Below are positions 1 through 64,000 of a DNA stretch of 64,000 nt, one piece after another. The notes under the pieces are model-generated. The model was not told where the DNA came from, ran no database searches, and worked only from the letters and a program-made list of their open reading frames with translations. A program made the translations under genes and the position numbers. Within the stretch, counting starts at the first letter, position 1, and each line of letters starts with the position of its first letter. The stretch comes from Novosphingobium sp. (GTDB lineage Bacteria; Pseudomonadota; Alphaproteobacteria; Sphingomonadales; Sphingomonadaceae), in the NCBI RefSeq assembly GCF_049240505.1, contig NZ_JBMLSM010000005.1, positions 7,015 through 71,014 on the forward strand, given 5' to 3'.

Positions 1-1
1 C

Positions 2-1030
2 GGCTATCTGACCGACAATTTCGATTGGCGCTGGGTATTCTACGTGAATCTTCCGGTCGGAATACTGTGCTTCCTGCTGCTGCTGCTCTACCTGCCGAAA
101 ACGCCCACGCGCGAACGCCGCGTCGATTTTCGGGGATGGTTGCTGGTCGCTATTGCCGTTTCATCGGTCCAGCTCATCCTCGATCGCGGGCTTACGCTCG
201 ATTGGTTCGCCTCGGCAGAGATCGTGACATATGCGGTTCTGGCCTTCGGGGCTGGTTGGCTGGCCATATTCCACCTGTCCGGCACGGCGCAGCCGCTGTT
301 TCCCACCGCGCTGTTCCGGGATCGCAATTTCACGGTGGGCCTCGCGTTCATGTTCCTGATCGGCCTGGTGATGATGTCGGTCATGGCACTTCTGCCGGGC
401 CTGCTGCAGCAGATCTATGGTTACACGCCGTTTCAGGCAGGAATGCTGCTGGCACCGCGCGGGATCGGCATGTTGGCATCGATCACCCTGTTCGGACGCT
501 TCATGGCCAAGGTCGATGCGCGGCTTTTGCTGGCAGTTGGCTTGCTGATGATGGGCGGATCGATGTGGATGATGACCGGGTGGTCAATAGAAATGCCGCG
601 CGGGCCGATCATCGCGGCGGGGCTGCTGCAGGGACTTGGCCTCAGCTTCACCTTCATGCCGATGAACCTGATTTCGTTCGCCACGCTTTCACCCCAGTAT
701 CGCACGGATGCTTCGAGTCTGGGCAACCTGATGCGCAACATCGGATCCTCGATCGGCATTTCTGCTGCATCGGTGGAACTGGCGCGCAACGTGCAGATCA
801 ACCACGCGGAACTGGGCGCGCATGTCACGCAGTCCGCCGTGCCGTTCAATCTCGATCAGCTGGGCGCCTATGGCACTGCGGGCGAAGCCGCGTTGCGCAT
901 TGCGGATGGCATGGTGAACCAGCAGGCGGCCATGATCGCCTATATCAACGATTTCTACGCGATGGCGCTGGCCTGTCTTGTTGCCGTCCCGTTGTTGTTC
1001 TTCGTTCGCATCGCAAAGACGCAGCGCTGA
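2..1030 (+). CDS. MFS drug-efflux transporter, DHA2 (EmrB/QacA) family, C-terminal part; 5' end lies outside the window
   Basis: The frame is open from nt 2 and reads GYLTDNFDWRWVFYVNLPVG, typical of EmrB-type transporters. A series of hydrophobic TM segments follows. Stop at 1028-1030. Confidence 0.8.
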   Translation, partial: GYLTDNFDWRWVFYVNLPVGILCFLLLLLYLPKTPTRERRVDFRGWLLVAIAVSSVQLILDRGLTLDWFASAEIVTYAVLAFGAGWLAIFHLSGTAQPLFPTALFRDRNFTVGLAFMFLIGLVMMSVMALLPGLLQQIYGYTPFQAGMLLAPRGIGMLASITLFGRFMAKVDARLLLAVGLLMMGGSMWMMTGWSIEMPRGPIIAAGLLQGLGLSFTFMPMNLISFATLSPQYRTDASSLGNLMRNIGSSIGISAASVELARNVQINHAELGAHVTQSAVPFNLDQLGAYGTAGEAALRIADGMVNQQAAMIAYINDFYAMALACLVAVPLLFFVRIAKTQR

Positions 1031-1089
1031 TCAGAAACGATTGCGTTCGCGAAATGCGAAAGTAAAACTCGCGCACGTTTGGTGCGAGG

Positions 1090-4074
1090 GTGAAGATGAC
1101 GGCGAATCTGGTGCTTGGTGAAAAGTTTACCGTCGAATCCACCCCAACGACGACGCGCGGCTCGCCCAGCGTAACGCAGTTGGCTGATGGCAATATTGTG
1201 ATGGTGTTCCCCAGCGTCACCACGGCGGACGACGATCTCAATTCGGTCACCGCGCAGATTTTTACCGCAGGCGGGATCAAGATCGGTGCGGAAATCCAGC
1301 TGAACACCACCGAGGCGGGTGTTGAAGATCGCCCGCTTATCAGTGCGCTGCCCGGCGGCGGCTTCATCGCAGCATGGACCAGCAGCGATCTTTCTGGCGA
1401 AAGCACGGACGTTTTCGTGCGCGGGCAGGCGTTCGATGCTGCCGGAAACAAGGTGGGCGCAGAGCTTTCCTATCTCACCACCACGATCTTTACCGAATTC
1501 AGCCGCGATATCGCATTTCTGGCTGACGGCAAGCTGGTCGTATCATGGCTCGATACCGCTGCGAAAAAGATGCGCGCGCAGGTTTTCGATACCGATGGTG
1601 CGGCGGTCGGCTCTACTTTCGTCATTGCCTCGGCCCTTCCGTTAAGCGCGCAGGCCGAAATCGTGACCCGCGCCGATGGCAGCTTCGGCGTAATCACGAA
1701 CCATGCCGATGGTCTGACCTATCTGCGCAATTGCAGCGCCGCCGGTGTGGCCCTTGGCGGGCACATCAGCCTTGGTGGTAACTATTCGGGCTGGGATTTC
1801 GAAGCGCTGCCCGGTGGTGGTATGGTGGCCGTGGGCGTGGTGGCGCTGAACGGGCGGCAGGACATCTATCTTCAGCGCTTTGCCAGCAATGGCGCGGCTG
1901 TGGGCGGGCAGGTTCTGGTCAACGATCTGGACAATACCTACAACGAACTGCCCGATCTTGCGGTTTCCGCTGATGGTTCGTTCACCGTGGCGTGGCGGCG
2001 CCCGTCCTTCTACGTCAACGGGCAAGGCTTCATCGTCAGCGAAGGTTATGGCGTTACCGTCCAGACTTTCGACGCGAGCGGGGCAAAAGTGGGCGGCCAG
2101 TCATGGCTGGATCGCACTGGCGCGCAGCCCTATTTCGGCGTCGATATTGAAGCGCTGGCGGGCGGCGGCTTTTTCGCCGGGTGGTACGATCCGCGCTTCA
2201 ATGCGCAGGACACAGACGTTACCGGCATCAGGGCGCGCATCTTTGGCCCCAACCATGCACCGGAAATCACATCGGGCGATGGCGTAACAGCAACTTATAC
2301 CGTGTTTGAAAACACCACTGCGGTCACCACTGCCACGGCCAGCGACGGTGATGTGAACGCCAAGCTGGTCTGGTCGATCAGCGGCGGCGCGGATGCCGGG
2401 TACTTCACGATCAATGCGCAGACGGGCGCGCTGGCGTTCCGGTTTGCTCCCGATTTCGAGGGCACCGCGTTCCACGCCAACACTTATGCCGTGCAGATCA
2501 CCGTTTCCGATGGCCATGACACCGATGTGCAAGACGTGACGGTGAACGTGGCTGATGTGCGAGACGCGATGGTGTGGACCGGCACCTCTGGCGCCGACAC
2601 CATCATCGGTTCGGACTTCGCTGACAGCTTCAGCGGACTTGGCGGAAGCGATCATATCACCGCGCTGGGTGGTGACGACGTGATCGATGGCGGAACCGGT
2701 GCCGATACCATGATCGGTGGCACCGGGAATGACCGCTATATCGTGGATAATGCGGGCGATGTGGTGATCGAGGATCAGGATGCCGGGATCGATGAGGTCG
2801 TCTCCAGCGTCAGCCACACCCTTTCCGCCAATGTCGAAAGGTTGACACTTTCAGGATCGGCGGCGCTTTCCGCCACGGGCAACGCGCTGAGCAACCTGAT
2901 GGTCGGCAATCGCGGCGCGAACACGATGTTCGGGCTGGATGGCAACGATGTGATCAACGGCGGCGCGGGCAATGACGTAATTGATGGCGGCCTCGGTGCC
3001 GATACCTTGGGCGGAGACACCGGGAACGACACGCTTACCGGCGGTGACGGTGACGATACCCTGCTAGGCCACGCCAACGATGACCGGCTGTTTGGCGGTG
3101 CGGGCAACGATATGCTCGATGGCGGCACTGGCATTGATGCAATGGTTGGTGGCGCAGGCAACGATTGGTACTGGATCGATAACACTGCCGACACTGTAAC
3201 CGAGCAGGCCGACGAAGGGTTTGATATCGTACTGTCAAAGATCAGCACAACCCTTGCTGATAACGTGGAATATCTTCAGTTGCAGGGCACCACCGGCCTT
3301 GCGGGCACGGGCAATGCCATTGCTAACACCATTACCGGAAACGATGGTGCAAATGTGCTTTCGGGCCTCGGCGGGAACGATCACCTGCTTGGCTATTATG
3401 GCAACGACACGCTGGATGGCGGAATCGGCGACGACATGCTCGATGGCGGGTTTGGCGATGATCTCTTTGTGGTGGATGCCGTTGGCGACGTTTTGATTGA
3501 ACTGGAAGGCCAGGGCACAGATACCGTCCGCACGTCTGTCAGCCTTGGTGTGCTGGCGGCAAATGTCGAAAATGTCGTGCTGACGGGCATGGCCAACCTT
3601 TCAGGGACCGGCAACGACCTTGCCAATGTGCTGACCGGGAATGACGGCGCGAACGCGCTGTTCGGTCTTGAGGGCAAGGATACGTTGATCGGCGGCGCGG
3701 GGAATGATCGCCTTTCCGGTGGTGCGCAGGGCGATAGGCTGACCGGCGGAATCGGCGCGGATTCGTTCGTGTTCGATGTGCTTGGCCCCAGCGCGGACCG
3801 GGATACCATAACCGATTTTGCCAGCGGAACCGACCGTATCGAATTTGACCGATCGGTGTTCACCGCGTTTGCCGGGGATGCTGCCGGGCAGATTGCGGCA
3901 AGCGCATTTCATGTCGGCACGGCTGCGGCCACGGTGGATCACCACCTGATCTACAATCCGGCCACCGGTGCGCTGCTTTATGATGCCGATGGCAAGGGCG
4001 GTGCGGCACAGATCCACATCGCCATACTCACCGGACTGCCCGCCGTGAGCGCTGGCGATATCTGGCTGATTTAA
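1090..4074 (+). CDS. Large secreted RTX-type calcium-binding protein with N-terminal degenerate ~55-aa repeats and a cadherin-like module (probable T1SS substrate/adhesin)
   Basis: 994-aa ORF. The N-terminal ~400 aa carry recurring LADG..VV.W / ALPGGGF motifs. A cadherin-like block runs APEITSGDG...VTVNVADV. Many GGxGxD nonapeptide repeats follow (GGAGNDVIDGGLGADTLGG etc.). The C-terminal tail DRIEFD...LIYNPATGALLYDADG is typical of RTX proteins. Confidence 0.85.
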   Translation: MKMTANLVLGEKFTVESTPTTTRGSPSVTQLADGNIVMVFPSVTTADDDLNSVTAQIFTAGGIKIGAEIQLNTTEAGVEDRPLISALPGGGFIAAWTSSDLSGESTDVFVRGQAFDAAGNKVGAELSYLTTTIFTEFSRDIAFLADGKLVVSWLDTAAKKMRAQVFDTDGAAVGSTFVIASALPLSAQAEIVTRADGSFGVITNHADGLTYLRNCSAAGVALGGHISLGGNYSGWDFEALPGGGMVAVGVVALNGRQDIYLQRFASNGAAVGGQVLVNDLDNTYNELPDLAVSADGSFTVAWRRPSFYVNGQGFIVSEGYGVTVQTFDASGAKVGGQSWLDRTGAQPYFGVDIEALAGGGFFAGWYDPRFNAQDTDVTGIRARIFGPNHAPEITSGDGVTATYTVFENTTAVTTATASDGDVNAKLVWSISGGADAGYFTINAQTGALAFRFAPDFEGTAFHANTYAVQITVSDGHDTDVQDVTVNVADVRDAMVWTGTSGADTIIGSDFADSFSGLGGSDHITALGGDDVIDGGTGADTMIGGTGNDRYIVDNAGDVVIEDQDAGIDEVVSSVSHTLSANVERLTLSGSAALSATGNALSNLMVGNRGANTMFGLDGNDVINGGAGNDVIDGGLGADTLGGDTGNDTLTGGDGDDTLLGHANDDRLFGGAGNDMLDGGTGIDAMVGGAGNDWYWIDNTADTVTEQADEGFDIVLSKISTTLADNVEYLQLQGTTGLAGTGNAIANTITGNDGANVLSGLGGNDHLLGYYGNDTLDGGIGDDMLDGGFGDDLFVVDAVGDVLIELEGQGTDTVRTSVSLGVLAANVENVVLTGMANLSGTGNDLANVLTGNDGANALFGLEGKDTLIGGAGNDRLSGGAQGDRLTGGIGADSFVFDVLGPSADRDTITDFASGTDRIEFDRSVFTAFAGDAAGQIAASAFHVGTAAATVDHHLIYNPATGALLYDADGKGGAAQIHIAILTGLPAVSAGDIWLI

Positions 4075-4099
4075 GCCCACATATTCAAGCCAAAAAAAT

Positions 4100-4127
4100 G
4101 GGGGCCGGCTTGCGCTGGCCCCCTTTG
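4100..4127. terminator. Bidirectional intrinsic-terminator hairpin between the RTX gene and folD
   Basis: GGGGGCC-GGCTTGCGCT-GGCCCCC stem-loop. It is flanked by an A-run (4092-4098) on one side and TTTG on the other. This gives a U-tract on the minus strand (folD side) and a short one on the plus strand. Confidence 0.6.
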
Positions 4128-4218
4128 AAAGTTTGGGAGAGGATGCCTGAAAGGCAGGTTCCTTATCCATTGTGACACCGGTTTCCGCAAGTGCGAACCA
4201 CGCTATCTCAATTGCATT

Positions 4219-5082
4219 TCATGCAACCATCGATCGCTTCGCCGCCGTCACGGTGTTGCTGAGCAGGCAGGCGATGGTCATCGGGCCTACCCCGCCCGGA
4301 ACAGGCGTTACCGCTTTGGCGTGGTCAAGTTCGTGCGTGGCGCAATCGCCAACGATCTTCGTGTTGCCATCGTGATCGACCACGCGGGTAATGCCCACGT
4401 CGATCACCACGGCCCCCGGCTTCACCCAGTATCCGCGCACCAGATGTGGCGCGCCAGCAGCGGCCACGATCACGTCGGCCTTGCGCGCCACATCGGGCAG
4501 GTCGCGCGTTTCGATGTGGGTGACGGTGACGGTCGCCTCACGTTCCAGCAGCAGCATCGAAACCGGCTTGCCCACGATGTTCGATTTGCCGATCACCACC
4601 ACGTTCAGTCCGCGATAGTCGTCGATGACGCTATCGAGCAGCAACATCACGCCCAATGGCGTGCAAGGCACCAGCCCGCCCGTCCCGGTAGAAAGCCGCC
4701 CGACATTCACCGGGTGGAACCCGTCCACATCCTTGCCCGGATTGATCCGGTCCAGCACAAACGCGGCGTCGATATGTTTGGGCAGCGGCAACTGCACCAG
4801 AATGCCATGCACGCCCGCATCAGCGTTCAGCGTATCGATCAGCGCCAGCACCTGTTCCTGCGGCGTCTCGGCGGGCAGGCGATGTTCGATAGACTGGATG
4901 CCCGCCTTGCGGCACTGCGCGATCTTGCGCCCGACATAGACTTCGCTGGCCGGATCGTTGCCGACCAGAATCACTGCCAACCCCGGCGCAGGCGCGCCTG
5001 CGGCCACCATCTCCGCCACATCCGCAGCGGTGCTGACCAGCACTTGCGCGGCCAGCGCCTTGCCATCGATAATCTGGGCCAT
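4219..5082 (-). CDS. folD: Bifunctional methylenetetrahydrofolate dehydrogenase / methenyltetrahydrofolate cyclohydrolase
   Basis: 287 aa. Starts MAQIIDGKALA and contains PASEVYVGRKIAQC, LPLPKHID and VIGKSNIVGKPV, matching FolD throughout. Confidence 0.93.
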   Translation of the reverse strand: MAQIIDGKALAAQVLVSTAADVAEMVAAGAPAPGLAVILVGNDPASEVYVGRKIAQCRKAGIQSIEHRLPAETPQEQVLALIDTLNADAGVHGILVQLPLPKHIDAAFVLDRINPGKDVDGFHPVNVGRLSTGTGGLVPCTPLGVMLLLDSVIDDYRGLNVVVIGKSNIVGKPVSMLLLEREATVTVTHIETRDLPDVARKADVIVAAAGAPHLVRGYWVKPGAVVIDVGITRVVDHDGNTKIVGDCATHELDHAKAVTPVPGGVGPMTIACLLSNTVTAAKRSMVA

Positions 5083-5137
5083 TGTTTTTACCTCACCCTC
5101 TCAACCGGTGATATTGTATGTGTTGCATACAAATTTA

Positions 5138-6667
5138 TCAATCGGTCTTTTCGGCAGCCTTTTCGAGAGACACCGCTTCGGGCACAACATCGGCCAGAAC
5201 GTGGGCCAGCGCCCGTTCGTTCAGGTCGCGCGCCTTGGCTTCGCTTTCCGCCTCGGTATAGCAGCGCAGTTCGGGCGCGTTGCCCGATGGGCGGAAGTGA
5301 ATCACGGCGCCATCGGCAAAGCTCATGCGATAGCCATCGGTCTTGTCGATAGCGGTCGGAAAGCCCGCGATTTCACCAAACAGACGCGCGATCCGCGCCA
5401 GTTGCTCGTCCTCGGCGCCGGATGAAAGCAGCGCGATCAGCGCCGCGCTGTGCGCCTGCGGAAAGTCCGCCACGCGATCGCTGAACGTGTAGCGCGGCGG
5501 CAGTTCCGCCACCACATCGGCAATCGGCTTGTCCTTTGCCGCCTGCACCACCGCCACGATCGGCAGCAGGGCATCGCGTGTCGGCAGCGCCGCCAGCGCG
5601 CCCACGGCAGAGCCGAGAAGGAACCCGCCGTTCGCTTCATACCCGCAGACGCAAGCCGCCGGATCGGCCTCAGCCGCCTCCATCATCGCCGCGATCACAT
5701 AGGGCGATCCGATGCGCGTGCGCACCACTTTGGGCACAGCCCCGCTCACCTCCAGCACGGTGTTGGAACTGACCGGCGTCACCGCCACGTCCGCACCCAC
5801 GGCCCGTGCGCAGAGCAAACCCACCACGTCTCCGCGCAGCCAGACGCCCTGTGCATCCGCCACCAGCGGACGATCGGAATCACCATCGGTGGAAATGATC
5901 GCATCGACCTTGTTTGCGGCTGCCCATTCCGCTGCCAATGCGATGTCCTCACCACGGATCGCTTCCGTGTCGACCGGCACGAACACCGTCTCGCGCCCGA
6001 AAGGTACAGCGGTGCCACCCAGCGCCGCCACCGCACGCGCCAGCACATCGCGCCCAACGGCAGTGTGCTGATAGATGCCCACCGTCAGTCCTTCCAGCGC
6101 ATCGGCCCCGAAATGCTCGACATAGCGGTGGATATAGGCCGGCACCACGTCGGTCACTTCCGGCAGGTCCACCGGCGCGAGCAAGCTGCCGTCATTGCCG
6201 AACCGTGCCGGATCGACCGTGACGCGCTGCGATACGATGCCCGCCTCGTCCGATTTCAAAACTTCACCGTGCGGGCGATAGAACTTGATGCCGTTGCGGT
6301 CTGCCGGAATGTGGCTGCCGGTGACCATGATCGATGGCATTGCATTTCCCATCGCGTGCAGGGCCAGCGCGGGCGTCGGCACTTTGCCGCAATAGACCAC
6401 CTCGCCCCCGCAATCGCGAACAGCCGTTGCGCAGGCGGAGATGATCCGGGGCGTGCTTTCGCGCAAGTCTCCGGCAATCGCCACGCTGTCTCCGTCGGAA
6501 AATTCTCCGATCTGGCGCAGATACTGCAAAAACGCCGTGGCATAGGCGTGGCACAGCTTGTCAGTCATGGCGTCGGCCAATCCGCGCACGCCGCTGGTGC
6601 CGAATGGCACCCCGCTTTGCACCATCAATTCCGCTACGGTCGATCCGCTAATATCGTTCATCGTCAA
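5138..6667 (-). CDS. Phosphomannomutase/phosphoglucomutase-family enzyme (alpha-D-phosphohexomutase superfamily)
   Basis: 509 aa. It has the GTSGVRG N-terminal motif, the TGSHIPADRNG phosphoserine loop, and the DGDSDR metal-binding loop. Confidence 0.85.
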   Translation of the reverse strand: MTMNDISGSTVAELMVQSGVPFGTSGVRGLADAMTDKLCHAYATAFLQYLRQIGEFSDGDSVAIAGDLRESTPRIISACATAVRDCGGEVVYCGKVPTPALALHAMGNAMPSIMVTGSHIPADRNGIKFYRPHGEVLKSDEAGIVSQRVTVDPARFGNDGSLLAPVDLPEVTDVVPAYIHRYVEHFGADALEGLTVGIYQHTAVGRDVLARAVAALGGTAVPFGRETVFVPVDTEAIRGEDIALAAEWAAANKVDAIISTDGDSDRPLVADAQGVWLRGDVVGLLCARAVGADVAVTPVSSNTVLEVSGAVPKVVRTRIGSPYVIAAMMEAAEADPAACVCGYEANGGFLLGSAVGALAALPTRDALLPIVAVVQAAKDKPIADVVAELPPRYTFSDRVADFPQAHSAALIALLSSGAEDEQLARIARLFGEIAGFPTAIDKTDGYRMSFADGAVIHFRPSGNAPELRCYTEAESEAKARDLNERALAHVLADVVPEAVSLEKAAEKTD

Positions 6668-7044
6668 TCACTTCCTATCAATCTCGTCAGACCGCCCCGA
6701 ACCTTTCCGACCGCGCGTTCAAGAACGCGGCGACTGGCGCAATGGTCCCGCCATCGGATTGATTTTGCCATTTGCCTCCCTCGGAGGATGGGTGTGTGTT
6801 TGCAAAGGTCAAAATCGTGAAATCCGCCAGGATCAAATATTTTTAGCCGCCCAAAAAGATTCCGACATTCGACCACGAAGGCACGTCATCTGTATTATAG
6901 CATCCCCATCGCACGTATTTGCGACACCGCTTGCCTGCGCCATTCCCTGCATTCCAGCAAAAAAAGTTCACGGACGGTTTCAACAAAGTAACCGAACGCA
7001 CTCCATTTATGCTGCATCTGCGAAAAAGGGAATTGCGATAACCG

Positions 7045-8751
7045 ATGGCCTCTCCGAATGCCCACGCCGTTTCTGGCGCGACGCATGACAATCCCCCGCG
7101 TTTCCGCGATTTCGTGCGATGGGCGCGGCAGGTGCTTGGCCCCGATGCAGGCTTCGTGCGGCTTGCGCTGCTCTATGGCGTGGCGATATCGCTGCTATCG
7201 CTGGCCACGCCCATTTCGGTGCAATTGCTGATCAATTCGGTGGCCAATACCGCCCTGCCCGCACCTTTGCTCACTCTGGCGGCCATCCTGCTGGCACTGC
7301 TGCTGCTGGCAGGCCTGCTCAGCGCGTTCCGCGTCCATCTGCTCGCCGCGTTCGAGCGGCGCTTTTTCGCGCGTCTTGTCGGTGAAATCACCCTGCGGGC
7401 GGTCCATGCGCAGAACCCTTTCTTCGTGGATTCGCGGCGCGGCGATCTGTTCAACCGCTTTTTCGACATGGGGCTGGTGCAGAAATCGCTGACCAGCCTG
7501 CTGATTGCCGGTTTCACCATCGTTCTGCAAAGCATCGTCGGCCTGATGGTGACCAGCTTCTATCACCCGTTCTTCCTGGCCTTCAATCTGGTGCTGGTGC
7601 TGACGGTGCTGGTGATCTGGCGCATCTGGGCCAATGCCTCCATTGCCAGCGCCGTGGCCAAGAGCCATGCCAAGCACGCTACCGCTCACTGGCTGGGCAC
7701 GGTCGGCAATTCCAACGGCATCTACAAATCCAGTCGGCATATGACTTATGCCATCGAACGATCGGATGAAGTGACCGCAGGCTATGTCGCCGCGCATCGC
7801 CGCCACTTCCGCTCTACCTTCAGCCAGACTATCGCGCTGCTGCTGCTCTATGCCTTTGCCAGCGCAGGACTTCTGGCGATGGGTGGCTGGCTGATTCTGC
7901 AGGGCGAATTGTCGATTGGCCAGCTTGTTGCCGCCGAACTGATCCTGTCGAGCGTGTTCTACGGCATCGCACAGCTCGGCACTTATCTTGAAGTGTTCTA
8001 CGATCTGTCCGCCAGCCTTGAAGAGCTGCACCTGTTCTGGGAAATTCCGCAGGAATCGCCGGTCGATGCCGATGCGCCTTCCCTGCCCGATGGCGCTATC
8101 CGCCTGCGCGATGTGCGCCACGCCGGGCATCACTTCGATTTTTTGGTGCCCGCGGGCGCACAAGTGGGCGTGCTGGCCGCGCCGGGGGTGGAACGCGGTC
8201 TTGTCACCCTGCTCAAGCGACTGGACCTGCCGCAAAGCGGTTTCGTTTCGGTCGGCGGGGCGGATCTCGGCACGTTCGACATGTACCGCCTGCGCTCCGA
8301 TGTGATCGTGCTGGACCGCCCCACTATCGTCGAGATGACCGTGCGCGAATACCTCGGCCTCAGCGCGCCGGGCCGCCCGGAAACGATGATCGAAGCGCTC
8401 GAACTCGTCGGTCTGGATCGCCGCGTCGGCGCGCTCGAAGGCGGGCTGGATGCGATGCTATCCGGCTCGGGCTGGCCACTCTCGGTGGGTGAGACGATGG
8501 CGCTGAAACTCGCAGGTGCGGTGCTGGCCCGGCCGCGCGTGCTGATGCTGTCCCCGCTTTACGACATGATCCCCCCTGCGCGGCTGACGCGCGTTCTGGC
8601 GGCATTGCGCGAACATGGCACCACCGTGCTGCAATTTACCGAGCGGCCCGAAGGCTTGCACCGCGATTCGTGGCTGTGGATCGGCACGGACGCGCAGCAC
8701 CAATCGACGGACCTGTCCGAAATTCTGCCCTTTGCCAAAGGGGAGCGTTGA
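7045..8751 (+). CDS. PrtD/HasD-like type I secretion ABC exporter homolog with degenerate (apparently non-catalytic) nucleotide-binding domain
   Basis: 568 aa. The N-terminal six-TM exporter domain is followed by an NBD-like fold (scaffold ..PQSGFVSVGGADLG.. conserved). The Walker A position reads GVLAAPGVERGLVT, the signature LSVGE, Walker B RVLMLSPL, and the H-loop TER. Confidence 0.75.
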   Translation: MASPNAHAVSGATHDNPPRFRDFVRWARQVLGPDAGFVRLALLYGVAISLLSLATPISVQLLINSVANTALPAPLLTLAAILLALLLLAGLLSAFRVHLLAAFERRFFARLVGEITLRAVHAQNPFFVDSRRGDLFNRFFDMGLVQKSLTSLLIAGFTIVLQSIVGLMVTSFYHPFFLAFNLVLVLTVLVIWRIWANASIASAVAKSHAKHATAHWLGTVGNSNGIYKSSRHMTYAIERSDEVTAGYVAAHRRHFRSTFSQTIALLLLYAFASAGLLAMGGWLILQGELSIGQLVAAELILSSVFYGIAQLGTYLEVFYDLSASLEELHLFWEIPQESPVDADAPSLPDGAIRLRDVRHAGHHFDFLVPAGAQVGVLAAPGVERGLVTLLKRLDLPQSGFVSVGGADLGTFDMYRLRSDVIVLDRPTIVEMTVREYLGLSAPGRPETMIEALELVGLDRRVGALEGGLDAMLSGSGWPLSVGETMALKLAGAVLARPRVLMLSPLYDMIPPARLTRVLAALREHGTTVLQFTERPEGLHRDSWLWIGTDAQHQSTDLSEILPFAKGER

Positions 8752-8753
8752 TC

Positions 8754-9911
8754 ATGGCAATCGGAAATACGCCATCGGGCACGCGCGCCGGTCATCACGA
8801 TCTGGGTGCGTTTCGCACCTTTTCCAGCCTGAAAGTACCCCGCACCACGCGCGTGCTGGGGCGGATGATCGCGATTACCATTCCGCTGCTGCTTGTGCTA
8901 CTGTTCCTTGTCAAATGGGTGCAAACCGCGCCGGGCCGGGGTGAGGTTATCGCGCTCAATCCCGAAGATCGCGTGCAGCAGGTGACGGCGCTTGTGCCGG
9001 GCCGCGTGGAAAAATGGTTCGTGGTCGATGGGCAGCAGGTGAAGAAGGGTGATCCCATTGCCCGCATCATCGACAACGATCCCGATCTGCTCGTGCGCCT
9101 TGGCGCTGAACGCGAACAGGTGATTGCGCAGATTGCCGCCGCAGAACAGGCGATGGCCACCGCCCGGCTCGACGTTAACCGCTATTCGCAGCTCTATGCC
9201 GAAGGTCTGGCCGCGCGCCGCGATTTCGAAGGCGCGCAGATCAAGGTCGCCGAACTCAACGCCAAGCTGGCTGAAACCCGCGCAAAGCTTAGCAAGGTCG
9301 ACATCGCGCTGGGCCGCCAGTCGGCGCAGCTGGTGCGCGCACCGCACGATGGCCGCATCCAGTCGCTCAACACTGCCGCCGGGGCTACGTTGGTCAGCGC
9401 GGGCGACATGCTGGCAACGCTGGCCCCGGACAATGCGCAGCGCGTGGTCGAGCTGCTGGTCGATGGCCGCGACGTGGCGCTGGTGCGGAAAGGACAGCCG
9501 GTGCGCCTGCACCTCGAAGGCTGGCCCGCCATCCAGTTCAGCGGTTGGCCTTCGGTGGCGCAGGGCATGTTCGATGGCCGCGTGCTGACCATCGATCCTT
9601 CGGCGCAGACCAGCGGGTTGTTCCGCGTGCTGGTCGAACCCATGCCGGGGAAGCCGGGCTGGCCGGACGAAAACTACATACGTCTCGGCTCGAAAGTTCG
9701 GGGTTGGGTCCAGATGGAAACCGTTACCATCGGCTATGAATTGTGGCGTCAGCTCAACGATTTCCCGCTGGAGTTTCCGACACCCGTTGATCCTGGCCCC
9801 TACAAGGGCACGGCGGCCAAGGCCCTGTCCGACAAGGCTGGCGCGAAGGCAAAGGGCGGCAAGTCGGGCAGCTATGACAGTGAATATAGCGGGAGCGAGG
9901 ACGGCAAATGA
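8754..9911 (+). CDS. HlyD-family membrane fusion (periplasmic adaptor) protein
   Basis: ATG lies 2 nt after the ABC stop. The product has one N-terminal TM segment (IAITIPLLLVLLFLV), a lipoyl-like motif (VEKWFVVDGQQVKKGDPIARI), a coiled-coil stretch and a beta-barrel part (VRAPHDGRI). The track ORF start at 8670 would overlap the ABC gene and is not used. Confidence 0.85.
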   Translation: MAIGNTPSGTRAGHHDLGAFRTFSSLKVPRTTRVLGRMIAITIPLLLVLLFLVKWVQTAPGRGEVIALNPEDRVQQVTALVPGRVEKWFVVDGQQVKKGDPIARIIDNDPDLLVRLGAEREQVIAQIAAAEQAMATARLDVNRYSQLYAEGLAARRDFEGAQIKVAELNAKLAETRAKLSKVDIALGRQSAQLVRAPHDGRIQSLNTAAGATLVSAGDMLATLAPDNAQRVVELLVDGRDVALVRKGQPVRLHLEGWPAIQFSGWPSVAQGMFDGRVLTIDPSAQTSGLFRVLVEPMPGKPGWPDENYIRLGSKVRGWVQMETVTIGYELWRQLNDFPLEFPTPVDPGPYKGTAAKALSDKAGAKAKGGKSGSYDSEYSGSEDGK

Positions 9912-9955
9912 TCCGCTCTTTGACGAAGGCCCTGGCGGCCTTTGAAAATACCCCT

Positions 9956-10052
9956 CGTCATTGCGAGGAGGCAAAGCCGACGAAGCAATCCAGAGCCATC
10001 GTGCAACCCGCTCTGGATTGCTTCCCCTCGCTGCGCAAGGCTCGCAATGACG
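9956..10052 (+). repeat. 97-bp palindromic REP/MITE-like element, copy 1
   Basis: Terminal inverted repeats are CGTCATTGCGAG...CTCGCAATGACG. Inner 14-bp arms are GAAGCAATCCAGAG/CTCTGGATTGCTTC. It is near-identical in its arms to the reverse complement of 38181-38275. Confidence 0.85.
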
Positions 10053-10078
10053 AAAGGAAAAGGCCGGGGCTTGCATTC

Positions 10079-11488
10079 ATGCTCGCTGGATGGGCCGCAA
10101 TGGCAGGCATCGTCCAGCCCGCGCTGGCGCAGGATAGGCCTGTTGCCTCTACACCCACCGACCGCCAGTTGACGCTGCGCGATGTGCTGGAATCCTCCGC
10201 CACACACGCGCCGCAGATCATCGAAGCGATGGCCCGCCAGCGGCAGGCGGATGCACGCGCACTCACGGCTGAAGGTGCGTTCGATCTGGTATTCAACGCC
10301 GAAGCCAATACCCGCCCGCTGGGCTATTATGATGGCTCCACCGCTGAAGTTTCGGCCTATCGCCCGATGCAGAACAATGGCGGGCAGATCTATGGCGGCT
10401 ATCGCGTGTCCACCGGCAGCTTTGCCAGCTACGATGGAAAACAGATCACCAACCAGTTGGGCGAACTGAAAGCCGGAGCAACGTTTTCGCTGCTGCGCGA
10501 CCGGCTGATCGATGAGCGGCGCGGGCGGCGCGCGGTTGCCGAAACCGATATCGAACTGGCCGCGCTCGACCGCGATCTGGTGGCCATCGGCGTGCAGCGG
10601 CGGGCGATCGAAGCCTATCAGCAGTGGGTTGCGGCGGGATTGCGCGTGCGCATCTACCGTGAGCTTTATGAACTGGCCGAAACCCGCCAGAAGTCGATTG
10701 AAGATCAGATCCGTCTGGGCGCGCGCCCGGCCATCCTTGGCGTGGAGAACCAGCAGAACATCATGCGGCGGAAGTCGCTGATGGTGCAGGCCGAACAGAA
10801 CCTGCAGTTGCAGGCCAACGCCCTGTCGCTGTTCCTGCGCGATGGTTTGGGCCAACCCATCGTGCCCGCCGCAGACCGCCTGCCCCCGCGCCTGACTGAT
10901 GGCGTCACCCCGCGCCTTGTCGATCAGAACACCGCGATTGCAGGACGCCCCGATTTGCAGGCGCTTGTTACGCGGATCGAACAGGCGGGGATCCGCGCCA
11001 GCCTTGCCGCCAACGAATTGAAGCCGCGGCTTGATGTGAAGGCTGAAGCATCGAAGGATTTCGGCCCCGGATCGCCCGTCCGCCGACCGCTGGAAGGCGC
11101 GGTGGGTGTGCGGTTCTCGGTCCCGCTGGAACGGCGCGCGGCCAAGGGACGGATTGCCGAAGTGGCGGCGGAGCAGGATGCGTTGCAGGTGCGGCTGCGT
11201 TTCCTTGAGGAGCAGATCGGCGTGGAAATCGCCAATTTGCGCACGCAGGTCGGCGGCGCTGAAAAGCTGGCGGGCCTTGCCACCGCCGAAGCTGCGCTGG
11301 CCCGCCGTATGGCCGAGGCGGAGAGGCGGCGGTTTACTTTGGGGGCGAGCGATTTCCTGCTGGTCAACCTGCGTGAGGAATCGCTGGCCGATGCCACCAT
11401 CCGCGAAATCGACGCAAACTACCGCCACGCCGCCGCGCAGGCAGAGCTTGTGGCGGCTTTGGCGGACCGCGAACAACTGCTTCTCTGA
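10079..11488 (+). CDS. TolC-family outer-membrane efflux/secretion channel
   Basis: Signal-peptide-like start MLAGWAAMAGIVQPALAQD. Two-fold repeat architecture with long helical segments, typical of the OEP family. The track ORF start at 9908 would translate through the repeat element, so the ATG at 10079 is preferred (start uncertain). Confidence 0.8.
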   Translation: MLAGWAAMAGIVQPALAQDRPVASTPTDRQLTLRDVLESSATHAPQIIEAMARQRQADARALTAEGAFDLVFNAEANTRPLGYYDGSTAEVSAYRPMQNNGGQIYGGYRVSTGSFASYDGKQITNQLGELKAGATFSLLRDRLIDERRGRRAVAETDIELAALDRDLVAIGVQRRAIEAYQQWVAAGLRVRIYRELYELAETRQKSIEDQIRLGARPAILGVENQQNIMRRKSLMVQAEQNLQLQANALSLFLRDGLGQPIVPAADRLPPRLTDGVTPRLVDQNTAIAGRPDLQALVTRIEQAGIRASLAANELKPRLDVKAEASKDFGPGSPVRRPLEGAVGVRFSVPLERRAAKGRIAEVAAEQDALQVRLRFLEEQIGVEIANLRTQVGGAEKLAGLATAEAALARRMAEAERRRFTLGASDFLLVNLREESLADATIREIDANYRHAAAQAELVAALADREQLLL

Positions 11489-11490
11489 AG

Positions 11491-11540
11491 TGCACCTGGA
11501 TGCACCTACGCGCACCTAAGCGCACCTAAGCGCACTTACC
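11491..11540 (+). repeat. Tandem array of five phased 10-bp repeats (TGCACCTGGA TGCACCTACG CGCACCTAAG CGCACCTAAG CGCACTTACC)
   Basis: Read directly from the sequence. The array occupies essentially the whole 52-nt spacer between the TolC stop (11488) and the convergent kinase-gene stop (11541). Confidence 0.9.
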
Positions 11541-12605
11541 TCACGCCGAACGGCAGTTTTCCATCGCTTCACGCGCCAATGCGGCAAGCCTTGGCAAAGC
11601 CTCTGCCCGTTCCTTCGCCTGCGCGTTGGAAGCGGTGCCGCGCAGCACCCGTCCCTTGATCCCGTGAAAGATCGCGGCGAGGCGGAAGAAGTTGAAGGCG
11701 AGGTAGAAATCCCAGTTGGCAATCTCCGTCCGCCCGGTGCGTTTGCAGTACGCGCCGATATATTCCGCTTCCGTCGGCAAACCCAGCGGCGCAGGGTCGG
11801 CCCCGCCCAGCCCCGCCACGATATCGCCCGGCATCCGGTACATCATCGCGTGGTAGGCAAAGTCCGCCAGCGGATGGCCGAGCGTGGACAGTTCCCAGTC
11901 CAGCACCGCCAGAACACGCGGTTCATTGGGGTGGAAGATCATGTTATCACAGCGAAAATCGCCGTGGACCACGCAAGTTTCATCGCCTTCGGGAATGGCC
12001 GTGGGCAGCCATTCGACCAGCGCATCCATATCGGGCAGGCGGCCAGCCATTTCGTCTTCGAGATACTGCTTCGACCAACGCCCGATCTGACGGGCAAAGT
12101 AGTTGCCGGGGCGGCCATAATCGCCCAGGCCCACCGCCTCATGATCGACCGAATGCAGCGCCGCGATCACGCGGTTCATCTCGTCGAAATAGGCCGCGCG
12201 TGCAGCCTTGGGAACTTCGGAAAACGCGGCGTCCCAGAACACGCGCCCTTCCACCATGTCCATCACGTAGAACGCGCTGCCGATCACGCTTTCGTCCTCG
12301 CAAACCGCGAAGATCTGCGCGACCGGAACGTCGGTGCCGTGGAGCGCGCGCTGCACCCGCGCTTCGCGCAACACATCGTGCGCGCCTTTCAACAAAGGCC
12401 CCGGCGGTTTCCGGCGCAGGACATAGCGCGCAGCGGGCGTGGTCAGGCGATAGGTCGGGTTTGACTGTCCGCCGTTGAACTGCTCGACGGTGAGCGGACC
12501 GGCAAAGCCCGCAACATTTGCCGCCAGCCAGCTTTCCAGCGCCACTTCATCAAACGCGACGCGAACCTTGCCCGCGCCGGTGTTTGCGTCGGCCAACCCA
12601 ATCAT
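11541..12605 (-). CDS. Phosphotransferase-family (APH-like kinase fold) protein, partner of the adjacent acyl-CoA dehydrogenase
   Basis: N-terminus reads LTVEQFNGGQSNPTYRL. It has the kinase catalytic loop VVHGDFRCDNMIF and DWELSTLGHPLADF. The start ATG at 12605 overlaps the upstream stop (ATGA). The track start at 12650 is less likely. Confidence 0.85.
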   Translation of the reverse strand: MIGLADANTGAGKVRVAFDEVALESWLAANVAGFAGPLTVEQFNGGQSNPTYRLTTPAARYVLRRKPPGPLLKGAHDVLREARVQRALHGTDVPVAQIFAVCEDESVIGSAFYVMDMVEGRVFWDAAFSEVPKAARAAYFDEMNRVIAALHSVDHEAVGLGDYGRPGNYFARQIGRWSKQYLEDEMAGRLPDMDALVEWLPTAIPEGDETCVVHGDFRCDNMIFHPNEPRVLAVLDWELSTLGHPLADFAYHAMMYRMPGDIVAGLGGADPAPLGLPTEAEYIGAYCKRTGRTEIANWDFYLAFNFFRLAAIFHGIKGRVLRGTASNAQAKERAEALPRLAALAREAMENCRSA

Positions 12606-13798
12606 TGCGCGTTGCGCCAATCGCGGCGCAGCTTCTTGGCAAGGCTCCACTTGTGGACCTCGGTCGGGCCGTCATAGATGCGGAAGGCGCGGATTTCGCG
12701 GAACATCGTTTCGACGATGGTCTTGTCGGTCACCCCGGTGCCGCCCAGCACCTGCACGCACTTGTCCGCCACGCGCATCAGCGCTTCGGAAACGGCGACC
12801 TTGGTCATGCTGCTTTCGACCGTGCCGAGCGATCCGGTATCGAGCACCGAGGCACACCAGTCGATCATCAGTTCACACTGCTTCAGATCGATCATGTTTT
12901 CGGCCAGCATGAAGCCGACGCCTTCGTGATCAATCAACTGCTTGCCAAAGGCCATGCGGCGGTTGGCATAATCGACCGCGATTTCCTGCGCGCGAATGCA
13001 GCCACCCAGCCAGCGCATACAGTGCGAAAGACGCGCCGGAGACAGGCGGATCTGGGCATACTTGAAGCCCTCGCCCGCATCACCCAGCATCTGGTCGGCA
13101 GGCACGCGCAAATCCACGATATCGATTTCGGCGTGGCTGCCGGGCATCGAACTGTCGATGGTGTTGGGCACGCGGGTGATCTGGATGGCGGGGTCGGGCA
13201 GATCGACCAGGAACATGCAGGCACCGCCCTTGCTGTCCGGATCTTCCGACTTGGCCATGACGATCCCGACCTTGGCCCCTTCGGCCCCGGTGATGAAGGC
13301 CTTCTTGCCATTGATGACCCAGTGATTGCCGTCCTTGCGGCAGGTGGTGATCATCATCGAAGGATCGGCGCCCGCACCCTGCAGGTCTGCCGGCTCGGTC
13401 ATGAAAAAGGCCGAACGCGCGCGGCCTGCCACCAGCGGTTCAAGGAAACGCTGCTTCAGTTCCGGGTTGCCGACCTTGCCGATCAGATACATGTTGCCTT
13501 CGTCGGGCGCCTGCGTGTTGCAGGCCAGCATTCCCAGCGGGGTCAGGCCCGACTTGATCAGGATGACCGCGGTTTCGCGCTGGTTGAAGTGGCCACCATC
13601 GCCCCGGATATGCGGCGTCAGCACACCGGCTTCACGCGCCAGTTCGCGCAGTTCCATGACCAGTTCGTCGGTCGGGGCACCATGATGATCGCGGCGCGGG
13701 TCTTGTTCATAAGGAAACACCTTTTCGCGCACGAAGGCTTCTACGCGGGCGGCCATTTCCAGTGCTTCGCTGCTGATCGTCACGATCGTCGTCCTCAT
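12602..13798 (-). CDS. Acyl-CoA dehydrogenase family protein
   Basis: 398 aa from the ATG at 13798. ACAD-like throughout (FFMTEP, WVINGKKAFITGA, GGTGVT..., IYDGPTEVH). The track ORF start at 14011 adds an implausible basic extension. Confidence 0.88.
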   Translation of the reverse strand: MRTTIVTISSEALEMAARVEAFVREKVFPYEQDPRRDHHGAPTDELVMELRELAREAGVLTPHIRGDGGHFNQRETAVILIKSGLTPLGMLACNTQAPDEGNMYLIGKVGNPELKQRFLEPLVAGRARSAFFMTEPADLQGAGADPSMMITTCRKDGNHWVINGKKAFITGAEGAKVGIVMAKSEDPDSKGGACMFLVDLPDPAIQITRVPNTIDSSMPGSHAEIDIVDLRVPADQMLGDAGEGFKYAQIRLSPARLSHCMRWLGGCIRAQEIAVDYANRRMAFGKQLIDHEGVGFMLAENMIDLKQCELMIDWCASVLDTGSLGTVESSMTKVAVSEALMRVADKCVQVLGGTGVTDKTIVETMFREIRAFRIYDGPTEVHKWSLAKKLRRDWRNAQ

Positions 13799-13920
13799 CC
13801 GTTGGTTTGGTCTAGCGTTTCGACGCAAACCGTGCGGACTGCACCTGACGAAAACAATGGGCTGGGGGAAGCGCCAAGGCCTTTGCCGAACATGATCTGT
13901 CAAAAACTGGCGCAACGACG

Positions 13921-13949
13921 AAAAAAAGGGCGGCGAATGATCGCCGCCC
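13921..13949 (-). terminator. Orphan intrinsic terminator oriented for the minus strand
   Basis: The minus strand reads GGGCGGCGA-TCAT-TCGCCGCCC followed by TTTTTTT (plus-strand A-run 13921-13927). No annotated minus-strand CDS ends here. It lies ~125 nt upstream of the ACAD start. Confidence 0.6.
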
Positions 13950-14012
13950 CTGAAGTGTAAAGAACCCTGCATCTGCAGAGCCCTTCGGGTCGCAGGGAGG
14001 GGAATATCCAAA
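13921..14012 (-). ncRNA. Candidate small RNA or leader element (C-rich motif + stem-loop + terminator)
   Basis: The minus-strand transcript would read ..UUCCCCUCCCUGCGACCCGAAGGGCUCUGCAGAUGCAGGGUU..CAGGGGCGGCGAUCAUUCGCCGCCCUUUUUUU. It has a CCCUGC/GCAGGG stem and a terminal intrinsic terminator. The 5' end is not determined. Confidence 0.25.
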
Positions 14013-14166
14013 ACGGGCGGATTGTAATGTGCGCGTTTTCACACTTCGCACGCGCGAAATCGCACGACAGCGATGAAAATTGCCGTCATGCGAAGAAAAG
14101 CGGCGCCGTGGCGGGAAAGTGGCTCGACGATTTTCGCACTTGCGCTCAGCGATTCGTCAAGGTGCT

Positions 14167-14185
14167 ATTGCAAGCCATTCGCATT
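14167..14185. promoter_or_regulatory. Possible Fur-box-like operator upstream of the PepSY/receptor operon
   Basis: ATTGCAAGCCATTCGCATT matches about 13 of 19 positions of the alphaproteobacterial Fur consensus as I recall it (aaTGAgAAtcATTcTCAtt). It lies ~35 nt upstream of the PepSY gene start. The palindrome is imperfect. Confidence 0.25.
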
Positions 14186-14218
14186 GACGCCAGCGCTGTG
14201 CGGGCTTAGTGCGCGCCC

Positions 14219-15322
14219 GTGCAGAATCGAACGATCACCGCCTGGGCATGGGCTCATAAGTGGAGCAGCCTTGTCTGCACGCTGGCGCTGTTCATGCTGT
14301 GCCTGACCGGACTGCCGCTGATCTTCCATGATGAGATCGAGCACCTGTCCGAAAGTGGCGAGTTGCAGGGGGCTGCTTCGGCCCGGAGTGGGCAGCCGCT
14401 TGATGCGGTGGTGGCATCCGCGCTGGCGGACTATGCGCGCGCTGCCGGCAAGCCCGGCGTGCCGCTGTTCATCGGTTTCTCGCCCGACAATCCGTTGATC
14501 ACCGTAACAGTTGGGCCGCGTGCCGATGCGCCGGGATCTGAAATGCGGCTGTTCTCCTATGATCGAGCGAGCGGCGCGAACGTGGGTGAAGTTGTGGAGG
14601 ATGGGGTCATGGACTTCCTGCTGCAATTGCACACCGATCTGCTGCTGGGTCTGCCGGGAATGCTGTTCCTTGGCACGATGGCGGTGCTGTTCATCGTGGC
14701 GCTGGTGAGCGGAGTGGTGCTTTATGTGCCCTTCATGCGCCGCCTTGCCTTTGGCACGCTGCGGCACGACCGGTCGGCACGGGTGCGCAATCTGGATCAG
14801 CACAACCTGATCGGCGTGCTGGCGCTGGGCTGGATCGCGGTGATTGGCCTGACCGGCGCGATCAATGCTTTTGCCGACCCGCTTACCGATGTGTGGCGCG
14901 TGACCGAACTGGAAAGCATGGTGGCCAAGCAGGGCGGCCAGCCCGCGCTGGCCCCGGCGAACTATGGTTCGATCGACAGGGCAATGGCAGCGGCGCAGGC
15001 AGCGCTGCCGGGCCAGATGCCGCAGTTTATCGGCTTCCCCGGTGGCGCATGGTCATCATCCCGCCATTACGCGATCTTCTTTCAGGGCGATACGCCGCTG
15101 ACCAGCCATGTGCTGACCCCGGCGTTGGTCGATGCGGCCAGCGGCAGGCTGATCGATGTGCGCCCGATGCCCGCTTATATGCAGGCGCTGATGCTGTCGA
15201 AACCGCTGCACTTTGGCGATTACGGCGGGCTCATGCTCAAAATCGTATGGGCCTTGCTTACCGTGGGGACGCTGTGGGTACTGTGGACCGGACTGGTACT
15301 ATGGTGGGGCAAGCGCCGATGA
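14219..15322 (+). CDS. PepSY-associated TM-helix protein (PiuB/FoxB-like putative ferric-siderophore reductase)
   Basis: 367 aa with a GTG start. The N-terminus WAHKWSSLVCTLALFMLCLTGLPLIFHDEIE and four TM segments with conserved His are typical of the PepSY_TM family. It lies directly upstream of a siderophore-type receptor. Confidence 0.8.
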   Translation: MQNRTITAWAWAHKWSSLVCTLALFMLCLTGLPLIFHDEIEHLSESGELQGAASARSGQPLDAVVASALADYARAAGKPGVPLFIGFSPDNPLITVTVGPRADAPGSEMRLFSYDRASGANVGEVVEDGVMDFLLQLHTDLLLGLPGMLFLGTMAVLFIVALVSGVVLYVPFMRRLAFGTLRHDRSARVRNLDQHNLIGVLALGWIAVIGLTGAINAFADPLTDVWRVTELESMVAKQGGQPALAPANYGSIDRAMAAAQAALPGQMPQFIGFPGGAWSSSRHYAIFFQGDTPLTSHVLTPALVDAASGRLIDVRPMPAYMQALMLSKPLHFGDYGGLMLKIVWALLTVGTLWVLWTGLVLWWGKRR

Positions 15323-15519
15323 GCCGAACCGGCCAGCGGAGCGCAACAGCGATTCTTGGCGTTCCCCTATTCCTGGCCTTGCTGGCGCTGATCGGCCTTG
15401 TCCTGGGTCTGACCGGTGATGGCTGGCGCGATTTCGTTTCGGTGGCGCTGCTGGTGCTGCCCTGCCTGCTCTTTGTCATCCTCTGGCGTCGCCGCATCCG
15501 GCGCGCTGCCTTGAAATGA
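15319..15519 (+). CDS. Small two-TM membrane protein (66 aa), function unknown
   Basis: The ATG overlaps the PepSY stop (ATGA), and its stop overlaps the receptor-gene start region. It has two hydrophobic helices (ILGVPLFLALLALIGLVLGL, FVSVALLVLPCLLFVILW). Confidence 0.5.
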   Translation: MSRTGQRSATAILGVPLFLALLALIGLVLGLTGDGWRDFVSVALLVLPCLLFVILWRRRIRRAALK

Positions 15520-15530
15520 AAGCGAATATC

Positions 15531-17693
15531 ATGAACCGTCGCACATCGCTGCTGGTCGCTGCCGCGCTGCTTCCTCTTATGGCCACACCTGCCCTTGCGC
15601 AGGATGCTGCGGACAGTGACGGCGCCGACGACATCATCGTCAGTGCCAAGGCGCTGAACGCATCGCAGGTGATGGGCGAAGGCGATCTTGGCGCGCTGGG
15701 CCGCCAGCGGGCAGAGAACGTGCCTTTCACCATTCGTGCCTACAACGAAGCGCTGATTCTGAACCAGCAGCCTGTCACCCTGGGGCAGGTTCTGGAAAAC
15801 GATCCCACTGTTCGCACCAGCTACGGCTTTGGCAACGCTGCCGAACAGTTCGTGATCCGGGGCTTTGCCCTTTATGGTGACGACGTCGGCCTGAACGGGC
15901 TTTATGGTATCGCCCCGCGCCAGTTGATCGCTCCCGAACTATTCCAGTCGGTCGAAGTGTTGAACGGCGCATCGGCGTTCCTCAACGGTGCCGCCCCCGG
16001 TGGTTCGTCGATCGGCGGGGCGGTCAACCTCCAGTTGAAGCGCGCGGGTGATGTGCCGCTGACCCGCGCCACCCTTGGATATATCTCTGACCAGCATTTC
16101 GGCGGCAGCTTCGACATATCGCGCCGCATGGGCGATGATGGCGCTTTTGGCGTGCGCATAAATGGTGCGTTCCGCAGCGGCGATGTGGCAGTGGACGGCG
16201 AGTTCCGCCGAACTGCCGTGATCGGTGCGGCATTCGACTGGCGTGATGACAACACCCGCCTTTTCCTCGATCTTGGCTATCAGCGGGTGGAAGTGGATGG
16301 CCTGCGTCCCAAGGTGACGATCGGCACGGCCACGATCCCTACCGTGCCTGATGCCTCGGCCAACTATGCGCAGCCTTGGACCTACACTGATCTGCGCGAC
16401 ATTTTTGGCGTGCTGCGGTTCGAACAGGATCTGGGCGACAATGCCATGTTCCACATCAGCGCAGGCACGCGCGATGGCAGCGAAGAGGGCATCTATGGCG
16501 GCATCACCGTGTTGAACGCGACCACCGGTGCGGCCAACGGCAATGCCCTTTATGTGCCGCGCACGGACAACAACGAAGCCATCGAAGCGGGCTTCACGGT
16601 AAAGCTGGGCAGTGCGATCACGCATGAGTTCAACTTTGGCGGCAGCGCGGTGTGGCAGGTCAATCGCAACGCCTTCGATTTCCTTTATGGTCCCGGTTTT
16701 GCAGGCTTCGCCACCAACATCTATGATGCGCCTGAAGCGGCAATCCCGGCTTCGGCCTTTGTCGGCGGCGATCTGGATAATCCGTTCCCGATCAGCCGCA
16801 GCCGATTGCTGTCCGCTTTCGCGTCTGACACGGTGGGCCTCTTCGATGGCAAGGTGCTGATCACTGGCGGGCTTCGCCTGCAGGACATCGAGGTGAAAAG
16901 CTATAACGCCTATAACGGCGGCCTGTTGGACGGCACCTATCGGGAATCTGCGGCGACGCCGGTTGTCGGCCTGGTGGTGAAGCCACTGCCGGGGCTTTCA
17001 CTCTTCGCCAATCGCGTGGAAGCACTGCAACAGGGACCGACCGCGCCGATCGATGCGCTGGTGATCAATTCGGGCGAAGTGTTCGGGCCGATCCGGTCGA
17101 AGCAGTATGAAGTGGGCGGCAAGCTGCGCATGGGCCGGTTTGAAGCGGGGCTTTCGCTGTTCCGCATCGATCTGCCGGTCGCCTATTCGGTGGATGCCGG
17201 GACCGGCGACGGGCGCGTGCGCTTTGGCCTGAACGGGTTGCAGCGCAACGAAGGCGTGGAACTGACGCTCAATGGCGAACCGGTGGACGGCCTGCGCTTT
17301 ATCGGCGGTGCATCGGTGATCGATGCGAAGCTGCGCCGCACGCTGGGCGGGGCCAACCAGGGTAACCGCGCCGTGGGCGTGCCTGAATGGACCGGGAATG
17401 CCGGCGTGGAGTGGGATATCCCCTCAACCGGATTCACGCTGACGGGCCGCGTGGTTCACACTGGCAAGCAGGCCGTGAACGTAGCCAACACGCTGGAAAT
17501 CCCCGAATGGACACGCTTCGATCTGGGCGCACGTTTTGTCGCCAATGCTGGCGGCAAGCCACTGACGCTGCGCTTTGGCGTGGATAACGTGGCCAACAAG
17601 CGGTACTGGGCATCGGCATTCGATGTGTTCGCCGCCGCGCTGCTGCAGGGCCAACCGCGCACGTTCCGGGCCAGCGCGTCCATCGATTTCTGA
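15531..17693 (+). CDS. TonB-dependent siderophore receptor
   Basis: Signal peptide MNRRTSLLVAAALLPLMATPALAQ, TonB-box-like DDIIVSA, plug domain, and a beta-barrel ending ..FRASASIDF. An alternative ATG at 15516 is possible. Confidence 0.88.
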   Translation: MNRRTSLLVAAALLPLMATPALAQDAADSDGADDIIVSAKALNASQVMGEGDLGALGRQRAENVPFTIRAYNEALILNQQPVTLGQVLENDPTVRTSYGFGNAAEQFVIRGFALYGDDVGLNGLYGIAPRQLIAPELFQSVEVLNGASAFLNGAAPGGSSIGGAVNLQLKRAGDVPLTRATLGYISDQHFGGSFDISRRMGDDGAFGVRINGAFRSGDVAVDGEFRRTAVIGAAFDWRDDNTRLFLDLGYQRVEVDGLRPKVTIGTATIPTVPDASANYAQPWTYTDLRDIFGVLRFEQDLGDNAMFHISAGTRDGSEEGIYGGITVLNATTGAANGNALYVPRTDNNEAIEAGFTVKLGSAITHEFNFGGSAVWQVNRNAFDFLYGPGFAGFATNIYDAPEAAIPASAFVGGDLDNPFPISRSRLLSAFASDTVGLFDGKVLITGGLRLQDIEVKSYNAYNGGLLDGTYRESAATPVVGLVVKPLPGLSLFANRVEALQQGPTAPIDALVINSGEVFGPIRSKQYEVGGKLRMGRFEAGLSLFRIDLPVAYSVDAGTGDGRVRFGLNGLQRNEGVELTLNGEPVDGLRFIGGASVIDAKLRRTLGGANQGNRAVGVPEWTGNAGVEWDIPSTGFTLTGRVVHTGKQAVNVANTLEIPEWTRFDLGARFVANAGGKPLTLRFGVDNVANKRYWASAFDVFAAALLQGQPRTFRASASIDF

Positions 17694-17702
17694 CACGCAA
17701 AC

Positions 17703-17743
17703 AGCATCACCGGGCGGGGCTGAACGCTGCGTCCGGTGATGCT
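17703..17743 (+). terminator. Stem-loop downstream of the receptor gene (possible terminator)
   Basis: AGCATCACCGG...CCGGTGATGCT 11-bp stem. There is no clear U-tract. Confidence 0.4.
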
Positions 17744-17851
17744 GCATTGCAATAAAAGCGGGAACCCCTGCGCTGGGCGTGCATTCATCACGTTGAAAGC
17801 AAGCAGAAATTGGACCCCGCATTGGACCCGCAAGGCCCCCAAGCCGCAGAG

Positions 17852-18619
17852 ATGCGCGCGCCTGCACAGCGCGATCTCGATATTCCACCGTCGCAATTGC
17901 CAGCGCAAGCAGGGCTTTTTCTCGACTTTGACGGAACGCTTGTCGATCTGATCGATCGGCCCGATGCCGTGCAGGCCAATGCACGCGTGCGCGATCTGGT
18001 TGCTGCGCTGGCAGAGCGGCTTGATGGCAGGCTGGCCATCGTGACGGGGCGAGATGCGGACTTCGTGCGCAAGCAGCTTGGCCTGCAGTCCATAGGTATC
18101 GCCGGAAGCCACGGGCAGGAAATCCACTTTGCCGATGGCAGGTCCAGTGTGCCGGAAATCCCGCTGTCGCTGGCAGATGTTGCCATAGCCCTCGATCGTC
18201 TCGCACAGGCGCATCAGGGGCTTCTCGTCGAACGCAAGCCACTGGGCGTGGCGCTGCACTATCGCATGGTGCCTGAGCTGGAGGCGGCGAGTCTGGCCTT
18301 GGCGAGCGAATTGGCCGAGGCGCACGGGCTATACCTGCAACCTGGCAAGATGATGGTCGAACTGCGCGCACGCGGGGGCGACAAGGGCAGCGCGGTGGCG
18401 CGGTTTCTTGAAACGCCCCTGTTCGATCGCGCCGTGCCGATCATGCTGGGTGACGATCTCACCGACGAGCCAGGCTTTGCCGCTGCCGCCGCGCATGGTG
18501 GATGGGGTGTGCTGGTCGGCCCGCTGCGCAGGACGTCTGCCCGCTATCGTCTGGAAGGCGTTGGTGACGTGCTGGACTGGCTGGAAAGGGCGATCGCGCC
18601 CGTGAACATTGAGGCATGA
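17852..18619 (+). CDS. otsB: Trehalose-6-phosphate phosphatase
   Basis: HAD motif FLDFDGTLVDL, plus SGR and GDDLTDE motifs. The start is uncertain (ATG 17852 versus TTG 17810). Confidence 0.88.
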   Translation: MRAPAQRDLDIPPSQLPAQAGLFLDFDGTLVDLIDRPDAVQANARVRDLVAALAERLDGRLAIVTGRDADFVRKQLGLQSIGIAGSHGQEIHFADGRSSVPEIPLSLADVAIALDRLAQAHQGLLVERKPLGVALHYRMVPELEAASLALASELAEAHGLYLQPGKMMVELRARGGDKGSAVARFLETPLFDRAVPIMLGDDLTDEPGFAAAAAHGGWGVLVGPLRRTSARYRLEGVGDVLDWLERAIAPVNIEA

Positions 18620-20394
18620 GCATGGAATTGTGGCCCATCGGCAATTGCCACGTTTCCGCGCTCGTTGACGAGGCTGGACGGTTCGTCTGGGCCTGCGTGC
18701 CGCGCGTGGACGGTGATCCGTTGTTCAGCGCGCTGCTGGGCGGAGAAGCGCCAGAGAGCGGGCTGTGGGACATTGCGCTGGAAGGCGTGGTCGTCACCTC
18801 GCAGCATTATGTGCGCAATACCCCGATCCTTGTTACCCGGCACGAAGACGGTCACGGCAACGCCATCGAAGTGACCGACTTCTGCCCATTCTACCGGCAT
18901 TCCGGGCGCACCTTCCGCCCGGTGGCCTTTGCGCGCATCGTTCGGCCCGTCAACGGAAGCCCGCGCATCACGGTGCGCCTTCGCGCCACGCGCGATTGGG
19001 GCCGCCCCTCGCCCGGCGTGATCGGCGGAACCAGCCATATCCGCTATCCCGGCCCGGCCATGACCATGCGGCTGACCACCAGCGCGCCTGTGGGCATGGT
19101 GGCCGAAGAGCGCACGTTCCGGCTGGAGCGGCCCCTGCATTTCTATCTTGGGCCGGACGAGAGCTTTACCGGCAATATCGCCCATACCATCGACGAGATG
19201 CTGGAGCGGACCTGCGTGGAATGGCGCGGCTGGGTGCGCGGCCTTGCCATCCCGCTGGAGTGGCAGGACGCGGTGATCCGTTCCGCCATCACGCTGCGGC
19301 TGTGCCAGCACGCGGAAACCGGGGCGATCGTGGCGGCGCTGACCACCTCCATTCCCGAACATGCCGGGTCCGAACGGAATTGGGACTACCGGTATTGCTG
19401 GATCCGAGATGCCTATTACACGGTGCAGGCGCTGAACCGGCTGGGCGCGCTCGACGTGCTGGAGAACTACCTCTCCTATCTGCGCAATATCGTTGACGAT
19501 GCCAAGGGCGGGCACATTCAGCCATTATACGGCGTGCTGGGCGAAGCGCGGCTGGAAGAAGGCTTTGCGCCCGACCTGCCCGGCTATCGCGGCATGGGGC
19601 CGGTGCGCGTGGGCAATCAGGCCTATGAGCAGATCCAGTACGACGCCTACGGCCAGATTGTGCTGTCGAGCGCGCAGGCGTTCTTCGACCAGCGCCTGCT
19701 GCGCCCCGCAGGAATCGAGGATTTCGAGGCGCTGGAAAAGGTGGGTGAGCGCGCATGGGCCAGCCACGATCAGGCCGATGCAGGCCTGTGGGAATTGCGC
19801 ACGCGGCAATCGGTCCATACTTATTCCTCGGCGATGTGCTGGGCCGCCTGCGACCGGTTGGGCAATATCGCCACCACGCTGGGGCTGCAGGATCGTGCCG
19901 CGCTGTGGAACGACCGTGCGGCGACGATCCGCGCAACCATCGAGACTTCGGCATGGCGCGAGGACACGCAGCGCCTTTCCGCCACGTTCGCGGGTGACGA
20001 TCTGGACGCCAGCGTGCTGCAATTGCTCGACCTGCGCTTCCTCGCTCCTGACGATCCGCGTTTTCTTTCAACGCTCACCGCCATCGAGCAAGGTCTGCGG
20101 CGCGGTTCGCACATGCTGCGCTATGCTACCGAGGACGATTTCGGCCTGCCGCAGACAGCGTTCAACGTCTGCACCTTCTGGCTCATCGAGGCGCTGCATC
20201 TGACCGGACGGACGGATGAAGCGCGCTCCCTATTCGAGGAAATGCTGATGCGACGCACGAAATCGGGTCTTCTGTCCGAAGACATCGACCCTGTTACTGG
20301 CGAGTTGTGGGGCAATTTCCCGCAGACTTATTCGCTGGTCGGCATCATCAACTGCGCAGGGCTTTTGAGTAAACCTTGGACGTCGATCCGATGA
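18616..20394 (+). CDS. Glycoside hydrolase family 15 protein (glucoamylase/trehalase-like)
   Basis: 592 aa with ERNWDYRYCWIRDA, LWELR and FNVCTFW motifs of the GH15 (alpha/alpha)6 barrel. The ATGA overlap with otsB indicates translational coupling. Confidence 0.85.
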   Translation: MSMELWPIGNCHVSALVDEAGRFVWACVPRVDGDPLFSALLGGEAPESGLWDIALEGVVVTSQHYVRNTPILVTRHEDGHGNAIEVTDFCPFYRHSGRTFRPVAFARIVRPVNGSPRITVRLRATRDWGRPSPGVIGGTSHIRYPGPAMTMRLTTSAPVGMVAEERTFRLERPLHFYLGPDESFTGNIAHTIDEMLERTCVEWRGWVRGLAIPLEWQDAVIRSAITLRLCQHAETGAIVAALTTSIPEHAGSERNWDYRYCWIRDAYYTVQALNRLGALDVLENYLSYLRNIVDDAKGGHIQPLYGVLGEARLEEGFAPDLPGYRGMGPVRVGNQAYEQIQYDAYGQIVLSSAQAFFDQRLLRPAGIEDFEALEKVGERAWASHDQADAGLWELRTRQSVHTYSSAMCWAACDRLGNIATTLGLQDRAALWNDRAATIRATIETSAWREDTQRLSATFAGDDLDASVLQLLDLRFLAPDDPRFLSTLTAIEQGLRRGSHMLRYATEDDFGLPQTAFNVCTFWLIEALHLTGRTDEARSLFEEMLMRRTKSGLLSEDIDPVTGELWGNFPQTYSLVGIINCAGLLSKPWTSIR

Positions 20395-21797
20395 GCCGCC
20401 TGATTGTCATCTCGAACCGCGTCAGCGCGGGCGGCGGGGCGCAGGGCGGACTGGCTGTGGCGCTGTCGGCCGCATTGCGCGCCAATGGCGGCATCTGGTT
20501 TGGCTGGTCGGGCGAGGTTACCGAACAATTCACCGGCCACATCAATTTCCAGCGCACCGATGGCGTCGCCACCGCCACGGTCGATCTGGAAGAACAGGAC
20601 GTCGAGGAATACTACAACGGCTATGCCAACCGCACGCTCTGGCCGCTGTTCCACTATCGCATCGATCTGGCCGAATACGAGCGCAGCTTTGCCGGCGGCT
20701 ATGAACGCGCGAACCAGCGCTTTGCCGAGACCGTGCTGCCGCTGATCGAACCGGAAGATGTGGTGTGGGTGCAGGATTACCACATGATCCCGCTGGGCCG
20801 CGAATTGCGCAACCGGGGCATCAGGAACCGCATCGGCTTTTTCCTGCATATCCCCTGGCCCCCGCGCCGCCTGCTGGGCACCCTGCCCGAAGCCGCTGCG
20901 CTGGTGGAAACGCTGTTCGCCTATGACGTGATCGGGTTCCACACGCAGGAATGGCTCGATTCCTTCGTCGATTTCGTGAAGGCAGAGATGGGCGCGACGG
21001 TGGACGACAACGGCATTGTCCGCTGCAATGGGCGTAGTGTGCGCCTTGTCGCCTGCCCCATCGGCATCGATGCAAGCGCGTTCGAAGAGATGGCCCGCAG
21101 CCTGACCGCGCGCCGCACCTATGAAAAAGTGCGTGCCAGCCTTGTCGGGCGGGCGCTTATCGTGGGCGTCGATCGGCTCGATTATTCCAAGGGACTGGAA
21201 GAGCGGTTTCTGGGCTACGAACGCTTTCTGGCAGAGCACCCGGAAGAGCGTAACAGTCTGGTTCTGCTCCAGATCGCGCCGCCATCGCGCGGGGCGGTGG
21301 AAAGCTATCAGCGTATCCGGTCGACGTTGGAAGGCCTTGCCGGACGGATCAACGGCGCTCACGCCGAACTCGATTGGGTGCCCATCCGCTATGTCAATCA
21401 GGGCTACCCACGCGATGTGCTGGCAGGCGTCTATCGCGCGGCGAAGATCGGCCTCGTCACACCGTTGCGCGATGGGATGAATCTGGTGGCCAAGGAATAT
21501 GTCGCGGCGCAAGACCCGGATGATCCGGGCGTCCTGATCCTATCGCGCTTTGCCGGGGCGGCAGAACAGATGCCGGAAGCCTTGCTGGTCAACCCATACA
21601 GCGCCGAAGAACTATCGGACGCCCTGCAACACGCGCTGCGCATGTCGCTGACTGAACGCAAGATGCGCTGGAGCGCAATGATCGAAGACGTGCGCCGCCG
21701 CGACGTGATGTGGTGGCTGGAAAGCTTCCGCGAATGTCTGGAAGCAGACGATGTGGAAGATGGCAAGGTGACAGAACTCAACCGTTCGGTGGCTTGA
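20391..21797 (+). CDS. otsA: Alpha,alpha-trehalose-phosphate synthase (UDP-forming)
   Basis: MSRLIVISNRV..GGLAVAL..WFGWSG, VWVQDYHMIPL, FFLHIPWP and LRDGMNLVAKEY are all OtsA hallmarks. The ATG at 20391 overlaps the GH15 stop (ATGA). Confidence 0.92.
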   Translation: MSRLIVISNRVSAGGGAQGGLAVALSAALRANGGIWFGWSGEVTEQFTGHINFQRTDGVATATVDLEEQDVEEYYNGYANRTLWPLFHYRIDLAEYERSFAGGYERANQRFAETVLPLIEPEDVVWVQDYHMIPLGRELRNRGIRNRIGFFLHIPWPPRRLLGTLPEAAALVETLFAYDVIGFHTQEWLDSFVDFVKAEMGATVDDNGIVRCNGRSVRLVACPIGIDASAFEEMARSLTARRTYEKVRASLVGRALIVGVDRLDYSKGLEERFLGYERFLAEHPEERNSLVLLQIAPPSRGAVESYQRIRSTLEGLAGRINGAHAELDWVPIRYVNQGYPRDVLAGVYRAAKIGLVTPLRDGMNLVAKEYVAAQDPDDPGVLILSRFAGAAEQMPEALLVNPYSAEELSDALQHALRMSLTERKMRWSAMIEDVRRRDVMWWLESFRECLEADDVEDGKVTELNRSVA

Positions 21798-21918
21798 ATC
21801 GGCCAGAACTGCTCCGAAGCCCCGGCATTCGTGCGCCAACGCACAGCGGCGCACCATGCTTTGCAGGATAGCGCATTTGCAGGTAGCGTGATTCTGGGCA
21901 GCACGGGGAGTACGAGGC

Positions 21919-23907
21919 ATGGCCTCGCAAGCGGGCGGTGGACAGTTCGGTGGCGGTTCGGGCCAAGGGGCCGGTGCAACATCTGCCTGGTCGCGCATGG
22001 CCAACAATTCGCTGAACCTGCTGGACCCGCAAAGACCTGCGCCGCTGCTTTTGCCCGCACCCGCGCAAACGCCCGCTTCCGCCCCGACAGCAAAGCCTGT
22101 CCCCGTACCTGCATCCTGCCCGGTCCCCCCGCCTGCCCCGCTGAAAACGGTGCAATCCTGCCCATTGCGCCAGCAGAGCAGCGGCGTGGCTGGTTTGCTG
22201 GCGCCGCCCAAGCCACAGTCGCTGGAACCATGCGATCTCAACGCGATGACGATTTCACTGCCGCCGCCGGATGAAACGCTGTGGGCGCGCTTTACATCGC
22301 AGAACTGGTTGGGAAAGCTGATCAAGGAGAAACCCGCCAGCGGTTTCCAGACGATCACGTTAGCACCGCTGGATGGGATGCCGGTCCCTCCGGCACGGAT
22401 CAGCGGGCGCGTGAAACTGCGCACGGTCGATCTACAATTGGTCGCGCCGGTTGAAGGCAGCCGCAAGGGCGAACCAAAAAAAATCAAAGTCAAGCTGGAG
22501 CCGGGGCCGGGTTTTTGCGGTGCGAAATCCCATCCCGATCTTTCGATCGAACCGGTGCCGAAGGGGCTTTCCAGCCCCATGCATGGGCGCACCTCGTGTG
22601 AATTCAGCGTTCTTGCTGCGCCGATTACCGATCCTGTGATCAGTTCCAAGCTCACGCCACTGGCGTTTCTTGCCGCGCTCATCCGCAAAACGGATCTTTC
22701 CCGAACTTATACAATCAGTTCGGATTCCTGCGGCAACCGTAATTCGTCGCAGGCCGTCAGCGGGATGTCCTGCAAGATCAAAGTACTGCCGGAAAAGCTT
22801 CTGATCGTGAAGTTGAGCTTCCCGGAATCGATCAGCGGGTCTTTGTCGGTTTCGAAAACGACGACGACCAACAAAAATGCGGGCGCGCAGACGCGGACCG
22901 TGGAAAAGAAGATCGAGGGCGAATTTACCAATCAGTATGCAGGGCGGGATGCACGGGGTGTCGCCCTGGATGGCGGCAAGGCCAGCCTTTCGGACAAGCA
23001 GATCACAGTCACCGACAAAAGTGGTATGGTGACACAGGTTTCCCAGCAGGAAGCGAAGATCGGCCGCACGATTGACCGCAAGGGCGCGGGCACTTTCGAC
23101 ACGACCCACACGTATGGCTCCGTTGATATGCTTGATCCGGCTTCAGGCGCGTCCAGCGGTTCGTTGTACAAGAACGTAAAGAGCGATGATGGTTTGGGCT
23201 ATGTCGCGGGCATCGGCGTGTCGGTCGAACACGATGGCGTTGAACTGGGCGCATCGTTCAAGGACTTCGTGGAATGGATATCGATGGCCAAATCGGTCAT
23301 CGATGGAGCGGACAAGCTTGGCAACTGGCTGAATCGCAGCGTGCAGATCGGCTGGAAAGTGACCGGCTCGGTCAAGGCGCTGTCGGGTGAAGTCAAAGTT
23401 GTCTGGGGAATCAAACAGCTCCCCGACGAAGCGTTGGTCGGTCGCTATTTCGGGGCGGAACTTGAAATCACTATTATCGATGCCGCGCTGGAAGTCAGTT
23501 TCGGTCTTTGCGTGGCATTCCCTGGTTTGGCCGATGATGAAGATCTGCTTTCTGCCAGGATTATCGGCACGCTCTCTGGCAGCGTAAAACTCAAGGGCTC
23601 TTACGAAGAACTGACCAATTCGCCCGTCGTTGGGCGGACGGCCACCGTGACCGGCGCGGTGACGCTGAAGCTGGAAGGCAACATTGTTGCAGCCAAGATC
23701 ATCCATATCTCTGCCGATGTCAGTGGTGGCGTTCAGGCAGTTGGCAAGTGGGACGGCAGCATCGGTCAACCGCCAGAATCGAACATTTCGGTTGGTCTCA
23801 CGCCTGTAGAAGCGAACGCATCGGTCAAAGTGTTCTTCTGGACGCGCAAGTATGGCCCGGCCACGCTCATCGGTGAGACCGAGCCGTTTTACGAAGTAAA
23901 GCTTTGA
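21919..23907 (+). CDS. Hypothetical protein, 662 aa: Gly-rich N-terminus, Pro/Ala-rich linker, large Ser/Thr/Lys-rich beta-type C-terminal region
   Basis: Long ORF with GGGGAG 8 nt upstream of the ATG, followed by two tightly coupled ORFs. I recognise no family motif and no signal peptide. The N-terminal boundary is uncertain because the first ~100 codons are low complexity. Confidence 0.6.
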   Translation: MASQAGGGQFGGGSGQGAGATSAWSRMANNSLNLLDPQRPAPLLLPAPAQTPASAPTAKPVPVPASCPVPPPAPLKTVQSCPLRQQSSGVAGLLAPPKPQSLEPCDLNAMTISLPPPDETLWARFTSQNWLGKLIKEKPASGFQTITLAPLDGMPVPPARISGRVKLRTVDLQLVAPVEGSRKGEPKKIKVKLEPGPGFCGAKSHPDLSIEPVPKGLSSPMHGRTSCEFSVLAAPITDPVISSKLTPLAFLAALIRKTDLSRTYTISSDSCGNRNSSQAVSGMSCKIKVLPEKLLIVKLSFPESISGSLSVSKTTTTNKNAGAQTRTVEKKIEGEFTNQYAGRDARGVALDGGKASLSDKQITVTDKSGMVTQVSQQEAKIGRTIDRKGAGTFDTTHTYGSVDMLDPASGASSGSLYKNVKSDDGLGYVAGIGVSVEHDGVELGASFKDFVEWISMAKSVIDGADKLGNWLNRSVQIGWKVTGSVKALSGEVKVVWGIKQLPDEALVGRYFGAELEITIIDAALEVSFGLCVAFPGLADDEDLLSARIIGTLSGSVKLKGSYEELTNSPVVGRTATVTGAVTLKLEGNIVAAKIIHISADVSGGVQAVGKWDGSIGQPPESNISVGLTPVEANASVKVFFWTRKYGPATLIGETEPFYEVKL

Positions 23908-23914
23908 AGGACAT

Positions 23915-24721
23915 ATGATGTACGCCATCAAGGCCGATAGCCGCAACGTGCGGGCAACTGCTTCGCTCAACGACGTGCCGCTTGCTTCGCTGACGGGCAC
24001 CAATGTTGGCAACGTGATCGAATTTGCGGGCCGCTGGCTTGAGGATGGCGAGAACCGGCTGCGCATTACCGTCCACGGACCCAGCGTGCTGCGAGGCGGC
24101 GATCCCGGCTTCGTGGGGTCGGATGGGCAGCCGCTCGGCTCCGCGCTCGACGAAGCCGAAGCGTGGGTACAGGTCCACCGTCTGCCGCCGGACTTTACCG
24201 GAGGCGAAGTAAACGGCGAGGTTGTGGCAGAGGCGCGTTGGCGAATTGCCGATGTGCAGGGCGAACCGACTTTCCCCACCGGTGCGGAAAACCGCTTTCT
24301 GGCCGCTGCGCTGCCGGGAATGCGCTGGCGCAATTCCCGCCTTCCCGCCGATCCGGCATCCGCGCGACCGCAGTTGATCGCCTGGCTGCGCGGGCTTGCC
24401 GCGTCGCTTGAACAGGGAGACAGCAACGCGTTGGTCAACGCGGCAGAGCCGGGCATTCGCGATACCTGCGCGGCCATCGGACAGAACGCCGATCAGCAGC
24501 TCGAAGGTTTCCGCGCGATGCTGCAGGATGAAGCGCGCGGCCTGCGCCTGCTACCTTTCCGTGACGAGGACGTGCGGATTGAACCGATCGCGTATGGACG
24601 ATTGCTCTTGTGCAGTCGCTCTGATGGCACGCCCCTGCTCCGCGCTGGCCCCGGCAGTGCGACCGATTTCGAGATCGAAATCCGCGCAGGTATGATCAGC
24701 AATGGCTGGGTGATGTTCTGA
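23915..24721 (+). CDS. Hypothetical protein, 268 aa
   Basis: The ATG lies 7 nt after the upstream stop and is preceded by GAAGGA. Amino-acid composition looks ordinary for a protein. No recognisable motif. Confidence 0.6.
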   Translation: MMYAIKADSRNVRATASLNDVPLASLTGTNVGNVIEFAGRWLEDGENRLRITVHGPSVLRGGDPGFVGSDGQPLGSALDEAEAWVQVHRLPPDFTGGEVNGEVVAEARWRIADVQGEPTFPTGAENRFLAAALPGMRWRNSRLPADPASARPQLIAWLRGLAASLEQGDSNALVNAAEPGIRDTCAAIGQNADQQLEGFRAMLQDEARGLRLLPFRDEDVRIEPIAYGRLLLCSRSDGTPLLRAGPGSATDFEIEIRAGMISNGWVMF

Positions 24722-25068
24722 TGCTGGCGATATCGCCTGGCGTTTCAGCCGCCTTTGCCGCCCAGCGCATTCCCGAAGTTGCGCTGCAAATGGCCGAAGT
24801 GATCGCCACGGCCAACCCCGATCTTGCCGCCACGATGCCCCGCGATGAACTGAATAGACGCGCGTTGGCAGGCACGCAGGTCTCAGAGCATTATGGCATG
24901 CAATCGTCGCGCGATATCATGCTGCTGTGTCTGGCTCACGCAATATTCGGGCCGGATATGCTTTTCCGCCCGGGTTTCGAATGGGTTGCGCCCTTGTTGC
25001 AGGAACCGGTCGAAGGGTCTGACACGCGCGCCTATCGCCTTCACCTGCGCCTCTCTGAGCTGGGGTAA
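24721..25068 (+). CDS. Hypothetical protein, 115 aa, predicted mostly helical
   Basis: The start overlaps the upstream stop by 1 nt (TGATG). Two hairpins follow it. No recognisable motif. Confidence 0.5.
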   Translation: MLAISPGVSAAFAAQRIPEVALQMAEVIATANPDLAATMPRDELNRRALAGTQVSEHYGMQSSRDIMLLCLAHAIFGPDMLFRPGFEWVAPLLQEPVEGSDTRAYRLHLRLSELG

Positions 25069-25093
25069 GCGCCAGTTTCCTCGGAACAAAAAA

Positions 25094-25124
25094 GGCGGGC
25101 GGATCCAATAGGATACCGCCCGCC
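25094..25124. terminator. Intrinsic-terminator hairpin 1 between convergent genes
   Basis: GGCGGGCGGATCC-AATA-GGATACCGCCCGCC stem-loop, preceded by an A-run on the plus strand. The A-run gives a U-tract for minus-strand transcripts. Confidence 0.65.
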
Positions 25125-25129
25125 CGATT

Positions 25130-25162
25130 GCCGACCTGCTGATAGGAAGCACGCAGGTCGGC
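25130..25162. terminator. Hairpin 2 between convergent genes
   Basis: GCCGACCTGC...GCAGGTCGGC perfect 10-bp stem, 13 nt after the TonB-receptor stop (minus strand). Confidence 0.55.
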
Positions 25163-25174
25163 GAGGGAGAGTAA

Positions 25175-27409
25175 TTAGAACTTCACGCCGGCACGCACGC
25201 CATAAGTGCGCGGGTCCGAGAAGTTGACTGCGCCGAACGCGCCGATCGAAGCGCCGGTCACCACGAGGTTGTTCTCGAGGTTTTCCACGAAGCCCGCGAT
25301 GTAGAAGCGGTCGTTCGGTGCGTTGTAGGTGATCGAAGCGTCGGTCTTCGAATAGCCCGGCTGCTGGAAGTACACGAAGTTGGTCAGATCGGTAACTTCG
25401 TACTGGCCACGCGATGCGGTCTGCGCATCAAGAACCACCTTACCTTCGCCAACCGGCACCGTGTAGTTCACGCCTGCAATCCAGCTCCACTTGGGGCTGC
25501 GGTTCAGGGCGCGACCGCTGAAATCGATCGTCGGGCGCGGGTTGAACTGGTCATAGCGCGCATCGAGATAGTTCAGCGCCAGACGAACCGAGAAACGGTC
25601 GGTTGGCTGGATCATGGCGTCAAGTTCGACACCATCGACCTTGGCCTTCGCAGCGTTCTGCGTGATCTGGCACGGCGCTTCCGGCTGTCCCGGAGGTGCG
25701 CAGTTGCCCTGCGAGGAAAGCTGCAGGCCCTGATAATCGTAGTGGAACAGTGTGCCGTTCAGGCGGAATTCCGGGCTGATCTTGAACTTGAAGCCTGCTT
25801 CATAGGCGGTCAGCTCTTCCGGCTGGTAGTACAGCACGCTGGCAGGCAGCACGCAGTTCGGACCCTTGCCGATTTCGCAACCGTCGTTGAAGCCGCCTGC
25901 CTTGTACCCGGTCGAAACCGAAGCGTAGACGAGGCCCAGCGCGGTGTCATAATCGATACCGGCGCGCCAAGTCACCTTGCTGAACGTGCGCGAAGCGTCG
26001 TTGGTCTGGAAGGTGGCGCGGCTGATGAAGTTGCCGATGTTCGCCGAATCGCCAACGCGGCTGTAGGTGTCGAGCACGGTTGCACCCACGCGCGACTTGA
26101 GATCGTGCGAGTAGCGGACGCCGCCGGTGATCTTCAGGTTTTCGACCAGTTCATAGGTGACCTGACCGAAAGCCGACTTGTTTTCCGCGATGGTGGGCTT
26201 CTGCGGGAAGCCATAGCGGGTGTTGGGGCCAAGCAGGTTGTTGATGAAGAAGGCGATGCCCGACTTTTCCTTGAAGTAGTAGCCGCCAACCTGCGCCTGC
26301 AGCGGGCCGTCACCGCCATAGGCCAAGCGCACTTCCTGCGAGGTCTGCCAGTACGAACCGTAGAAGTCCGCCGTCACCGCAGTCGCGCCGAGGTTCGAGA
26401 ACTCCTTGCGGTCCGATTCACGGTACGAACCGAGATAGGTCAGCGTGACGTTGCCCATCGTGTAGTTCAGTTCACCCATCACGCCGCGATCGGTGTTGTC
26501 GCGGAAGGTGTACTGGCCCTGCGCAGGGGTAAGCGTGCGGCCGGCAGTGGTATCGGGTTCGCGATAGGTCGGGCGTTCGAACGTGGCGCGCGGGCCGCTG
26601 ACGATGTTCGAGTAGAAGTTCGAAACCGGCACGCCGTTGCTGGGGCTGCCCTTCTGCCAGCTGTAATCGCCCATCAGCAGCAGGCTGAGATCGGGCGACG
26701 GCTTGAACAGCGCCGAAACGCGCACGGCCTTGTTGTTCTTGAACTTGCCGATGCCGATGCCGTCAGCGGCATTGCCGTCGATCAGGTAGCTGTCGCGCTG
26801 GTCCATGTTGCCAGCCACGCGGAAAGCGATCGTGTCACTGACCGGAACGTTGATCGACGCGGTGGCGTTGATCGCGTCAAAGCTGCCATAAACCACGTCG
26901 GCGCGTGCGCCGAATTCGAACTTTGGCTGTGCGGTGATGATGTTGACCACGCCAGCGGTCGAGTTGCGGCCATAGAGCGTGCCCTGCGGACCGCGCAGAA
27001 CTTCGATGCGTTCGATGTCGAAGAAGGAAACTTCCTGTGCCTGCGGACGCGCGATGTAGATGCCGTTGACCATGAACGCAGCCGAAGGGTCACCCTTTTC
27101 GGTGCCGTCGGTGCTGGTCACGCCGCGAATCGTGATCTGCAGGCCGTTGCCGCGCACGATCGAAAGGTTGGGAACGGTTTCTTCAAGCTGGGTCGGGTTG
27201 GTGATGCCCGACTGGATCAGGTTTTCACCGCCAACGGCAGACATGGCGATCGGGGTCTTCGACAGCAGCGACGAGGTGCGGTTGGCGGTCACGACGATAT
27301 CGCCATCGGCGATCTGGCTTTCCGCGGCGTCTTGCGCTTCTTGCGCCAGAACCGGGCTTGCCGTCAGCGCAAGCACCGACGCCAGACAGGCAAATTGCAG
27401 TTTCCTCAT
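25175..27409 (-). CDS. TonB-dependent receptor
   Basis: 744 aa from the ATG at 27409. Signal peptide MRKLQFACLASVLALTASPVLAQ, DIVVTA TonB box, plug domain, and a barrel ending ..YGVRAGVKF. The track start at 27550 is an upstream extension. Confidence 0.9.
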   Translation of the reverse strand: MRKLQFACLASVLALTASPVLAQEAQDAAESQIADGDIVVTANRTSSLLSKTPIAMSAVGGENLIQSGITNPTQLEETVPNLSIVRGNGLQITIRGVTSTDGTEKGDPSAAFMVNGIYIARPQAQEVSFFDIERIEVLRGPQGTLYGRNSTAGVVNIITAQPKFEFGARADVVYGSFDAINATASINVPVSDTIAFRVAGNMDQRDSYLIDGNAADGIGIGKFKNNKAVRVSALFKPSPDLSLLLMGDYSWQKGSPSNGVPVSNFYSNIVSGPRATFERPTYREPDTTAGRTLTPAQGQYTFRDNTDRGVMGELNYTMGNVTLTYLGSYRESDRKEFSNLGATAVTADFYGSYWQTSQEVRLAYGGDGPLQAQVGGYYFKEKSGIAFFINNLLGPNTRYGFPQKPTIAENKSAFGQVTYELVENLKITGGVRYSHDLKSRVGATVLDTYSRVGDSANIGNFISRATFQTNDASRTFSKVTWRAGIDYDTALGLVYASVSTGYKAGGFNDGCEIGKGPNCVLPASVLYYQPEELTAYEAGFKFKISPEFRLNGTLFHYDYQGLQLSSQGNCAPPGQPEAPCQITQNAAKAKVDGVELDAMIQPTDRFSVRLALNYLDARYDQFNPRPTIDFSGRALNRSPKWSWIAGVNYTVPVGEGKVVLDAQTASRGQYEVTDLTNFVYFQQPGYSKTDASITYNAPNDRFYIAGFVENLENNLVVTGASIGAFGAVNFSDPRTYGVRAGVKF

Positions 27410-27678
27410 AGTACTCTCTCCCTCAAAACAACCTGCGTCGATCGATGGACAACGCTGCCAACAGGGTTGGCAGCGTGGAGAGAGATTCGCCGGAAGTATG
27501 CTTCCGTGCAGCGATTCTGGCTCCTCCCCGTCCGCAGCATGACTTGCCACCGATCGTTATTCCCATGATCTTGCACACAGCTTTTGACAGCGCAAGCCAG
27601 AAAGGTGTCAAATTGTAACGAATTTGGAGTTCGGCATACGAAAACTAATCAAAATGACAGTCTGGTATGCACGGCCTG

Positions 27679-28401
27679 CTAGTTGCGATCCGTATCAAGG
27701 AACGATGTGAAGCGTTCCAGCGCGCCGGATGCGTTGAACATGTGTGCGCGCATCTGCTTGGCTGCATCCTCGCCATCACCGCGCATGATGGCGTCCAGCA
27801 GGCCCTGATGTTCGCCCCGGGACAGGGCCGGACGTCCGCCTTCCCGCAGTTGCGCCCGGCGGAACGCAGCCATGCGTTCGCGCAGCGCCTTGGCCTGTTC
27901 GACGATGAAAGCGTTATGCGTGCCTTCATAGATCGTATCGTGGAAGCGCCAGTTCAGCCGATCGTATTCGTCGATATCACCGCGTGCCACGGCATCGGCC
28001 GATTCCTCGTGGATTCGCCGCAGATGATTACGTTCCAGCGGTGTCATCCGCCACGCGGCAAGCCGCACGCACAATGCCTCGATCTCTGCGGAAAGTTCGA
28101 ACATTTCAAAGATGCGTGCGGCGGTCATCGCGGCCACAACCGCTCCCCGGCGCGGGCGCATCTCGACCAGACCCGATGCGGAAAGCTGGCGCAAAGCCTC
28201 ACGCACCGGTGTGCGCGATGCGCCGAATCGGGTGCCAAGCTGCTGTTCGTCCAGTTGCGTTCCCGGCGCGATCAGGCCGGCGGTAATCTCGTCAGCCAGT
28301 GCCAGCCTGATGCGTTCCGACAGCAGCGGCGCGGCTGAGGGGTCTTGCTCTGCATTCACAGGTGTTGCATTCCCAAATGTGCGAATACGCGAATCTTGCA
28401 T
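27679..28401 (-). CDS. GntR-family transcriptional regulator (FadR/FCD subfamily), probable malonate-locus regulator
   Basis: 240 aa from the ATG at 28401. wHTH LDEQQLGTRFGASRTPVREALRQLSASGLVE plus a C-terminal helical FCD-like domain. It is divergent from matB. The track start at 28683 is an extension. Confidence 0.85.
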   Translation of the reverse strand: MQDSRIRTFGNATPVNAEQDPSAAPLLSERIRLALADEITAGLIAPGTQLDEQQLGTRFGASRTPVREALRQLSASGLVEMRPRRGAVVAAMTAARIFEMFELSAEIEALCVRLAAWRMTPLERNHLRRIHEESADAVARGDIDEYDRLNWRFHDTIYEGTHNAFIVEQAKALRERMAAFRRAQLREGGRPALSRGEHQGLLDAIMRGDGEDAAKQMRAHMFNASGALERFTSFLDTDRN

Positions 28402-28457
28402 ACACGAAGGCCGGAAACAACCGGTGTCATCACAACCGTCGCTCACCACCAACAACA

Positions 28458-30002
28458 ATGGGTGCCCCTTTGGCCGAATCTGCCGCGCAGTCCATCCTGT
28501 CCCTGTTCCTCGCCACCTGCACCGCTTCGCCACAGGCACCATTCCTGATCGCGCAGGATGGCAGCGTGCTGACATATGCTGCCGCCTTCGCGCGTTCGGC
28601 ACAGTTGGCCCATGCTTTTCGCGCAAGCGGTGTGCAGCCGGGGGACCGGATTGCCGTGCAGGTGGAAAAGTCGCAAACCGCACTGCTCACCTACCTCGCA
28701 GCCTTGCAGGCAGGTGCGGTCTATCTGCCCTTGAACACAGCCTATACCATTGGCGAAGTTCGCTATTTCCTGGGTGATGCGGGTCCATCGCTGGTCCTGT
28801 GCCGCCCGGATGACGAACCGGCGATGGCCGCGCTCTGTACCGACCTTGGCGTGTCCGCGTGGCTGACGCTCGATGCCGATGGCACCGGCGGAACGCTGAT
28901 CAATGCCGCCGCCGGTCAGCCTGAAACCTTCGATTCTGCGCCCGCCGCCGCTGATGGCCTTGCCGCCATTCTCTACACGTCGGGAACAACCGGGCGCAGC
29001 AAGGGCGCGATGCTCAGCCACGCCAATCTCGCCTCGAACGCGCTGACCTTGCGCGAATACTGGTGCTTTACGGCAGAGGACCGCCTGCTCCACGCCCTGC
29101 CGATCTTCCACACGCACGGGCTGTTCGTGGCCACGAATGTGACGATCGCGGCAGGCGCGGCGATGATTTTCCTGCCGAAGTTCGATGCCGATGCGCTTGT
29201 CAGTCTGATGCCTCAAGCCTCGGTGCTGATGGGTGTGCCCACGTTCTACACGCGGCTCCTGACCCACACCGGTTTCACGCGCGAACTGGCCGCTGGGATG
29301 CGCCTGTTCGTCTCCGGCTCTGCCCCCCTGTCTGCCGAAACGCACAAGGAATTCAGCGCTTTGACAGGCCATGCCATCCTTGAACGTTATGGCATGACCG
29401 AAACCAACATGAACACGTCGAATCCCTATGACGGCCTGCGCAAGCCCGGCAGCGTCGGCTTCCCCCTGCCCGGCGTGGCGGTGCGGATCGCCGATCCTGA
29501 AACTGCCACCGTTTTGCCGCAGGGAGAGATTGGCGGGATCGAAGTGAAAGGCCCCAATGTGTTCGGCGGCTACTGGCAGATGCCGGAAAAGACCGCGCAG
29601 GAATTTCGCGCGGACGGTTTCTTCATCACCGGCGACCTCGGCTTTATCGACGCTGACGGCTATGTCCACATCGTCGGCCGGGCCAAGGATCTGATCATCG
29701 CGGGCGGTTTCAACATCTACCCCGCCGAAGTCGAAGCCGCGCTGGACGAGATTCCCGGCATTGCCGAAAGCGCGGTGATCGGCGTGCCGCACGCCGACAT
29801 GGGTGAAGCCGTGGTCGCGGTGGTCAAATCCACCGATGGCGCGCTGGATCAGGCAGCAGTGCTTGCCGCGCTGAAAGACAGCCTCGCCCGCTTCAAGCAG
29901 CCGCGCGCGGTCGTCTTTGTCGAAGAACTGCCGCGCAATACGATGGGCAAGGTGCAAAAAGCCCTGCTACGGGAGACTTACGGGACACTCTTCAGCCAGT
30001 AA
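28458..30002 (+). CDS. matB: Malonyl-CoA synthetase-like AMP-dependent acyl-CoA ligase
   Basis: PGDRIAVQVEKSQTALLTYLAALQAGAVYLPLNTAYT and AMP-binding motif ILYTSGTTGRSKG, plus GDLG..DADGY and PRNTMGKVQK. It is followed by a MatC-type carrier. Start chosen at ATG 28458. Confidence 0.8.
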   Translation: MGAPLAESAAQSILSLFLATCTASPQAPFLIAQDGSVLTYAAAFARSAQLAHAFRASGVQPGDRIAVQVEKSQTALLTYLAALQAGAVYLPLNTAYTIGEVRYFLGDAGPSLVLCRPDDEPAMAALCTDLGVSAWLTLDADGTGGTLINAAAGQPETFDSAPAAADGLAAILYTSGTTGRSKGAMLSHANLASNALTLREYWCFTAEDRLLHALPIFHTHGLFVATNVTIAAGAAMIFLPKFDADALVSLMPQASVLMGVPTFYTRLLTHTGFTRELAAGMRLFVSGSAPLSAETHKEFSALTGHAILERYGMTETNMNTSNPYDGLRKPGSVGFPLPGVAVRIADPETATVLPQGEIGGIEVKGPNVFGGYWQMPEKTAQEFRADGFFITGDLGFIDADGYVHIVGRAKDLIIAGGFNIYPAEVEAALDEIPGIAESAVIGVPHADMGEAVVAVVKSTDGALDQAAVLAALKDSLARFKQPRAVVFVEELPRNTMGKVQKALLRETYGTLFSQ

Positions 30003-30027
30003 CCGAAGTCGGGAGGGGGTAAGAACA

Positions 30028-31260
30028 ATGATCCTGCTATCGGTGGCGATCCTGATCGTCATCTTTGCCGCTGCCGTCTGGCTGCCGGTCAACATGGGGC
30101 TGATCGGCCTTGCCGCTGCGCTGGGCCTTGGCGTTTTCGTCGGCGGCCTTTCGGTGAAGGACGTGCTGGCGGGCTTCCCGACCGATCTGTTCCTGACGCT
30201 GCTGGGCATCACGTACCTGTTCGGCATCGCCAGCCGCAACGGCGCGATAGACTGGCTGGTGGCGCGTGCTGCCGCGCTGCTGGGTCGGCATACGGCGCTC
30301 CTGCCCTTGCTCGTCTTCGTCGTTGCCGGCGTGCTGACAGCGCTGGGCGCGGTCGGCCCCGCTGCGGTTGCCGTGGTCGCGCCGATTGCGCTGCGCTTTG
30401 CCCGCAGTCATGGATTCTCGTCCCTGATGATGGGCCTGCTCGTGGTCCACGGCGCGCAGGCGGGCGCGTTTTCGCCCATCTCGATCTATGGCGGCATCAC
30501 CAACAAGGTTCTGGCGTCCAGCGGGATAGAGCCTGATCCGACGTATCTGTTCCTCGCCAGCGCCGCCTTCAACGCCGCGCTGGCGCTGGTGATCTGGGCC
30601 TTCTATGCGCGCCGCGAAGCTGCCAGTGGCGTTACGCACGAAGGCATCGCAGAAGCGCCCCCTGTTCTGGGCCGCGACGGTGCGTGGACGCTGGTCGGCC
30701 TTGCCGCGCTGGCCATCGGCGCACTGCTGTTCAAGATCGACATCGGCTTCATGGCGCTCATGGTGATCCTTGCGCTGGCCATCGTCGCCCCGCGCACACA
30801 GGACGGTGCGCTGAAACAGGTCGATTGGTCCACGATCCTGCTGATTTCGGGCATCGTCATCTATGTGGGCCTGATGGAAAGGCTGGGCACGCTGGCCGCT
30901 GTCAGCGACATGATCGGACAGGTCGGCTCACCGGCTCTGGCGGTATTGCTGCTGTGTTATCTGGCAGGCGTCGTCTCGGCTTTCGCTTCGTCCACCGCAT
31001 TGCTCGGCGTGATGATCCCGCTGGCGGTGCCGCTGCTGGCGGGATCGCAGCTATCGGTCATGGCGGTGATATCGGCGCTGTGCATCGCCAACACCATCGT
31101 CGATACGTCCCCCTTCTCGACCAACGGCGCGCTGATCGTCGGCAATTCGCCCGAAGCCGAACGTCCCGCAATGCTGCGCAAACTGCTGGGCTATGCTGCA
31201 TTGATCGTGGGCGTGGGGCCGCTGCTGGCCTGGGCGGTGTTTGTGCCGATCTTTCAATAG
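30028..31260 (+). CDS. matC: MatC-type dicarboxylate (malonate) carrier
   Basis: 410 aa, polytopic. GFPTDLFLTLLGITYLFGIA..GAIDWL and VVHGAQAGAFSPISIYGGITN resemble the MatC family as I recall it. GGGAGGGGG lies upstream of the ATG at 30028. Confidence 0.7.
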   Translation: MILLSVAILIVIFAAAVWLPVNMGLIGLAAALGLGVFVGGLSVKDVLAGFPTDLFLTLLGITYLFGIASRNGAIDWLVARAAALLGRHTALLPLLVFVVAGVLTALGAVGPAAVAVVAPIALRFARSHGFSSLMMGLLVVHGAQAGAFSPISIYGGITNKVLASSGIEPDPTYLFLASAAFNAALALVIWAFYARREAASGVTHEGIAEAPPVLGRDGAWTLVGLAALAIGALLFKIDIGFMALMVILALAIVAPRTQDGALKQVDWSTILLISGIVIYVGLMERLGTLAAVSDMIGQVGSPALAVLLLCYLAGVVSAFASSTALLGVMIPLAVPLLAGSQLSVMAVISALCIANTIVDTSPFSTNGALIVGNSPEAERPAMLRKLLGYAALIVGVGPLLAWAVFVPIFQ

Positions 31261-31300
31261 GATTCTTGCCATTGCGCAAGCGTTCGACAATGCTGCGCCG

Positions 31301-34174
31301 ATGGGAAGGATTGCTGGCAAAAGGCTGTGCGTCGTAATCGGCGCGGTGGCAATCGGGCTTGGCATCGGAACGGCTCATGCCGAGCCGACGGTGCAGCAGC
31401 GCGCAAAGCTGGACACGATGTTTGCCGCCGCCGATGCGCTGGATGAAGGGGCGGATCCCGCAGCCTATCGCAAGGCCTTCGAACAGGTTCTGGCTTATGG
31501 TCGCACGCTCTATCCCGAAGGCCACGCCGAACTGGCATGGCTTGAGGCAGAACTTGCCACCGCCGATTATCTGCAGGGCGATGTGAAGGGCGGCGCTGCC
31601 CGGCTTGAACGCATTGCAACCGTGCTTGATGCTGCGGGGCCGCAGTGGCGCGAACGGCGGATGCTCGTCGCCAATGCGCAAGTCGTCATGTATCTGACGC
31701 TGAGCGAGTTCGAAAAGGCAACTGCGCTTGGTCAGCAGGTGCTTGACTGGCGCGTGGCCACATCGGGCGGGCAGCCCAGCACCAATCTTGCGGCTGCATG
31801 GTCCAACCTTGCCAACGCGCAGATCCGCAATGGCGAGACGGACCGCGCCATTGCCAGCGTGCGCGAAGCGATTGCCATCGACCGCCGCCTATCGCCCATA
31901 CCCGTCAATGCCGCGCCGCATTTTGCCAATCTCGTCACGTTCCTCTATTCTTCGGGCAGGCTTGAAGAAGCGGCTGAGGAAGGACGCAAGGCGCAGGCGT
32001 TGCTGGAAAGTTTCCTGCCCGAAAAGCACCCGTTCCTTGCTGTCAATCTCAACACACTGGCCCGCGTGCTGATGGACCTTGGACGCCTGGACGAAGCCGA
32101 GGACGTGGCGCGCAGGGGTATGGATCTGGCCTATGCGCGCTTCGGCGAAAGCCAGCAAACATTGAGCTACGTGGCCACGCTCGCCAATATTCTTGCCGCA
32201 AATGGCAAGGTGGCAGAGGCGCAGAACCTTGCCCGCGCGGCGGCGGACAAGATGGTGCAGGATCTGGGGAGCGAGGCCGATCGCGCCCTGCTCGCGCGGG
32301 AAACGCTGGCCCTGACATTCGCTGCAGAAGGCGATACGGACCGTGCGCTGGCAGAATATGCGACGGTATCCGACGTGCGCACCCGCCGCTATCCGCCGCA
32401 CCATCGTGAAAGGATCGATGGGGAAGATCGCCTTGCCATTGCCGCTTTCGAGGCGGGCGATCCTGCGCGGGCGCGCGCTGTGCAGCAAGGCGCGCAGGAT
32501 TTGCGCAAGGCGGGCGGCATGATGGCCGATAATGCCGCGCTGGTGGGTGAAGCGCGGCTTGCGGCGTTCGAAGTGTTTGCCGATGCCGGTGGTCAAGATG
32601 CGCCGACAGGGCTTGCCCGCGCCCTTGCCGCCGCCTCCGGGCTGGACCTGCGCCTGCGCGAACTGGAAGCGACCGGGGCGCGCCGGTCCGGGCTGGACCG
32701 TTCATTGCGCACCGGCTTTGGCTGGGCGCTGGAAGCGGCGGCGCAGGCGGGCGATGTGGCGCAGGCCTTTGCTTTGGCGCAGCCGGTGGTCGAAGGCTCA
32801 GCCGGGATTGCCGCCCGCGCTGCCGCGCGCCGGATGGCCGCGCTCGATCCAGCCAGGGCCGCGCTCTTGCGCGAACGGCAGGATGCGGCGGTGGCGGTGC
32901 AGGCCCTGCTCGACAGGCAATTGCGCCTTGCCGGACAAGGCGCCGCGCCAGATCGGCTTGTTGCGCTTGAGGCAGAGCGCACCGCCGCCACTGCGCGGCT
33001 TGACGCCCTGACGGCTCAAGTGGCTGAAATCGCGCCCGAACTGGTGCGCAGTGAAGTGACCGACCGGCTTACTTTGCCTGCCGCGCAGGGTTTGCTGCAC
33101 AAAGACGAAGCGCTGCTGATTGTCGCGCCGGGGCCACAGGGGCTGGTCATCATCGCGGCCAATGGCAAGGCGGCGGTCGTCGTGCGCAGCGGAACGTCGC
33201 GCCGCGCTGCCAACTTGGTCAAAAAATTGCGCAAGAGTCTGGAAACGCAGGGCAATTTTGATCATGCCGCCAGCGCGGAACTGCGCGGTATGGTCCTGCC
33301 TGCAGCCGTCGCCCACATCATCGGTAAGCGCAGGCGCGTGCTCATTTCAGCAGGTGGTGCGTTTTCCTCGCTGCCCTTTGCCGTGCTGGCAGGCGGCAGT
33401 GCAGAACGACCGCGTTGGTTGGTGGAAGATCACGCACTCGTAACTTTGCCCAGCCTCGCCACAATGTCTGCCAAGCCTCGGGAAGCGCACGAGAAACCGC
33501 GTGCTTACCTTGCGCTTGGTGCGCCGCAGCTTGGGCGTGATGGTCTCCAGCTTGCCAGCGCCACCCCCTTCCGCTCCGCCGCGAATGCGCAGCGCCTCGC
33601 CGATCTCCCGCCCCTTCCCGCCAGCGCTGCGGAACTGGCCGCATTGGGCCGGGCGCTTGGCGCGCGGGAAAGCACGGTGCTGACGGGGGGAGACGCGACC
33701 GAGGCGGCGTTGATCGGCGCGGACATGGCGCAGGTCGATGTTCTTGCGCTTTCGACGCACGGGCTTGTTGCCGGAGAGATCGACGGGCTGCACGAACCTG
33801 CGCTGGTGCTGACCCCGGCGGGCGAAGGGGATGGGCTGCTGACGGCGGACGAGATCATGAACCTCAGGCTTTCTGGGGCCTGGGTGGTTCTATCGGCCTG
33901 CAACACAGCCGCCGGTTCAGGCATCGACGGAAGCGGGCTTGGCGGATTGGCGCGGGCTTTTCTACACGCCGGGGCGGGCAACCTGCTGGTTTCGCACTGG
34001 GCGGTGCGCGATGATGTGGCGGCGCGATTGTCGGTCGAAACGCTGTCGCAATTCGCGCGGGGAAGCGATCCGGCGACGGCACTTCAGCGGGCGATGCTGG
34101 CGATGGCAAAAGGGCGTGATGCAGGCCTGCGTGACCCCGCGCTATGGGCGCCTTTCGTGTTCGTAGGACGCTGA
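31301..34174 (+). CDS. Secreted TPR-repeat / CHAT-domain (caspase-like) protein
   Basis: Signal-like N-terminus GKRLCVVIGAVAIGLGIGTAHAE and a long helical TPR-like region. The C-terminal CHAT domain carries a His/Cys dyad context (VLALSTHGLVAG ... VVLSACNTAAG). Confidence 0.8.
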   Translation: MGRIAGKRLCVVIGAVAIGLGIGTAHAEPTVQQRAKLDTMFAAADALDEGADPAAYRKAFEQVLAYGRTLYPEGHAELAWLEAELATADYLQGDVKGGAARLERIATVLDAAGPQWRERRMLVANAQVVMYLTLSEFEKATALGQQVLDWRVATSGGQPSTNLAAAWSNLANAQIRNGETDRAIASVREAIAIDRRLSPIPVNAAPHFANLVTFLYSSGRLEEAAEEGRKAQALLESFLPEKHPFLAVNLNTLARVLMDLGRLDEAEDVARRGMDLAYARFGESQQTLSYVATLANILAANGKVAEAQNLARAAADKMVQDLGSEADRALLARETLALTFAAEGDTDRALAEYATVSDVRTRRYPPHHRERIDGEDRLAIAAFEAGDPARARAVQQGAQDLRKAGGMMADNAALVGEARLAAFEVFADAGGQDAPTGLARALAAASGLDLRLRELEATGARRSGLDRSLRTGFGWALEAAAQAGDVAQAFALAQPVVEGSAGIAARAAARRMAALDPARAALLRERQDAAVAVQALLDRQLRLAGQGAAPDRLVALEAERTAATARLDALTAQVAEIAPELVRSEVTDRLTLPAAQGLLHKDEALLIVAPGPQGLVIIAANGKAAVVVRSGTSRRAANLVKKLRKSLETQGNFDHAASAELRGMVLPAAVAHIIGKRRRVLISAGGAFSSLPFAVLAGGSAERPRWLVEDHALVTLPSLATMSAKPREAHEKPRAYLALGAPQLGRDGLQLASATPFRSAANAQRLADLPPLPASAAELAALGRALGARESTVLTGGDATEAALIGADMAQVDVLALSTHGLVAGEIDGLHEPALVLTPAGEGDGLLTADEIMNLRLSGAWVVLSACNTAAGSGIDGSGLGGLARAFLHAGAGNLLVSHWAVRDDVAARLSVETLSQFARGSDPATALQRAMLAMAKGRDAGLRDPALWAPFVFVGR

Positions 34175-34180
34175 AACGGC

Positions 34181-34213
34181 GGTCTAAGTGCGGCTAGGTG
34201 CATCTAGGTGCAG
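34181..34213 (-). repeat. Tandem array of about three phased 10-bp repeats related to 11491-11540, opposite orientation
   Basis: The minus strand reads CTGCACCTAG ATGCACCTAG CCGCACTTAG ACC. The array fills the 40-nt spacer between the CHAT-gene stop (34174) and the convergent DUF2332-like stop (34215). Confidence 0.85.
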
Positions 34214-34214
34214 T

Positions 34215-35312
34215 TCAGAAAATGCCCTTCAGACCGTACCATTCGAACCATTCGGCATAGGGGTGGCAGTGTGCTGCGACCACGGTACGGCCAGCGGCGC
34301 TGCTGCCATCCCACAGGGTGACCCGCAGTTCCACCGTGCTGCGATCCGCGCTCCATTCCATGCCGATGCGGGCCAGCGGGCGCGAAGGGGTTGCAGCAGT
34401 GGCCGCGAAAGTGAGCGCGGCATCCACCGCTGCGCGTTCGACTTGCGGCATGTATTGCACGACCATCGAATGCACGATCACGCGCCGCGTGCCCTGCCTT
34501 TGCGGACGGGCAAGCTGCATGGCGAGCCAGCGACTGGCGAGGCCCGTGGCGACTTGTGGTGGATGCGACCGCGCAACCGCGATGGCCGCGCGCAGGCGGA
34601 CGCTGCGGGCGCGTTCGCCCGCCCAGATATAGGCATGAAGCCGTTCACAATCGGCATCGTTGCCGATATCGAGCGGACTGAGATCGACGCCTGCCGCGCG
34701 TTCGATGACCAGCGGGCCGGGCGGCGGGGAAAGCCCATGCCAGCGCGGGGCAACCTGCACCGGATTGTGAACATCGCCACTGAATGTCTCGCCCATCACG
34801 CAGCCATAGCGCGCAAGATTGAGGTTCAGCCCGGCGCTGCTGCCCAGTTCCAGCACTTCGCAAGACAGGGCAGCCGGCGCGTTCAGTTCCAGAAGGGCGG
34901 CCACGAAACCGGCGACGCGGGCCACTTCGTTGGTCTGGGTCGGCCCTGCCATCCATTCCATCAGTTCGGCGGTGTGGTGGGTCAACACATCGGCCAGAAG
35001 CCGGTCAAGCTGTTCGGGTTCCGGGCAGGTTTCTGCGGTGGCAGTGCGATAGAGCCGCTGCAATGCACCGTGCTTGCCCGAACGGGCCAGCGCGTGCAGC
35101 CCCGCGTTGAGGCGGAAGATTACGCCTGCACCAGCAAGATCACCTGGCCAGCGTTCAATACATTGGCGCATCTGCGGAGCATCGGGCAGGACACGCGCGA
35201 GGCTTGTCATTATGGCAGCGAGGAAGCCTTTGCCGAAGTCCCGCGCCTTTGCAGCCTCTATCCGCAACTGTGCCTCGGCCCGGCCTGTGGCACATGGCGC
35301 TGGCCGGTTCAT
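34215..35312 (-). CDS. DUF2332-like protein (uncharacterised, methyltransferase-like fold suspected)
   Basis: 365 aa from the ATG at 35312. General resemblance to the DUF2332 family (..GKGFLAAIM..WPGD..GVIFRLNAGLHALARSG.., LELGSSAGLNL). The plus-strand ORF 34188-35369 was judged a shadow. Confidence 0.5.
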   Translation of the reverse strand: MNRPAPCATGRAEAQLRIEAAKARDFGKGFLAAIMTSLARVLPDAPQMRQCIERWPGDLAGAGVIFRLNAGLHALARSGKHGALQRLYRTATAETCPEPEQLDRLLADVLTHHTAELMEWMAGPTQTNEVARVAGFVAALLELNAPAALSCEVLELGSSAGLNLNLARYGCVMGETFSGDVHNPVQVAPRWHGLSPPPGPLVIERAAGVDLSPLDIGNDADCERLHAYIWAGERARSVRLRAAIAVARSHPPQVATGLASRWLAMQLARPQRQGTRRVIVHSMVVQYMPQVERAAVDAALTFAATAATPSRPLARIGMEWSADRSTVELRVTLWDGSSAAGRTVVAAHCHPYAEWFEWYGLKGIF

Positions 35313-35572
35313 GGTTTCGTCAATTGTGGGAACTGTCGCGGGCAGGGACAAAACAGATACTTTCGTTGAAACCGGCAATATGTGCAGGCCGAAAATAGGC
35401 GCTCATGCCCAACAGGGTGCCAATGCCAACTAGGGGTAAGTCCCTATTCGCTGCGCAAGGTGATACAAATATCTGATAATATCGGTAATTTTACATAGCC
35501 CTGCGCAGCATCAGGGTTAATAGCCCGTGATTATTGGTGATACTCGACAGAAATCGACCATTCCAAGTCGAC

Positions 35573-38086
35573 ATGAGGACACCGATGCGCAAATTCCCGC
35601 TTCTTGCTGCTACCCTGCTTGCCACTACCGCGCCGCATACCGCCTGGGCTGCCGACGAGGCGCCGGCCCGCGAAAGCAACTCCGGCGAAAAGGCCGCGCA
35701 GGCGGCTCCGGCAAAGAAGGCGTTCAGCACCGGCGTTGCCAAAGGGCGCGATCTTCTGGACACCGCGATTTCGGCAAGCGTGATCGATGAGGCCGATCTT
35801 GCCAAGCTTTCCGTCAGCTCGGTTGCAGGGATCATGCAGAACATTCCCGGCATTCGCGCAGAAACATCGGACACCGACGGCTTTTCGGCCATCACCGTGC
35901 GCGGGTTGCCGCTTTCGGCAGATGGATCGAAGTTCCTGCAATTGCAGGAAGATGGGCTGCCGGTGCTGGAGTTTGGCGATCTGCATTTCGCCTCTGCCGA
36001 TCAGTTCCTGCGGGCTGATCTGACGCTTTCGCAGGTGCAGGCGATCCGTGGCGGTTCGGCATCGACGTTCGCTTCCAATTCGCCCGGCGGCGTGGTGAAC
36101 CTGATTTCGCGCACCGGTGAAACGGCAGGCGGGCTGGTGCAGGTTTCGAGCGGCATCGGCTACGATCTGAAGCGCATCGATTTTGCCTATGGCAGCCCGC
36201 TGGGGGATGGCTGGCGCTTTCATGTGGGTGGCTTCTATCGTCAGGGCGAAGGGCCGCGTGCCATTGGCTATGACGGGTTCAAGGGTGGCCAGATCAAGGC
36301 GAATGTGACCAAGGCGTTCGCGGGCGGATATATCCGCTTCTATGCCAAATACATGGATGACCGGCAGCCCAACTATTCGCTGTTTCCGATCCTGCTGACG
36401 GGCAGCAATGATGCGCCGAAGGTGAACGATCTGCCGGGCAACGACATTCGGCGTGATGCCTATGAATCACGCTTTACCCCGCGTTATCTGGGCGTGGACC
36501 AGAACAACAATCCGACCACCCTCGATGCGCAGAACGGCTTGCGCGGCGTGACCAAATCGGTCGGGCTGGAAGCACAGTTCGACGTGGCCGGATGGACGGT
36601 GAGCAATCGCTTCCGCTTTGCCGATATCAGCGGTGAATATAACGAAGCCCTGCCGATGATCACCGCCCCTGCCCCGGCAGTTGCGGGGCTGTTTGGCGGA
36701 TCGGGTGCAACGCTGACCTATGCGGGCGGGCCATTGGCAGGGCAGGCGATCAGTGATGCGCGACTGCTGGCCTATTCGATCCGCATCAACGCCAGACACA
36801 ACCAGTTGGACAATGCCACCAACGATCTGCGGGCAAGCCGCGTGTGGGCGCTGGGCGAAGGCAAGCTGACGACCACGGCCGGCGTCTACAATTCGTCGCA
36901 GACGGTCGACATGTATTGGAATTTTGTCAATTCGATCAACGATCTGGCAGGCAATGGTGCAAATGCGCCGGTGAACCTGACCAGCGCTGGTGGTGTGCCG
37001 CTGACCGATGGCGCGGTCTATGCCTATGGCTTTGGTTTCGGCGTGCCGCTGGCCGCCTATCACACGCGATATGACCTGAATTACAAGGTTCTGGCCCCCT
37101 ATGCTTCGGCCAACTACCAGATCGGCAAGCTGGCGATCGGTGGCAGCCTGCGCTGGGATCGCGGAACGGTGAAAGGGCGCGTTTTTTCATCCAGCCTTGG
37201 CGGCGGGCGTATCGGAGAAACGGCTCTCGACATCAATCGCAACGGCACGATCTCGGTCGCGGAAACGAAGGTGGCGATCCTTCCGCTGACGCAGCCTGCG
37301 GCGGTGGATTATGACTACGACTACGTTTCGTACTCCGCTGGCGTGAACTATCGCATGGCCGAACCGCTTTCGGTCTTCGCCCGTTACAGCCGGGGCGCGC
37401 GTGCCAATGCAGAGCGCATTCTGGGGGCAGGATCGCTTGATCCCAATAGCGGCGCGCTGATCGACCCATCGACCGCCTATAACGTGGTCAAGCAGGCTGA
37501 AGCGGGCGTGAAATTCCGCAAGGACGGGCTGACGGCTTATGTCACCGGGTTCTGGGCATCAACCGGCGAGCGCAATTACCAGATCGGCGCGGACGCCAGC
37601 GGCCAGGTGGTGGTGATCCCGATCAACCGCACCTACAGCGCCAAGGGCATCGAGTTTGAAGGCGAGGTCCGCGAAGGGCCGTTTGCGCTGACGCTGGGGG
37701 CGACATGGACCAAGGCAAAGATCACCAAGGATTTCACCGATCCGGCGCTGGAAGGCAACCGCCCGCGCCACATCCCGTCTCTGTCGTTCCAGGCGCGGCC
37801 TGAAGTCAATCTGGACAAGGTTACGTTTGGCACTGTGCTGAACGGCACGACCAGCAGCTTTGCGCAGGACAGCAACCTGTTGAAGCAGCCGGGTTATGTG
37901 CTGGTCAGCCCGTTCGTGCAGTTCCGCCCCGTGGACCGCGTCACCCTGGGCGTGAATGCCTTCAACGTGTTCGACAAGCTGGCCATCGTGCAGATCGCCT
38001 CGGCGGCGATCCCCGCTGGCGGGCTGACCAATGCGCAAGTGATGAACGGGCGCACGGTGACCGCATCGCTCCGCTATTCCTTCTGA
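35573..38086 (+). CDS. TonB-dependent receptor
   Basis: Signal peptide MRTPMRKFPLLAATLLATTAPHTAWA, plug domain (ITVRGLP, LQEDGLPV), and a barrel ending ..TASLRYSF. An alternative ATG at 35585 is possible. Confidence 0.88.
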   Translation: MRTPMRKFPLLAATLLATTAPHTAWAADEAPARESNSGEKAAQAAPAKKAFSTGVAKGRDLLDTAISASVIDEADLAKLSVSSVAGIMQNIPGIRAETSDTDGFSAITVRGLPLSADGSKFLQLQEDGLPVLEFGDLHFASADQFLRADLTLSQVQAIRGGSASTFASNSPGGVVNLISRTGETAGGLVQVSSGIGYDLKRIDFAYGSPLGDGWRFHVGGFYRQGEGPRAIGYDGFKGGQIKANVTKAFAGGYIRFYAKYMDDRQPNYSLFPILLTGSNDAPKVNDLPGNDIRRDAYESRFTPRYLGVDQNNNPTTLDAQNGLRGVTKSVGLEAQFDVAGWTVSNRFRFADISGEYNEALPMITAPAPAVAGLFGGSGATLTYAGGPLAGQAISDARLLAYSIRINARHNQLDNATNDLRASRVWALGEGKLTTTAGVYNSSQTVDMYWNFVNSINDLAGNGANAPVNLTSAGGVPLTDGAVYAYGFGFGVPLAAYHTRYDLNYKVLAPYASANYQIGKLAIGGSLRWDRGTVKGRVFSSSLGGGRIGETALDINRNGTISVAETKVAILPLTQPAAVDYDYDYVSYSAGVNYRMAEPLSVFARYSRGARANAERILGAGSLDPNSGALIDPSTAYNVVKQAEAGVKFRKDGLTAYVTGFWASTGERNYQIGADASGQVVVIPINRTYSAKGIEFEGEVREGPFALTLGATWTKAKITKDFTDPALEGNRPRHIPSLSFQARPEVNLDKVTFGTVLNGTTSSFAQDSNLLKQPGYVLVSPFVQFRPVDRVTLGVNAFNVFDKLAIVQIASAAIPAGGLTNAQVMNGRTVTASLRYSF

Positions 38087-38180
38087 GTCCCCCCGATGGC
38101 CCGTCCTCCATCCCCTGCGGGGGCGGGCCACACCTTCAAGTTGGCGATCATGTAGCTTGCAAACACACACTTTTCGCATT

Positions 38181-38275
38181 CGTCATTGCGAGCCTCGCGT
38201 AGCGAGGGGAAGCAATCTAGGGCGTTTTAGGCCGACACTGGATTGCTTCGTCGGCTTCGCCTCCTCGCAATGACG
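38181..38275 (-). repeat. 95-bp palindromic REP/MITE-like element, copy 2 (inverted relative to copy 1)
   Basis: Its reverse complement CGTCATTGCGAGGAGGCGAAGCCGACGAAGCAATCCAG...GATTGCTTCCCCTCGCT.CGC.AGGCTCGCAATGACG aligns with 9956-10052. The two copies differ mainly in the central loop. Confidence 0.85.
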
Positions 38276-38339
38276 ATATGTGTTTGTAATCTATACAATC
38301 GTCTTCAAGTTCGAGGATACCCTGACAGTGCTCGATCGC

Positions 38340-40166
38340 ATGAATATCCCACGCAGGCTTGGCCTTTCGTTCGTGGCGCTCAACGTGACAGCGGCGATCA
38401 TGATGATCGTGTTCGGCGTGAGTTTGGCGATGGTATCGAGCGTAACCGCGCGCAATACCGAAAGTCAGGCCGTGCTGGCCGATACGCTGACGCTGGAAAC
38501 CGCGCTGCTGCGGCAGAATAGCCAGTTGCGCGGATTTCTGGTCACGGCGGACGAAAGCTATCTGAAATCGTATTACGAGGGGCGCGACGATTACGACAAG
38601 GCATCGGCAGCGCTGGAAGCGCGTCTGACCGATCCCGCCTTGCAGGAACTGGTCCGCACATCGCGAAGCGAAACCCTGAAATGGCGCGAGAACTGGGGCG
38701 ACAAATATGTTGCCGTGGTCAAATCCGGGCAGCGTGATGTGGCGCAGGAGGCCATTCGCGCAGCAGGCAAGGCCGTGCTGGTCAGCGACGCCGTACTGCC
38801 GCTGCGTGCGGTGCGCGATGCCCAGCACGAGGCGATTACCGCAGAGACGGCGCGGCAGGAAAGCGCCATCATGTTTGCGTGGATCGGGCTTGTCGTGGGC
38901 GGTGCGCTGCTGATTGGCCTTGCGCTGGTGCTTTCACGCAAACTTTCCCATTCCATCGCAACGCCGATTGCGGACCTTACCCATTCGATGTCGGCGCTGG
39001 CCAATGGCAACAACGACGCTTCCATCCCCGGCACGGATCGCAGTGACGAGCTGGGTGCGATGGCGCAGGCCGTGCGGTTCTTCCGCGATGCGGCGCTGGA
39101 ACGCGCGCGCGCCGTGGCGGATCGCGAACAGGCGATGGCCAAGATCGGCGCGCATCTGCACGCAGTGGCCAATGCCGATCTTTCGGTTCGGTTGACCGAT
39201 GTGCCGCCCGCATTCCAGACCGTGGCGCACGATTTCAACGAAGCGATGGAGCGGCTTTGCCAGGCGATGGGTCTGGTGCAGGACAGCATCATGGCGATCA
39301 ACCTGACCTCCGGCGAAATCCAGCAGGCCACCACCGACCTTGCCAACCGCAGCGAACAGCAGGCATCTAGCCTGCAGGCATCATCATCGGCAATGGATCA
39401 CCTGACCACGCAGATCGAGGACTATGCCCAGATCGCCGCCGACGTGAGCGGATCAATGGTGGAAGCGCGCAGCGAGGCTGAAAACGGCGGCAAGGTTGTT
39501 GGCAAGGCCATCGAGGCGATGGACAACGTGGCGCGGGCGAGCGCTGAGATTTCCGACATCACCACGATGATCGACGGCATCGCCTTCCAGACCAACCTGC
39601 TGGCACTGAACGCAGGCGTGGAAGCGGCGCGGGCGGGTGAAGCGGGCAAGGGTTTTGCCGTAGTGGCATCCGAGGTGCGCGCGCTGGCCCAACGCGCGAC
39701 CGAGGCGGCCAACGCCATCAAGCAGCGCGTGGAAGCCGTGACCAGCCATGTCCGTTCGGGCGTTTCGCTGGTGAACGAGACAGGATCGGCGCTGGAGACG
39801 ATCATCAGCCGCGTGGGCACGGTGACCGCATCGATCTCTACCATTGCCGAAACGGCGGGCGAACAGAGCGTGGCGCTGCGCAAGATCAACCAGGCCATCG
39901 GTGCGATGGACCAGATGACCCAGCAGAACGCCGCGATGGTGGAAGAAACCAATGCCGCGACCAAGAACCTGACGCAGGAGGCGGGCCAGCTTTCCAGCGC
40001 CTTTGCCAGCTTCAAGATAGGGGACGAGCGCCCCGGAGGGTTCGGGATTGCGCCTGCCCGACGCAATGTGGCGGTGACGCCGATGCCTGCGCCACGCATG
40101 ATTCCCACGCCGCCGCCGATGGTGAGCGGGAATCTTGCGCTGGACAACGACTGGTCGGAGTTCTGA
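38340..40166 (+). CDS. Methyl-accepting chemotaxis protein with CHASE3-like periplasmic/sensor region and HAMP domain
   Basis: N-terminal TM segment, a CHASE3-like part ([23 protein letters not shown]), a second TM segment, HAMP, and the conserved signalling hairpin [40 protein letters not shown]. Start chosen at ATG 38340, after the repeat element. Confidence 0.88.
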
Positions 40167-40169
40167 ACC

Positions 40170-40919
40170 TCAGAACCGAGGCTTGCGCTTTTCCACGAAG
40201 GCGGTGGTGCCTTCGTGGAAATCGGTGCCGGTGAAGGCAGACGCGAAAACGTCTAGCGATTGCGTGTCTTCGGCCACCTGCCCATCAAGCACCTGCCGCA
40301 CGAACTGTTTGAGCGCGCGGGCGGAAAAGGGCGATGCGGCAAGGATTTGCGCCACCAATGCGTCTTCGTTCGGCGCGAGTTCCTCGACAAGGCCGATACC
40401 TTGCGCTTCTTGCGCGCCAAGCAGCATCCCGGTGTAGAGCATCCGCCTCGCCTGCCCCGGTCCGACGAGATCGACCAGCAGCTTCACATCGTGCAGCGGA
40501 TAGACGAGGCCGAGCTTGGCTGGCGTGATGCCGAAGCGCGCCTGCGGCCCGGCCACGCGGATATCGCAGGCCAGCGCAATGCCGCAGCCGCCACCAATGC
40601 AATCGCCTTCGACCATCGCGACGGTCGGCAGGGGAAAGCGGGTGAGTTCATACTGCGCGCGGTTGATGGCGCTCTGGTTATCGGCCCGCCACTGCGCATC
40701 ATCCTTGCGCGCCAGCAGTTCGGCGATGTCTGCACCGGCGCAGAACGCGCCGCCGTTGGCCGACTTGACCACCAGTACGCGCAAGGCGGGATCGGCGGCG
40801 GCTTCGGCCAGCAGTTCTGGCAGGCTCTGCCACATGGCGATGGTGAAGGCGTTCCGCTTGTCCGCGCGGTCGATCAGCAGGCGCGCGGTGGCGCCGTCCT
40901 TTTCCAGCCGCAGTGTCAT
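40170..40919 (-). CDS. Enoyl-CoA hydratase/isomerase (crotonase) family protein
   Basis: 249 aa from the ATG at 40919, with RNAF, FCAGADI and GGGCGIALACD motifs. The track ORF extends far upstream (to 41657) through implausible low-complexity sequence. Confidence 0.88.
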   Translation of the reverse strand: MTLRLEKDGATARLLIDRADKRNAFTIAMWQSLPELLAEAAADPALRVLVVKSANGGAFCAGADIAELLARKDDAQWRADNQSAINRAQYELTRFPLPTVAMVEGDCIGGGCGIALACDIRVAGPQARFGITPAKLGLVYPLHDVKLLVDLVGPGQARRMLYTGMLLGAQEAQGIGLVEELAPNEDALVAQILAASPFSARALKQFVRQVLDGQVAEDTQSLDVFASAFTGTDFHEGTTAFVEKRKPRF

Positions 40920-41100
40920 GCCGTGGTGCCCTTCGTCATTGCCGTTGCGGCGCGCATGGTGTCTGGCGATGACACTGGCAAGCCCTCTTGACGCGGGGCA
41001 TGATAAATGAGAACCTGTATTCCAATAAAGTAGCGACGCTGAATGTCGCCAGGCAAACGCGGTCATCCGGCTGCGCGGGGCCGCCGATTGGGAGATCGAC

Positions 41101-41874
41101 GTGTTGCCTGCCCTTACGCTTTCATCGTGCATCGAATGGCAGTTTGCCGAAGCCGGAGACCTTGCCGCGCGCATCCATGCCGCCAGGGCTGAAGGGTTTG
41201 CAGCCGTGGAGTTCCATCTGTGGCGCGACAAGCCGGTCGATGCCATCGCTGCCGCGCTGGCCGATACTGGCATGGTGCTGACGGGCCTGTGCGTCGATCC
41301 GCGCCGCTCCATTGTGGACCCGGCCGAGCGGGCTGAGATGGTGGAGGCGGTGCGCGAGACGATTGCCGCCACGGCCTGTCTGGGCAAGCCGCCGCTGATC
41401 GTGGCATCGGGCTTTCGCGTCGAAGGGATGAGCGAGGAAGAGCACTTTGCCAACGCCGTTGCCGCGTTGAAGGATGCGGCCGCGCTGGCCGAGGAAGCAG
41501 GCGTCATGCTGCTGCTCGAACCGCTCAACACGCGGCTGTTTTCGGCGATGTATCTGGTCAGCACGACGCTGGGGCTTGATCTGGTCGAGGCGGTGGGCAG
41601 CCCCAATCTGCGCCTGCTGTACGACGTGTGGCACAGCGCGGTGATGGGGGAAGACATTGCCGATGTGCTGCAGGGCCGCGCTCACCTCGTCGCCCATGTG
41701 CAGGTGGCCGACATGGATGACCGCAACGAGCCAGGCACCGGCACAGTCGACTGGGCGCATGTCATGCGCACGCTCAATGACCTTGGTTATACAGGGGCGA
41801 TCGGGATGGAATATTTCCCGACCCTGCCGATGGACCAATCGCTGGAGCTGACCCGCAAAACGCTGGCGCTCTGA
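41101..41874 (+). CDS. Hydroxypyruvate-isomerase-like TIM-barrel protein (xylose isomerase-like fold)
   Basis: 257 aa with a GTG start preceded by GGGAG. It has CIEWQF, LLLEPLN and HVQVAD..RNEPGTGTVDW motifs of the Hyi family. Confidence 0.8.
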   Translation: MLPALTLSSCIEWQFAEAGDLAARIHAARAEGFAAVEFHLWRDKPVDAIAAALADTGMVLTGLCVDPRRSIVDPAERAEMVEAVRETIAATACLGKPPLIVASGFRVEGMSEEEHFANAVAALKDAAALAEEAGVMLLLEPLNTRLFSAMYLVSTTLGLDLVEAVGSPNLRLLYDVWHSAVMGEDIADVLQGRAHLVAHVQVADMDDRNEPGTGTVDWAHVMRTLNDLGYTGAIGMEYFPTLPMDQSLELTRKTLAL

Positions 41875-41906
41875 CAGAAATCCCTGCTGCGATCCGGGAG
41901 AGGGAT

Positions 41907-43247
41907 GTGGCGACCAAACTGACATTAACCGAACGCCTCAGCTATGGCCTTGGCGACATGGGCACCAGCCTTGCCTACAACATGGCGAGCGGGTTCCTGC
42001 TGTTTTACTACACGAATGTCGTCGGCCTGCCCGCCGCCGCCGTGGGCACGGTATTCCTGATCGCACGATTGCTGGATGCGGTGATCGACGTGGTGGTGGG
42101 CATTGCGGTAGACAAGACCCGCAGCCGCTGGGGGCGGACGCGAGGTTATTTCCTGTTTGTAGCCCTGCCCTATGCTCTGGTCACGGTGGCGCTGTTCCAC
42201 ATGCCTGACTGGAGCGAAGGGGCGCAGCTTGCCTATGCCTTCATCACGTTCAAGGCGCTGGGCATCCTGATGTCGTTGCAGGCGATTCCCTATACCGCGC
42301 TAATGCCGATGATGACGCTCGACACAGGTGAGCGGCTGAAGCTTTCGGGAATGCGCGGTGTCGGCACGTCGATCTCGGTGGTGATGGGTACGGCGGCGGT
42401 CATGCCGCTGGTCGGCCTGTTTGGTGGCAGCGACCAGAAGCAGGGCTTCCAGTCTGTGGCCATGCTCTTTGCCGCCATCGGCTTTGTCTGCACGATTGCG
42501 CTCTATCGCAATTGTCGGGAGCGATTCGAGGATACCTCACCCGCCAACTTTGCGATCCTGCCCGCCGTGCGCGAAATGCTGCAGAACAGGGCGTGGCTGG
42601 TCGTTTTTGCATCGTGCCTGCTCTACTTCATCCGCTTCGGCCTGATGATGAGCGCGACGGCCTATTTCGCCATCGATGTGCTGGGCAAGCCGTGGATGAT
42701 TTCGATCATGCTGCCGGCGGTATCGGGCATGTTGCTGCTGTCATCGGTGGTGGCACCGCCCATTCTGGCGCGCACCGGCATCCGGCGCGGCTGCGTGTTC
42801 GTGCTGGGGCTGTCCGCCGTGCTATTTGCGCTGCTGCCATTGGCGGAAAGCAGCGTCCCGCTGTTCCTGACGGTCTATATCGCGGCCTGCCTTGCCACAT
42901 CGATCACGATCACCGCTGCCTTCGCGATGATTGCCGAGACGGTAGACTACCACGAATGGAAGTTCGGCAGCCGCCGCGAGGGCCTGCTTTCGGCGGGAAT
43001 CAGCCTTTCGACCAAAGTCGGCATGGCCATCGGCACGGCAGGCTTCGCCTTCGTGCTGGGCGCCGCAGGATATGCGCCCGATGCCGTGACAGACACCGCG
43101 CGCGATGCGATCCGCTGGGCCTATTATGGCAGCGCCGTGCTGCTGCTGGGCCTGCAGACCGTGGTCATGCTGGCGTGGCCGATGGACGCCCTGCGCGAAA
43201 CGATCCGCAACGACATCGCCGGGCGTAGCCCTGCTCCGGCGGAATAA
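41907..43247 (+). CDS. Glycoside-pentoside-hexuronide (GPH) family cation symporter (MFS)
   Basis: 446 aa. RLSYGLGDMGTSLAYNMASGFLLFYYTNVVGL and DK..SRWGR motifs are typical of MelB/GPH transporters. About 12 TM segments. Confidence 0.85.
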   Translation: MATKLTLTERLSYGLGDMGTSLAYNMASGFLLFYYTNVVGLPAAAVGTVFLIARLLDAVIDVVVGIAVDKTRSRWGRTRGYFLFVALPYALVTVALFHMPDWSEGAQLAYAFITFKALGILMSLQAIPYTALMPMMTLDTGERLKLSGMRGVGTSISVVMGTAAVMPLVGLFGGSDQKQGFQSVAMLFAAIGFVCTIALYRNCRERFEDTSPANFAILPAVREMLQNRAWLVVFASCLLYFIRFGLMMSATAYFAIDVLGKPWMISIMLPAVSGMLLLSSVVAPPILARTGIRRGCVFVLGLSAVLFALLPLAESSVPLFLTVYIAACLATSITITAAFAMIAETVDYHEWKFGSRREGLLSAGISLSTKVGMAIGTAGFAFVLGAAGYAPDAVTDTARDAIRWAYYGSAVLLLGLQTVVMLAWPMDALRETIRNDIAGRSPAPAE

Positions 43248-43258
43248 GGGAGAGTATC

Positions 43259-44203
43259 ATGAAGAAAGCTGTCGCCGCGCTTCTTGCGGCGTGCATCGCC
43301 GTGCCTGCAGCCGCGCAGGTGATCGTCACGATCGATTACCGCCCGCCAGAAACGGTGCAGCGCGTGGGCATTCCGGTGAACCCGGCGGAGAACCGGGTCA
43401 AAGTCCTGATCATCTCGGGCCGCAATTCCTATGAGCATGACTGGACCGGCGTGAACAACATGCTGCGCACCATGATGCAGGACACCAAACGGTTCGACGT
43501 GCGCGTGACCGAGGATTTCGACAATGGCACGCTGGAAACGCTGAAAGCCTACGATGTGGTGCTGCTGAACTATTCGAGCCGCTGGAATTACGCAGACCCC
43601 GTGCAAAAGGTGTGGTCCGATGGCGCGTTCAAGGCACTCTACCAATATGTCCGCGAGGGCGGCGGGTTGGTCGCCTATCATTCCAGCTTCACGTGGGGAC
43701 GCGATATTCCCGAATACAAGCGGTTGATCGGCGGCGCGATGGAGCCGGGATCAAGCCGTCGTGCGCCACCGGGAGCCTTCCCCGTCCATATCGTTGACCG
43801 GAACCACCCGATCACGGCAGGAATGCGCGAGTTCGTCTGGACCTATAACGACGATATGTACACCAACATGGCGATGGACCCCGAAGCGAAGATCCACGTC
43901 CTTGCCACCGCACACGATGCCGCTGCCGCCTATGACCCGAAGCTGACCGGGCCGAAATATCCCGCTGCTGCCTATACGCCCGAAAAGCTGAAGGCGATGA
44001 AGGGGATAGACGCCGATCACCCGCAAGTGTGGACCGCCGATTACGGCAAGGGCCGCGTCTTTTCGGTAACGCTGGGGCACGATGAGGTTTCGCTGCACTT
44101 CCAGCCACTGCAAACCCTGATCCTGCGAGGCACCGAATGGGCCGCAACGGGCAAAGTCACTCTGCCGGTGCTGGAAGAAGCGAAGGACTATCCGACGAAG
44201 TGA
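43259..44203 (+). CDS. ThuA-domain (trehalose-utilisation-like) protein with signal peptide
   Basis: 314 aa. Signal peptide MKKAVAALLAACIAVPAAAQ, then KVLIISGRNSYEHDW and GGLVAYHS motifs of ThuA-like class-I glutamine-amidotransferase-fold proteins. Confidence 0.75.
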   Translation: MKKAVAALLAACIAVPAAAQVIVTIDYRPPETVQRVGIPVNPAENRVKVLIISGRNSYEHDWTGVNNMLRTMMQDTKRFDVRVTEDFDNGTLETLKAYDVVLLNYSSRWNYADPVQKVWSDGAFKALYQYVREGGGLVAYHSSFTWGRDIPEYKRLIGGAMEPGSSRRAPPGAFPVHIVDRNHPITAGMREFVWTYNDDMYTNMAMDPEAKIHVLATAHDAAAAYDPKLTGPKYPAAAYTPEKLKAMKGIDADHPQVWTADYGKGRVFSVTLGHDEVSLHFQPLQTLILRGTEWAATGKVTLPVLEEAKDYPTK

Positions 44204-44207
44204 AGTC

Positions 44208-44243
44208 TTGTGGGCGGGCGGCACAAAACCTGCCCGCCAACAA
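44208..44243. terminator. Hairpin between convergent genes (ThuA-like / carboxylesterase)
   Basis: TTGTGGGCGGGC...GCCCGCCAACAA stem with one mismatch. Confidence 0.5.
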
Positions 44244-44248
44244 CGCTA

Positions 44249-45808
44249 TCACATCAACCCCAGCTTGCCCCCGCTGGCAGCATAGGCCTTGAACGCTTGG
44301 AAGCGGGCGGGTGAGGAAACGGCGGGGCGCATGGTTTCGCTGTCGCCCAATCCCATAATCGTGGCGCTGGTCTTCGTGACCTTCGCCCAGCCCTTGCCCG
44401 GTGTGCCGGTGCGCATGAAGGCCAACAGACGGTCCTGCCATTGCCGCACCACGCGGGTATCGGCAGCGGTGAACTTGCGTTCGCCAAGGCCGATGTTTCC
44501 GAAGACATAAGGCAGGTGGGACGAATGGAACGCGCTCCACGATTGACCGTCTTTGACCACGGGATAGGCGTGATCATAAAGATAGGCATAGACCGGCTGT
44601 TGCGCGGTTCTTGTCCGCTCTTGCGACCACAGCATCAGCCCGGCCATGTAGCGATCGCGCGCGAGCAGAGCGTTCGACGCGACGGCTTCGGCATCAGTGG
44701 CGTGGGGATAGAGCGCGAGCAGGCTTTGCGCCGAAGTGCCGTATCGTGCCTCAACCGCAGCCTTGAACTACGCAGGGGTGCGCACCGATGGGTCGATCAT
44801 TTCGGCGCTGTTGTATCCGCTGATCAACGGGACGGGACTGGCCACCGGGCCGCTGGCGCGCACGGGATCGAACGGCACCACTTTGCCATCGACATTGGGC
44901 ACGAACATCAGGCGTGGCGGGCCACTGGTTGCGCCGGGGACATAGCGGGTGGCTTCGATCAGCTTTTCCGCCGGAACCGCGCGCATTGCCGCAGTGCTGC
45001 TGGTGCCGAGCTTCGCAGCAAGGTCTACGCCGACCTTTTCGTTTGCAGCCAGCGGCGGCACATCCACCGCCATGCTGGCCCCGCTGAACGCGATGGCCTT
45101 TGCAAACAGGCCTTGGGCCATTGGCGATACCATCAGATCCGCCACGGAAGCCGCGCCCGCGCTTTCGCCCGATACGGTGACATTGGCAGGATCGCCGCCG
45201 AACTTTGCGGCGTTGGCCTTCACCCATCGCAGCGCTGCAATCTGGTCGAGAAGACCATAATTGCCCGACGATCCCAGCGGCGATTCCGCCGTCAGCGCCG
45301 AATGCGCCATGAAACCAAACACGCCAACGCGGTAATTGATCGTCACGACCACCGCGCCCTTTGCCGCCAGCTTCGCGCCATCATAGATCGGCAGGCTCCC
45401 TGCCCCACCGCCAAAACCGCCACCGTGTATGAACACCAGCACCGGCAGGGCCTTTGCCGCAGCCTTAGGCTTCCACACGTTGAGCGTCAGGCAATCCTCG
45501 CTCATCGGTGGAGCGGCGAGAAATTCGGCCGTATATGGTCCCCACGGCGCGGGCACACCCTGCTGGCACACCGGGCCGAATGCAGAAGCATCGCGCACGT
45601 CCTGCCACGCTGTGACAGGCTGCGGTTCGCGCCAGCGGTTTTCCCCTACCGGCGGCGCGGCATAGGGTATGCCGAGGAAAGCCGTGGCAAGGCCCTTGTC
45701 CGTCCCGCGCACCGCGCCGTCGGTAGTGGCAACCACGGCTTGCGCCAGTGCGACCTGCGATGTTGCGGAAAGCCCGATGGCGATGGCCAGCGCGATGCCT
45801 TTTTTCAC
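44249..45808 (-). pseudogene. Type-B carboxylesterase/lipase gene interrupted by a single in-frame TAG (44768-44770)
   Basis: The N-terminal ORF (FLGIPYAAPPVGENRW, GESAGA nucleophile elbow) and the C-terminal ORF are in the same frame. My hand translation across the gap gives ..SVRTPA*FKAAVEARYGTSAQSLLALYPHATDAEAVASNALLARDRYMAGLMLW.., a continuous esterase sequence. Confidence 0.75.
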
Positions 45809-45860
45809 GATCCTGCTCCTTGGTGGCCGAACCTTTGCGGCTCGTGCAATTTTGGTAAGA

Positions 45861-45888
45861 CACCGGGACCGGCGATGCGGTCCCGGTG
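45861..45888 (-). terminator. Hairpin downstream of the minus-strand TIM-barrel gene
   Basis: CACCGGGACC...GGTCCCGGTG perfect 10-bp stem, 12 nt after the stop at 45900. The U-tract is weak. Confidence 0.45.
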
Positions 45889-45899
45889 CAAATAAGCGG

Positions 45900-46673
45900 T
45901 CAGGCAGCGCAGACCTGCTGGATATAGGTCAGAGCTTCTGCTGAAGGCTTTGTCGGCTGCAGTTCCAGCCCGATCGTGCCGCGATAGCCAAGCCGTTCGA
46001 ACATCGCCAAGGCCCCCGGCCAATCGAGTTCGCCCGATCCCGGTTCACCCCTGCCCGGTGCGTCTGCCACCTGAACGTGAACGACCTGGTGCATCGCCGC
46101 TTTCAGTGCGGTTTCGGGATCTTCACCCTCTACCACCGAGTGATAGAGATCGTAGAGTACCTTGACGCGCGGGTGATCGACCATATCGGCCACGACCACG
46201 CTGTCTGCCGTGGTGGAGCATAGCACGCCGGGATGATCGAAGCGGGTGTTTGCGGATTCGAGCAGGATGGTGACATCCAGTTCATCGGCAATCGGCACCA
46301 GCTTGCGCAAGGCATCGGCGAAGATGGCAAGCTGTACCGGGCGCTTCAGCCACGGCACGCCTCGGCCTGAAGTGACTACCACGTTTCTGCAACCCAGTGA
46401 CTTTGCGGCCTGCGCCGCTTCACGGAACACATCGCAAAAGCCTTCGTGCGTAGCGGGATCGACCAGTTGCGTGACATAATCCGCCACGGTGCTGACCAGT
46501 TCGACGCCGTTTTCATCCAGCGCGCGTTTGATCGCTGCCAGATCGCGCCCTTTCAGCAGGAACAGTTCCACCTTGCGGAAACCGGCTGCTGCGGCTGCGG
46601 CGATGCGGTCCTCGATCTTCTCGCCCGCTTCGGTGAAGCCATATTCGAGATTGACGGAAAGGTCATAGGCCAT
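45900..46673 (-). CDS. Hydroxypyruvate-isomerase-like TIM-barrel protein (paralog of 41101-41874)
   Basis: LLESAN and HVQVADAPGRGEPGSGELDW motifs. ATG 46673 is preferred over TTG 46691. Confidence 0.8.
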   Translation of the reverse strand: MAYDLSVNLEYGFTEAGEKIEDRIAAAAAAGFRKVELFLLKGRDLAAIKRALDENGVELVSTVADYVTQLVDPATHEGFCDVFREAAQAAKSLGCRNVVVTSGRGVPWLKRPVQLAIFADALRKLVPIADELDVTILLESANTRFDHPGVLCSTTADSVVVADMVDHPRVKVLYDLYHSVVEGEDPETALKAAMHQVVHVQVADAPGRGEPGSGELDWPGALAMFERLGYRGTIGLELQPTKPSAEALTYIQQVCAA

Positions 46674-46678
46674 CGCGA

Positions 46679-47677
46679 TCAGGCCCCCCAAATGCGGCGG
46701 GCCATCGCCTGATGGCGGCGGACCTGTTCGAAGGCATCGCGCGTGTCATAGGCGTGGCCTTCCCATTCGGAAACCATCGTGCCGGTGAAGCCACCGTCCT
46801 TGAACAGCGGCAGAATCGTTTCGTAATCAATGGCTTCTTCGACCAGATCCTCGCTCACGCCATAGAACTTGCCGTGGATGTGGATGGTGCGATCAACCAG
46901 TGCGGCCCAGCTTTTGGGATCGTGGTTCGAAAGGATGAAGAAGGCCAGGCACGCGGCCTGAATGTGCAGCGGCGCGTGGCCGTGGGCCATGCCCCATTCG
47001 CGCAGGCGACCGGCCTTTTCATGGCTCATGCCATCTTCCAGCCAGACCTCTTTCAGCTTGTCGAGCAGGTCTTCCGATGCACCCTTTGCCCGCGCGGCAT
47101 CGAGCATCGATTCCGGGATGCGGCTGGCGGTGCCGCCGAAATCGGGAATCCAGCCAAGATAGGGCGTGTTCAGCTTGTCATACATTTCGCCATAGGCCTG
47201 CACGGCAGGGTGGCCCGCCCACATCGGCGCGTGGACTTCAACGCCCATGCGGATGTCCAGTTCTTCGGCGTAAGGCGCGATTTCGGGCAGGAGATGCACC
47301 GGCAGCGCAAACTGATAGCGCACGAGCGAAAAGCCCATCTTCTTGGCGGAGCGCAGCTGGCGCTTGTGATATTCGACCAGCGCCGCGTCGTCGATCGGCT
47401 GCTGGCCGGGCTTGAGGAAGCGGTCCGAATTGATCGCGCATGAAACGGGGTTGAGGCCCGTCTCGGCGATCATCTGCTTGAATTTTTCGGCAAAGGCATC
47501 CGAAACGTCGGGGAATTCGCGAAAGTTCTGGAACCCGATGATCTCTATGTTCGGGCCAAGTCCGCGCTTGGCCACTTCGGTAAGCAAGGTGTCGAGTTCG
47601 AACTGGCGAGTCAGAAATTCATTGGTGAAGGAATAGAGCGTAACGCCGACCTGCGGGCCGGTTGAGGTAGTGGCCAT
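46679..47677 (-). CDS. Sugar-phosphate isomerase/epimerase-fold TIM-barrel protein, candidate C-glycoside (3-keto-glycoside) deglycosidase alpha subunit
   Basis: 332 aa with the xylose-isomerase-like TIM-barrel pattern. A 127-aa partner ORF lies directly upstream (15-nt gap) and a GMC oxidase gene lies divergent. The functional call is inference from gene context. Confidence 0.6.
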   Translation of the reverse strand: MATTSTGPQVGVTLYSFTNEFLTRQFELDTLLTEVAKRGLGPNIEIIGFQNFREFPDVSDAFAEKFKQMIAETGLNPVSCAINSDRFLKPGQQPIDDAALVEYHKRQLRSAKKMGFSLVRYQFALPVHLLPEIAPYAEELDIRMGVEVHAPMWAGHPAVQAYGEMYDKLNTPYLGWIPDFGGTASRIPESMLDAARAKGASEDLLDKLKEVWLEDGMSHEKAGRLREWGMAHGHAPLHIQAACLAFFILSNHDPKSWAALVDRTIHIHGKFYGVSEDLVEEAIDYETILPLFKDGGFTGTMVSEWEGHAYDTRDAFEQVRRHQAMARRIWGA

Positions 47678-47692
47678 CGTGGTGATCCTCTC

Positions 47693-48076
47693 TCAGGCAG
47701 CGACGGTAAGCGTGGACGTCTGCGGATTGGTCCGCTTCATGCCGGGGATGTAGGGCGGGCTGACGAAGAGGTTGAGCGAGACTTCGTGATCGCTGCCAAC
47801 GTCCGCGGTGTGCGACGGCAGGATCAGGAACGCCGAATCGCGCACGAACCAGAACGTGTCGACCTTCTCGCCGTTTTCGGAAAGCGGCCACTGCTGCCCA
47901 TCGTATTCGATGCGCGCGTCCGACAAATCCACAGCTTTCCCATCAATTTCCAGCGGTCCGACTTCGACCACCGAGAAGGGCAGCGACCGATACCACGGCA
48001 GGCGCATGGCCAGTTTCAGCCCGCCGCTGGTGGCGGCAAGCCCCTCTTCTCCGATAACCCGTTCGACTGGCAGCAC
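47693..48076 (-). CDS. Small partner protein (127 aa), candidate deglycosidase beta subunit (DUF6379-like)
   Basis: ORF with protein-like composition, including the motif LRLPWYRSLPFSVVE. It lies 15 nt upstream of the TIM-barrel gene. The family assignment is from memory of CarC/DgpC-type subunits and is unverified. Confidence 0.45.
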   Translation of the reverse strand: MLPVERVIGEEGLAATSGGLKLAMRLPWYRSLPFSVVEVGPLEIDGKAVDLSDARIEYDGQQWPLSENGEKVDTFWFVRDSAFLILPSHTADVGSDHEVSLNLFVSPPYIPGMKRTNPQTSTLTVAA

Positions 48077-48202
48077 CGTTGCTCTCCCGCTTTTACAATT
48101 AGAATATGTTTTCTAATCGTGGCTTGACACGCGGTCAAGCGCCCGGCAGATAAAAAACGAACTCTAGTTCTATTTTAATTTCGGGACAGGTGCCAAGGGG
48201 TC

Positions 48203-49822
48203 ATGGCGGAATTCGATTACATCATCGTGGGCGCAGGTTCGGCAGGATGCGTGCTGGCCAACCGGCTCACTGCCGATCCCCGCAATCGCGTGCTGCTGAT
48301 CGAGGATGGGGGCGATAACCAGCACCCGTTCATCAAGATGGCGGGCGGCTTTGTGAAGATCATGGGCAACCCTGAATTCTTCCGCGTGTTCCCGATGGAA
48401 GCGCGTCCGGGAATGCGGCCCGGCATCCATACCTATGGGCGCGGGCTTGGCGGGTCTTCCGCCATCAACGGCACCTGGTATCTCACCGGTATGCCAAAGG
48501 ATTTCGATGGCTGGACGCAGCGCGGGCTGCCGGGCTGGGGCTGGGACGAGATCGCTCGCTGTTACGCCAGGTTCGAATCCTATCGCGAACCCGGCGCGCA
48601 TCCGGGGCGCGGGCGCGATGGCGAATTGCAGGTTACCGCATCGACATATGAATCGCCGGTGTTCGATGCGCTGGCCGCCGGGTTCGGCACGCAAGGGATG
48701 CCCTGGCTGGACGATATCACCACGCCGAACACGCATGGCGTGGGGCGCAGCCAATATACGGTGGATCGCAAGGGCGTGCGCGAAAGCGCCTACAAGGCGT
48801 TCGTCATGCCGATCCTTTCGCGCAGCAACCTCACGATCGCGACGCACACGGCGGTCAGCCAAGTGCTGATCGAAAATGGCCGGGCCACGGGTGTGGTCAC
48901 CGAAGCCCACGGCGAGGAGCGCATCCACACCGCTGCCGCAGAAGTGATCCTGTCGGCGGGCGTCTATGGTTCGCCGCAACTGCTCCAGCTTTCGGGCATT
49001 GGCGCAGGGGCCGATTTGCAGGGGCTGGGGATTCCGGTGGTCAGCGATCTGCCGATGGTGGGACGGCAACTGGCCGATCACACCAAGTTCGGCGTGTCGT
49101 TCGATCTGACCAACCATCCCGGCACCAACCGCGAATTCTTTGGCTGGCGGCTCTATCGCAATGCGATCCAGTATTTCCTGACCGGGACGGGTCACCTCGC
49201 CCGCGTGGGAATGCCGCTGACCGGGCTGATCGCCAGTGAGGGTGAAGACGCCGACTGGCCCGATCTGCAGGTTGCCGCTGCGCCGTTCGCCATGCGCACG
49301 GTAAACGAAATGGCCGCCCGCCCCGGCAGCCCCCTTACCCCCAACCCCGGCCTTACGTTCTCCGGCTACCACCTGCGCCCGCGCAGCCGTGGCAGCGTCC
49401 GGCTGACTTCGCCCCACTTCCGCGATGCGCCCGTGGTCGATCCCGCAATCTGGGCCGATCCCTATGACAAGGCCAAGAGCCTCGAACTCTTCCGCCTGTT
49501 CCGCGCGATTGCTGCGTCGGACCCGTTGAAACCTTTCATCGGCACCGAACGGATGCCCGGACCCGATGTGCAGGACGAAGACGCCATCACTGCCGAACTC
49601 GCCAAGATGGTCGAGGTCGGCCTGCACGGCACCGGCACCTGTTCAATGGGAACCGATCCCGCCACCTCCGTCACCGATGCGCGCGCCCGCGTGCATGGTG
49701 TGGGCGGCTTGCGCGTGGTGGACTGTTCAATCATGCCAACACCGGTTTCAGGCAACACCAATGGCCCCGCAATGGCCGTGGCCGAACGCGCGGCGGAACT
49801 GATTCTCGAAGACCGGCGCTGA
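48203..49822 (+). CDS. GMC-family FAD-dependent oxidoreductase
   Basis: 539 aa. N-terminal FDYIIVGAGSAGCVLANRL Rossmann motif, GGSSAING, and the C-terminal GMC signature with catalytic His (HGTGTCSMG..., NTNGPAMAVAERAA). Confidence 0.9.
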   Translation: MAEFDYIIVGAGSAGCVLANRLTADPRNRVLLIEDGGDNQHPFIKMAGGFVKIMGNPEFFRVFPMEARPGMRPGIHTYGRGLGGSSAINGTWYLTGMPKDFDGWTQRGLPGWGWDEIARCYARFESYREPGAHPGRGRDGELQVTASTYESPVFDALAAGFGTQGMPWLDDITTPNTHGVGRSQYTVDRKGVRESAYKAFVMPILSRSNLTIATHTAVSQVLIENGRATGVVTEAHGEERIHTAAAEVILSAGVYGSPQLLQLSGIGAGADLQGLGIPVVSDLPMVGRQLADHTKFGVSFDLTNHPGTNREFFGWRLYRNAIQYFLTGTGHLARVGMPLTGLIASEGEDADWPDLQVAAAPFAMRTVNEMAARPGSPLTPNPGLTFSGYHLRPRSRGSVRLTSPHFRDAPVVDPAIWADPYDKAKSLELFRLFRAIAASDPLKPFIGTERMPGPDVQDEDAITAELAKMVEVGLHGTGTCSMGTDPATSVTDARARVHGVGGLRVVDCSIMPTPVSGNTNGPAMAVAERAAELILEDRR

Positions 49823-49907
49823 TCACGCCGAACTTGCGTCATCATCGTGAAACGTCAATCCTGCTAGGCGCGCGCATAAAGCCTGCTCGCCTTGAGGATT
49901 GACCACT

Positions 49908-51248
49908 ATGGACCGCCGCACGTTCAACCGCAATCTTGCCGCTACCGCGTTCGGTGGCCTTGCAACGATGCTCGCAGGGTGCGCCGGTGCGGAACGCATG
50001 GCAGATGCGCCATCACGCCGCACGGTTGGCCCGCTGGTGCCCGATCCGGCAGGTATTCTCGATCTGCCGGCAGGATGGCGCTACACCATCATCTCGCGCA
50101 TGGGCGATGCGATGGACGATGGCCATGTGGTGGGTGACAAGGCCGATGGCATGGGCTGTTTTGCCATTGCGCCGGGTAAAGTCGCGCTCGTGCGCAACCA
50201 TGAACTTTCTGCAAAGGATGCCGCACGCGGTCCCTATGCAGACCGAACCGTAGAGCGCACCTTCGATCGCTGGCAAGGTGGCCGCGCCCTGCCCGGCGGC
50301 ACATCCACGCTTGTCTATGACCTCAAGAGCGGGCGCGTGGAGGCCCAATACGCCTCGCTTGCCGGAACCATCCGCAATTGCGCAGGCGGGATTACGCCGT
50401 GGGGCACATGGTTGAGCTGCGAGGAAGATATGTCGCGCGCCGGGGCCAATCTTGGGCTGGATCATGGCTGGGTGTTCGAAGTGCCCGCCAATGGGCGCGG
50501 GTTGGTCGATCCGGTGCCGCTCAAAGGACTTGGCCGTTTCAACCACGAAGCTGCCGCAGTCGATCCTCGAACCGGCATCGTCTATCTGACCGAAGATCGC
50601 GAAGACGGACTGCTCTATCGCTTCGTGCCGTCCAGGCCGGGAGACTTGCGCGCAACCGGCAAACTTCAGGCGCTTGGCTTGTCGACCGGCGCGACAGACA
50701 CCCGCAACAAGCAATCCGTGACCATGACGCGCAAAGAGGCGCTCAAAGTCCGCTGGATCGATCTGGATGGCACCGATTCCGCGAACGACGATTTGCGCCA
50801 GCGTGGACATGCCAAGGGCGCAGCCTTGTTCGCGCGCGGTGAGGGCATCCATTATGGGCAGGACGAGCTGTATTTCGTTTGCACATCGGGCGGAGCGAAG
50901 GGGCTTGGGCAGGTATTCCGCTATCGCCCGTCTACCGAAACGCTGGACCTGTTCTATGAATCTGCCGATCCTGCGGCATTCAACTTTGGTGACAATCTGA
51001 CCATCGCACCGAACGGCGATCTGATCGTGTGCGAGGACCAGTACACCGATATTGTCGACAACCACCTGCGCGGGATTACCCCCGATGGCACGGCTTATGC
51101 CTTTGCGCGCTGCCGACGGCAGACCGAACTGGCCGGCGCCTGTTTTGCTCCCGATGGCAGCACGCTTTTCGTCAATCTCTATAGCCCGGCAATGACCTTG
51201 GCGATCACCGGACCGGGCTGGAGAGCCGATCACTCCTCGCCCGCATAA
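49908..51248 (+). CDS. PhoX-like / DUF839 secreted beta-propeller protein with Tat-type signal
   Basis: MDRRTFNRNLAATAFGGLATMLAGCAG has a twin-arginine plus lipobox-like Cys. LVRNHEL and NCAGGITPWGTWLSCEE are motifs typical of DUF839/PhoX. Confidence 0.75.
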   Translation: MDRRTFNRNLAATAFGGLATMLAGCAGAERMADAPSRRTVGPLVPDPAGILDLPAGWRYTIISRMGDAMDDGHVVGDKADGMGCFAIAPGKVALVRNHELSAKDAARGPYADRTVERTFDRWQGGRALPGGTSTLVYDLKSGRVEAQYASLAGTIRNCAGGITPWGTWLSCEEDMSRAGANLGLDHGWVFEVPANGRGLVDPVPLKGLGRFNHEAAAVDPRTGIVYLTEDREDGLLYRFVPSRPGDLRATGKLQALGLSTGATDTRNKQSVTMTRKEALKVRWIDLDGTDSANDDLRQRGHAKGAALFARGEGIHYGQDELYFVCTSGGAKGLGQVFRYRPSTETLDLFYESADPAAFNFGDNLTIAPNGDLIVCEDQYTDIVDNHLRGITPDGTAYAFARCRRQTELAGACFAPDGSTLFVNLYSPAMTLAITGPGWRADHSSPA

Positions 51249-53011
51249 GGCCCCTTCCCGCCATCCGCGATCAACTGGTCGATGCGCTGGTCGATCACTG
51301 GCAGCGGCACCCCGCCCAGCGCCAGCACGGCATCGTGGAACGCGCGAATGTCGAACTTGCTGCCCAGCGCGGCTTCTGCCTTGCGCCGCGCGTCAAGGAT
51401 GGCAAGCTGGCCCATGTAGTATGACAGCGCCTGCCCCGGCCATGAGATATAGCGGTCCACCTCCGTCTCGATCTCATGATCGGAAAGCGCGGTATTCTCG
51501 CGGAAATAGGCCTGAGCCTGTTCGCGGGTCCAACCCTTGGCGTGGATGCCGGTGTCCACCACCAGCCGCGATGCGCGCCATGCCTGATAACTGAGCATTC
51601 CGAAGCGGTCATAAGGCGTTTCGTACATCCCCATTTCCACGCCCAGCGTCTCGCAATAGAGCGCCCAGCCCTCGCCATAGGCTGACAGATAGGTGTCGCG
51701 ACGGAACTTGGGCAGATCCTTGTTTTCCGCCGCCAGTGGCATCTGGAAGGCATGACCCGGCGCGCTTTCGTGCAGTGTCAGCGCCACTTGTGCATAGAAC
51801 GGGCGCGATGGCAGGTCATAGGTGTTGACGAGATAGACCCCCGTCCCGCCGCGCCCGCTGGTGTAGAACGGCGCAATGTCATCCGGCACCGGCTTTATCG
51901 CAAAGCGGCTGCGCGGCAGGTGGCCGAAGTATTGCGATGCCTTCCCGTCAAACTGCTTGGCGATCCACGCTGCGCGATAAAGCAGCTCTTCCGGTTTCTT
52001 CGGGTAGAACTGCGGATCGGTGCGCAGATGGGTGAGGAAGGCTTTCAGATCGCCTTCGAACTTCACTTCACGCATCACGCCTGCCATCTCGCCACGGATG
52101 CGCGCCATTTCCGACAGGCCGATCTGGTGGATCTGTTCCGGCGTGCGGTCGAGCGTCACGTATTCGCGGATCTTCGATTGGTAATAGGCGCGGCCATCAG
52201 GCAGGTCGGACGCAGCGATGCCGGTGCGCGCCTTGGCAAAGTATTCCTTCTGCAGGAAGGCCAGCAAGCGCTGGTGGGCAGGAGTCACCCCGCCCGCAAT
52301 CGCAGCGCGCGCTTCCTTGCGCAAATCCTCCTGCACTGCTGCCGGAATGGACGCAGGCAGCTTGGCGAAAGGCTGCCAGAACGGCGAACTTTCCGCATCC
52401 TTCGCCCCGGCCACTTGCGCCACCGCCACTTCGCGGCCTTTCAGCGTCACGCGGGGCACGGTGAAACCGCGCTTCAGCCCGGCGCGCATCTGTGCGATCT
52501 GCTGGTCGTAATAGCGCGGCAGTTCGCCCATCACTTTCAGATAGATGCGCGCCGCCTTCTCGTCCTTGAACGGACGGCGCGACTGGTCGATCAGTTCCCC
52601 CCAGAAGCTGCTGTCCGAATTGAACGGCATTTCGTATTCGCGATAGGACTGCGCATTGCGCAGTGCTTCGACCTGCCCCTTGTAAACCGCGTAATCCACG
52701 CGCCGCGCGGGCGATAGCTGATCAACCGGGATGGCCGCCAGATCGCGCAGCACGGCATCCCACTTCGCCAGCCTTGCAGCCTGCGCTACATCGGAAAGGT
52801 CGGGCAAACCTTTCGCGCCCTTCCCCGTTACATCTTCGAACGGGCCCTGCTGGGCTTCTCGCCATTCGTACTCGTCCTTCCATACAGCTTCGAACTGCGC
52901 GTCGGCGGGCGTTGCAGCGAGTGCGGTTGACCCGGCCTCGGCCGCTGATGAAACGCTTGCTCCCAAGGTGGATGCCCCCAGCAACAGGCTAGCCAGAAAA
53001 CCCTTTTGCAT
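51230..53011 (-). CDS. DUF885-family secreted protein (metallopeptidase-like)
   Basis: 593 aa from the ATG at 53011. Signal peptide MQKGFLASLLLGASTLGASVSSAAEA and an LHESAPGHAFQ zinc-motif-like segment characteristic of DUF885. The 3' end overlaps the convergent PhoX-like gene by 19 nt. Confidence 0.8.
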   Translation of the reverse strand: MQKGFLASLLLGASTLGASVSSAAEAGSTALAATPADAQFEAVWKDEYEWREAQQGPFEDVTGKGAKGLPDLSDVAQAARLAKWDAVLRDLAAIPVDQLSPARRVDYAVYKGQVEALRNAQSYREYEMPFNSDSSFWGELIDQSRRPFKDEKAARIYLKVMGELPRYYDQQIAQMRAGLKRGFTVPRVTLKGREVAVAQVAGAKDAESSPFWQPFAKLPASIPAAVQEDLRKEARAAIAGGVTPAHQRLLAFLQKEYFAKARTGIAASDLPDGRAYYQSKIREYVTLDRTPEQIHQIGLSEMARIRGEMAGVMREVKFEGDLKAFLTHLRTDPQFYPKKPEELLYRAAWIAKQFDGKASQYFGHLPRSRFAIKPVPDDIAPFYTSGRGGTGVYLVNTYDLPSRPFYAQVALTLHESAPGHAFQMPLAAENKDLPKFRRDTYLSAYGEGWALYCETLGVEMGMYETPYDRFGMLSYQAWRASRLVVDTGIHAKGWTREQAQAYFRENTALSDHEIETEVDRYISWPGQALSYYMGQLAILDARRKAEAALGSKFDIRAFHDAVLALGGVPLPVIDQRIDQLIADGGKGPYAGEE

Positions 53012-53213
53012 CAGCCGTTTCGTCACGCACAATTCCCTTTTGCAGCGGGCTTTCCAAGCCATATGGCGAGGGGTAATGCGTTTGATGGCGGTCGGCAATC
53101 GGCCATGCCATCATGATACGAAGGGCGCAGCATGAAAGCCGCATCGGGCGCTTCTTGCGAACTGTCACTTTGGCTGGGCGTGCTTCTGCCAAAAGCCGCG
53201 CATATTGCGCAGC

Positions 53214-53978
53214 ATGACACTCACCGGAAACATCGCACTCGTCACCGGCGCTGCCTCATCGGCAGGGCTGGGTTTTGCAACGGCACGCCTGATGGCACAG
53301 CGCGGGGCGCAGGTCTGGCTTACCGATATCGATGGGCAGGCCGTGCAGGCCCGCGCAGCAGAACTGGTGGCAGAGGGCCTCGTTGCTCACGGCATGGGCC
53401 ACGATGTGACCAGCGCCGATGGCTGGCAGGCGGTGATCGCTGCTATCGAGGCAAAGCACGGGGCCGGACCGGACATCCTCGTTAACAATGCCGGCATCGC
53501 GGTGTTGCGCTGGACGCCCGATCTGGAACCCGCCGAATGGCAGCGCCAGATCGATGTGAACCTGACCAGCGTCTACCTTGGCTGCCGCGCGGTGCTGGCC
53601 GGAATGCGTGCGCGCGGGAACGGCGGGGCCATTGTCAACATATCGTCCGTCGCCGGGCTTGTCGGCATTCCCGGCGCTTCGGCCTATGCCGCCAGCAAGG
53701 GCGGCGTGCGCCTCTATACCAAAGCGCTGGCAATGGAATGCGCGCGCGAAGCCATCCGCGTGAATTCTGTCCACCCCGGCGTGATCTGGACCGATATGCA
53801 GCAGGTGGCGATCAAGGATAACCCTGACCAGTACGAGATCATCAATGCCTCGATCCCGGCGGGCAAGATGGGCGAACCCACCGATATTGCCGAAGCCGTG
53901 GCGTTCCTCGCCTCACACGCCGCGCGCTATATCACCGGGACCGAACTGGCCGTGGACGGCGGATTGACCGCACAATGA
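53214..53978 (+). CDS. Short-chain dehydrogenase/reductase (SDR)
   Basis: TGAASSAGLG cofactor motif, NNAG, and the catalytic S...YAASK tetrad. TTG 53205 is an alternative start. Confidence 0.88.
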   Translation: MTLTGNIALVTGAASSAGLGFATARLMAQRGAQVWLTDIDGQAVQARAAELVAEGLVAHGMGHDVTSADGWQAVIAAIEAKHGAGPDILVNNAGIAVLRWTPDLEPAEWQRQIDVNLTSVYLGCRAVLAGMRARGNGGAIVNISSVAGLVGIPGASAYAASKGGVRLYTKALAMECAREAIRVNSVHPGVIWTDMQQVAIKDNPDQYEIINASIPAGKMGEPTDIAEAVAFLASHAARYITGTELAVDGGLTAQ

Positions 53979-55129
53979 CCGTCAGCCCAGCGGCTCCGAA
54001 GCAGGCAACCTCGGCGTGGCTGCCCATCGTCGTCCTCGGCGTCGGCGCGGGGTGCATCTCGGGGTTGCAGCCGCTGCTGCTTGATCTGCTGCTCAAGGCG
54101 GGCAAGCTCGATGTCGCGGCAATGGGCCTTGCCGCCACTGCAGAGGCCGCCGGGATGGCGCTCGCCGTCACGATTGCCGCGCTGTGCCTGCCGCTGCAGA
54201 ACTTGCGCAAATGGGCGCTGCTGGCGCTTTGCGCGATGGCGCTCGCCAATGCCGGAACGATGTTCGGCAGCGGCAGCGCGATCATCGGCTTACGCTTTCT
54301 CAATGGCCTTGGCGCGGGCGTGCTGCTGTGGGTACTGGTCGGAATGCTCTCGCGCTCGGCAGAGCCTGCGCGGCTTTTCGCGATCTACGTCACCGCGCAA
54401 TCTGTGCTTGGCCTGTGCCTTTCGCAGGCAATCAGCGGCCTGATCGCGCCTGCCTTCGGGCACGTCGGAGCCTATGGCCTGTTGCTTGGCCTCAATGCGC
54501 TGATGCTGCTGGCGGTGCCTGCAATGGCCGATGGTTTTGATACCGCCGCTCAAGGATCGCGGGGCCTTCCCGGTCTGCGCGCGATCATCGTGCTGCTGGC
54601 GATGACCGCGTTTCTGGCCGGGATCATGGGCCTGTGGGTCTATTTGCTGCCGTTGCTCGCAAATGCCGGTTTTGCCCCCGCCACTGCCGCCAGCGCGGTG
54701 TCAGTCGGCCTTGCCGCGCAGATCGCGGGCGGGTTGCTGGCTGCACTGCTCGGCGCACGCATAGGTGCGCGGACGGCATGGATCGTCGGCATCGTGCTGG
54801 CCATCGGCGCGATCATGCTGATGAGCGGCAGCGGTTCTGCTGCCGTCATGCTCGCGGGTGCGGGCCTGTTCGGCTTCGTCTGGATATTCGTGCCGCCGTT
54901 CCACATGCCTGCCGTTCTGGCTGTCGATCCATCGGGCCGTGGTGCGATGCTGGTAGGCACCGCGCAGCTCTCCGGCACAGTCGTCGGTCCGCTGGTGGCC
55001 GCGCCTGTTGTTGCTGCGAATGGCGTCTCTGCGCTCTGGCAGCTTTCCGGGGCATGGCTGTGCCTTTCGTTGCTGCTCCTGGCCGCAGCGCAATTTCAAA
55101 AGAACACTGTAGAGAGGATTCCGTCATGA
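53975..55129 (+). CDS. MFS transporter
   Basis: 384 aa with ~12 hydrophobic helices. The start ATG overlaps the SDR stop (ATGA). Confidence 0.75.
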   Translation: MTVSPAAPKQATSAWLPIVVLGVGAGCISGLQPLLLDLLLKAGKLDVAAMGLAATAEAAGMALAVTIAALCLPLQNLRKWALLALCAMALANAGTMFGSGSAIIGLRFLNGLGAGVLLWVLVGMLSRSAEPARLFAIYVTAQSVLGLCLSQAISGLIAPAFGHVGAYGLLLGLNALMLLAVPAMADGFDTAAQGSRGLPGLRAIIVLLAMTAFLAGIMGLWVYLLPLLANAGFAPATAASAVSVGLAAQIAGGLLAALLGARIGARTAWIVGIVLAIGAIMLMSGSGSAAVMLAGAGLFGFVWIFVPPFHMPAVLAVDPSGRGAMLVGTAQLSGTVVGPLVAAPVVAANGVSALWQLSGAWLCLSLLLLAAAQFQKNTVERIPS

Positions 55130-56469
55130 GCCTGCGAGGCCCCATCCCCGCCCCGATGGACGGACGCGATCCGTCGCACCTGCGCGGCGACGCGATTACC
55201 GGTGACCGCTATTACTCTGCCGATTTCGCGCAAAAGGAATGGGACCACATGTGGACGCGCATCTGGCACATCGCTGGGCGCACGGCCGATATCCCGGAGG
55301 CGGGCGATTTCCTCGTCCACAATTTCATGAAGGAATCGGTTATCGCCGTCCGACAGGACGATGGCTCGGTCCGCGCGTTCTACAATTCCTGCGGCCATCG
55401 CGGGATGCGCATGGTGCATGATTCCAGCTCGGTCGATGCGTTTCACTGCCCCTATCACGGATGGAAATGGGGCATAAACGGCGTGCTGGAACACGCGCAG
55501 GATGCCGATGTCGATTTCAAGGCCGGCAACCCCTGTGGCAAGCTGAAGCTCAAGGAACTGCGCTGCGATGTGTGGGGCGGCTTCGTCTGGTACTCGATGT
55601 CGCACGACAGCCCGTCGCTGCTCGAATTTCTCGATCCGATGCCCGAACTCTACAAGAACTACCCGATGGACACGGCAGTTCGCGTGGCGTGGTATCGCAT
55701 CGAACTGAACGCCAACTGGAAGTTCGTGACCGACAACTTCTCAGAAAGCTACCACACCCGCACCGCGCACCCGCAAGTGCCGCCGTGGATCGATCAGGAC
55801 GTTGATTCCGCGCGGCATGAAATGTGGCCCAAGGGGCATGGCCGCACCGTTCAACCGATGCGCCCGTCGCTTTCCGATCGGCCCGAAGGCGGCGGCAACG
55901 CCATGTTCGAAGCCGAAATGGCCAAGTGGGATATCGATCCGGCCCGCTATGCCACCTATGAAGACTTCGCCGTGCAGGGCTGGCTTGATCTGAAAGCTGC
56001 CAAGCAGAAGCTGTGGCGCGAAAAGGGCTATCTCCACTACGAACACATGGACGATGAGGAAATCACCGACAGCCCGCACACGGTGATGTTCCCCAACGTG
56101 ACCATCAGCTTCCTGCCCGACAACCTGATCCTGTTCCGCAGCGAACCACACGCCACTGACCCGGAAAAGTGCTATTTCGATCTGTGGTGCATGGCTTTCC
56201 CGGTCGAAGGGCAAAAGGAAGTCCAGTCGATCATGGCGGGCATGAAGCCGCTGCGCGAAGTTGCGGAATGTGAACACCGCGTGTTCGATGGCGGGCGCGG
56301 CATCCCTGAACTGGCAGGCCAGATCGTCTATCAGGACATGGAACTGGCCGAAGCGATGCAGGCCGGTATGCACTCACGCGGCTATACCGATGCCCACCTT
56401 TCCGATCAGGAAACCCGCATCCGCTTCTTCCATGAAGTGCTGAACGACTGGATCGCCGGGCGGCAATAG
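55126..56469 (+). CDS. Rieske [2Fe-2S] aromatic-ring-hydroxylating oxygenase, alpha subunit
   Basis: 447 aa from the ATG at 55126 (ATGA overlap with the MFS stop). Rieske motif CGHRG...CPYHGW, plus a catalytic-domain His/Asp context (NFSESYHTRTAH). The track ORF start at 54634 is an out-of-context extension overlapping the MFS gene. Confidence 0.88.
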   Translation: MSLRGPIPAPMDGRDPSHLRGDAITGDRYYSADFAQKEWDHMWTRIWHIAGRTADIPEAGDFLVHNFMKESVIAVRQDDGSVRAFYNSCGHRGMRMVHDSSSVDAFHCPYHGWKWGINGVLEHAQDADVDFKAGNPCGKLKLKELRCDVWGGFVWYSMSHDSPSLLEFLDPMPELYKNYPMDTAVRVAWYRIELNANWKFVTDNFSESYHTRTAHPQVPPWIDQDVDSARHEMWPKGHGRTVQPMRPSLSDRPEGGGNAMFEAEMAKWDIDPARYATYEDFAVQGWLDLKAAKQKLWREKGYLHYEHMDDEEITDSPHTVMFPNVTISFLPDNLILFRSEPHATDPEKCYFDLWCMAFPVEGQKEVQSIMAGMKPLREVAECEHRVFDGGRGIPELAGQIVYQDMELAEAMQAGMHSRGYTDAHLSDQETRIRFFHEVLNDWIAGRQ

Positions 56470-56594
56470 CCACCCTGCCCCAACCTGCATCAGCCCGGAT
56501 ACAAATCGGGACGCAATGGTGCAGGCGCGGCAAAGTGTTGCGACAGGTGCCCGCTATTCCCCTTGTCATCGACATGACGACAAGGGGAACAACC

Positions 56595-56777
56595 ATGAGG
56601 AACTTTCTGGGTCTGGCACTGGCCGCAGCTACCGTGATCACGCTGGCGCTCGGCACGATCAGCGCCGCCACACCTGAGCCTGCGGTTTACGCAACCGTTG
56701 GAGAAGATCGCCCAGTGCGGCTTGGCAGCATGACCGTGACGGCCACCGCACTGCCGCCCGCGCCGCAGTGGGCCTGA
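56595..56777 (+). CDS. Possible small secreted protein (60 aa)
   Basis: Signal-peptide-like MRNFLGLALAAATVITLALGTISA. No homology recognised. Weak call. Confidence 0.25.
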   Translation: MRNFLGLALAAATVITLALGTISAATPEPAVYATVGEDRPVRLGSMTVTATALPPAPQWA

Positions 56778-56790
56778 CGCAACGACATGC

Positions 56791-59214
56791 TCAGAAGAAC
56801 TGCTTGCGCACGCTCAGCGTGATCGTGCGGCCCAACGGATCGCGATAGGCAGGGAGATAGGCGAAGGGCGTTGCGCCGGTTTCGTCAGTCACTTTCTGGC
56901 GTGTGTTGAAGATGTTGTCGATCGACAGGCTCACCCGCAATCCGCGCGTCCACGAATTCTGCGGCATCTGGCCCGGCTTCGGGACCGGGCTGTAGAAGGT
57001 GCGCAGCGAGAACGTCGCAAGATCGCCAAACCGCAGATCGGACGCGCTTGTCGCGCTGCTGTCGCTCACCCGCGTCGCGCTTTGCCATTTCCCGGTAAAG
57101 CGGAAGCCGATGCCGCGCTTCGCCGCGCCAAGCTGCAATTCCACCTGATGGCGCGATGTGCCCGATCCGCCGCCCAGCGATCCGCCATCCAGCAGGTCGA
57201 TTTCGGGCAGGCTGCCATGCAATCGCACGGCATCGCTCAACTTGACCGTGTGGAACAGCGCAAGCGAGATCTGCCCCGCACCGGGACCGCCGCCCCCACC
57301 CGGCCCACCGGCACCAGGGCCACCTCCACCAGGGCCACCTCCACCAGAACCGCCGAAACCGCCTTCGCGACGGCCGCCACCCTCACCGGGAGGCGGACCA
57401 TCGGGACCGCCACCGGGAGGGCCATCGCCAAAGCCGCGTGGCTCTTCCTGCCCCGCCGCGCGCCGCGCTTCGCGTTCGGCACGCATCCGTTCGAACATGG
57501 CGCGCATCTGGTCCTGTTCGGCCTGCGCCATTTTCAGGCGCTTCGTAAAGTTCACGCCCCAGCGGATTTCGCTCGTCCGCCGGGCTGCGATATTGATCGG
57601 GGTGGCATCCACGCTGATCAGCGCGCCATTGGCATCGCGCACGAAGCGGTCGGGAAATGCGGCTTCGGTTTCAGCGGTCAGGCCGCTGATCGATCCCACG
57701 CCGTTTGTCGTATCGCTGCGGGCATAGGATACCTGCAAGGTCAGGTTCTGCGATGCGATGGGCTTGAGCGTCAACCCCAGTCGCCAGTTGTCGCTCTGCG
57801 CGTTGCGCAAATCGGGATTACCACCCGATGTGCGCGTCACCAGCACGCTTTGCCCCTGCGTGAAATCGAACACCGGCACCAGCGGCGTAACGATGCGCGG
57901 CCCGCCAAGCTGCACCATCGATGGCGCGGTTTCCTCGCTGGTATAGTTCGCGCTGAAGCTGATGCCCGTGATCGGCGTCCAGTTCAGACCGCCGCCCCAG
58001 TTGGTCAGACTGCCGAAATCGGAAAGTTCGCGCTGTTCCAGATTGGCGTTGACCGAAAGGCGCCCGACGAACGGCGTGGTGCTGTTGAACAGCGGCGCGT
58101 CGATAGTGGCGGATATCAGTCCGGTCTTGCGGTCAAGATCGGCTCCCGGCGTCACGTTGGGGCTGCGGGTCTGTGCGCGATAGCCATCGATCGTGCCGCC
58201 CAGATGGGTCGAAAGCGTCACCTTGCCTGCGGGCAGGCGCAGCAGGGTGCCGTTGATCAGTAGATCGGCGTTGGCCGTATCGGTCCAGCTTTGCGCCAGT
58301 TCGGCAGGCGTGCCGCGCGCGGTGATGGTGCGGCCTTCAGTGCGATTGTAGCCCCCGGTCAGATTGGCATACCACTTGCCGAACTGTGCATTTACCGTAC
58401 CGCCAAGCCGCATCGAAAGGTCGTCGGCGGTGCGGGTGAATGTGTCTCCGGTGCTGGACCGGCCCACCAGCGAATCCGACCGGTCAGTCACGATTTCGCC
58501 GTTCAGGCTGGACGATACCGTCGGCGAAAATGTCCGCGCATATGTCGCGCCAATGGTCAGCGTCTCACCGCCTGCGCGCAGGGATCGCCCGGTGGCGTCG
58601 CCACTGGTGGCGGAAATGCCCCGCTGGCTTTCCTCCAGCATATCGGCGTTTTCATATTTGACGTTCAGGTTCAGCCGGTGATCGCGCCGGATCGTCAGGA
58701 AGCCCGCATCACCCGTGGCCGTATTGGCATCGCCTTCGGTCGTGATCCTGTCCCGCCCCTCCAGCGTAAAGGCACGAAAGCGCTGGCGCAGAACAACGTT
58801 GAGGACTTTCTGGTTGGCCGAATAGCCATAGCGCAGCGCCACTTCTTCCGACAGGATTTCAGCGCGGGCAATCGCCTCTGCCGGGATCGATGCGATTTCG
58901 CGGAAGCTGGAAATGCGCCGCCCTTCCAGCAGCACCACGGGTTCGCCGCCGCGCGTGCTGGTGAGATAGCTGGAAAGTTCGGACAGCAATTCGCTGATCG
59001 TGCCAACACCCAGAGAACGCACATCGCCGCCATTGAACGTCAGTTCCGGCTCGGCATCGCCGATCACGCTGCCACGCGGGCGCTGTCCGGCTACCACGAT
59101 TTCCTCTTCTTCTGCCTGTGGGGCGGCAGTTGCTGGCTGATTCTGTGCCCAAACCGGCGTGGTCAGGCAGCTACCGGTCGATAGCAGCATAATGATCTGA
59201 AACGTTTTTCTCAT
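56791..59214 (-). CDS. TonB-dependent-receptor-like outer-membrane protein with internal coiled-coil and Gly/Pro-rich low-complexity insert
   Basis: 807 aa. Signal peptide MRKTFQIIMLLSTGSCLTTPVWAQ, plug-domain motifs (EEIVVAG, VVLLEGRRIS), and a barrel ending ..LSVRKQFF. An insert lies mid-protein: KMAQAEQDQMRAMFERMRAEREARRAAGQEEPRGFGDGPPGGGPDGPPPGEGGGRREGGFGGSGGGGPGGGGPGAGGPGGGGGPGAG. Confidence 0.8.
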   Translation of the reverse strand: MRKTFQIIMLLSTGSCLTTPVWAQNQPATAAPQAEEEEIVVAGQRPRGSVIGDAEPELTFNGGDVRSLGVGTISELLSELSSYLTSTRGGEPVVLLEGRRISSFREIASIPAEAIARAEILSEEVALRYGYSANQKVLNVVLRQRFRAFTLEGRDRITTEGDANTATGDAGFLTIRRDHRLNLNVKYENADMLEESQRGISATSGDATGRSLRAGGETLTIGATYARTFSPTVSSSLNGEIVTDRSDSLVGRSSTGDTFTRTADDLSMRLGGTVNAQFGKWYANLTGGYNRTEGRTITARGTPAELAQSWTDTANADLLINGTLLRLPAGKVTLSTHLGGTIDGYRAQTRSPNVTPGADLDRKTGLISATIDAPLFNSTTPFVGRLSVNANLEQRELSDFGSLTNWGGGLNWTPITGISFSANYTSEETAPSMVQLGGPRIVTPLVPVFDFTQGQSVLVTRTSGGNPDLRNAQSDNWRLGLTLKPIASQNLTLQVSYARSDTTNGVGSISGLTAETEAAFPDRFVRDANGALISVDATPINIAARRTSEIRWGVNFTKRLKMAQAEQDQMRAMFERMRAEREARRAAGQEEPRGFGDGPPGGGPDGPPPGEGGGRREGGFGGSGGGGPGGGGPGAGGPGGGGGPGAGQISLALFHTVKLSDAVRLHGSLPEIDLLDGGSLGGGSGTSRHQVELQLGAAKRGIGFRFTGKWQSATRVSDSSATSASDLRFGDLATFSLRTFYSPVPKPGQMPQNSWTRGLRVSLSIDNIFNTRQKVTDETGATPFAYLPAYRDPLGRTITLSVRKQFF
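57315..57344 (-). repeat. Perfect 15-bp tandem duplication inside the Gly/Pro-rich coding tract
   Basis: The plus strand reads CAGGGCCACCTCCAC twice in tandem (57315-57329 and 57330-57344). It lies inside the low-complexity tract 57274-57441. Confidence 0.85.
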
Positions 59215-59624
59215 GGTCCCTCACGCAGTAATGGCAAATCAGCGATCCCTGGTCGATATTGCTAATGATTACTATTTGTGGACCCACTAACGATGGCGAG
59301 AGGCAGGTTCAGCCATTACTTCGTCGCAAATTGTCTCAGAATGTTTCTGGCGCGGAAAAACTGCGGCGCGCAACGAGCGCTGCACAAGGCAAAGGCTGCA
59401 TCAGACATAGCTGGTTCCTATGGATTTATAGTGAGATCATATTTTTCATAACGGCTCTATTTCGCCATTACCGCGTGCAAGCCAGAACAGGCTGGGGAGT
59501 GGGAATTGAACGACCGGATTCGCGCGCTTGCCAACATATCAGCAAGCCACGCTGACCGTTCGTGCATGGGCAGCCGTATCGGCGTGTTCGGCCTCCTGCC
59601 TGCCGGAACGAGAGGATACAGGGC

Positions 59625-60857
59625 ATGACAATTCTCATCCGCAATGTGCGGATTTTCGATGGCACAAGCCTGTCGGATCAAACCGGGGCGGTTCTCGTCG
59701 ATGGCGATCGCATCGTGCGCGTTGCCACGGGCGATGGCGCGCTGGCAGATGATCGTGCGGATCAGGTCATCGATGGCAACGGCGGCACGCTGATGCCCGG
59801 CCTCGTCGATGCGCACACCCACCTTGCGCTGGGTTCCAGCGTCGAAGTCATGGGCCGCCCCGGCAATTTCCCGGATGAGGTTCTGGCCCTTACCGCTGCC
59901 CACTGCGCGCGGGTCATGCTCGATCACGGTTTTACCAGCGCCTATTCTGGCGGATCGTCTTCGCCCGGCGTCGAAATCGCGCTCAAGGCTGCCATTGATA
60001 AGGGCCAGGTGCCGGGGCCGCGCCTCGTCACGTCATCGTTCGAACGTCTGCCGGGCGGGATGCCGGGTATGCTGTTCAAGTTTCCGGGGCGCGATACGCG
60101 GGAAAGCAATCCTGCCGCCGTCACCCATTTCGTCGAGGAAATGGCCGGTATCGGCCTGCAGGCGGTGAAGTTCCTGCTCAACGGCGTCAGCGCGATGGAC
60201 GCCGGGTCCAACATGAACGAACAGTTCTATGAAGACGAAATCCTCGCCGCCGGGGAAGCCGCGCGCAAGGCGGGCGTTTGGCTCACCGCGCATTGCTATA
60301 CTGCCGATGCCATCAAGATTGCGATCAAGGCGGGCTTCCGCGTGATCTATCACTGCAATTATGCCGATGACGAAGTGCTCGACATGATCGAGGCTGCGAA
60401 GGACGACATCTTCGTCGGCCTTGCGCCGGGCATCGAGGAAGCAGACCGTGACCGTGCGCCGAAATTCGGCATGATGGCCAGTCCCGAACAGGTGGCCGAA
60501 CAGGCCGCCGCCGTGGAACAGAAGATCCGCGTCGGACGGGAACTGCGCAAGCGCGGCGTGCGCTCTTTGCCGGGCGGCGACTATGGTTTTCCGCAGAACC
60601 CGGTGGGTCTGAACGCGCGCGATCTGGAACTGTTCGTCGAATGGTTCGGCTATACGCCTGCGCAAACGCTGCACGCGGCAACCGCGCTTGGCGGCGTGCT
60701 GATGGACATGGAACTGGGTCAGGTGCGCGAGGGCTTCCTCGCCGATCTCCTGCTGGTCGATGGAGATCCGACGCAGGACATATCGATCCTGAAAAACAAG
60801 GATAATCTTCGGATGATCATGAAGGGCGGCGCGCTCTACAAGGCACCTGCGGCATGA
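59625..60857 (+). CDS. Amidohydrolase-family (metal-dependent hydrolase) protein
   Basis: MTILIRNVRIFDG..., LMPGLVDAHTHL metal-binding HxH, and later His/Asp ligands. Start chosen at ATG 59625 with GAGAGGA upstream. Confidence 0.85.
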   Translation: MTILIRNVRIFDGTSLSDQTGAVLVDGDRIVRVATGDGALADDRADQVIDGNGGTLMPGLVDAHTHLALGSSVEVMGRPGNFPDEVLALTAAHCARVMLDHGFTSAYSGGSSSPGVEIALKAAIDKGQVPGPRLVTSSFERLPGGMPGMLFKFPGRDTRESNPAAVTHFVEEMAGIGLQAVKFLLNGVSAMDAGSNMNEQFYEDEILAAGEAARKAGVWLTAHCYTADAIKIAIKAGFRVIYHCNYADDEVLDMIEAAKDDIFVGLAPGIEEADRDRAPKFGMMASPEQVAEQAAAVEQKIRVGRELRKRGVRSLPGGDYGFPQNPVGLNARDLELFVEWFGYTPAQTLHAATALGGVLMDMELGQVREGFLADLLLVDGDPTQDISILKNKDNLRMIMKGGALYKAPAA

Positions 60858-62371
60858 TCGACGTCGCCATCATCGGTTGCGGCCCGGTGGGCGCGCTGGC
60901 GGCCAACCTGCTGGGAAAGCAGGGACTTTCGGTCGTCGTGCTGGAAAAGGAGGTCGATCACTACCCCCTGCCCCGCGCGGTCCATCTCGACCATGAAATG
61001 ATGCGCCTGTTCCAGAGCGCGGGCGTAATCGATCGCGTGGAAGACGATATGATCGCCACCGATGGCCATCTGCACATTGGCGCCGACCACGGTGTGATCC
61101 GCTACATGGGCACCGTGGGCAAGCCGAAGCCGTTCGGATGGTCGAACGATTACTTTTTCTACCAGCCGGAATTCGAAGCGCACCTGCGCGATGCCTTTGC
61201 GCAGAACGGTGATATAAAACTGCTGCTGGGAGCCGAATTTTCCGCGCTGGAACAGCATGATAGCCACGTTACAGTGCGCTATTTCCTGAACAGCACCAAG
61301 ATGCACCTAGAGCGCACAGAGCAGCACCTGGATGCACGCTGGGTCATCGCGGCGGACGGTTCGCGCAGCCCTGTGCGCAAATCGCTGGGCGTCAAGCTGG
61401 ACGACCTCGATTTCGAAGAGCCGTGGCTGGTGGTCGATGCCGAAGTGGACGGCCCCGTCACCTTCCCGCCGCTGAAGGGCGTGCCCGAAGGTGCTGATCT
61501 GCAACGCCTTTCGGTAATGATGTGCGATCCTTCGCGGCCAGCTACTGTTGTGCCGGGCCGGCGCAACCACCGCCGCTGGGAATTCATGCTGCTTCCGCAT
61601 GAAGACGATGCCGAAATGATGCGCGAAGAGAACGTCGCCGCGCTCGTCGGTGCGTGGATGAAGGACGTTCCGCACAGGATCGTTCGCGCGGCGACCTATC
61701 GCTTTCATGGACTGGTGGCCGAACAATGGCAGGTGGGCCGGGTGTTTCTGGCAGGCGATGCCGCGCACCAGACGCCGCCGTTCTTTGGGCAGGGCATGTG
61801 TCATGGCCTGCGCGATGTGGCCAATCTTGCGTGGAAGATGGCGGCCATCGCCAACGACGGCGCGGACGAGGCAATCCTTGAAACCTATCAGCCCGAACGC
61901 GATCCGCATGTGCGCGGGGTGATCGGCGCGGCAGTGGCGGCGGGGCGCTATATCTGCGAACTCGACCCGGCAAAGGCCTTGGCACGCGATGCGAACATTC
62001 GCGAACAAGCCGCGAAAAAGACGGGAGAAACTGCTGCCGATCTGATCCCGGCAATTGCCACCGGTTTCATCGCGCCAGGCACGGTCGCAGCAGGGGAACG
62101 CTTCATCCAGCCCGTGTTGTCCGATGGCCGCAAGCTGGACGATCTGGTGGGGCAAGGCTGGCGGCTGTTCGCGCGTGATGCCGACACCGAGGGTGCAATT
62201 GCCGCATGTGATCTTCCCGATGGCGGTGCTGTTCTGGCATGGCTGGACGCCAAAGGGGCCGAGGCCGTGCTGGTGCGCCCCGATCACTACGTTTTCGGCA
62301 CCGGAACGCCCGCCGATCTGATCGCAGCGCGCGATGCGCTGCTGGGTTTCAAGCAGGAGATTGCGGCATGA
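60854..62371 (+). CDS. FAD-dependent aromatic hydroxylase (MhpA/PheA-TfdB-like flavoprotein monooxygenase)
   Basis: MIDVAIIGCGPVGALAANLL dinucleotide-binding motif, ADGSRSPVR, and GDAAHQTPPFFGQGMCHGLRD. The ATGA overlap with the amidohydrolase stop indicates coupling. Confidence 0.88.
   Translation: MIDVAIIGCGPVGALAANLLGKQGLSVVVLEKEVDHYPLPRAVHLDHEMMRLFQSAGVIDRVEDDMIATDGHLHIGADHGVIRYMGTVGKPKPFGWSNDYFFYQPEFEAHLRDAFAQNGDIKLLLGAEFSALEQHDSHVTVRYFLNSTKMHLERTEQHLDARWVIAADGSRSPVRKSLGVKLDDLDFEEPWLVVDAEVDGPVTFPPLKGVPEGADLQRLSVMMCDPSRPATVVPGRRNHRRWEFMLLPHEDDAEMMREENVAALVGAWMKDVPHRIVRAATYRFHGLVAEQWQVGRVFLAGDAAHQTPPFFGQGMCHGLRDVANLAWKMAAIANDGADEAILETYQPERDPHVRGVIGAAVAAGRYICELDPAKALARDANIREQAAKKTGETAADLIPAIATGFIAPGTVAAGERFIQPVLSDGRKLDDLVGQGWRLFARDADTEGAIAACDLPDGGAVLAWLDAKGAEAVLVRPDHYVFGTGTPADLIAARDALLGFKQEIAA
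61301..61340 (+). repeat. Decamer-array-like sequence inside the monooxygenase CDS
   Basis: ATGCACCTAG AGCGCACAGA GCAGCACCTG GATGCACGCT. It shares the exact 14-mer GCACCTGGATGCAC with 11492-11505, shares the exact decamer ATGCACCTAG with the minus strand of 34181-34213, and keeps the 10-nt phasing. Confidence 0.35.
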
Positions 62372-62796
62372 GCCTGACCCTTTTTGCTGCACAGACCATC
62401 GTGGCTGCCACGCTGGCCGAAGCACGCAGCCGTTCGGCCAAGCCGCTCGCCGTGATCGTGATAGACGCGGGCGGACATCCGGTTGCCTTTGCGCGCGAAG
62501 ATGGGGCAACGATGTTCCGCCACGATATCGCGCGGGCAAAGGCCGTGGGCGCACTGGGCATGGGCGATGACACCCGCGTGATCGCGGAGCGAGCAAAGGG
62601 TAATCCTGCGTTCTTTCAAAGCGTTACAGCAGTGGTTGGCGGCAACATCGCCTTTTCGCCGGGCGGCGTTCTGATCCGTCACGCAGGCGCGATCATCGGC
62701 GCAGTCGGCGTAAGCGGTGACACCGGCGATTGCGACGAGGAGTGCGCGATCGTGGGCCTTCGTGCCGCCGGTTTCAATCTGGAGAATGCAAAGTGA
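62368..62796 (+). CDS. GlcG/HbpS-like (DUF336) heme-binding-fold protein
   Basis: 142 aa. GGAIIGAVGVSGDTG-type motif (AGAIIGAVGVSGDTGDCDEECA). ATGA overlap with the monooxygenase stop. Confidence 0.8.
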   Translation: MSLTLFAAQTIVAATLAEARSRSAKPLAVIVIDAGGHPVAFAREDGATMFRHDIARAKAVGALGMGDDTRVIAERAKGNPAFFQSVTAVVGGNIAFSPGGVLIRHAGAIIGAVGVSGDTGDCDEECAIVGLRAAGFNLENAK

Positions 62797-63701
62797 AGCT
62801 GCGCAGCATCGAACTGGCCCTGCCCGATCCCGCAGGCGCGGCGGCGTTCATGGTGGATATCTGGGGTCTTGCACCGGCAGAGGTACGCGAGGAAACGCAT
62901 TACCTGCGCGGAACAGGCACATTTCCCTATCTGGTAGCCTTCGAAAAGTCTGACGAGGAGTTCGTGCGGTCGACCACCTTTGTCTGTTCGGATCAGGAAC
63001 TGGCGGCAATCACTGCGCGGGTTGCCGAAAAGGGTTGGGCGGCAAAGCCGGTTACCTCAACCGATCCCGGCGATGGCACTGGCCTGCTGGTGGAACTGCC
63101 CGAAGGCACGATCCTGCGCTTTCTGGCGGGCACCACCGAAGTCGAACCCATCGAAGGCTTTGCCAAGGCGAGCAAGCGCGTGTCGCCAGTGAAGCTGACG
63201 CATGTCGTGTTCAACGCCGCCGATGCCGAGATGATGGGCCATGCCGTTGAAGACGTGCTGGATTTCCGGGTGTCTGACCGCACAAAGGGCATGGTCTTCG
63301 TGCGCTGCAACGACAGCCACCATTCCACCGCCTTTGCCCGCGCGGGCTTTTCCAGCCTGAATCACGTGGCGTTTGAAATGGACGATCTGGACGCGGTGAT
63401 GCGCGGCATTGGCTGGATGCGCGACAATGGTTTTGCGCCCGCATGGGGACCGGGTCGGCACGGGCCGGGCGACAATGTTTACGCCTATTACATCGCGCCG
63501 TTCGGCCCGGTAATCGAATATTCGACCGCCGTGGAAAAGGTGCCGCTGGATTACGCAGCAGGCGAACCCGACGACTGGACATGGCCCGAACAGCGGATCG
63601 ACCAGTGGGGCGTTTCGGACAAGGACTTTGCCGGTCTGCGCGTGGCCGAGGAGCGTTTCCGCTGCCGCCGCGACTGGCAGCCTCAAGACCTTGCAATTTG
63701 A
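62793..63701 (+). CDS. Two-domain extradiol ring-cleavage dioxygenase (VOC superfamily)
   Basis: 302 aa with a GTG start overlapping the upstream stop (GTGA). Metal-ligand contexts are LTHVVF, LNHVAFEM and YYIAPFGPVIEY. Confidence 0.82.
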   Translation: MKLRSIELALPDPAGAAAFMVDIWGLAPAEVREETHYLRGTGTFPYLVAFEKSDEEFVRSTTFVCSDQELAAITARVAEKGWAAKPVTSTDPGDGTGLLVELPEGTILRFLAGTTEVEPIEGFAKASKRVSPVKLTHVVFNAADAEMMGHAVEDVLDFRVSDRTKGMVFVRCNDSHHSTAFARAGFSSLNHVAFEMDDLDAVMRGIGWMRDNGFAPAWGPGRHGPGDNVYAYYIAPFGPVIEYSTAVEKVPLDYAAGEPDDWTWPEQRIDQWGVSDKDFAGLRVAEERFRCRRDWQPQDLAI

Positions 63702-63783
63702 TCGACGGGCCTTTGTCGGTGGGGCGTCGGCAGCTCTGGCAATGAGCGGACGCGCGGCGGCACGGCCACCGGGAGAAAAGAGA

Positions 63784-64000
63784 ATGACGCAATACATCAG
63801 TTTCCGCCGCCCTGACGGCAAGCCCAGCTTTGGCCGTCTTGATGGCGATACCGTTCACGATCTGGGGGCGCAGGGCGCTCCTGCATGGTTGAAGGATGTG
63901 CTTGGCGGCTATCTTTCGGCACTGGCGCCCACTGCCAGCTATGCCCGCGCCGATGTGCGCCTGCTGCCGTTGGTGCCCAACCCGGACAAGATCCTGTGCG
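63784..64000 (+). CDS. Fumarylacetoacetate hydrolase (FAH) family protein, N-terminal fragment (3' end outside the window)
   Basis: My hand translation from ATG 63784 gives MTQYISFRRPDGKPSFGRLDGDTVHDLG...VRLLPLVPNPDKILC, a typical FAH-family N-terminal region. The frame is open to the window end. Confidence 0.7.
   Translation, partial: MTQYISFRRPDGKPSFGRLDGDTVHDLGAQGAPAWLKDVLGGYLSALAPTASYARADVRLLPLVPNPDKILC

Follow-up and report, generated by a model that had tools for sequence, protein, structure and literature searches.

Conserved ABC-exporter-fold proteins with a dead ATPase domain are probable components of ATP-independent tripartite efflux pumps

What defines an ABC exporter is the ATP-driven dimerisation of its NBDs. 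The locus studied here lies in a window of 64 kb (the whole stretch of Novosphingobium sp. DNA that was analysed) and raises the question of how a protein with the fold of such an exporter works when all of its ATPase motifs are lost. The gene in question (7045–8751; all coordinates of the module refer to the + strand) is an intact ORF for an inner-membrane protein of 568 aa with six TM helices and a catalytically dead NBD-like domain. It is followed by the genes for a membrane-anchored periplasmic adaptor (MFP; 385 aa, 8754–9911), which was identified by Pfam, NCBIfam, AlphaFold2, Foldseek and colinearity, and for an outer-membrane factor of the TolC/OEP family (OMF; 9908–11488), which was identified by Pfam OEP (88.3 bits, two repeats) and as the third gene of a conserved module. 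The first-pass annotation had described an ABC/adaptor/TolC set with a 2-nt gap between the first two ORFs and a TolC-family gene behind them, and all of this was borne out. The three genes are colinear across loci, the first ORF ends with a TGA at 8749–8751 and the adaptor starts with the ATG at 8754, and the adaptor stop codon (9909–9911) shares bases with the start codon (ATG at 9908) of the OEP ORF. A Shine-Dalgarno-like GGGGAG (8740–8745) precedes the adaptor ATG. The ABC-fold gene is translationally coupled to the adaptor and the TolC-like gene. The start of the OMF is uncertain (9908, 10001 or 10079), and a signal-like stretch covers its residues 53–74. An intergenic region of 377 nt (6668–7044), read as the presumed promoter region, lies upstream of the module; a promoter scan of this region gave matches at chance level only.

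The AlphaFold2 model of the 568-aa protein contains six long helices and an NBD fold (pLDDT ~90 over residues 350–560), and the top Foldseek matches of the model were HlyB (8dck_A, the best), PCAT1, TmrAB, and TM287/288. Both methods agree with the earlier claim of six TM helices plus an NBD fold and point to a type-IV ABC-exporter fold with the NBD fold retained. In Pfam scans the protein matched ABC_membrane alone (35 bits, cutoff 28), and no ABC_tran match was obtained at E<0.01. The transmembrane domain (TMD; residues 1–335, 7045–8049) was delimited by AlphaFold2 helices and hydropathy, with TM1 at residues ~41–67, TM2 at ~74–96, TM3 at ~151–171, TM4 at ~176–197, TM5 at ~259–285, and TM6 at ~291–313. 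Residues 351–568 (8095–8748) form an NBD-like pseudo-ATPase domain with the secondary-structure pattern of an NBD.

An HMMER alignment to the NBD of HlyB (8dck) confirmed that the canonical motifs are missing from this domain and that every ATPase motif is degenerate, as had been claimed, and the coordinates first assigned to Walker A, the signature and Walker B were all correct. The Walker A relic GVLAAPGVERGLVT (residues 375–388, 8167–8208) stands opposite GIVGRSGSGKSTLT of HlyB, and Gly-Lys-Ser is replaced by Glu-Arg-Gly. The signature relic LSVGE (residues 479–483, 8479–8493) is aligned to LSGGQ of HlyB. The Walker B relic RVLMLSPL (residues 498–505, 8536–8559), in which Asp-Glu has become Ser-Pro, is aligned to KILIFDE, and the D-loop Asp507 that follows it (the two together at 8536–8565) is retained and invariant in an alignment of 40 sequences. 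The Q-loop relic VLDRPTIV (8308–8331), aligned to VVLQDNVLL of HlyB, contains no Gln, in agreement with the first reading, but the residue in the Gln position is Asp424 and not Arg425. In the H-loop relic VLQFTERP (8626–8649), where the reading TER proved right, the His position is occupied by Glu533, as judged from an alignment to sister proteins that read ATH there.

The same dead motifs were found in all 16 aligned orthologs (60–94% identical), and Walker A, the signature, Walker B and the H-loop were fully degenerate in all representatives down to ~29% identity. Relatives were detected in the genomes of 578 species, among them members of Sphingomonadales, Phenylobacterium, and Xanthomonas. 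The dN/dS ratios were 0.10–0.24 for the NBD-like domain and 0.05–0.18 for the TMD. The gene order of ABC-like protein, MFP and OMF was kept in all fetched loci from alpha- and gammaproteobacteria that had sufficient flanking sequence, and was also present in a relative of 36% identity. These results show that the dead NBD-like domain is conserved under selection as a pseudo-ATPase. The suggestion of very recent decay, i.e. of an exporter pseudogenised in this strain, had nothing beyond the motif loss itself in its favor and is refuted, because orthologs across genera and classes share the dead motifs and dN/dS is low, and also in view of the intact ORF and the conserved three-gene order. The Walker A relic itself has the consensus VVAAPGVER among the 16 orthologs, with some variation, and over the degenerate clade as a whole its sequence is not preserved. 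Over the full depth of that clade, what the NBD-like domain retains is confined to fold-core residues, and no new shared pocket motif is seen.

In a neighbor-joining tree based on the TMD, the short degenerate forms formed one clade together with proteins that have no NBD at all. This clade comprised 86 representatives, none of them with an intact Walker A, and was held in 19 of 20 bootstrap replicates. The NBD-less forms nested within it make up at least 20 protein clusters of 658–700 aa, in which the six-TM domain is fused directly to a complete adaptor. In one such locus the next gene encodes a protein 35% identical to the OMF of the window. Two contigs that had been assembled independently carried one and the same fusion protein, and a contig of 2.3 Mb carried a further fusion cluster. 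Hence, the NBD is dispensable in the degenerate clade. Sister proteins that keep Walker A show a graded erosion of the other motifs: among 47 representatives, none had LSGGQ, six had the Q-loop Gln, 17 had the Asp-Glu of Walker B, and at most 18 had the H-loop His. The extant forms can be ordered from eroded sisters with Walker A, through a dead but retained NBD as in the window, to NBD loss and finally fusion of membrane domain and adaptor. We tentatively suggest that they may record how a primary-active ABC exporter turned, in natural steps, into a secondary-active tripartite pump driven by protons. If so, they would add a further energization class of tripartite efflux pumps, with an ABC fold and independent of ATP.

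The locus had been described as type I secretion-like, and an RTX protein encoded at 1090–4074 had been named as the candidate substrate. A type I secretion system (T1SS) dedicated to this RTX/cadherin-repeat protein is highly improbable, even though HlyB (8dck) is the closest relative of the ABC-fold protein in both sequence and structure, the RTX gene is located 3 kb upstream, and the window contains no further T1SS ABC gene. T1SS ABC exporters such as HlyB, PrtD and LssB have the same fold (the best matches being TIGR01846 and PDB 8dck) and the same ABC/adaptor/OMF layout, and the window protein, like PrtD, has no N-terminal C39 or C39-like domain. The six-TM type-IV exporter membrane domain and the TolC-family OMF of a T1SS are thus present, whereas a competent NBD, scores above the curated family cutoffs, an HlyD-type adaptor with its long helical domain and a linked cognate substrate are not. 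The best NCBIfam match, type_I_sec_HlyB (TIGR01846), reached 108.4 bits against a cutoff of 725.55, and the scores for LssB (TIGR03375; 94.1 vs 693.1) and PrtD (TIGR01842; 66.5 vs 510.15) were also far below their cutoffs. The ATPase motifs of the window protein are all dead, and known T1SS require ATP hydrolysis by the ABC component (PMC8277102).

The adaptor also differs from that of a T1SS with HlyD and TolC. It consists of a TM segment (residues 30–52), a lipoyl domain, a short alpha-hairpin (residues 112–189, with arms of about 38 and 35 residues in the AlphaFold2 model), a beta-barrel, and a disordered C-terminal tail, and the model contains no membrane-proximal domain. Pfam assigned HlyD_3, Biotin_lipoyl_2 and HlyD_D23, while NCBIfam gave 94.8 bits for RND_mfp (cutoff 94.9) and 73.2 bits for type_I_hlyD (TIGR01843; cutoff 208.65). 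MacA, ZneB, AcrA, and MexA were the top Foldseek matches, and HlyD was absent from the top 50. In these comparisons the adaptor resembles MacA/AcrA rather than HlyD. The RTX protein itself is real (HemolysinCabind, 138 bits), but its gene is separated from the module by two housekeeping genes on the opposite strand, folD and a phosphoglucomutase-family gene. It was a full-length neighbor in one close relative only (L004), matched over 54 C-terminal residues in a second (L003), and was absent beside the module in all other loci compared, which leaves the proposed substrate link weak. The usual conserved neighbor of the module is a LysR regulator and not an RTX or other substrate gene. In most loci outside the subclade of the window (most non-Novosphingobium loci), the gene immediately upstream is an orthologous LysR gene; the window and its subclade lack this gene.

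Heterodimeric exporters in which one ATP site is degenerate form a well-known class (PMC7756269), and an obligate partner encoded elsewhere in the genome had been proposed. A canonical ABC half-transporter would then supply the ATPase, in an extreme form of the TM287/288, TmrAB or BmrCD arrangement. Xanthomonas loci do carry a canonical ABC exporter of 605 aa two genes upstream of the module, just upstream of the LysR gene, and the partner search covered the 8-kb flanks and the 64-kb window, leaving room for a distant gene. However, the Xanthomonas neighbor belongs to a housekeeping family (MsbA_rel; 871 bits, cutoff 780) and is missing from the sphingomonad loci, of 82 loci, only 8 had a canonical ABC gene within 8 kb of the module, and a GxxGxGK[ST] or LSGGQ-type motif was missing from every window ORF of at least 150 aa. 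Each ATP site of an ABC dimer is composed of Walker A and B of one NBD and the signature of the other. Because each site thus draws on both NBDs, a subunit without both Walker motifs and the signature would cripple both ATP sites, not one. TM287/288, TmrAB and BmrCD share the fold and also have non-consensus Walker B, signature and H-loop residues, and are among the top Foldseek matches, but both of their subunits have kept Walker A, one of their sites is fully competent, and adjacent gene pairs encode them. The window protein, in contrast, is encoded by a single gene with all motifs lost and no paired gene nearby. Together with the NBD-less fusions nested in the same clade, these data provide no positive evidence for a partner and make this arrangement unlikely.

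The comparative data favor the remaining reading of the first-pass annotation, a non-canonical, ATP-independent use of the scaffold. We propose, with a probability of roughly 0.6, that the module encodes a tripartite efflux pump that exports a small molecule independently of ATP and is probably driven by the proton-motive force (PMF). The co-encoded adaptor with lipoyl domain, hairpin and beta-barrel and the OEP-family channel, colinear in all loci, are those of a tripartite pump. The recognized energized classes of inner-membrane component are active ABC, RND, MFS and PET; the window protein has the ABC fold but no ATPase motifs. ATP is probably not needed by the pump, because selection has preserved the dead domain across hundreds of species and some relatives have deleted it outright. 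In the proposed mechanism, the three gene products would form an envelope-spanning efflux system around an assumed homodimer of the ABC-fold protein. With the catalytic residues of the NBD lost, ATP hydrolysis by this protein would not power transport. The dead NBD, which keeps its fold and has lost the residues for ATP binding and hydrolysis, would most likely serve as a structural or dimerization module, and the PMF acting on the membrane domain would be the most likely energy source. We infer the direction of transport and the nature of the substrate; a small molecule is a more probable cargo than an RTX protein. Expression would ancestrally have been controlled by the adjacent LysR regulator.

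PMF coupling is suggested by analogy and by one conserved carboxylate. This is the membrane-embedded Glu298 in the motif GQLVAAELI (7918–7944), which the helix model and hydropathy place in TM6. Glu298 was present in 100% of 67 degenerate representatives, in 98% of the 47 representatives with Walker A, and also in the fusions. Between TM3 and TM4, a turn at the periplasmic face (Y173-H174-P175, 7561–7569) is a further hallmark: Tyr, His and Pro were conserved in 99%, 97% and 91% of the degenerate short forms, respectively, and in 98–100% of the Walker A-containing sisters, and the turn is also kept in the NBD-less fusions. Glu298 and the YHP turn are candidate sites for proton or substrate coupling. 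The conservation of Glu298 extends to the sisters that keep Walker A and is not specific to the ATP-independent state.

Alternatively, the complex might not be energized at all and act as a passive or gated conduit, an envelope tether, a scaffold or a sensor, with the ABC-fold protein only anchoring and gating the adaptor-TolC duct and the pseudo-NBD in a regulatory or ligand-binding role. We consider this rather unlikely. No energy-coupling motif could be demonstrated, and the best-conserved TMD motifs cluster on the periplasmic side, near the position of the adaptor. The purifying selection on the pseudo-NBD also fits a binding or regulatory role; selection of this strength indicates that the domain does something, and this could be the binding of a ligand or partner that escaped detection. 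However, the retention of the fold core only, with no new pocket motif, and the deletion of the domain in the fusions argue against such a role. Moreover, a LysR-controlled three-gene layout is typical of inducible efflux, as for FuaR-FuaABC (PMC3517613), and type-IV TMDs alone are capable of secondary transport (PMC4979069).

Two precedents exist for transport by an ABC membrane domain without ATPase. SbmA/BacA (SLiPT) has an ABC-exporter-type membrane domain without ATPase, descends from a full ABC transporter, and is driven by the proton gradient (PMC13316013). It is, however, an importer without adaptor or outer-membrane partner and has lost the NBD wholly, whereas the window protein keeps a dead NBD and only its fusion relatives share the SbmA-like loss; no match to SbmA_BacA (PF05992) was obtained for the window protein at E<0.01. 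The engineered truncations MsbA-MD and LmrA-MD show that a type-IV TMD without NBD can mediate delta-pH-dependent drug efflux (PMC4979069), but these are laboratory constructs of ATP-dependent pumps, while the loss of ATPase function described here arose naturally, is ancient, and has become fixed in a large clade. Among other related systems, the LysR-regulated pumps with a non-RND inner-membrane component, AaeR-AaeXAB, FuaR-FuaABC, and EmrAB-TolC, have the same operon layout of regulator, transporter, adaptor and OMF and are inducible. They are PMF-driven with small-molecule cargo, properties in which the window pump would resemble them, but their inner-membrane component is of the PET/FUSC or MFS type and not an ABC-exporter fold. 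MacAB-TolC is likewise an ABC-type tripartite pump, and MacA is the closest structural match of the window adaptor. MacB, however, belongs to the type-VII ABC proteins and has both an active NBD and a large periplasmic domain, and MacA has the membrane-proximal domain that the window adaptor lacks.

A literature search turned up no account of this family. It is a long-standing debate whether ABC membrane domains can act as secondary transporters, and the arguments have come mainly from the LmrA-MD and MsbA-MD truncations and from one natural case, SbmA. The family described here is a large natural test set for this question, with intermediate forms and three partner proteins, and it is open to genetics in Novosphingobium, Sphingomonas, and Xanthomonas, which can be cultured. 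In hundreds of genomes its genes are annotated as 'ABC transporter ATP-binding protein' or even 'NdvA', although ATP binding and type I secretion are both improbable for the encoded proteins. Because dead-NBD genes are annotated in this way, the numbers of T1SS and ABC efflux pumps counted from genomes would be inflated accordingly in sphingomonads, xanthomonads, and marine gammaproteobacteria.

The intact ORF at positions 7045–8751 (+ strand; stop codon TGA at 8749–8751) encodes a 568-aa ABC-like protein, hereafter pseudo-ABC, which opens a module of three genes. A GGGGAG element (8740–8745, +) lies ahead of the ATG (8754) of the second gene (8754–9911, +), which codes for a membrane-fusion protein or adaptor (Pfam HlyD_3, Biotin_lipoyl_2 and HlyD_D23). 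The third gene is an OEP/TolC-family ORF (OMF; 9908–11488, +), whose ATG at 9908 overlaps the adaptor stop codon and whose true start is uncertain. In pseudo-ABC the ABC membrane domain was the sole Pfam match, with ABC_tran not detected at E < 0.01, and the top NCBIfam model, type_I_sec_HlyB, reached 108 bits, its cutoff being 725. When pseudo-ABC was aligned to HlyB (PDB 8dck) with HMMER, the Walker A motif GIVGRSGSGKSTLT of HlyB was paired with GVLAAPGVERGLVT, the Q-loop VVLQDNVLL with VLDRPTIV, the signature LSGGQ with LSVGE, and Walker B KILIFDE with RVLMLSP. The H-loop position is Glu533, where the His-bearing sister proteins carry His. The first-pass annotation had described every ATPase motif as degenerated, and both the HlyB alignment and the His-bearing sisters bear this out; the Q-loop Gln is indeed lost, although its position had been placed one residue off, as the Gln aligns with Asp424. 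In an AlphaFold2 model the protein has six long TM helices plus an NBD-like domain, the latter predicted at a pLDDT of ~90; the closest PDB structures to the model were HlyB, PCAT1, TmrAB and TM287/288. According to this model, the NBD fold is retained despite the motif loss. Judged by its motifs, the canonical mechanism of ATP use is not available to the ABC-fold component of this conserved tripartite apparatus.

A homology search returned 1978 proteins at E < 1e-5, of which the best 120 came from sphingomonads, Phenylobacterium and one record named Roseomonas. Many of these 120 bear the name “ABC transporter transmembrane domain-containing protein”. The closest relatives were from Novosphingobium (94–96% identity), and when a single genome of each species was scanned, 578 genomes had a relative, among them Xanthomonas at 62% identity. 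The dead motifs were common to all 16 aligned orthologs (60–94% identical) with minor variation, their consensus being VAAPGVER, VLDRP, LSVGE, VLxLSPLYD and LQFTxRP. Against nine Novosphingobium orthologs, dN/dS was 0.05–0.18 for the membrane domain and 0.10–0.24 for the NBD-like domain, and the dead domain is therefore under purifying selection. The order of the three genes was colinear in all fetched loci with enough flank and also in a relative of 36% identity. Very recent decay, which had been considered initially, is contradicted by the shared dead motifs and the low dN/dS of the NBD-like domain; from these sequence comparisons, pseudo-ABC is a member of a conserved family.

When 1.84 billion representatives were searched exhaustively with HMMER, 1130 matches were obtained at E < 1e-30, and the alignment of the best 150 of these indicated that the wider clade is a graded series. 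Within these 150, all representatives of 540–590 aa were fully degenerate down to ~29% identity. The next tier comprised mostly proteins of 700–770 aa with a ~170-aa N-terminal extension that contained no Pfam domain, and these had kept Walker A (P0180–P0270, e.g. P0190, P0219 and P0250). By its motifs this sister tier is already non-canonical, since LSGGQ occurred in 0, the Q-loop Gln in 6, the Walker B Asp-Glu in 17 and the H-loop His in at most 18 of 47 sequences. None of seven representatives scanned reached an NCBIfam cutoff, and the same holds for the three scanned from these Walker A-bearing sisters. The gene context of the sisters is known from one locus (L087:5500–10459), the other two of the three contigs being too short; there the ABC gene precedes a 464-aa adaptor-like gene, after which comes a 466-aa OMF-like gene. 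Hallmarks of the membrane domain were found in all tiers (P56, N137-R138, Q146-K147, Y173-H174-P175, S207, K210, Q261, G280-G281 and GQLVAAE298).

In two representatives, P0252 and P0256, the six-TM domain is joined straight to a complete adaptor with its own membrane anchor, and the NBD is absent. Over its adaptor part, P0252 shares 45% identity with the window's adaptor. This fusion was present with the same neighbors on two independently assembled contigs (L083:2253–4337 and L084:1967–4051), and the gene following it on L083 is 35% identical to the OMF of the window. Full-length fusions (658–700 aa, 42–52% identical; P0252, P0256 and P0271–P0289 included) make up at least 20 clusters, which a dedicated search recovered from NCBI, JGI, ENA and Logan data; one of them sits on a 2.3-Mb contig. 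A simple neighbor-joining tree of the membrane domain with a single outgroup placed the short degenerate forms and the fusions in one clade of 86 representatives, recovered in 19 of 20 bootstrap replicates and containing no Walker A-bearing member. Given the position of the fusions within this all-degenerate clade, motif degeneration came before the deletion of the NBD, and some lineages of the clade can do without this domain.

How the module is energized was considered in the light of two precedents. SbmA, a transporter driven by protons, has its evolutionary origin in an ABC membrane domain (PMC13316013), and a truncated MsbA consisting of the membrane domain (MsbA-MD) mediates ΔpH-dependent efflux of ethidium and chloramphenicol (PMC4979069). 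In pseudo-ABC, Glu298 is invariant and, based on the model and conservation, lies in TM6 some two helical turns in from its periplasmic end, near the conserved Q60, Q162, N181 and the YHP turn. Because of these precedents and the invariant TM6 glutamate, transport by the module would be secondary-active, with the caveat that Glu298 is equally conserved in the sisters that keep Walker A. The retained pseudo-NBD would most likely serve as a structural or dimerization module. In the D-loop, Asp507 does not vary between the closer orthologs. A newly evolved, conserved ligand pocket in the pseudo-NBD was rejected, as the deep clade conserves only positions of the fold core. For the module we infer the dimer state, what energizes it, what it carries and in which direction. 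If coupling to the proton motive force is true, the module would become a new energization class.

An alternative is that a canonical partner supplies the ATPase activity. A regular-expression scan for Walker A and LSGGQ covered every ORF in 82 loci and in the entire window. Only 8 of the 82 loci had a canonical ABC ORF, carrying both motifs, within 8 kb, and no ORF of ≥150 aa in the 64 kb of the window contained either motif. The canonical neighbor in Xanthomonas is a MsbA_rel protein (871 bits, cutoff 780), which among the fetched loci was specific to this genus and not found in sphingomonads; in Xanthomonas arboricola (L063:5072–7891) and likewise in L068, L074 and L076 the gene order is MsbA_rel ABC, LysR, pseudo-ABC, adaptor, OMF. 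In an ABC dimer, Walker A and B of one NBD meet the signature of the partner NBD to form each ATP site. A subunit that lacks Walker A, Walker B and the signature would therefore disable both ATP sites, which makes rescue by a partner, as far as we can infer, mechanistically unattractive.

As such motifs are lacking in the window, the secretion system of the RTX/cadherin-repeat protein (994 aa; 1090–4074, +; HemolysinCabind 138 bits) must lie outside it. This protein had been proposed as a secretion substrate of the module, but tblastn against the loci found the gene at full length beside the module only in the closest relative (L004) and as a remnant match in L003, and we rejected it as it is not a conserved neighbor. 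The recurrent neighbor is instead an orthologous LysR regulator gene. Except in the window's own Novosphingobium subclade, it immediately precedes the module in the same orientation in most loci (L002:9022–9915, L001:9013–9912 and about 44–55 others). The window and its subclade lack this gene and have pgm and folD upstream instead. The regulator scored nearest to OxyR (171 bits, cutoff 329) and contained no cysteine conserved among 44 orthologs, and we therefore rejected redox control by peroxide sensing.

The predicted adaptor structure is anchored by a TM segment and comprises a lipoyl domain, a short hairpin (helices 112–149 and 155–189) and a β-barrel, while a membrane-proximal domain is absent from the model. 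Its best structural matches were MacA, ZneB, AcrA and MexA, followed by EmrA, with HlyD outside the top 50. Taken together, the findings on partner, substrate, regulator and adaptor favor an inducible efflux of small molecules over the secretion of proteins. T1SS and PCAT exporters are nearest to pseudo-ABC in sequence and fold; however, its score falls below the family cutoff, and the module lacks an active NBD, a HlyD-type adaptor and a linked substrate. Pseudo-ABC also lacks the defining features of heterodimeric degenerate-site exporters and falls outside the SbmA family, although it may work likewise. We regard the module as a tripartite pump of the ABC type whose pseudo-ATPase is conserved. 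Full-text literature searches found no description of this family, and a Chem Rev review of tripartite systems makes no mention of a fully degenerate ABC component in the portion covered (about 300,000 of 748,000 characters).

The adaptor residues 255–268 (EGWPxxQFSGWPS; window 9516–9557) are near-invariant between the adaptor of the window and 21 fusions. The adaptor tail (residues ~345–385; 9786–9908) is low-complexity, rich in Lys, Gly and Ser (…KGTAAKALSDKAGAKAKGGKSGSYDSEYSGSEDGK) and predicted to be disordered. For most relatives, tblastn matched the adaptor only up to a point before this tail, and the gap to the next gene is variable.

Based on Pfam and NCBIfam scans of the window, the genes flanking the module are unrelated to it: a phosphoglucomutase-family gene (5138–6667) and FolD (4219–5082) lie upstream on the opposite strand, with the RTX gene beyond FolD, and an APH-family kinase gene lies downstream on the minus strand. 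Promoter and terminator scans of 6600–11700 gave only chance-level matches. Elsewhere, the window encodes a 662-aa ORF with no Pfam match at E < 1e-5 (21919–23907, +) and a 977-aa CHAT (caspase-like) and TPR-repeat protein (31241–34174, +). Three TonB-dependent receptor genes lie within 25 kb (15516–17693, 25175–27550 and 35534–38086), the first of them directly preceded by a PepSY_TM gene (14219–15322).

Follow-up and report, generated by a model that had tools for sequence, protein, structure and literature searches.

A conserved sphingomonad gene trio with a headless member of an unannotated superfamily linked to T6SS in its distant members

Three coupled genes, A, B and C, in a 64-kb stretch of Novosphingobium sp. 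DNA (hereafter the window) form an operon that is conserved across sphingomonads and is under purifying selection. Gene A is a headless member, in group III, of an unannotated superfamily whose distant members include proteins with a PAAR, DUF4150 or LysM head and proteins encoded within T6SS clusters. We give an even chance to a reading in which A acts as an effector of the T6SS type, together with a cytoplasmic immunity or partner protein (B) and a small accessory protein (C). The trio would then be a divergent, headless copy of an ancient A + B + C module from the T6SS effector world, a stray copy of a module without earlier description.

Operon layout

Three same-strand open reading frames make up the operon (Table 1), and their coordinates agree with the tight coupling described in the first-pass annotation. 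A and B are separated by 7 nt (23908-23914), and the stop codon of B shares 1 nt with the start codon of C (TGATG), so that C is translationally coupled to B. A second in-frame ATG of B, at 23918, corresponds to the start used by a close homolog (P0005, 267 aa), and a Shine-Dalgarno-like GGGGAG is present at 21905-21910, 8 nt before the ATG of A. The first-pass annotation had further placed the trio between otsA and two strong hairpins, in agreement with the family of the otsA ortholog and with the folding energy. The gene 5' of A is indeed otsA (20376..21797): its syntenic ortholog in the closely related locus L005 carries Glyco_transf_20 and is preceded by otsB and a GH15 gene. On the 3' side, the stacked hairpins (MFE -55.8 kcal/mol, z -6.98, with 0/200 shuffles folding as well) separate the operon from a convergent TonB-dependent receptor gene. 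They probably constitute a bidirectional terminator region; they lack a T-run and are not called by a simple terminator scan. By contrast, the proposal of a self-contained transcription unit was not supported: neither a sigma-70-like promoter nor a terminator was found in the otsA-A spacer, which is nearly identical in L005, and read-through from otsA is possible.

Table 1 Features of the operon and of the gene A product
Feature	Coordinates	Strand	Size and basis
Gene A (ORF A)	21919..23907	+	662 aa; ORF list
Gene B (ORF B)	23915..24721	+	268 aa; ORF list
Gene C (ORF C)	24721..25068	+	115 aa; ORF list
otsA-A spacer	21798..21918	+	121 nt; sequence read directly
Two adjacent GC-rich hairpins	25094..25162 (about)	.	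sequence; folding energy
A residues 1-100, low-complexity Gly-rich and Pro/Ala-rich tail	21919..22218	+	pLDDT 37-59
A residues 105-275, alpha/beta N-domain with conserved Cys/His/Asp cluster	22231..22743	+	pLDDT 65-96
A residues 282-443, very polar Ser/Thr/Lys/Gln-rich beta-meander	22762..23247	+	strands E282-E438, strand composition
A residues 445-471, single long helix between the two beta regions	23251..23331	+	DSSP H445-471; pLDDT low (42-58)
A residues 476-651, seven amphipathic beta-strands	23344..23871	+	mostly pLDDT 81-95

Conservation of the trio

None of the three products matched an entry in Pfam, NCBIfam, PADLOC or PHROGs, or a PDB sequence with single-sequence and profile queries, as anticipated by the view that they belong to no recognisable family. 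The term orphan, used in the first-pass annotation, is apt insofar as the genes are unannotated, but A is one member of a superfamily with about 100 cluster representatives, and the trio is conserved in several sphingomonads. Co-occurrence in other genomes, proposed earlier as a check, was found in at least six sphingomonad genomic contexts (Porphyrobacter, Novosphingobium and metagenomes), with gene order and coupling unchanged and with unrelated flanks (otsA/TonB-dependent receptor, lepA/bamD, rpsL, radical-SAM/Nramp, and two short contigs). Across these contexts, identity is 32-49% for each of A, B and C. The dN/dS ratios in the comparison with L005 (0.14 for A, 0.12 for B and 0.08 for C) demonstrate that all three genes are under purifying selection.

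Architecture of A

As noted before, A has no signal peptide; it also lacks a transmembrane helix, its top 19-residue hydropathy window reaching only 1.7 and falling within a beta-strand. The mosaic build suggested earlier is reflected in the AlphaFold2 model (pLDDT 75.9, pTM 0.66), with low confidence over residues 1-100 and a beta-rich remainder. The tail, in which a short helix is predicted with low confidence at residues 23-34 (AWSRMANNSLNL), occupies the site of the PAAR, DUF4150 or LysM heads of distant members, and the tail preceding the PCD motif in headless members varies from 19 to 107 residues.

The N-domain cluster comprises C105-D106, C200, H205 and C271-G272-x-R274, with an additional C81 in the tail. 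Among 96 full-length members, conservation reaches 91% for C105, 86% for D106, 71% for C200, 95% for H205, 99% for C271, 95% for G272 and 80% for R274. T6SS metallophore-type proteins cooperate with TonB-dependent receptors, and A could by analogy be a secreted metal-binding or metal-scavenging effector with this cluster as its metal site. The N-domain does keep four Cys together with one His and one Asp; the convergent neighbour is a TonB-dependent receptor gene for the window copy and an Nramp transporter gene for a Novosphingobium copy. We nevertheless consider this idea extremely improbable: the flanks change from one lineage to the next (lepA/bamD, rpsL and others), which makes adjacency to transporters probably a matter of chance, a tightly coupled, conserved cytoplasmic partner is unexpected for a harmless metal binder, and no metal-binding family was matched.

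The polar meander is the most variable part of the family, with few conserved columns. The C-terminal region is the best conserved and the most confidently modelled, with very long strands (11-26 residues) and the motifs (P)QVGWK, G490, W496-G497 and F528-G529; in the 96 members, G478 is conserved at 100%, W479 at 85%, G490 at 94%, W496 at 93% and G529 at 99%. Altogether, the model contains about 15 long antiparallel strands, those at the C-terminus spanning 17-26 residues, and hydrophobic/polar alternation is clean in strands 544-612 (0.64/0.18, 0.78/0.25 and 0.78/0.11). No toxin domain or fold was recognised in A, and Foldseek searches with the models of A and B returned no neighbour at E<1e-3. 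The only clues to the biochemical activity of A are the conserved Cys/His/Asp cluster and the long amphipathic beta-sheet.

These strands raise the question of whether A is secreted on its own as a beta-pore-forming or surface beta-sheet protein, leaving the cell by a route other than T6SS with B and C as export or folding helpers, close to the flavour perceived in the first-pass annotation. Foldseek ranks autotransporter beta-domains, porins and TonB-dependent receptors highest among PDB structures (probability <=0.89, BrkA/EspP), and a T1SS and an RTX protein are encoded 10-20 kb upstream in the window. However, these structural matches are neither significant nor superimposable (E >= 1.5e-3, TM <= 0.23, rmsd > 24 A), and A carries neither a lipobox nor C-terminal RTX/T1SS-type repeats in addition to lacking a signal peptide. 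The conserved partner B is soluble and cytoplasmic, the middle beta region is too polar to span a membrane, and the PAAR heads of relatives point to injection rather than to Sec/Bam export. Despite the long, amphipathic C-terminal strands, we judge such a secreted protein very unlikely.

T6SS links of the superfamily

Searching 5.8 billion clusters identified three close relatives of A, and an exhaustive HMMER search with the A profile returned 102 representatives at E<=1e-3, nearly all of 500-670 aa and matching end to end. BLAST joins all 96 full-length members as one cluster with three groups, between which A is 15-20% identical. Eight members among about 96 bear an N-terminal head: PAAR_motif in P0022, P0046 and P0050, Tox-PAAR-like/DUF4150 in P0037, P0076 and P0103, and LysM in P0026 and P0061. 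Together with these headed members, four distant loci form the basis of the T6SS linkage. P0034 sits between TssM/TssL/TssK/DUF4123/PAAR and VgrG/ClpV, within small-large-midsize gene runs; P0018 adjoins TssK/TssJ/Hcp/PAAR; P0026, from Sorangium, adjoins VgrG, DUF2169, Tox-PAAR-like, AHH, Imm11 and Imm49; and P0061 adjoins Tae4.

No T6SS core gene was found in the window or in the flanks of any sphingomonad locus, and the window's A carries no PAAR, MIX, FIX or other known loading marker. For delivery, A would therefore depend on a spike whose gene lies elsewhere; otherwise, it would act independently of T6SS. Some sphingomonads do possess complete T6SSs, Novosphingobium terrae carrying one on its chromid (10.1101/2021.09.13.460193).

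Partners B and C

B is acidic (pI 4.9) and devoid of hydrophobic segments, and its homologs have neither a signal peptide nor a transmembrane segment. Every locus that extends past A has a B homolog next, directly 3' of A (L001-L003, L005-L012, L014, L015, L016 and L017). The gene after A in distant loci is a B homolog by hhalign (97.9%, 94.2% and 93.0%), and L017 also has one. The AlphaFold2 model of B (pLDDT 74) has no structural neighbour, and no B-only 'orphan immunity' gene was found. B is most likely a cognate immunity or neutralising protein; if it confers immunity, A acts within the cytoplasm or from the cytoplasmic side, unless it has to be kept inactive there.

C is conserved in all sphingomonad loci. 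By hhalign it matches the 140-aa gene directly upstream of A in L014 (89%, E 2e-6) and, marginally, the gene directly upstream of A in L016 (38%); homology in L018 is not significant. When all ORFs of all loci were searched, these two upstream genes were the only non-sphingomonad matches of the C HMM. Homology of C outside sphingomonads is thus moderate in one locus and marginal in a second. In T6SS-linked loci the C-like or candidate small gene lies directly upstream of A, whereas in sphingomonads C lies downstream of B. The most likely role of C is to assist A as a chaperone or adaptor.

The effector reading is favoured because distant A homologs are headed or located inside T6SS clusters, with B homologs after A and a C-like gene before A in one, marginally two, loci. 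A toxin/immunity/chaperone set or other accessory system, as first conjectured, is hence the interpretation that we retain, with toxicity, immunity and chaperone activity as putative roles.

Superfamily-wide homology of B, and probably of C, would suit a conserved accessory complex as well as immunity. A, B and C could be an accessory or structural complex that associates with the spike of certain T6SSs, like Tvp sets in logic, the sphingomonad copies being remnants or serving a distant T6SS. All three are apparently homologous over very deep divergence (A 15-20%, B hhalign 93-98%), which fits machinery better than fast-evolving immunity; fusion to PAAR would likewise be in keeping with a structural protein bound to the spike, no toxin fold was recognised, B is cytoplasmic, and multi-protein sets around PAAR/DUF4150 proteins were recently described (PMC13373197). 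We regard this alternative as unlikely, since several sphingomonad copies occupy housekeeping contexts with no T6SS gene nearby, and one T6SS cluster contains two successive small-large-midsize runs resembling an effector array, the second by layout only. Moreover, LysM heads and Tae4/AHH/Imm neighbours are features of effector islands, and none of the three proteins contains DUF2169 or a VgrG-like domain.

Base composition and origin

The 500-nt GC content is 0.556-0.58 over 22250-24000, versus 0.62-0.66 on both sides. Across all 64 kb, the 1750-nt segment of lowest GC content begins at 22201-22301 (0.569; mean 0.624, sd 0.018), and the longest dip falls inside A. By gene, GC is 58.5% for A (GC3 0.67), 64.7% for B and 60.6% for C, and codons for Lys, Ser, Thr and Ile account for part of the dip in A (GC1 0.59). 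The lowered GC content reported from hand counts is therefore real, but modest and limited to A. As for the suggested horizontal acquisition, differing flanks between genomes and the dip in A make acquisition of the cassette plausible, but neither mobility genes nor flanking repeats were found. The synonymous divergence of A is 4-8 times below that of the neighbouring genes, which points to a recent exchange of alleles, as is common in conflict genes.

The same data bear on whether the sphingomonad module has been decoupled from secretion to become an intracellular toxin-antitoxin-like or abortive-infection/stress module, in which A would be a latent membrane- or protein-damaging effector, B an inhibitor or sensor, and C a modulator. 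Differing chromosomal sites with a GC dip in A, as for accessory islands, and the suggested allele exchange agree with it, as do the headless copy with no injection genes within reach and the cytoplasmic nature of both partners. A BREX system also adjoins one distant member, but the T6SS effector Tae4 lies between this system and the module. Given that no PADLOC defence model was matched, that no phage-related or mobility gene is nearby and that the family offers no precedent, we find this scenario quite unlikely.

Proposed function and comparison with known systems

In the favoured effector reading, A would be a toxin-type effector with a disordered N-terminal tail where its relatives bear a delivery head. 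Its Cys/His/Asp cluster may serve thiol-dependent catalysis or hold a metal, and the rest would form a large beta-sheet body with a strongly amphipathic C-terminal half. B, directly downstream and co-diverging with A, would neutralise it, and C would be its chaperone or adaptor, relocated within the operon. The window copy, between otsA and the TonB-dependent receptor gene, would be decoupled from any visible T6SS.

With membrane beta-barrels and beta-pore-forming toxins, A shares a long antiparallel next-neighbour beta-meander of amphipathic strands, but it lacks the Bam-type export logic of membrane beta-barrels and half of its sheet is highly polar. The Tvp proteins (TvpA/DUF2169, TvpB and TvpC) form spike-assembly accessory complexes around DUF4150/PAAR proteins (PMC13373197). 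Like them, the A + B + C module is a conserved multi-protein set genetically linked to PAAR/DUF4150 and VgrG, and the Sorangium A homolog adjoins DUF2169 and Tox-PAAR-like genes. Unlike in Tvp, DUF2169 and VgrG-like domains are absent from A, B and C, and the Sorangium genes are separate neighbours on the opposite strand.

TsxE/TsxI (MXAN_5572/5571) of Myxococcus xanthus is a validated T6SS effector-immunity pair, in which TsxE has a LysM domain, replaced by a PAAR domain in a Nannocystis homolog, and TsxI is an immunity protein 'with no conserved features' (PMC5801462). The A superfamily shows this exchange of LysM for PAAR heads as well, and does so in the same taxa (Sorangium, Nannocystis and Plesiocystis). 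By description only, TsxE differs in its reported amidohydrolase-2 domain (PMC5801462), as an Amidohydro_2 signal was detected in 0 of about 70 members scanned and, for the LysM-headed subgroup, not even at E<=10.

Finally, in contrast to specialised or cargo T6SS effectors, the window copy is headless with no T6SS gene nearby, the body of A (about 550 aa) matches no known toxin domain or fold, homology of the downstream partner extends superfamily-wide, and the small gene comes last (3') in the sphingomonad operon. The distant members, however, share with these effectors the polymorphic-toxin layout of head, low-complexity linker and body, are flanked immediately downstream by a conserved gene and immediately upstream by a small one, and are located in T6SS clusters or effector islands.

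A three-gene cassette 3' of a trehalose operon

Three adjacent, unannotated genes, here called A, B and C, lie between otsA and a TonB-dependent receptor gene (see table). The layout proposed in the first-pass annotation was confirmed: A and B are separated by 7 nt, and B and C share a single base within TGATG. The motif GGGGAG stands 8 nt 5' of the ATG of A, and a second ATG of B, at 23918, is the start in the closest homolog. On the 5' side, otsB, a GH15 gene and otsA were named from Pfam matches of the syntenic genes in L005, a close relative with the same otsBA context; at their listed starts they overlap by 4 nt (otsB/GH15) and 19 nt (GH15/otsA). With its glucoamylase-like GH15 member, this group forms a compact trehalose operon directly 5' of the cassette. 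On the 3' side, two stacked GC-rich hairpins (-55.8 kcal/mol, z = -7) are followed by the convergent receptor gene. Neither a sigma-70-like promoter nor a terminator was detected in the 121-nt spacer between otsA and A, and the self-contained transcription unit that had been proposed is therefore not established.

Features of the window and segments of protein A
Feature	Position	Strand	Remark
RTX-repeat protein and type I secretion set	1090-4074 and 7045-11488		
mmgR/suhB-family sRNA	4085-4162	-	RF00519
Segment absent from L005	~14090-17740		~3.6 kb
PepSY_TM protein	14219-15322		within segment absent from L005
TonB-dependent receptor	15516-17693		within segment absent from L005
otsB-GH15-otsA	17810-21797		overlapping ORFs
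Gene A	21919-23907	+	ORF, 662 aa
Gene B	23915-24721	+	ORF, 268 aa
Gene C	24721-25068	+	ORF, 115 aa
Two stacked hairpins	~25094-25162		
TPR + CHAT protein and neighbour	31241-35369		
484-aa ORF	44441-45895		
807-aa ORF	56791-59214	-	
A, low-confidence stretch	residues 1-100		AlphaFold2
A, alpha/beta N-domain	residues ~105-275		holds Cys/His/Asp cluster
A, eight-strand meander	residues 282-443		polar, variable
A, long helix	residues 445-471		
A, seven very long strands	residues 476-651		mostly pLDDT 81-95

Several other features of the window were recorded. One is an RTX-repeat protein of 994 aa (HemolysinCabind, E 6e-41), whose neighbourhood also includes a type I secretion set: an ABC transporter, an HlyD-family adaptor and an outer-membrane efflux (TolC-like) protein. 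The sRNA scores 45 bits, above the gathering score, and marks the replicon as alphaproteobacterial. A 977-aa protein with TPR and CHAT (caspase-like) domains is followed by a 393-aa protein without a Pfam family, and the two could form a signalling or defence-type pair. The 484-aa and 807-aa ORFs have good coding signal and no Pfam family at E<=1e-5.

The trio is conserved in sphingomonads at differing sites

A word-index search of 5.8 billion clusters returned only three relatives of A and five of B; on every contig bearing one of these the full trio is present, in unchanged order. These contigs comprise four loci of the window lineage with the same otsBA surroundings (L005-L008), a Porphyrobacter MAG and a JGI contig (both lepA - trio - bamD), an ENA contig with an rpsL flank, and two Logan contigs. 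In a Novosphingobium relative at 32% identity the trio is flanked by a radical-SAM gene and an Nramp gene, and its partners match B and C with hhalign probabilities of 100% and 99.4%. Relative to L005, dN/dS is low for all three genes (A 0.14, B 0.12, C 0.08), indicating that they are real, constrained coding genes. A metagenome scan with sphingomonad patterns gave no match and a second one found two short contigs; the broad superfamily alignment described below holds no conserved stretch usable for such a pattern scan. In the Porphyrobacter MAG (JAGKSZ010000002.1, L001/L004, 8275-10197), the deposited A (541 aa, KAF27_00065) is apparently truncated at its N-terminus: by tblastn and ORF analysis it extends to ~8275-8362, giving a family-typical ~610-640 aa. 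The deposited B of this MAG (235 aa) is likewise shorter than the 261-aa ORF that starts at 10205.

The flanks of the cassette differ from lineage to lineage, and it has evidently moved between sites, with no vehicle seen among the flanks and the 20 window genes scanned. Searches for flanking repeats or att-like sites around the cassette gave only short chance matches, and Pfam found no mobility or phage gene among those 20 genes. The depressed GC content, first read as a sign of horizontal acquisition, is real at A; it is, however, modest and confined to that gene. GC over 500 nt drops to 0.556-0.58 across 22250-24000, where the lowest 1750-nt stretch of the 64 kb is also found (~3 sd under the mean), and GC3 is 0.67 in A against 0.72-0.78 in its neighbours. 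Part of the dip is accounted for by the Lys/Ser/Thr/Ile-rich make-up of A.

Comparison with L005 brought up two further points. A and its upstream spacer (21820-23900, against L005 8000-9990) are 96.5-99.5% identical except for the bin of the Pro-rich linker (91%), against 88-96% for the otsA/GH15 flanks as well as for B and C; the dS values are 0.067 in A and 0.24-0.52 in its neighbours. This low divergence points to recent recombination or a sweep confined to A, or to constrained synonymous sites. Synteny is also broken by the extra segment of the window, which sits between the acyl-CoA dehydrogenase/APH genes and otsB; in L005, otsB directly follows acyl-CoA dehydrogenase.

A belongs to a superfamily absent from Pfam and NCBIfam

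That none of the three products has a recognisable family was borne out: A, B and C had no match in Pfam, NCBIfam, PADLOC or PHROGs, and PDB sequence searches with single sequences and with 66- and 11-sequence profiles returned noise only. By tblastn, 72,556 plasmids contained no match to A, B or any of three distant members, and 50,697 phages none to A. The word-index search, even with a 66-sequence A profile, recovered the same four proteins only, the distant members being beyond its reach. When 1.84 billion representatives were searched exhaustively by HMMER with a four-sequence A profile, 102 proteins scored E<=1e-3, of which 25 reached <=1e-10 and 7 <=1e-30. With few exceptions these proteins are 500-670 aa long; a profile from 54 members aligns end to end with members, and BLAST joined all 96 full-length members in one cluster, in which group I holds 46 representatives, group II 31, and group III, the sphingomonad clade that includes the window A, 8. 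The genera Novosphingobium, Porphyrobacter, Sorangium, Plesiocystis and Nannocystis supply the named members, almost all labelled "hypothetical protein" or by a head domain only, and no Pfam or NCBIfam family is common to the bodies of the members scanned. At 50% identity the superfamily makes up ~100 clusters, drawn from Myxococcota, sphingomonads and uncultured taxa.

Conserved positions across the 96 members fall into two sets. The N-domain holds C81 (74%), C105 (91%), D106 (86%), C200 (71%), H205 (95%), C271 (99%), G272 (95%) and R274 (80%); the beta region holds P302 (92%) and G478 (100%), followed by W479, G490, W496-G497 and F528-G529 (99%). An Rhs/YD-repeat cocoon effector finds no support: neither A nor the 54 members had an RHS_repeat or related Pfam/NCBIfam match to RHS/YD repeats or an Rhs core, and hhalign detected no internal repeats. 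Sub-domains of A show no duplication of one another either.

Some distant members carry PAAR, DUF4150 or LysM heads or lie among T6SS genes

In some distant members the conserved body is preceded by one of several N-terminal head domains: PAAR_motif (P0022, P0046, P0050), Tox-PAAR-like/DUF4150 (P0037, P0076, P0103) or LysM (P0026, P0061). These heads stand where the window A has its Gly/Pro-rich tail; in members without a head, the conserved PCD motif is preceded by a variable tail of low complexity, 19-107 residues long. The genomic surroundings of distant members likewise point to type VI secretion. P0034 is flanked by TssM, TssL, two TssK, DUF4123 and PAAR genes on one side and by VgrG and ClpV on the other; P0018 adjoins TssK, TssJ, Hcp and PAAR, in a run of 101-592(A)-272 aa; the Sorangium member adjoins VgrG, two DUF2169 genes, Tox-PAAR-like, an AHH toxin, Imm11 and Imm49; and P0061 adjoins a Tae4 effector, with a BREX system farther out. 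The run around P0034 (116-587-266-115-668(A)-259 aa; ENA ERZ1426839, a 56-kb contig) resembles two tandem small-A-B modules, of which only the 668-aa protein is confirmed as a family member; P0081 was rejected as its 587-aa neighbour since it lies on a different contig.

Wherever a locus extends beyond A, in all three groups, the next gene is a B homolog, and B co-occurs and co-diverges with A: the gene just 3' of A aligned to B by hhalign at 97.9% in Sorangium (E 5e-13), and at 94.2% and 93.0% in the T6SS-linked loci L014 and L016, and locus L017 also has a B homolog after A. C is more restricted. A C profile run against every ORF of at least 50 aa in all loci gave only two matches outside sphingomonads, both to small genes just 5' of A, in L014 (E 1e-4, hhalign 89%) and, marginally, in L016 (E 6e-3, hhalign 38%); a similarly placed 134-aa ORF in locus L018 is collinear with C at a level that is not significant. 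Since these matches precede A in the T6SS-linked loci, a small, apparently C-like gene before A-B seems to have been rearranged to the order A-B-C in sphingomonads.

Two ORFs near these modules were also recorded. In L016 (8957-9280), an unannotated 107-aa Cys-rich ORF (CxC...CxxC...CxxC) without a Pfam family has the C-like gene on one side and a 256-aa protein, predicted to be secreted, on the other, within the T6SS-embedded locus. In the Sorangium sp. So ce131 locus (L015, 13287-17702), the gene after A-B encodes a 1471-aa Kelch-repeat/TSP3-repeat protein that had no precomputed annotation.

Predicted structures of A and B

The AlphaFold2 model of A, built on a 54-sequence alignment (pLDDT 75.9, pTM 0.66), divides the protein into the segments listed in the table. 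Strands 544-612 are amphipathic, with a hydrophobic fraction on alternate positions of 0.64-0.78 vs 0.11-0.25, and strands 305-420 are almost wholly polar, without hydrophobic alternation. The modelled amphipathic sheet could engage membranes; soluble sandwiches give the same alternation. The top-ranked Foldseek neighbours of A were autotransporter beta-domains, porins, TonB-dependent receptors and BPI/LBP, but with TM-scores of at most 0.23 and rmsd above 24 A this likeness is that of generic long hairpins. That A is a stand-alone beta-pore or surface protein, as such neighbours might suggest, is very unlikely: Foldseek found 0 matches at E<=1e-3 in the PDB and none in BFVD, and A has no export signal. 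Its N-terminus (MASQAGGGQFGGGSGQGAG...) has no hydrophobic h-region, and no Sec signal peptide, lipobox or TM-grade hydropathy window was detected in the protein.

Within the N-domain, H205 is followed by C271, in the motif SCGxR directly after a predicted strand, the residue order that a clan CD-like cysteine peptidase with a His-then-Cys dyad and a caspase-like alpha/beta fold would have. Together with D106, this order could constitute a thiol-hydrolase-type site; A matched no peptidase family or fold. Alternatively, C105, C200, H205 and C271 could form a structural metal site (Cys3His). In a metal-scavenging effector, a reading of A that we consider highly improbable, the Cys/His/Asp cluster would be the metal site.

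The model of B, built on a 6-sequence alignment (pLDDT 74.1, pTM 0.63), shows a beta-sandwich at the N-terminus, then three helices and a sheet, with no Foldseek match in the PDB at E<=1e-3. None of the B homologs examined has a signal peptide or TM segment. A soluble, cytoplasmic B favours action of A in or from the cytoplasm, or a need to neutralise it there, and speaks against a classical pore former that works in the periplasm or is exported by Sec.

A proposed headless member of an effector-type family

The family body accepts swappable PAAR, PAAR-like or LysM heads, and distant members sit in T6SS clusters or effector islands, where a co-diverging gene follows them and a small gene precedes them. 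This is the mark of a T6SS polymorphic effector, and we therefore read the window trio as a headless, orphan member of a T6SS polymorphic-effector-type family, a reading for which we judge the case evenly balanced. A would be the effector, B its immunity protein and C an adaptor or chaperone. The same constant company of B, and of a small gene in the T6SS-linked loci, would also fit a conserved spike-accessory complex; this is unlikely, and would still provide a new conserved component set for T6SS spike biology.

The main weakness of the effector-family reading is local: the window A is headless, and T6SS genes are absent both from the 64 kb and from the surroundings of the sphingomonad copies. 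No homolog of Hcp, VgrG, TssK, TssJ, PAAR or DUF2169 was found in the window or the sphingomonad loci, Pfam found no T6SS gene among the 20 window genes, and the window A has neither PAAR nor any other domain. Effector-spike fusion, or adjacency to vgrG, PAAR, hcp or adaptor genes, was found only in distant superfamily members. Complete T6SSs exist in some sphingomonads, and one is documented in at least one Novosphingobium. A headless A with no T6SS gene nearby, together with a soluble B, is what a secretion-independent intracellular toxin or defence module might show; none of A, B and C matched a PADLOC defence model at E<=1, and we consider such a module distinctly improbable.

A bolder form of the effector-family reading, possible but doubtful, is that A, B and C define a new, widespread three-component T6SS effector system of unseen fold, whose sphingomonad copies escaped the T6SS as a stand-alone, site-hopping cassette. 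If true, the effector body would join a thiol/His active or metal site to a large amphipathic beta-sheet, and the escape would imply either delivery by a new route or a new function inside the cell, such as self-targeting, defence or injection-free kin discrimination. If the effector-family reading is right, it names a sizeable, currently invisible effector superfamily, together with its partner protein and what may be a new small adaptor, and offers T6SS researchers a toxin body without structural precedent, with a Cys/His/Asp site and possibly a membrane-engaging beta-sheet. The sphingomonad clade would then be a natural experiment on an effector module after separation from its injection machine. 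For specialists in T6SS and polymorphic toxins, the trio is a solid, easily tested lead that overturns nothing.

Comparison with known systems

Three described systems were considered and rejected. Tvp accessory complexes consist of DUF2169 (TvpA) and VgrG-like (TvpC) proteins (PMC13373197); A, B and C, and the family members scanned, contain no DUF2169, Phage_GPD or related domain. Vai1 has unrelated domains, and TpeX is a colicin-like alpha-helical effector.

Likened by description, the published system nearest to the trio in function is TsxE/TsxI of Myxococcus xanthus. TsxE, a validated T6SS effector, carries a LysM domain, which a PAAR domain replaces in its Nannocystis homolog, and the immunity protein of TsxE lacks recognisable features (PMC5801462); the swap of LysM and PAAR heads and the taxa are as in the A superfamily. 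By contrast, TsxE is reported to carry an amidohydrolase-2 domain, whereas no Amidohydro_2 signal was found in A (E<=1), in 54 + 20 members, or in the LysM-headed subgroup at E<=10. T6SS effector/immunity modules are already known; what would be new here is a sizeable unannotated family with a three-gene core and no structural precedent, together with a sphingomonad clade that would have left the T6SS neighbourhood.
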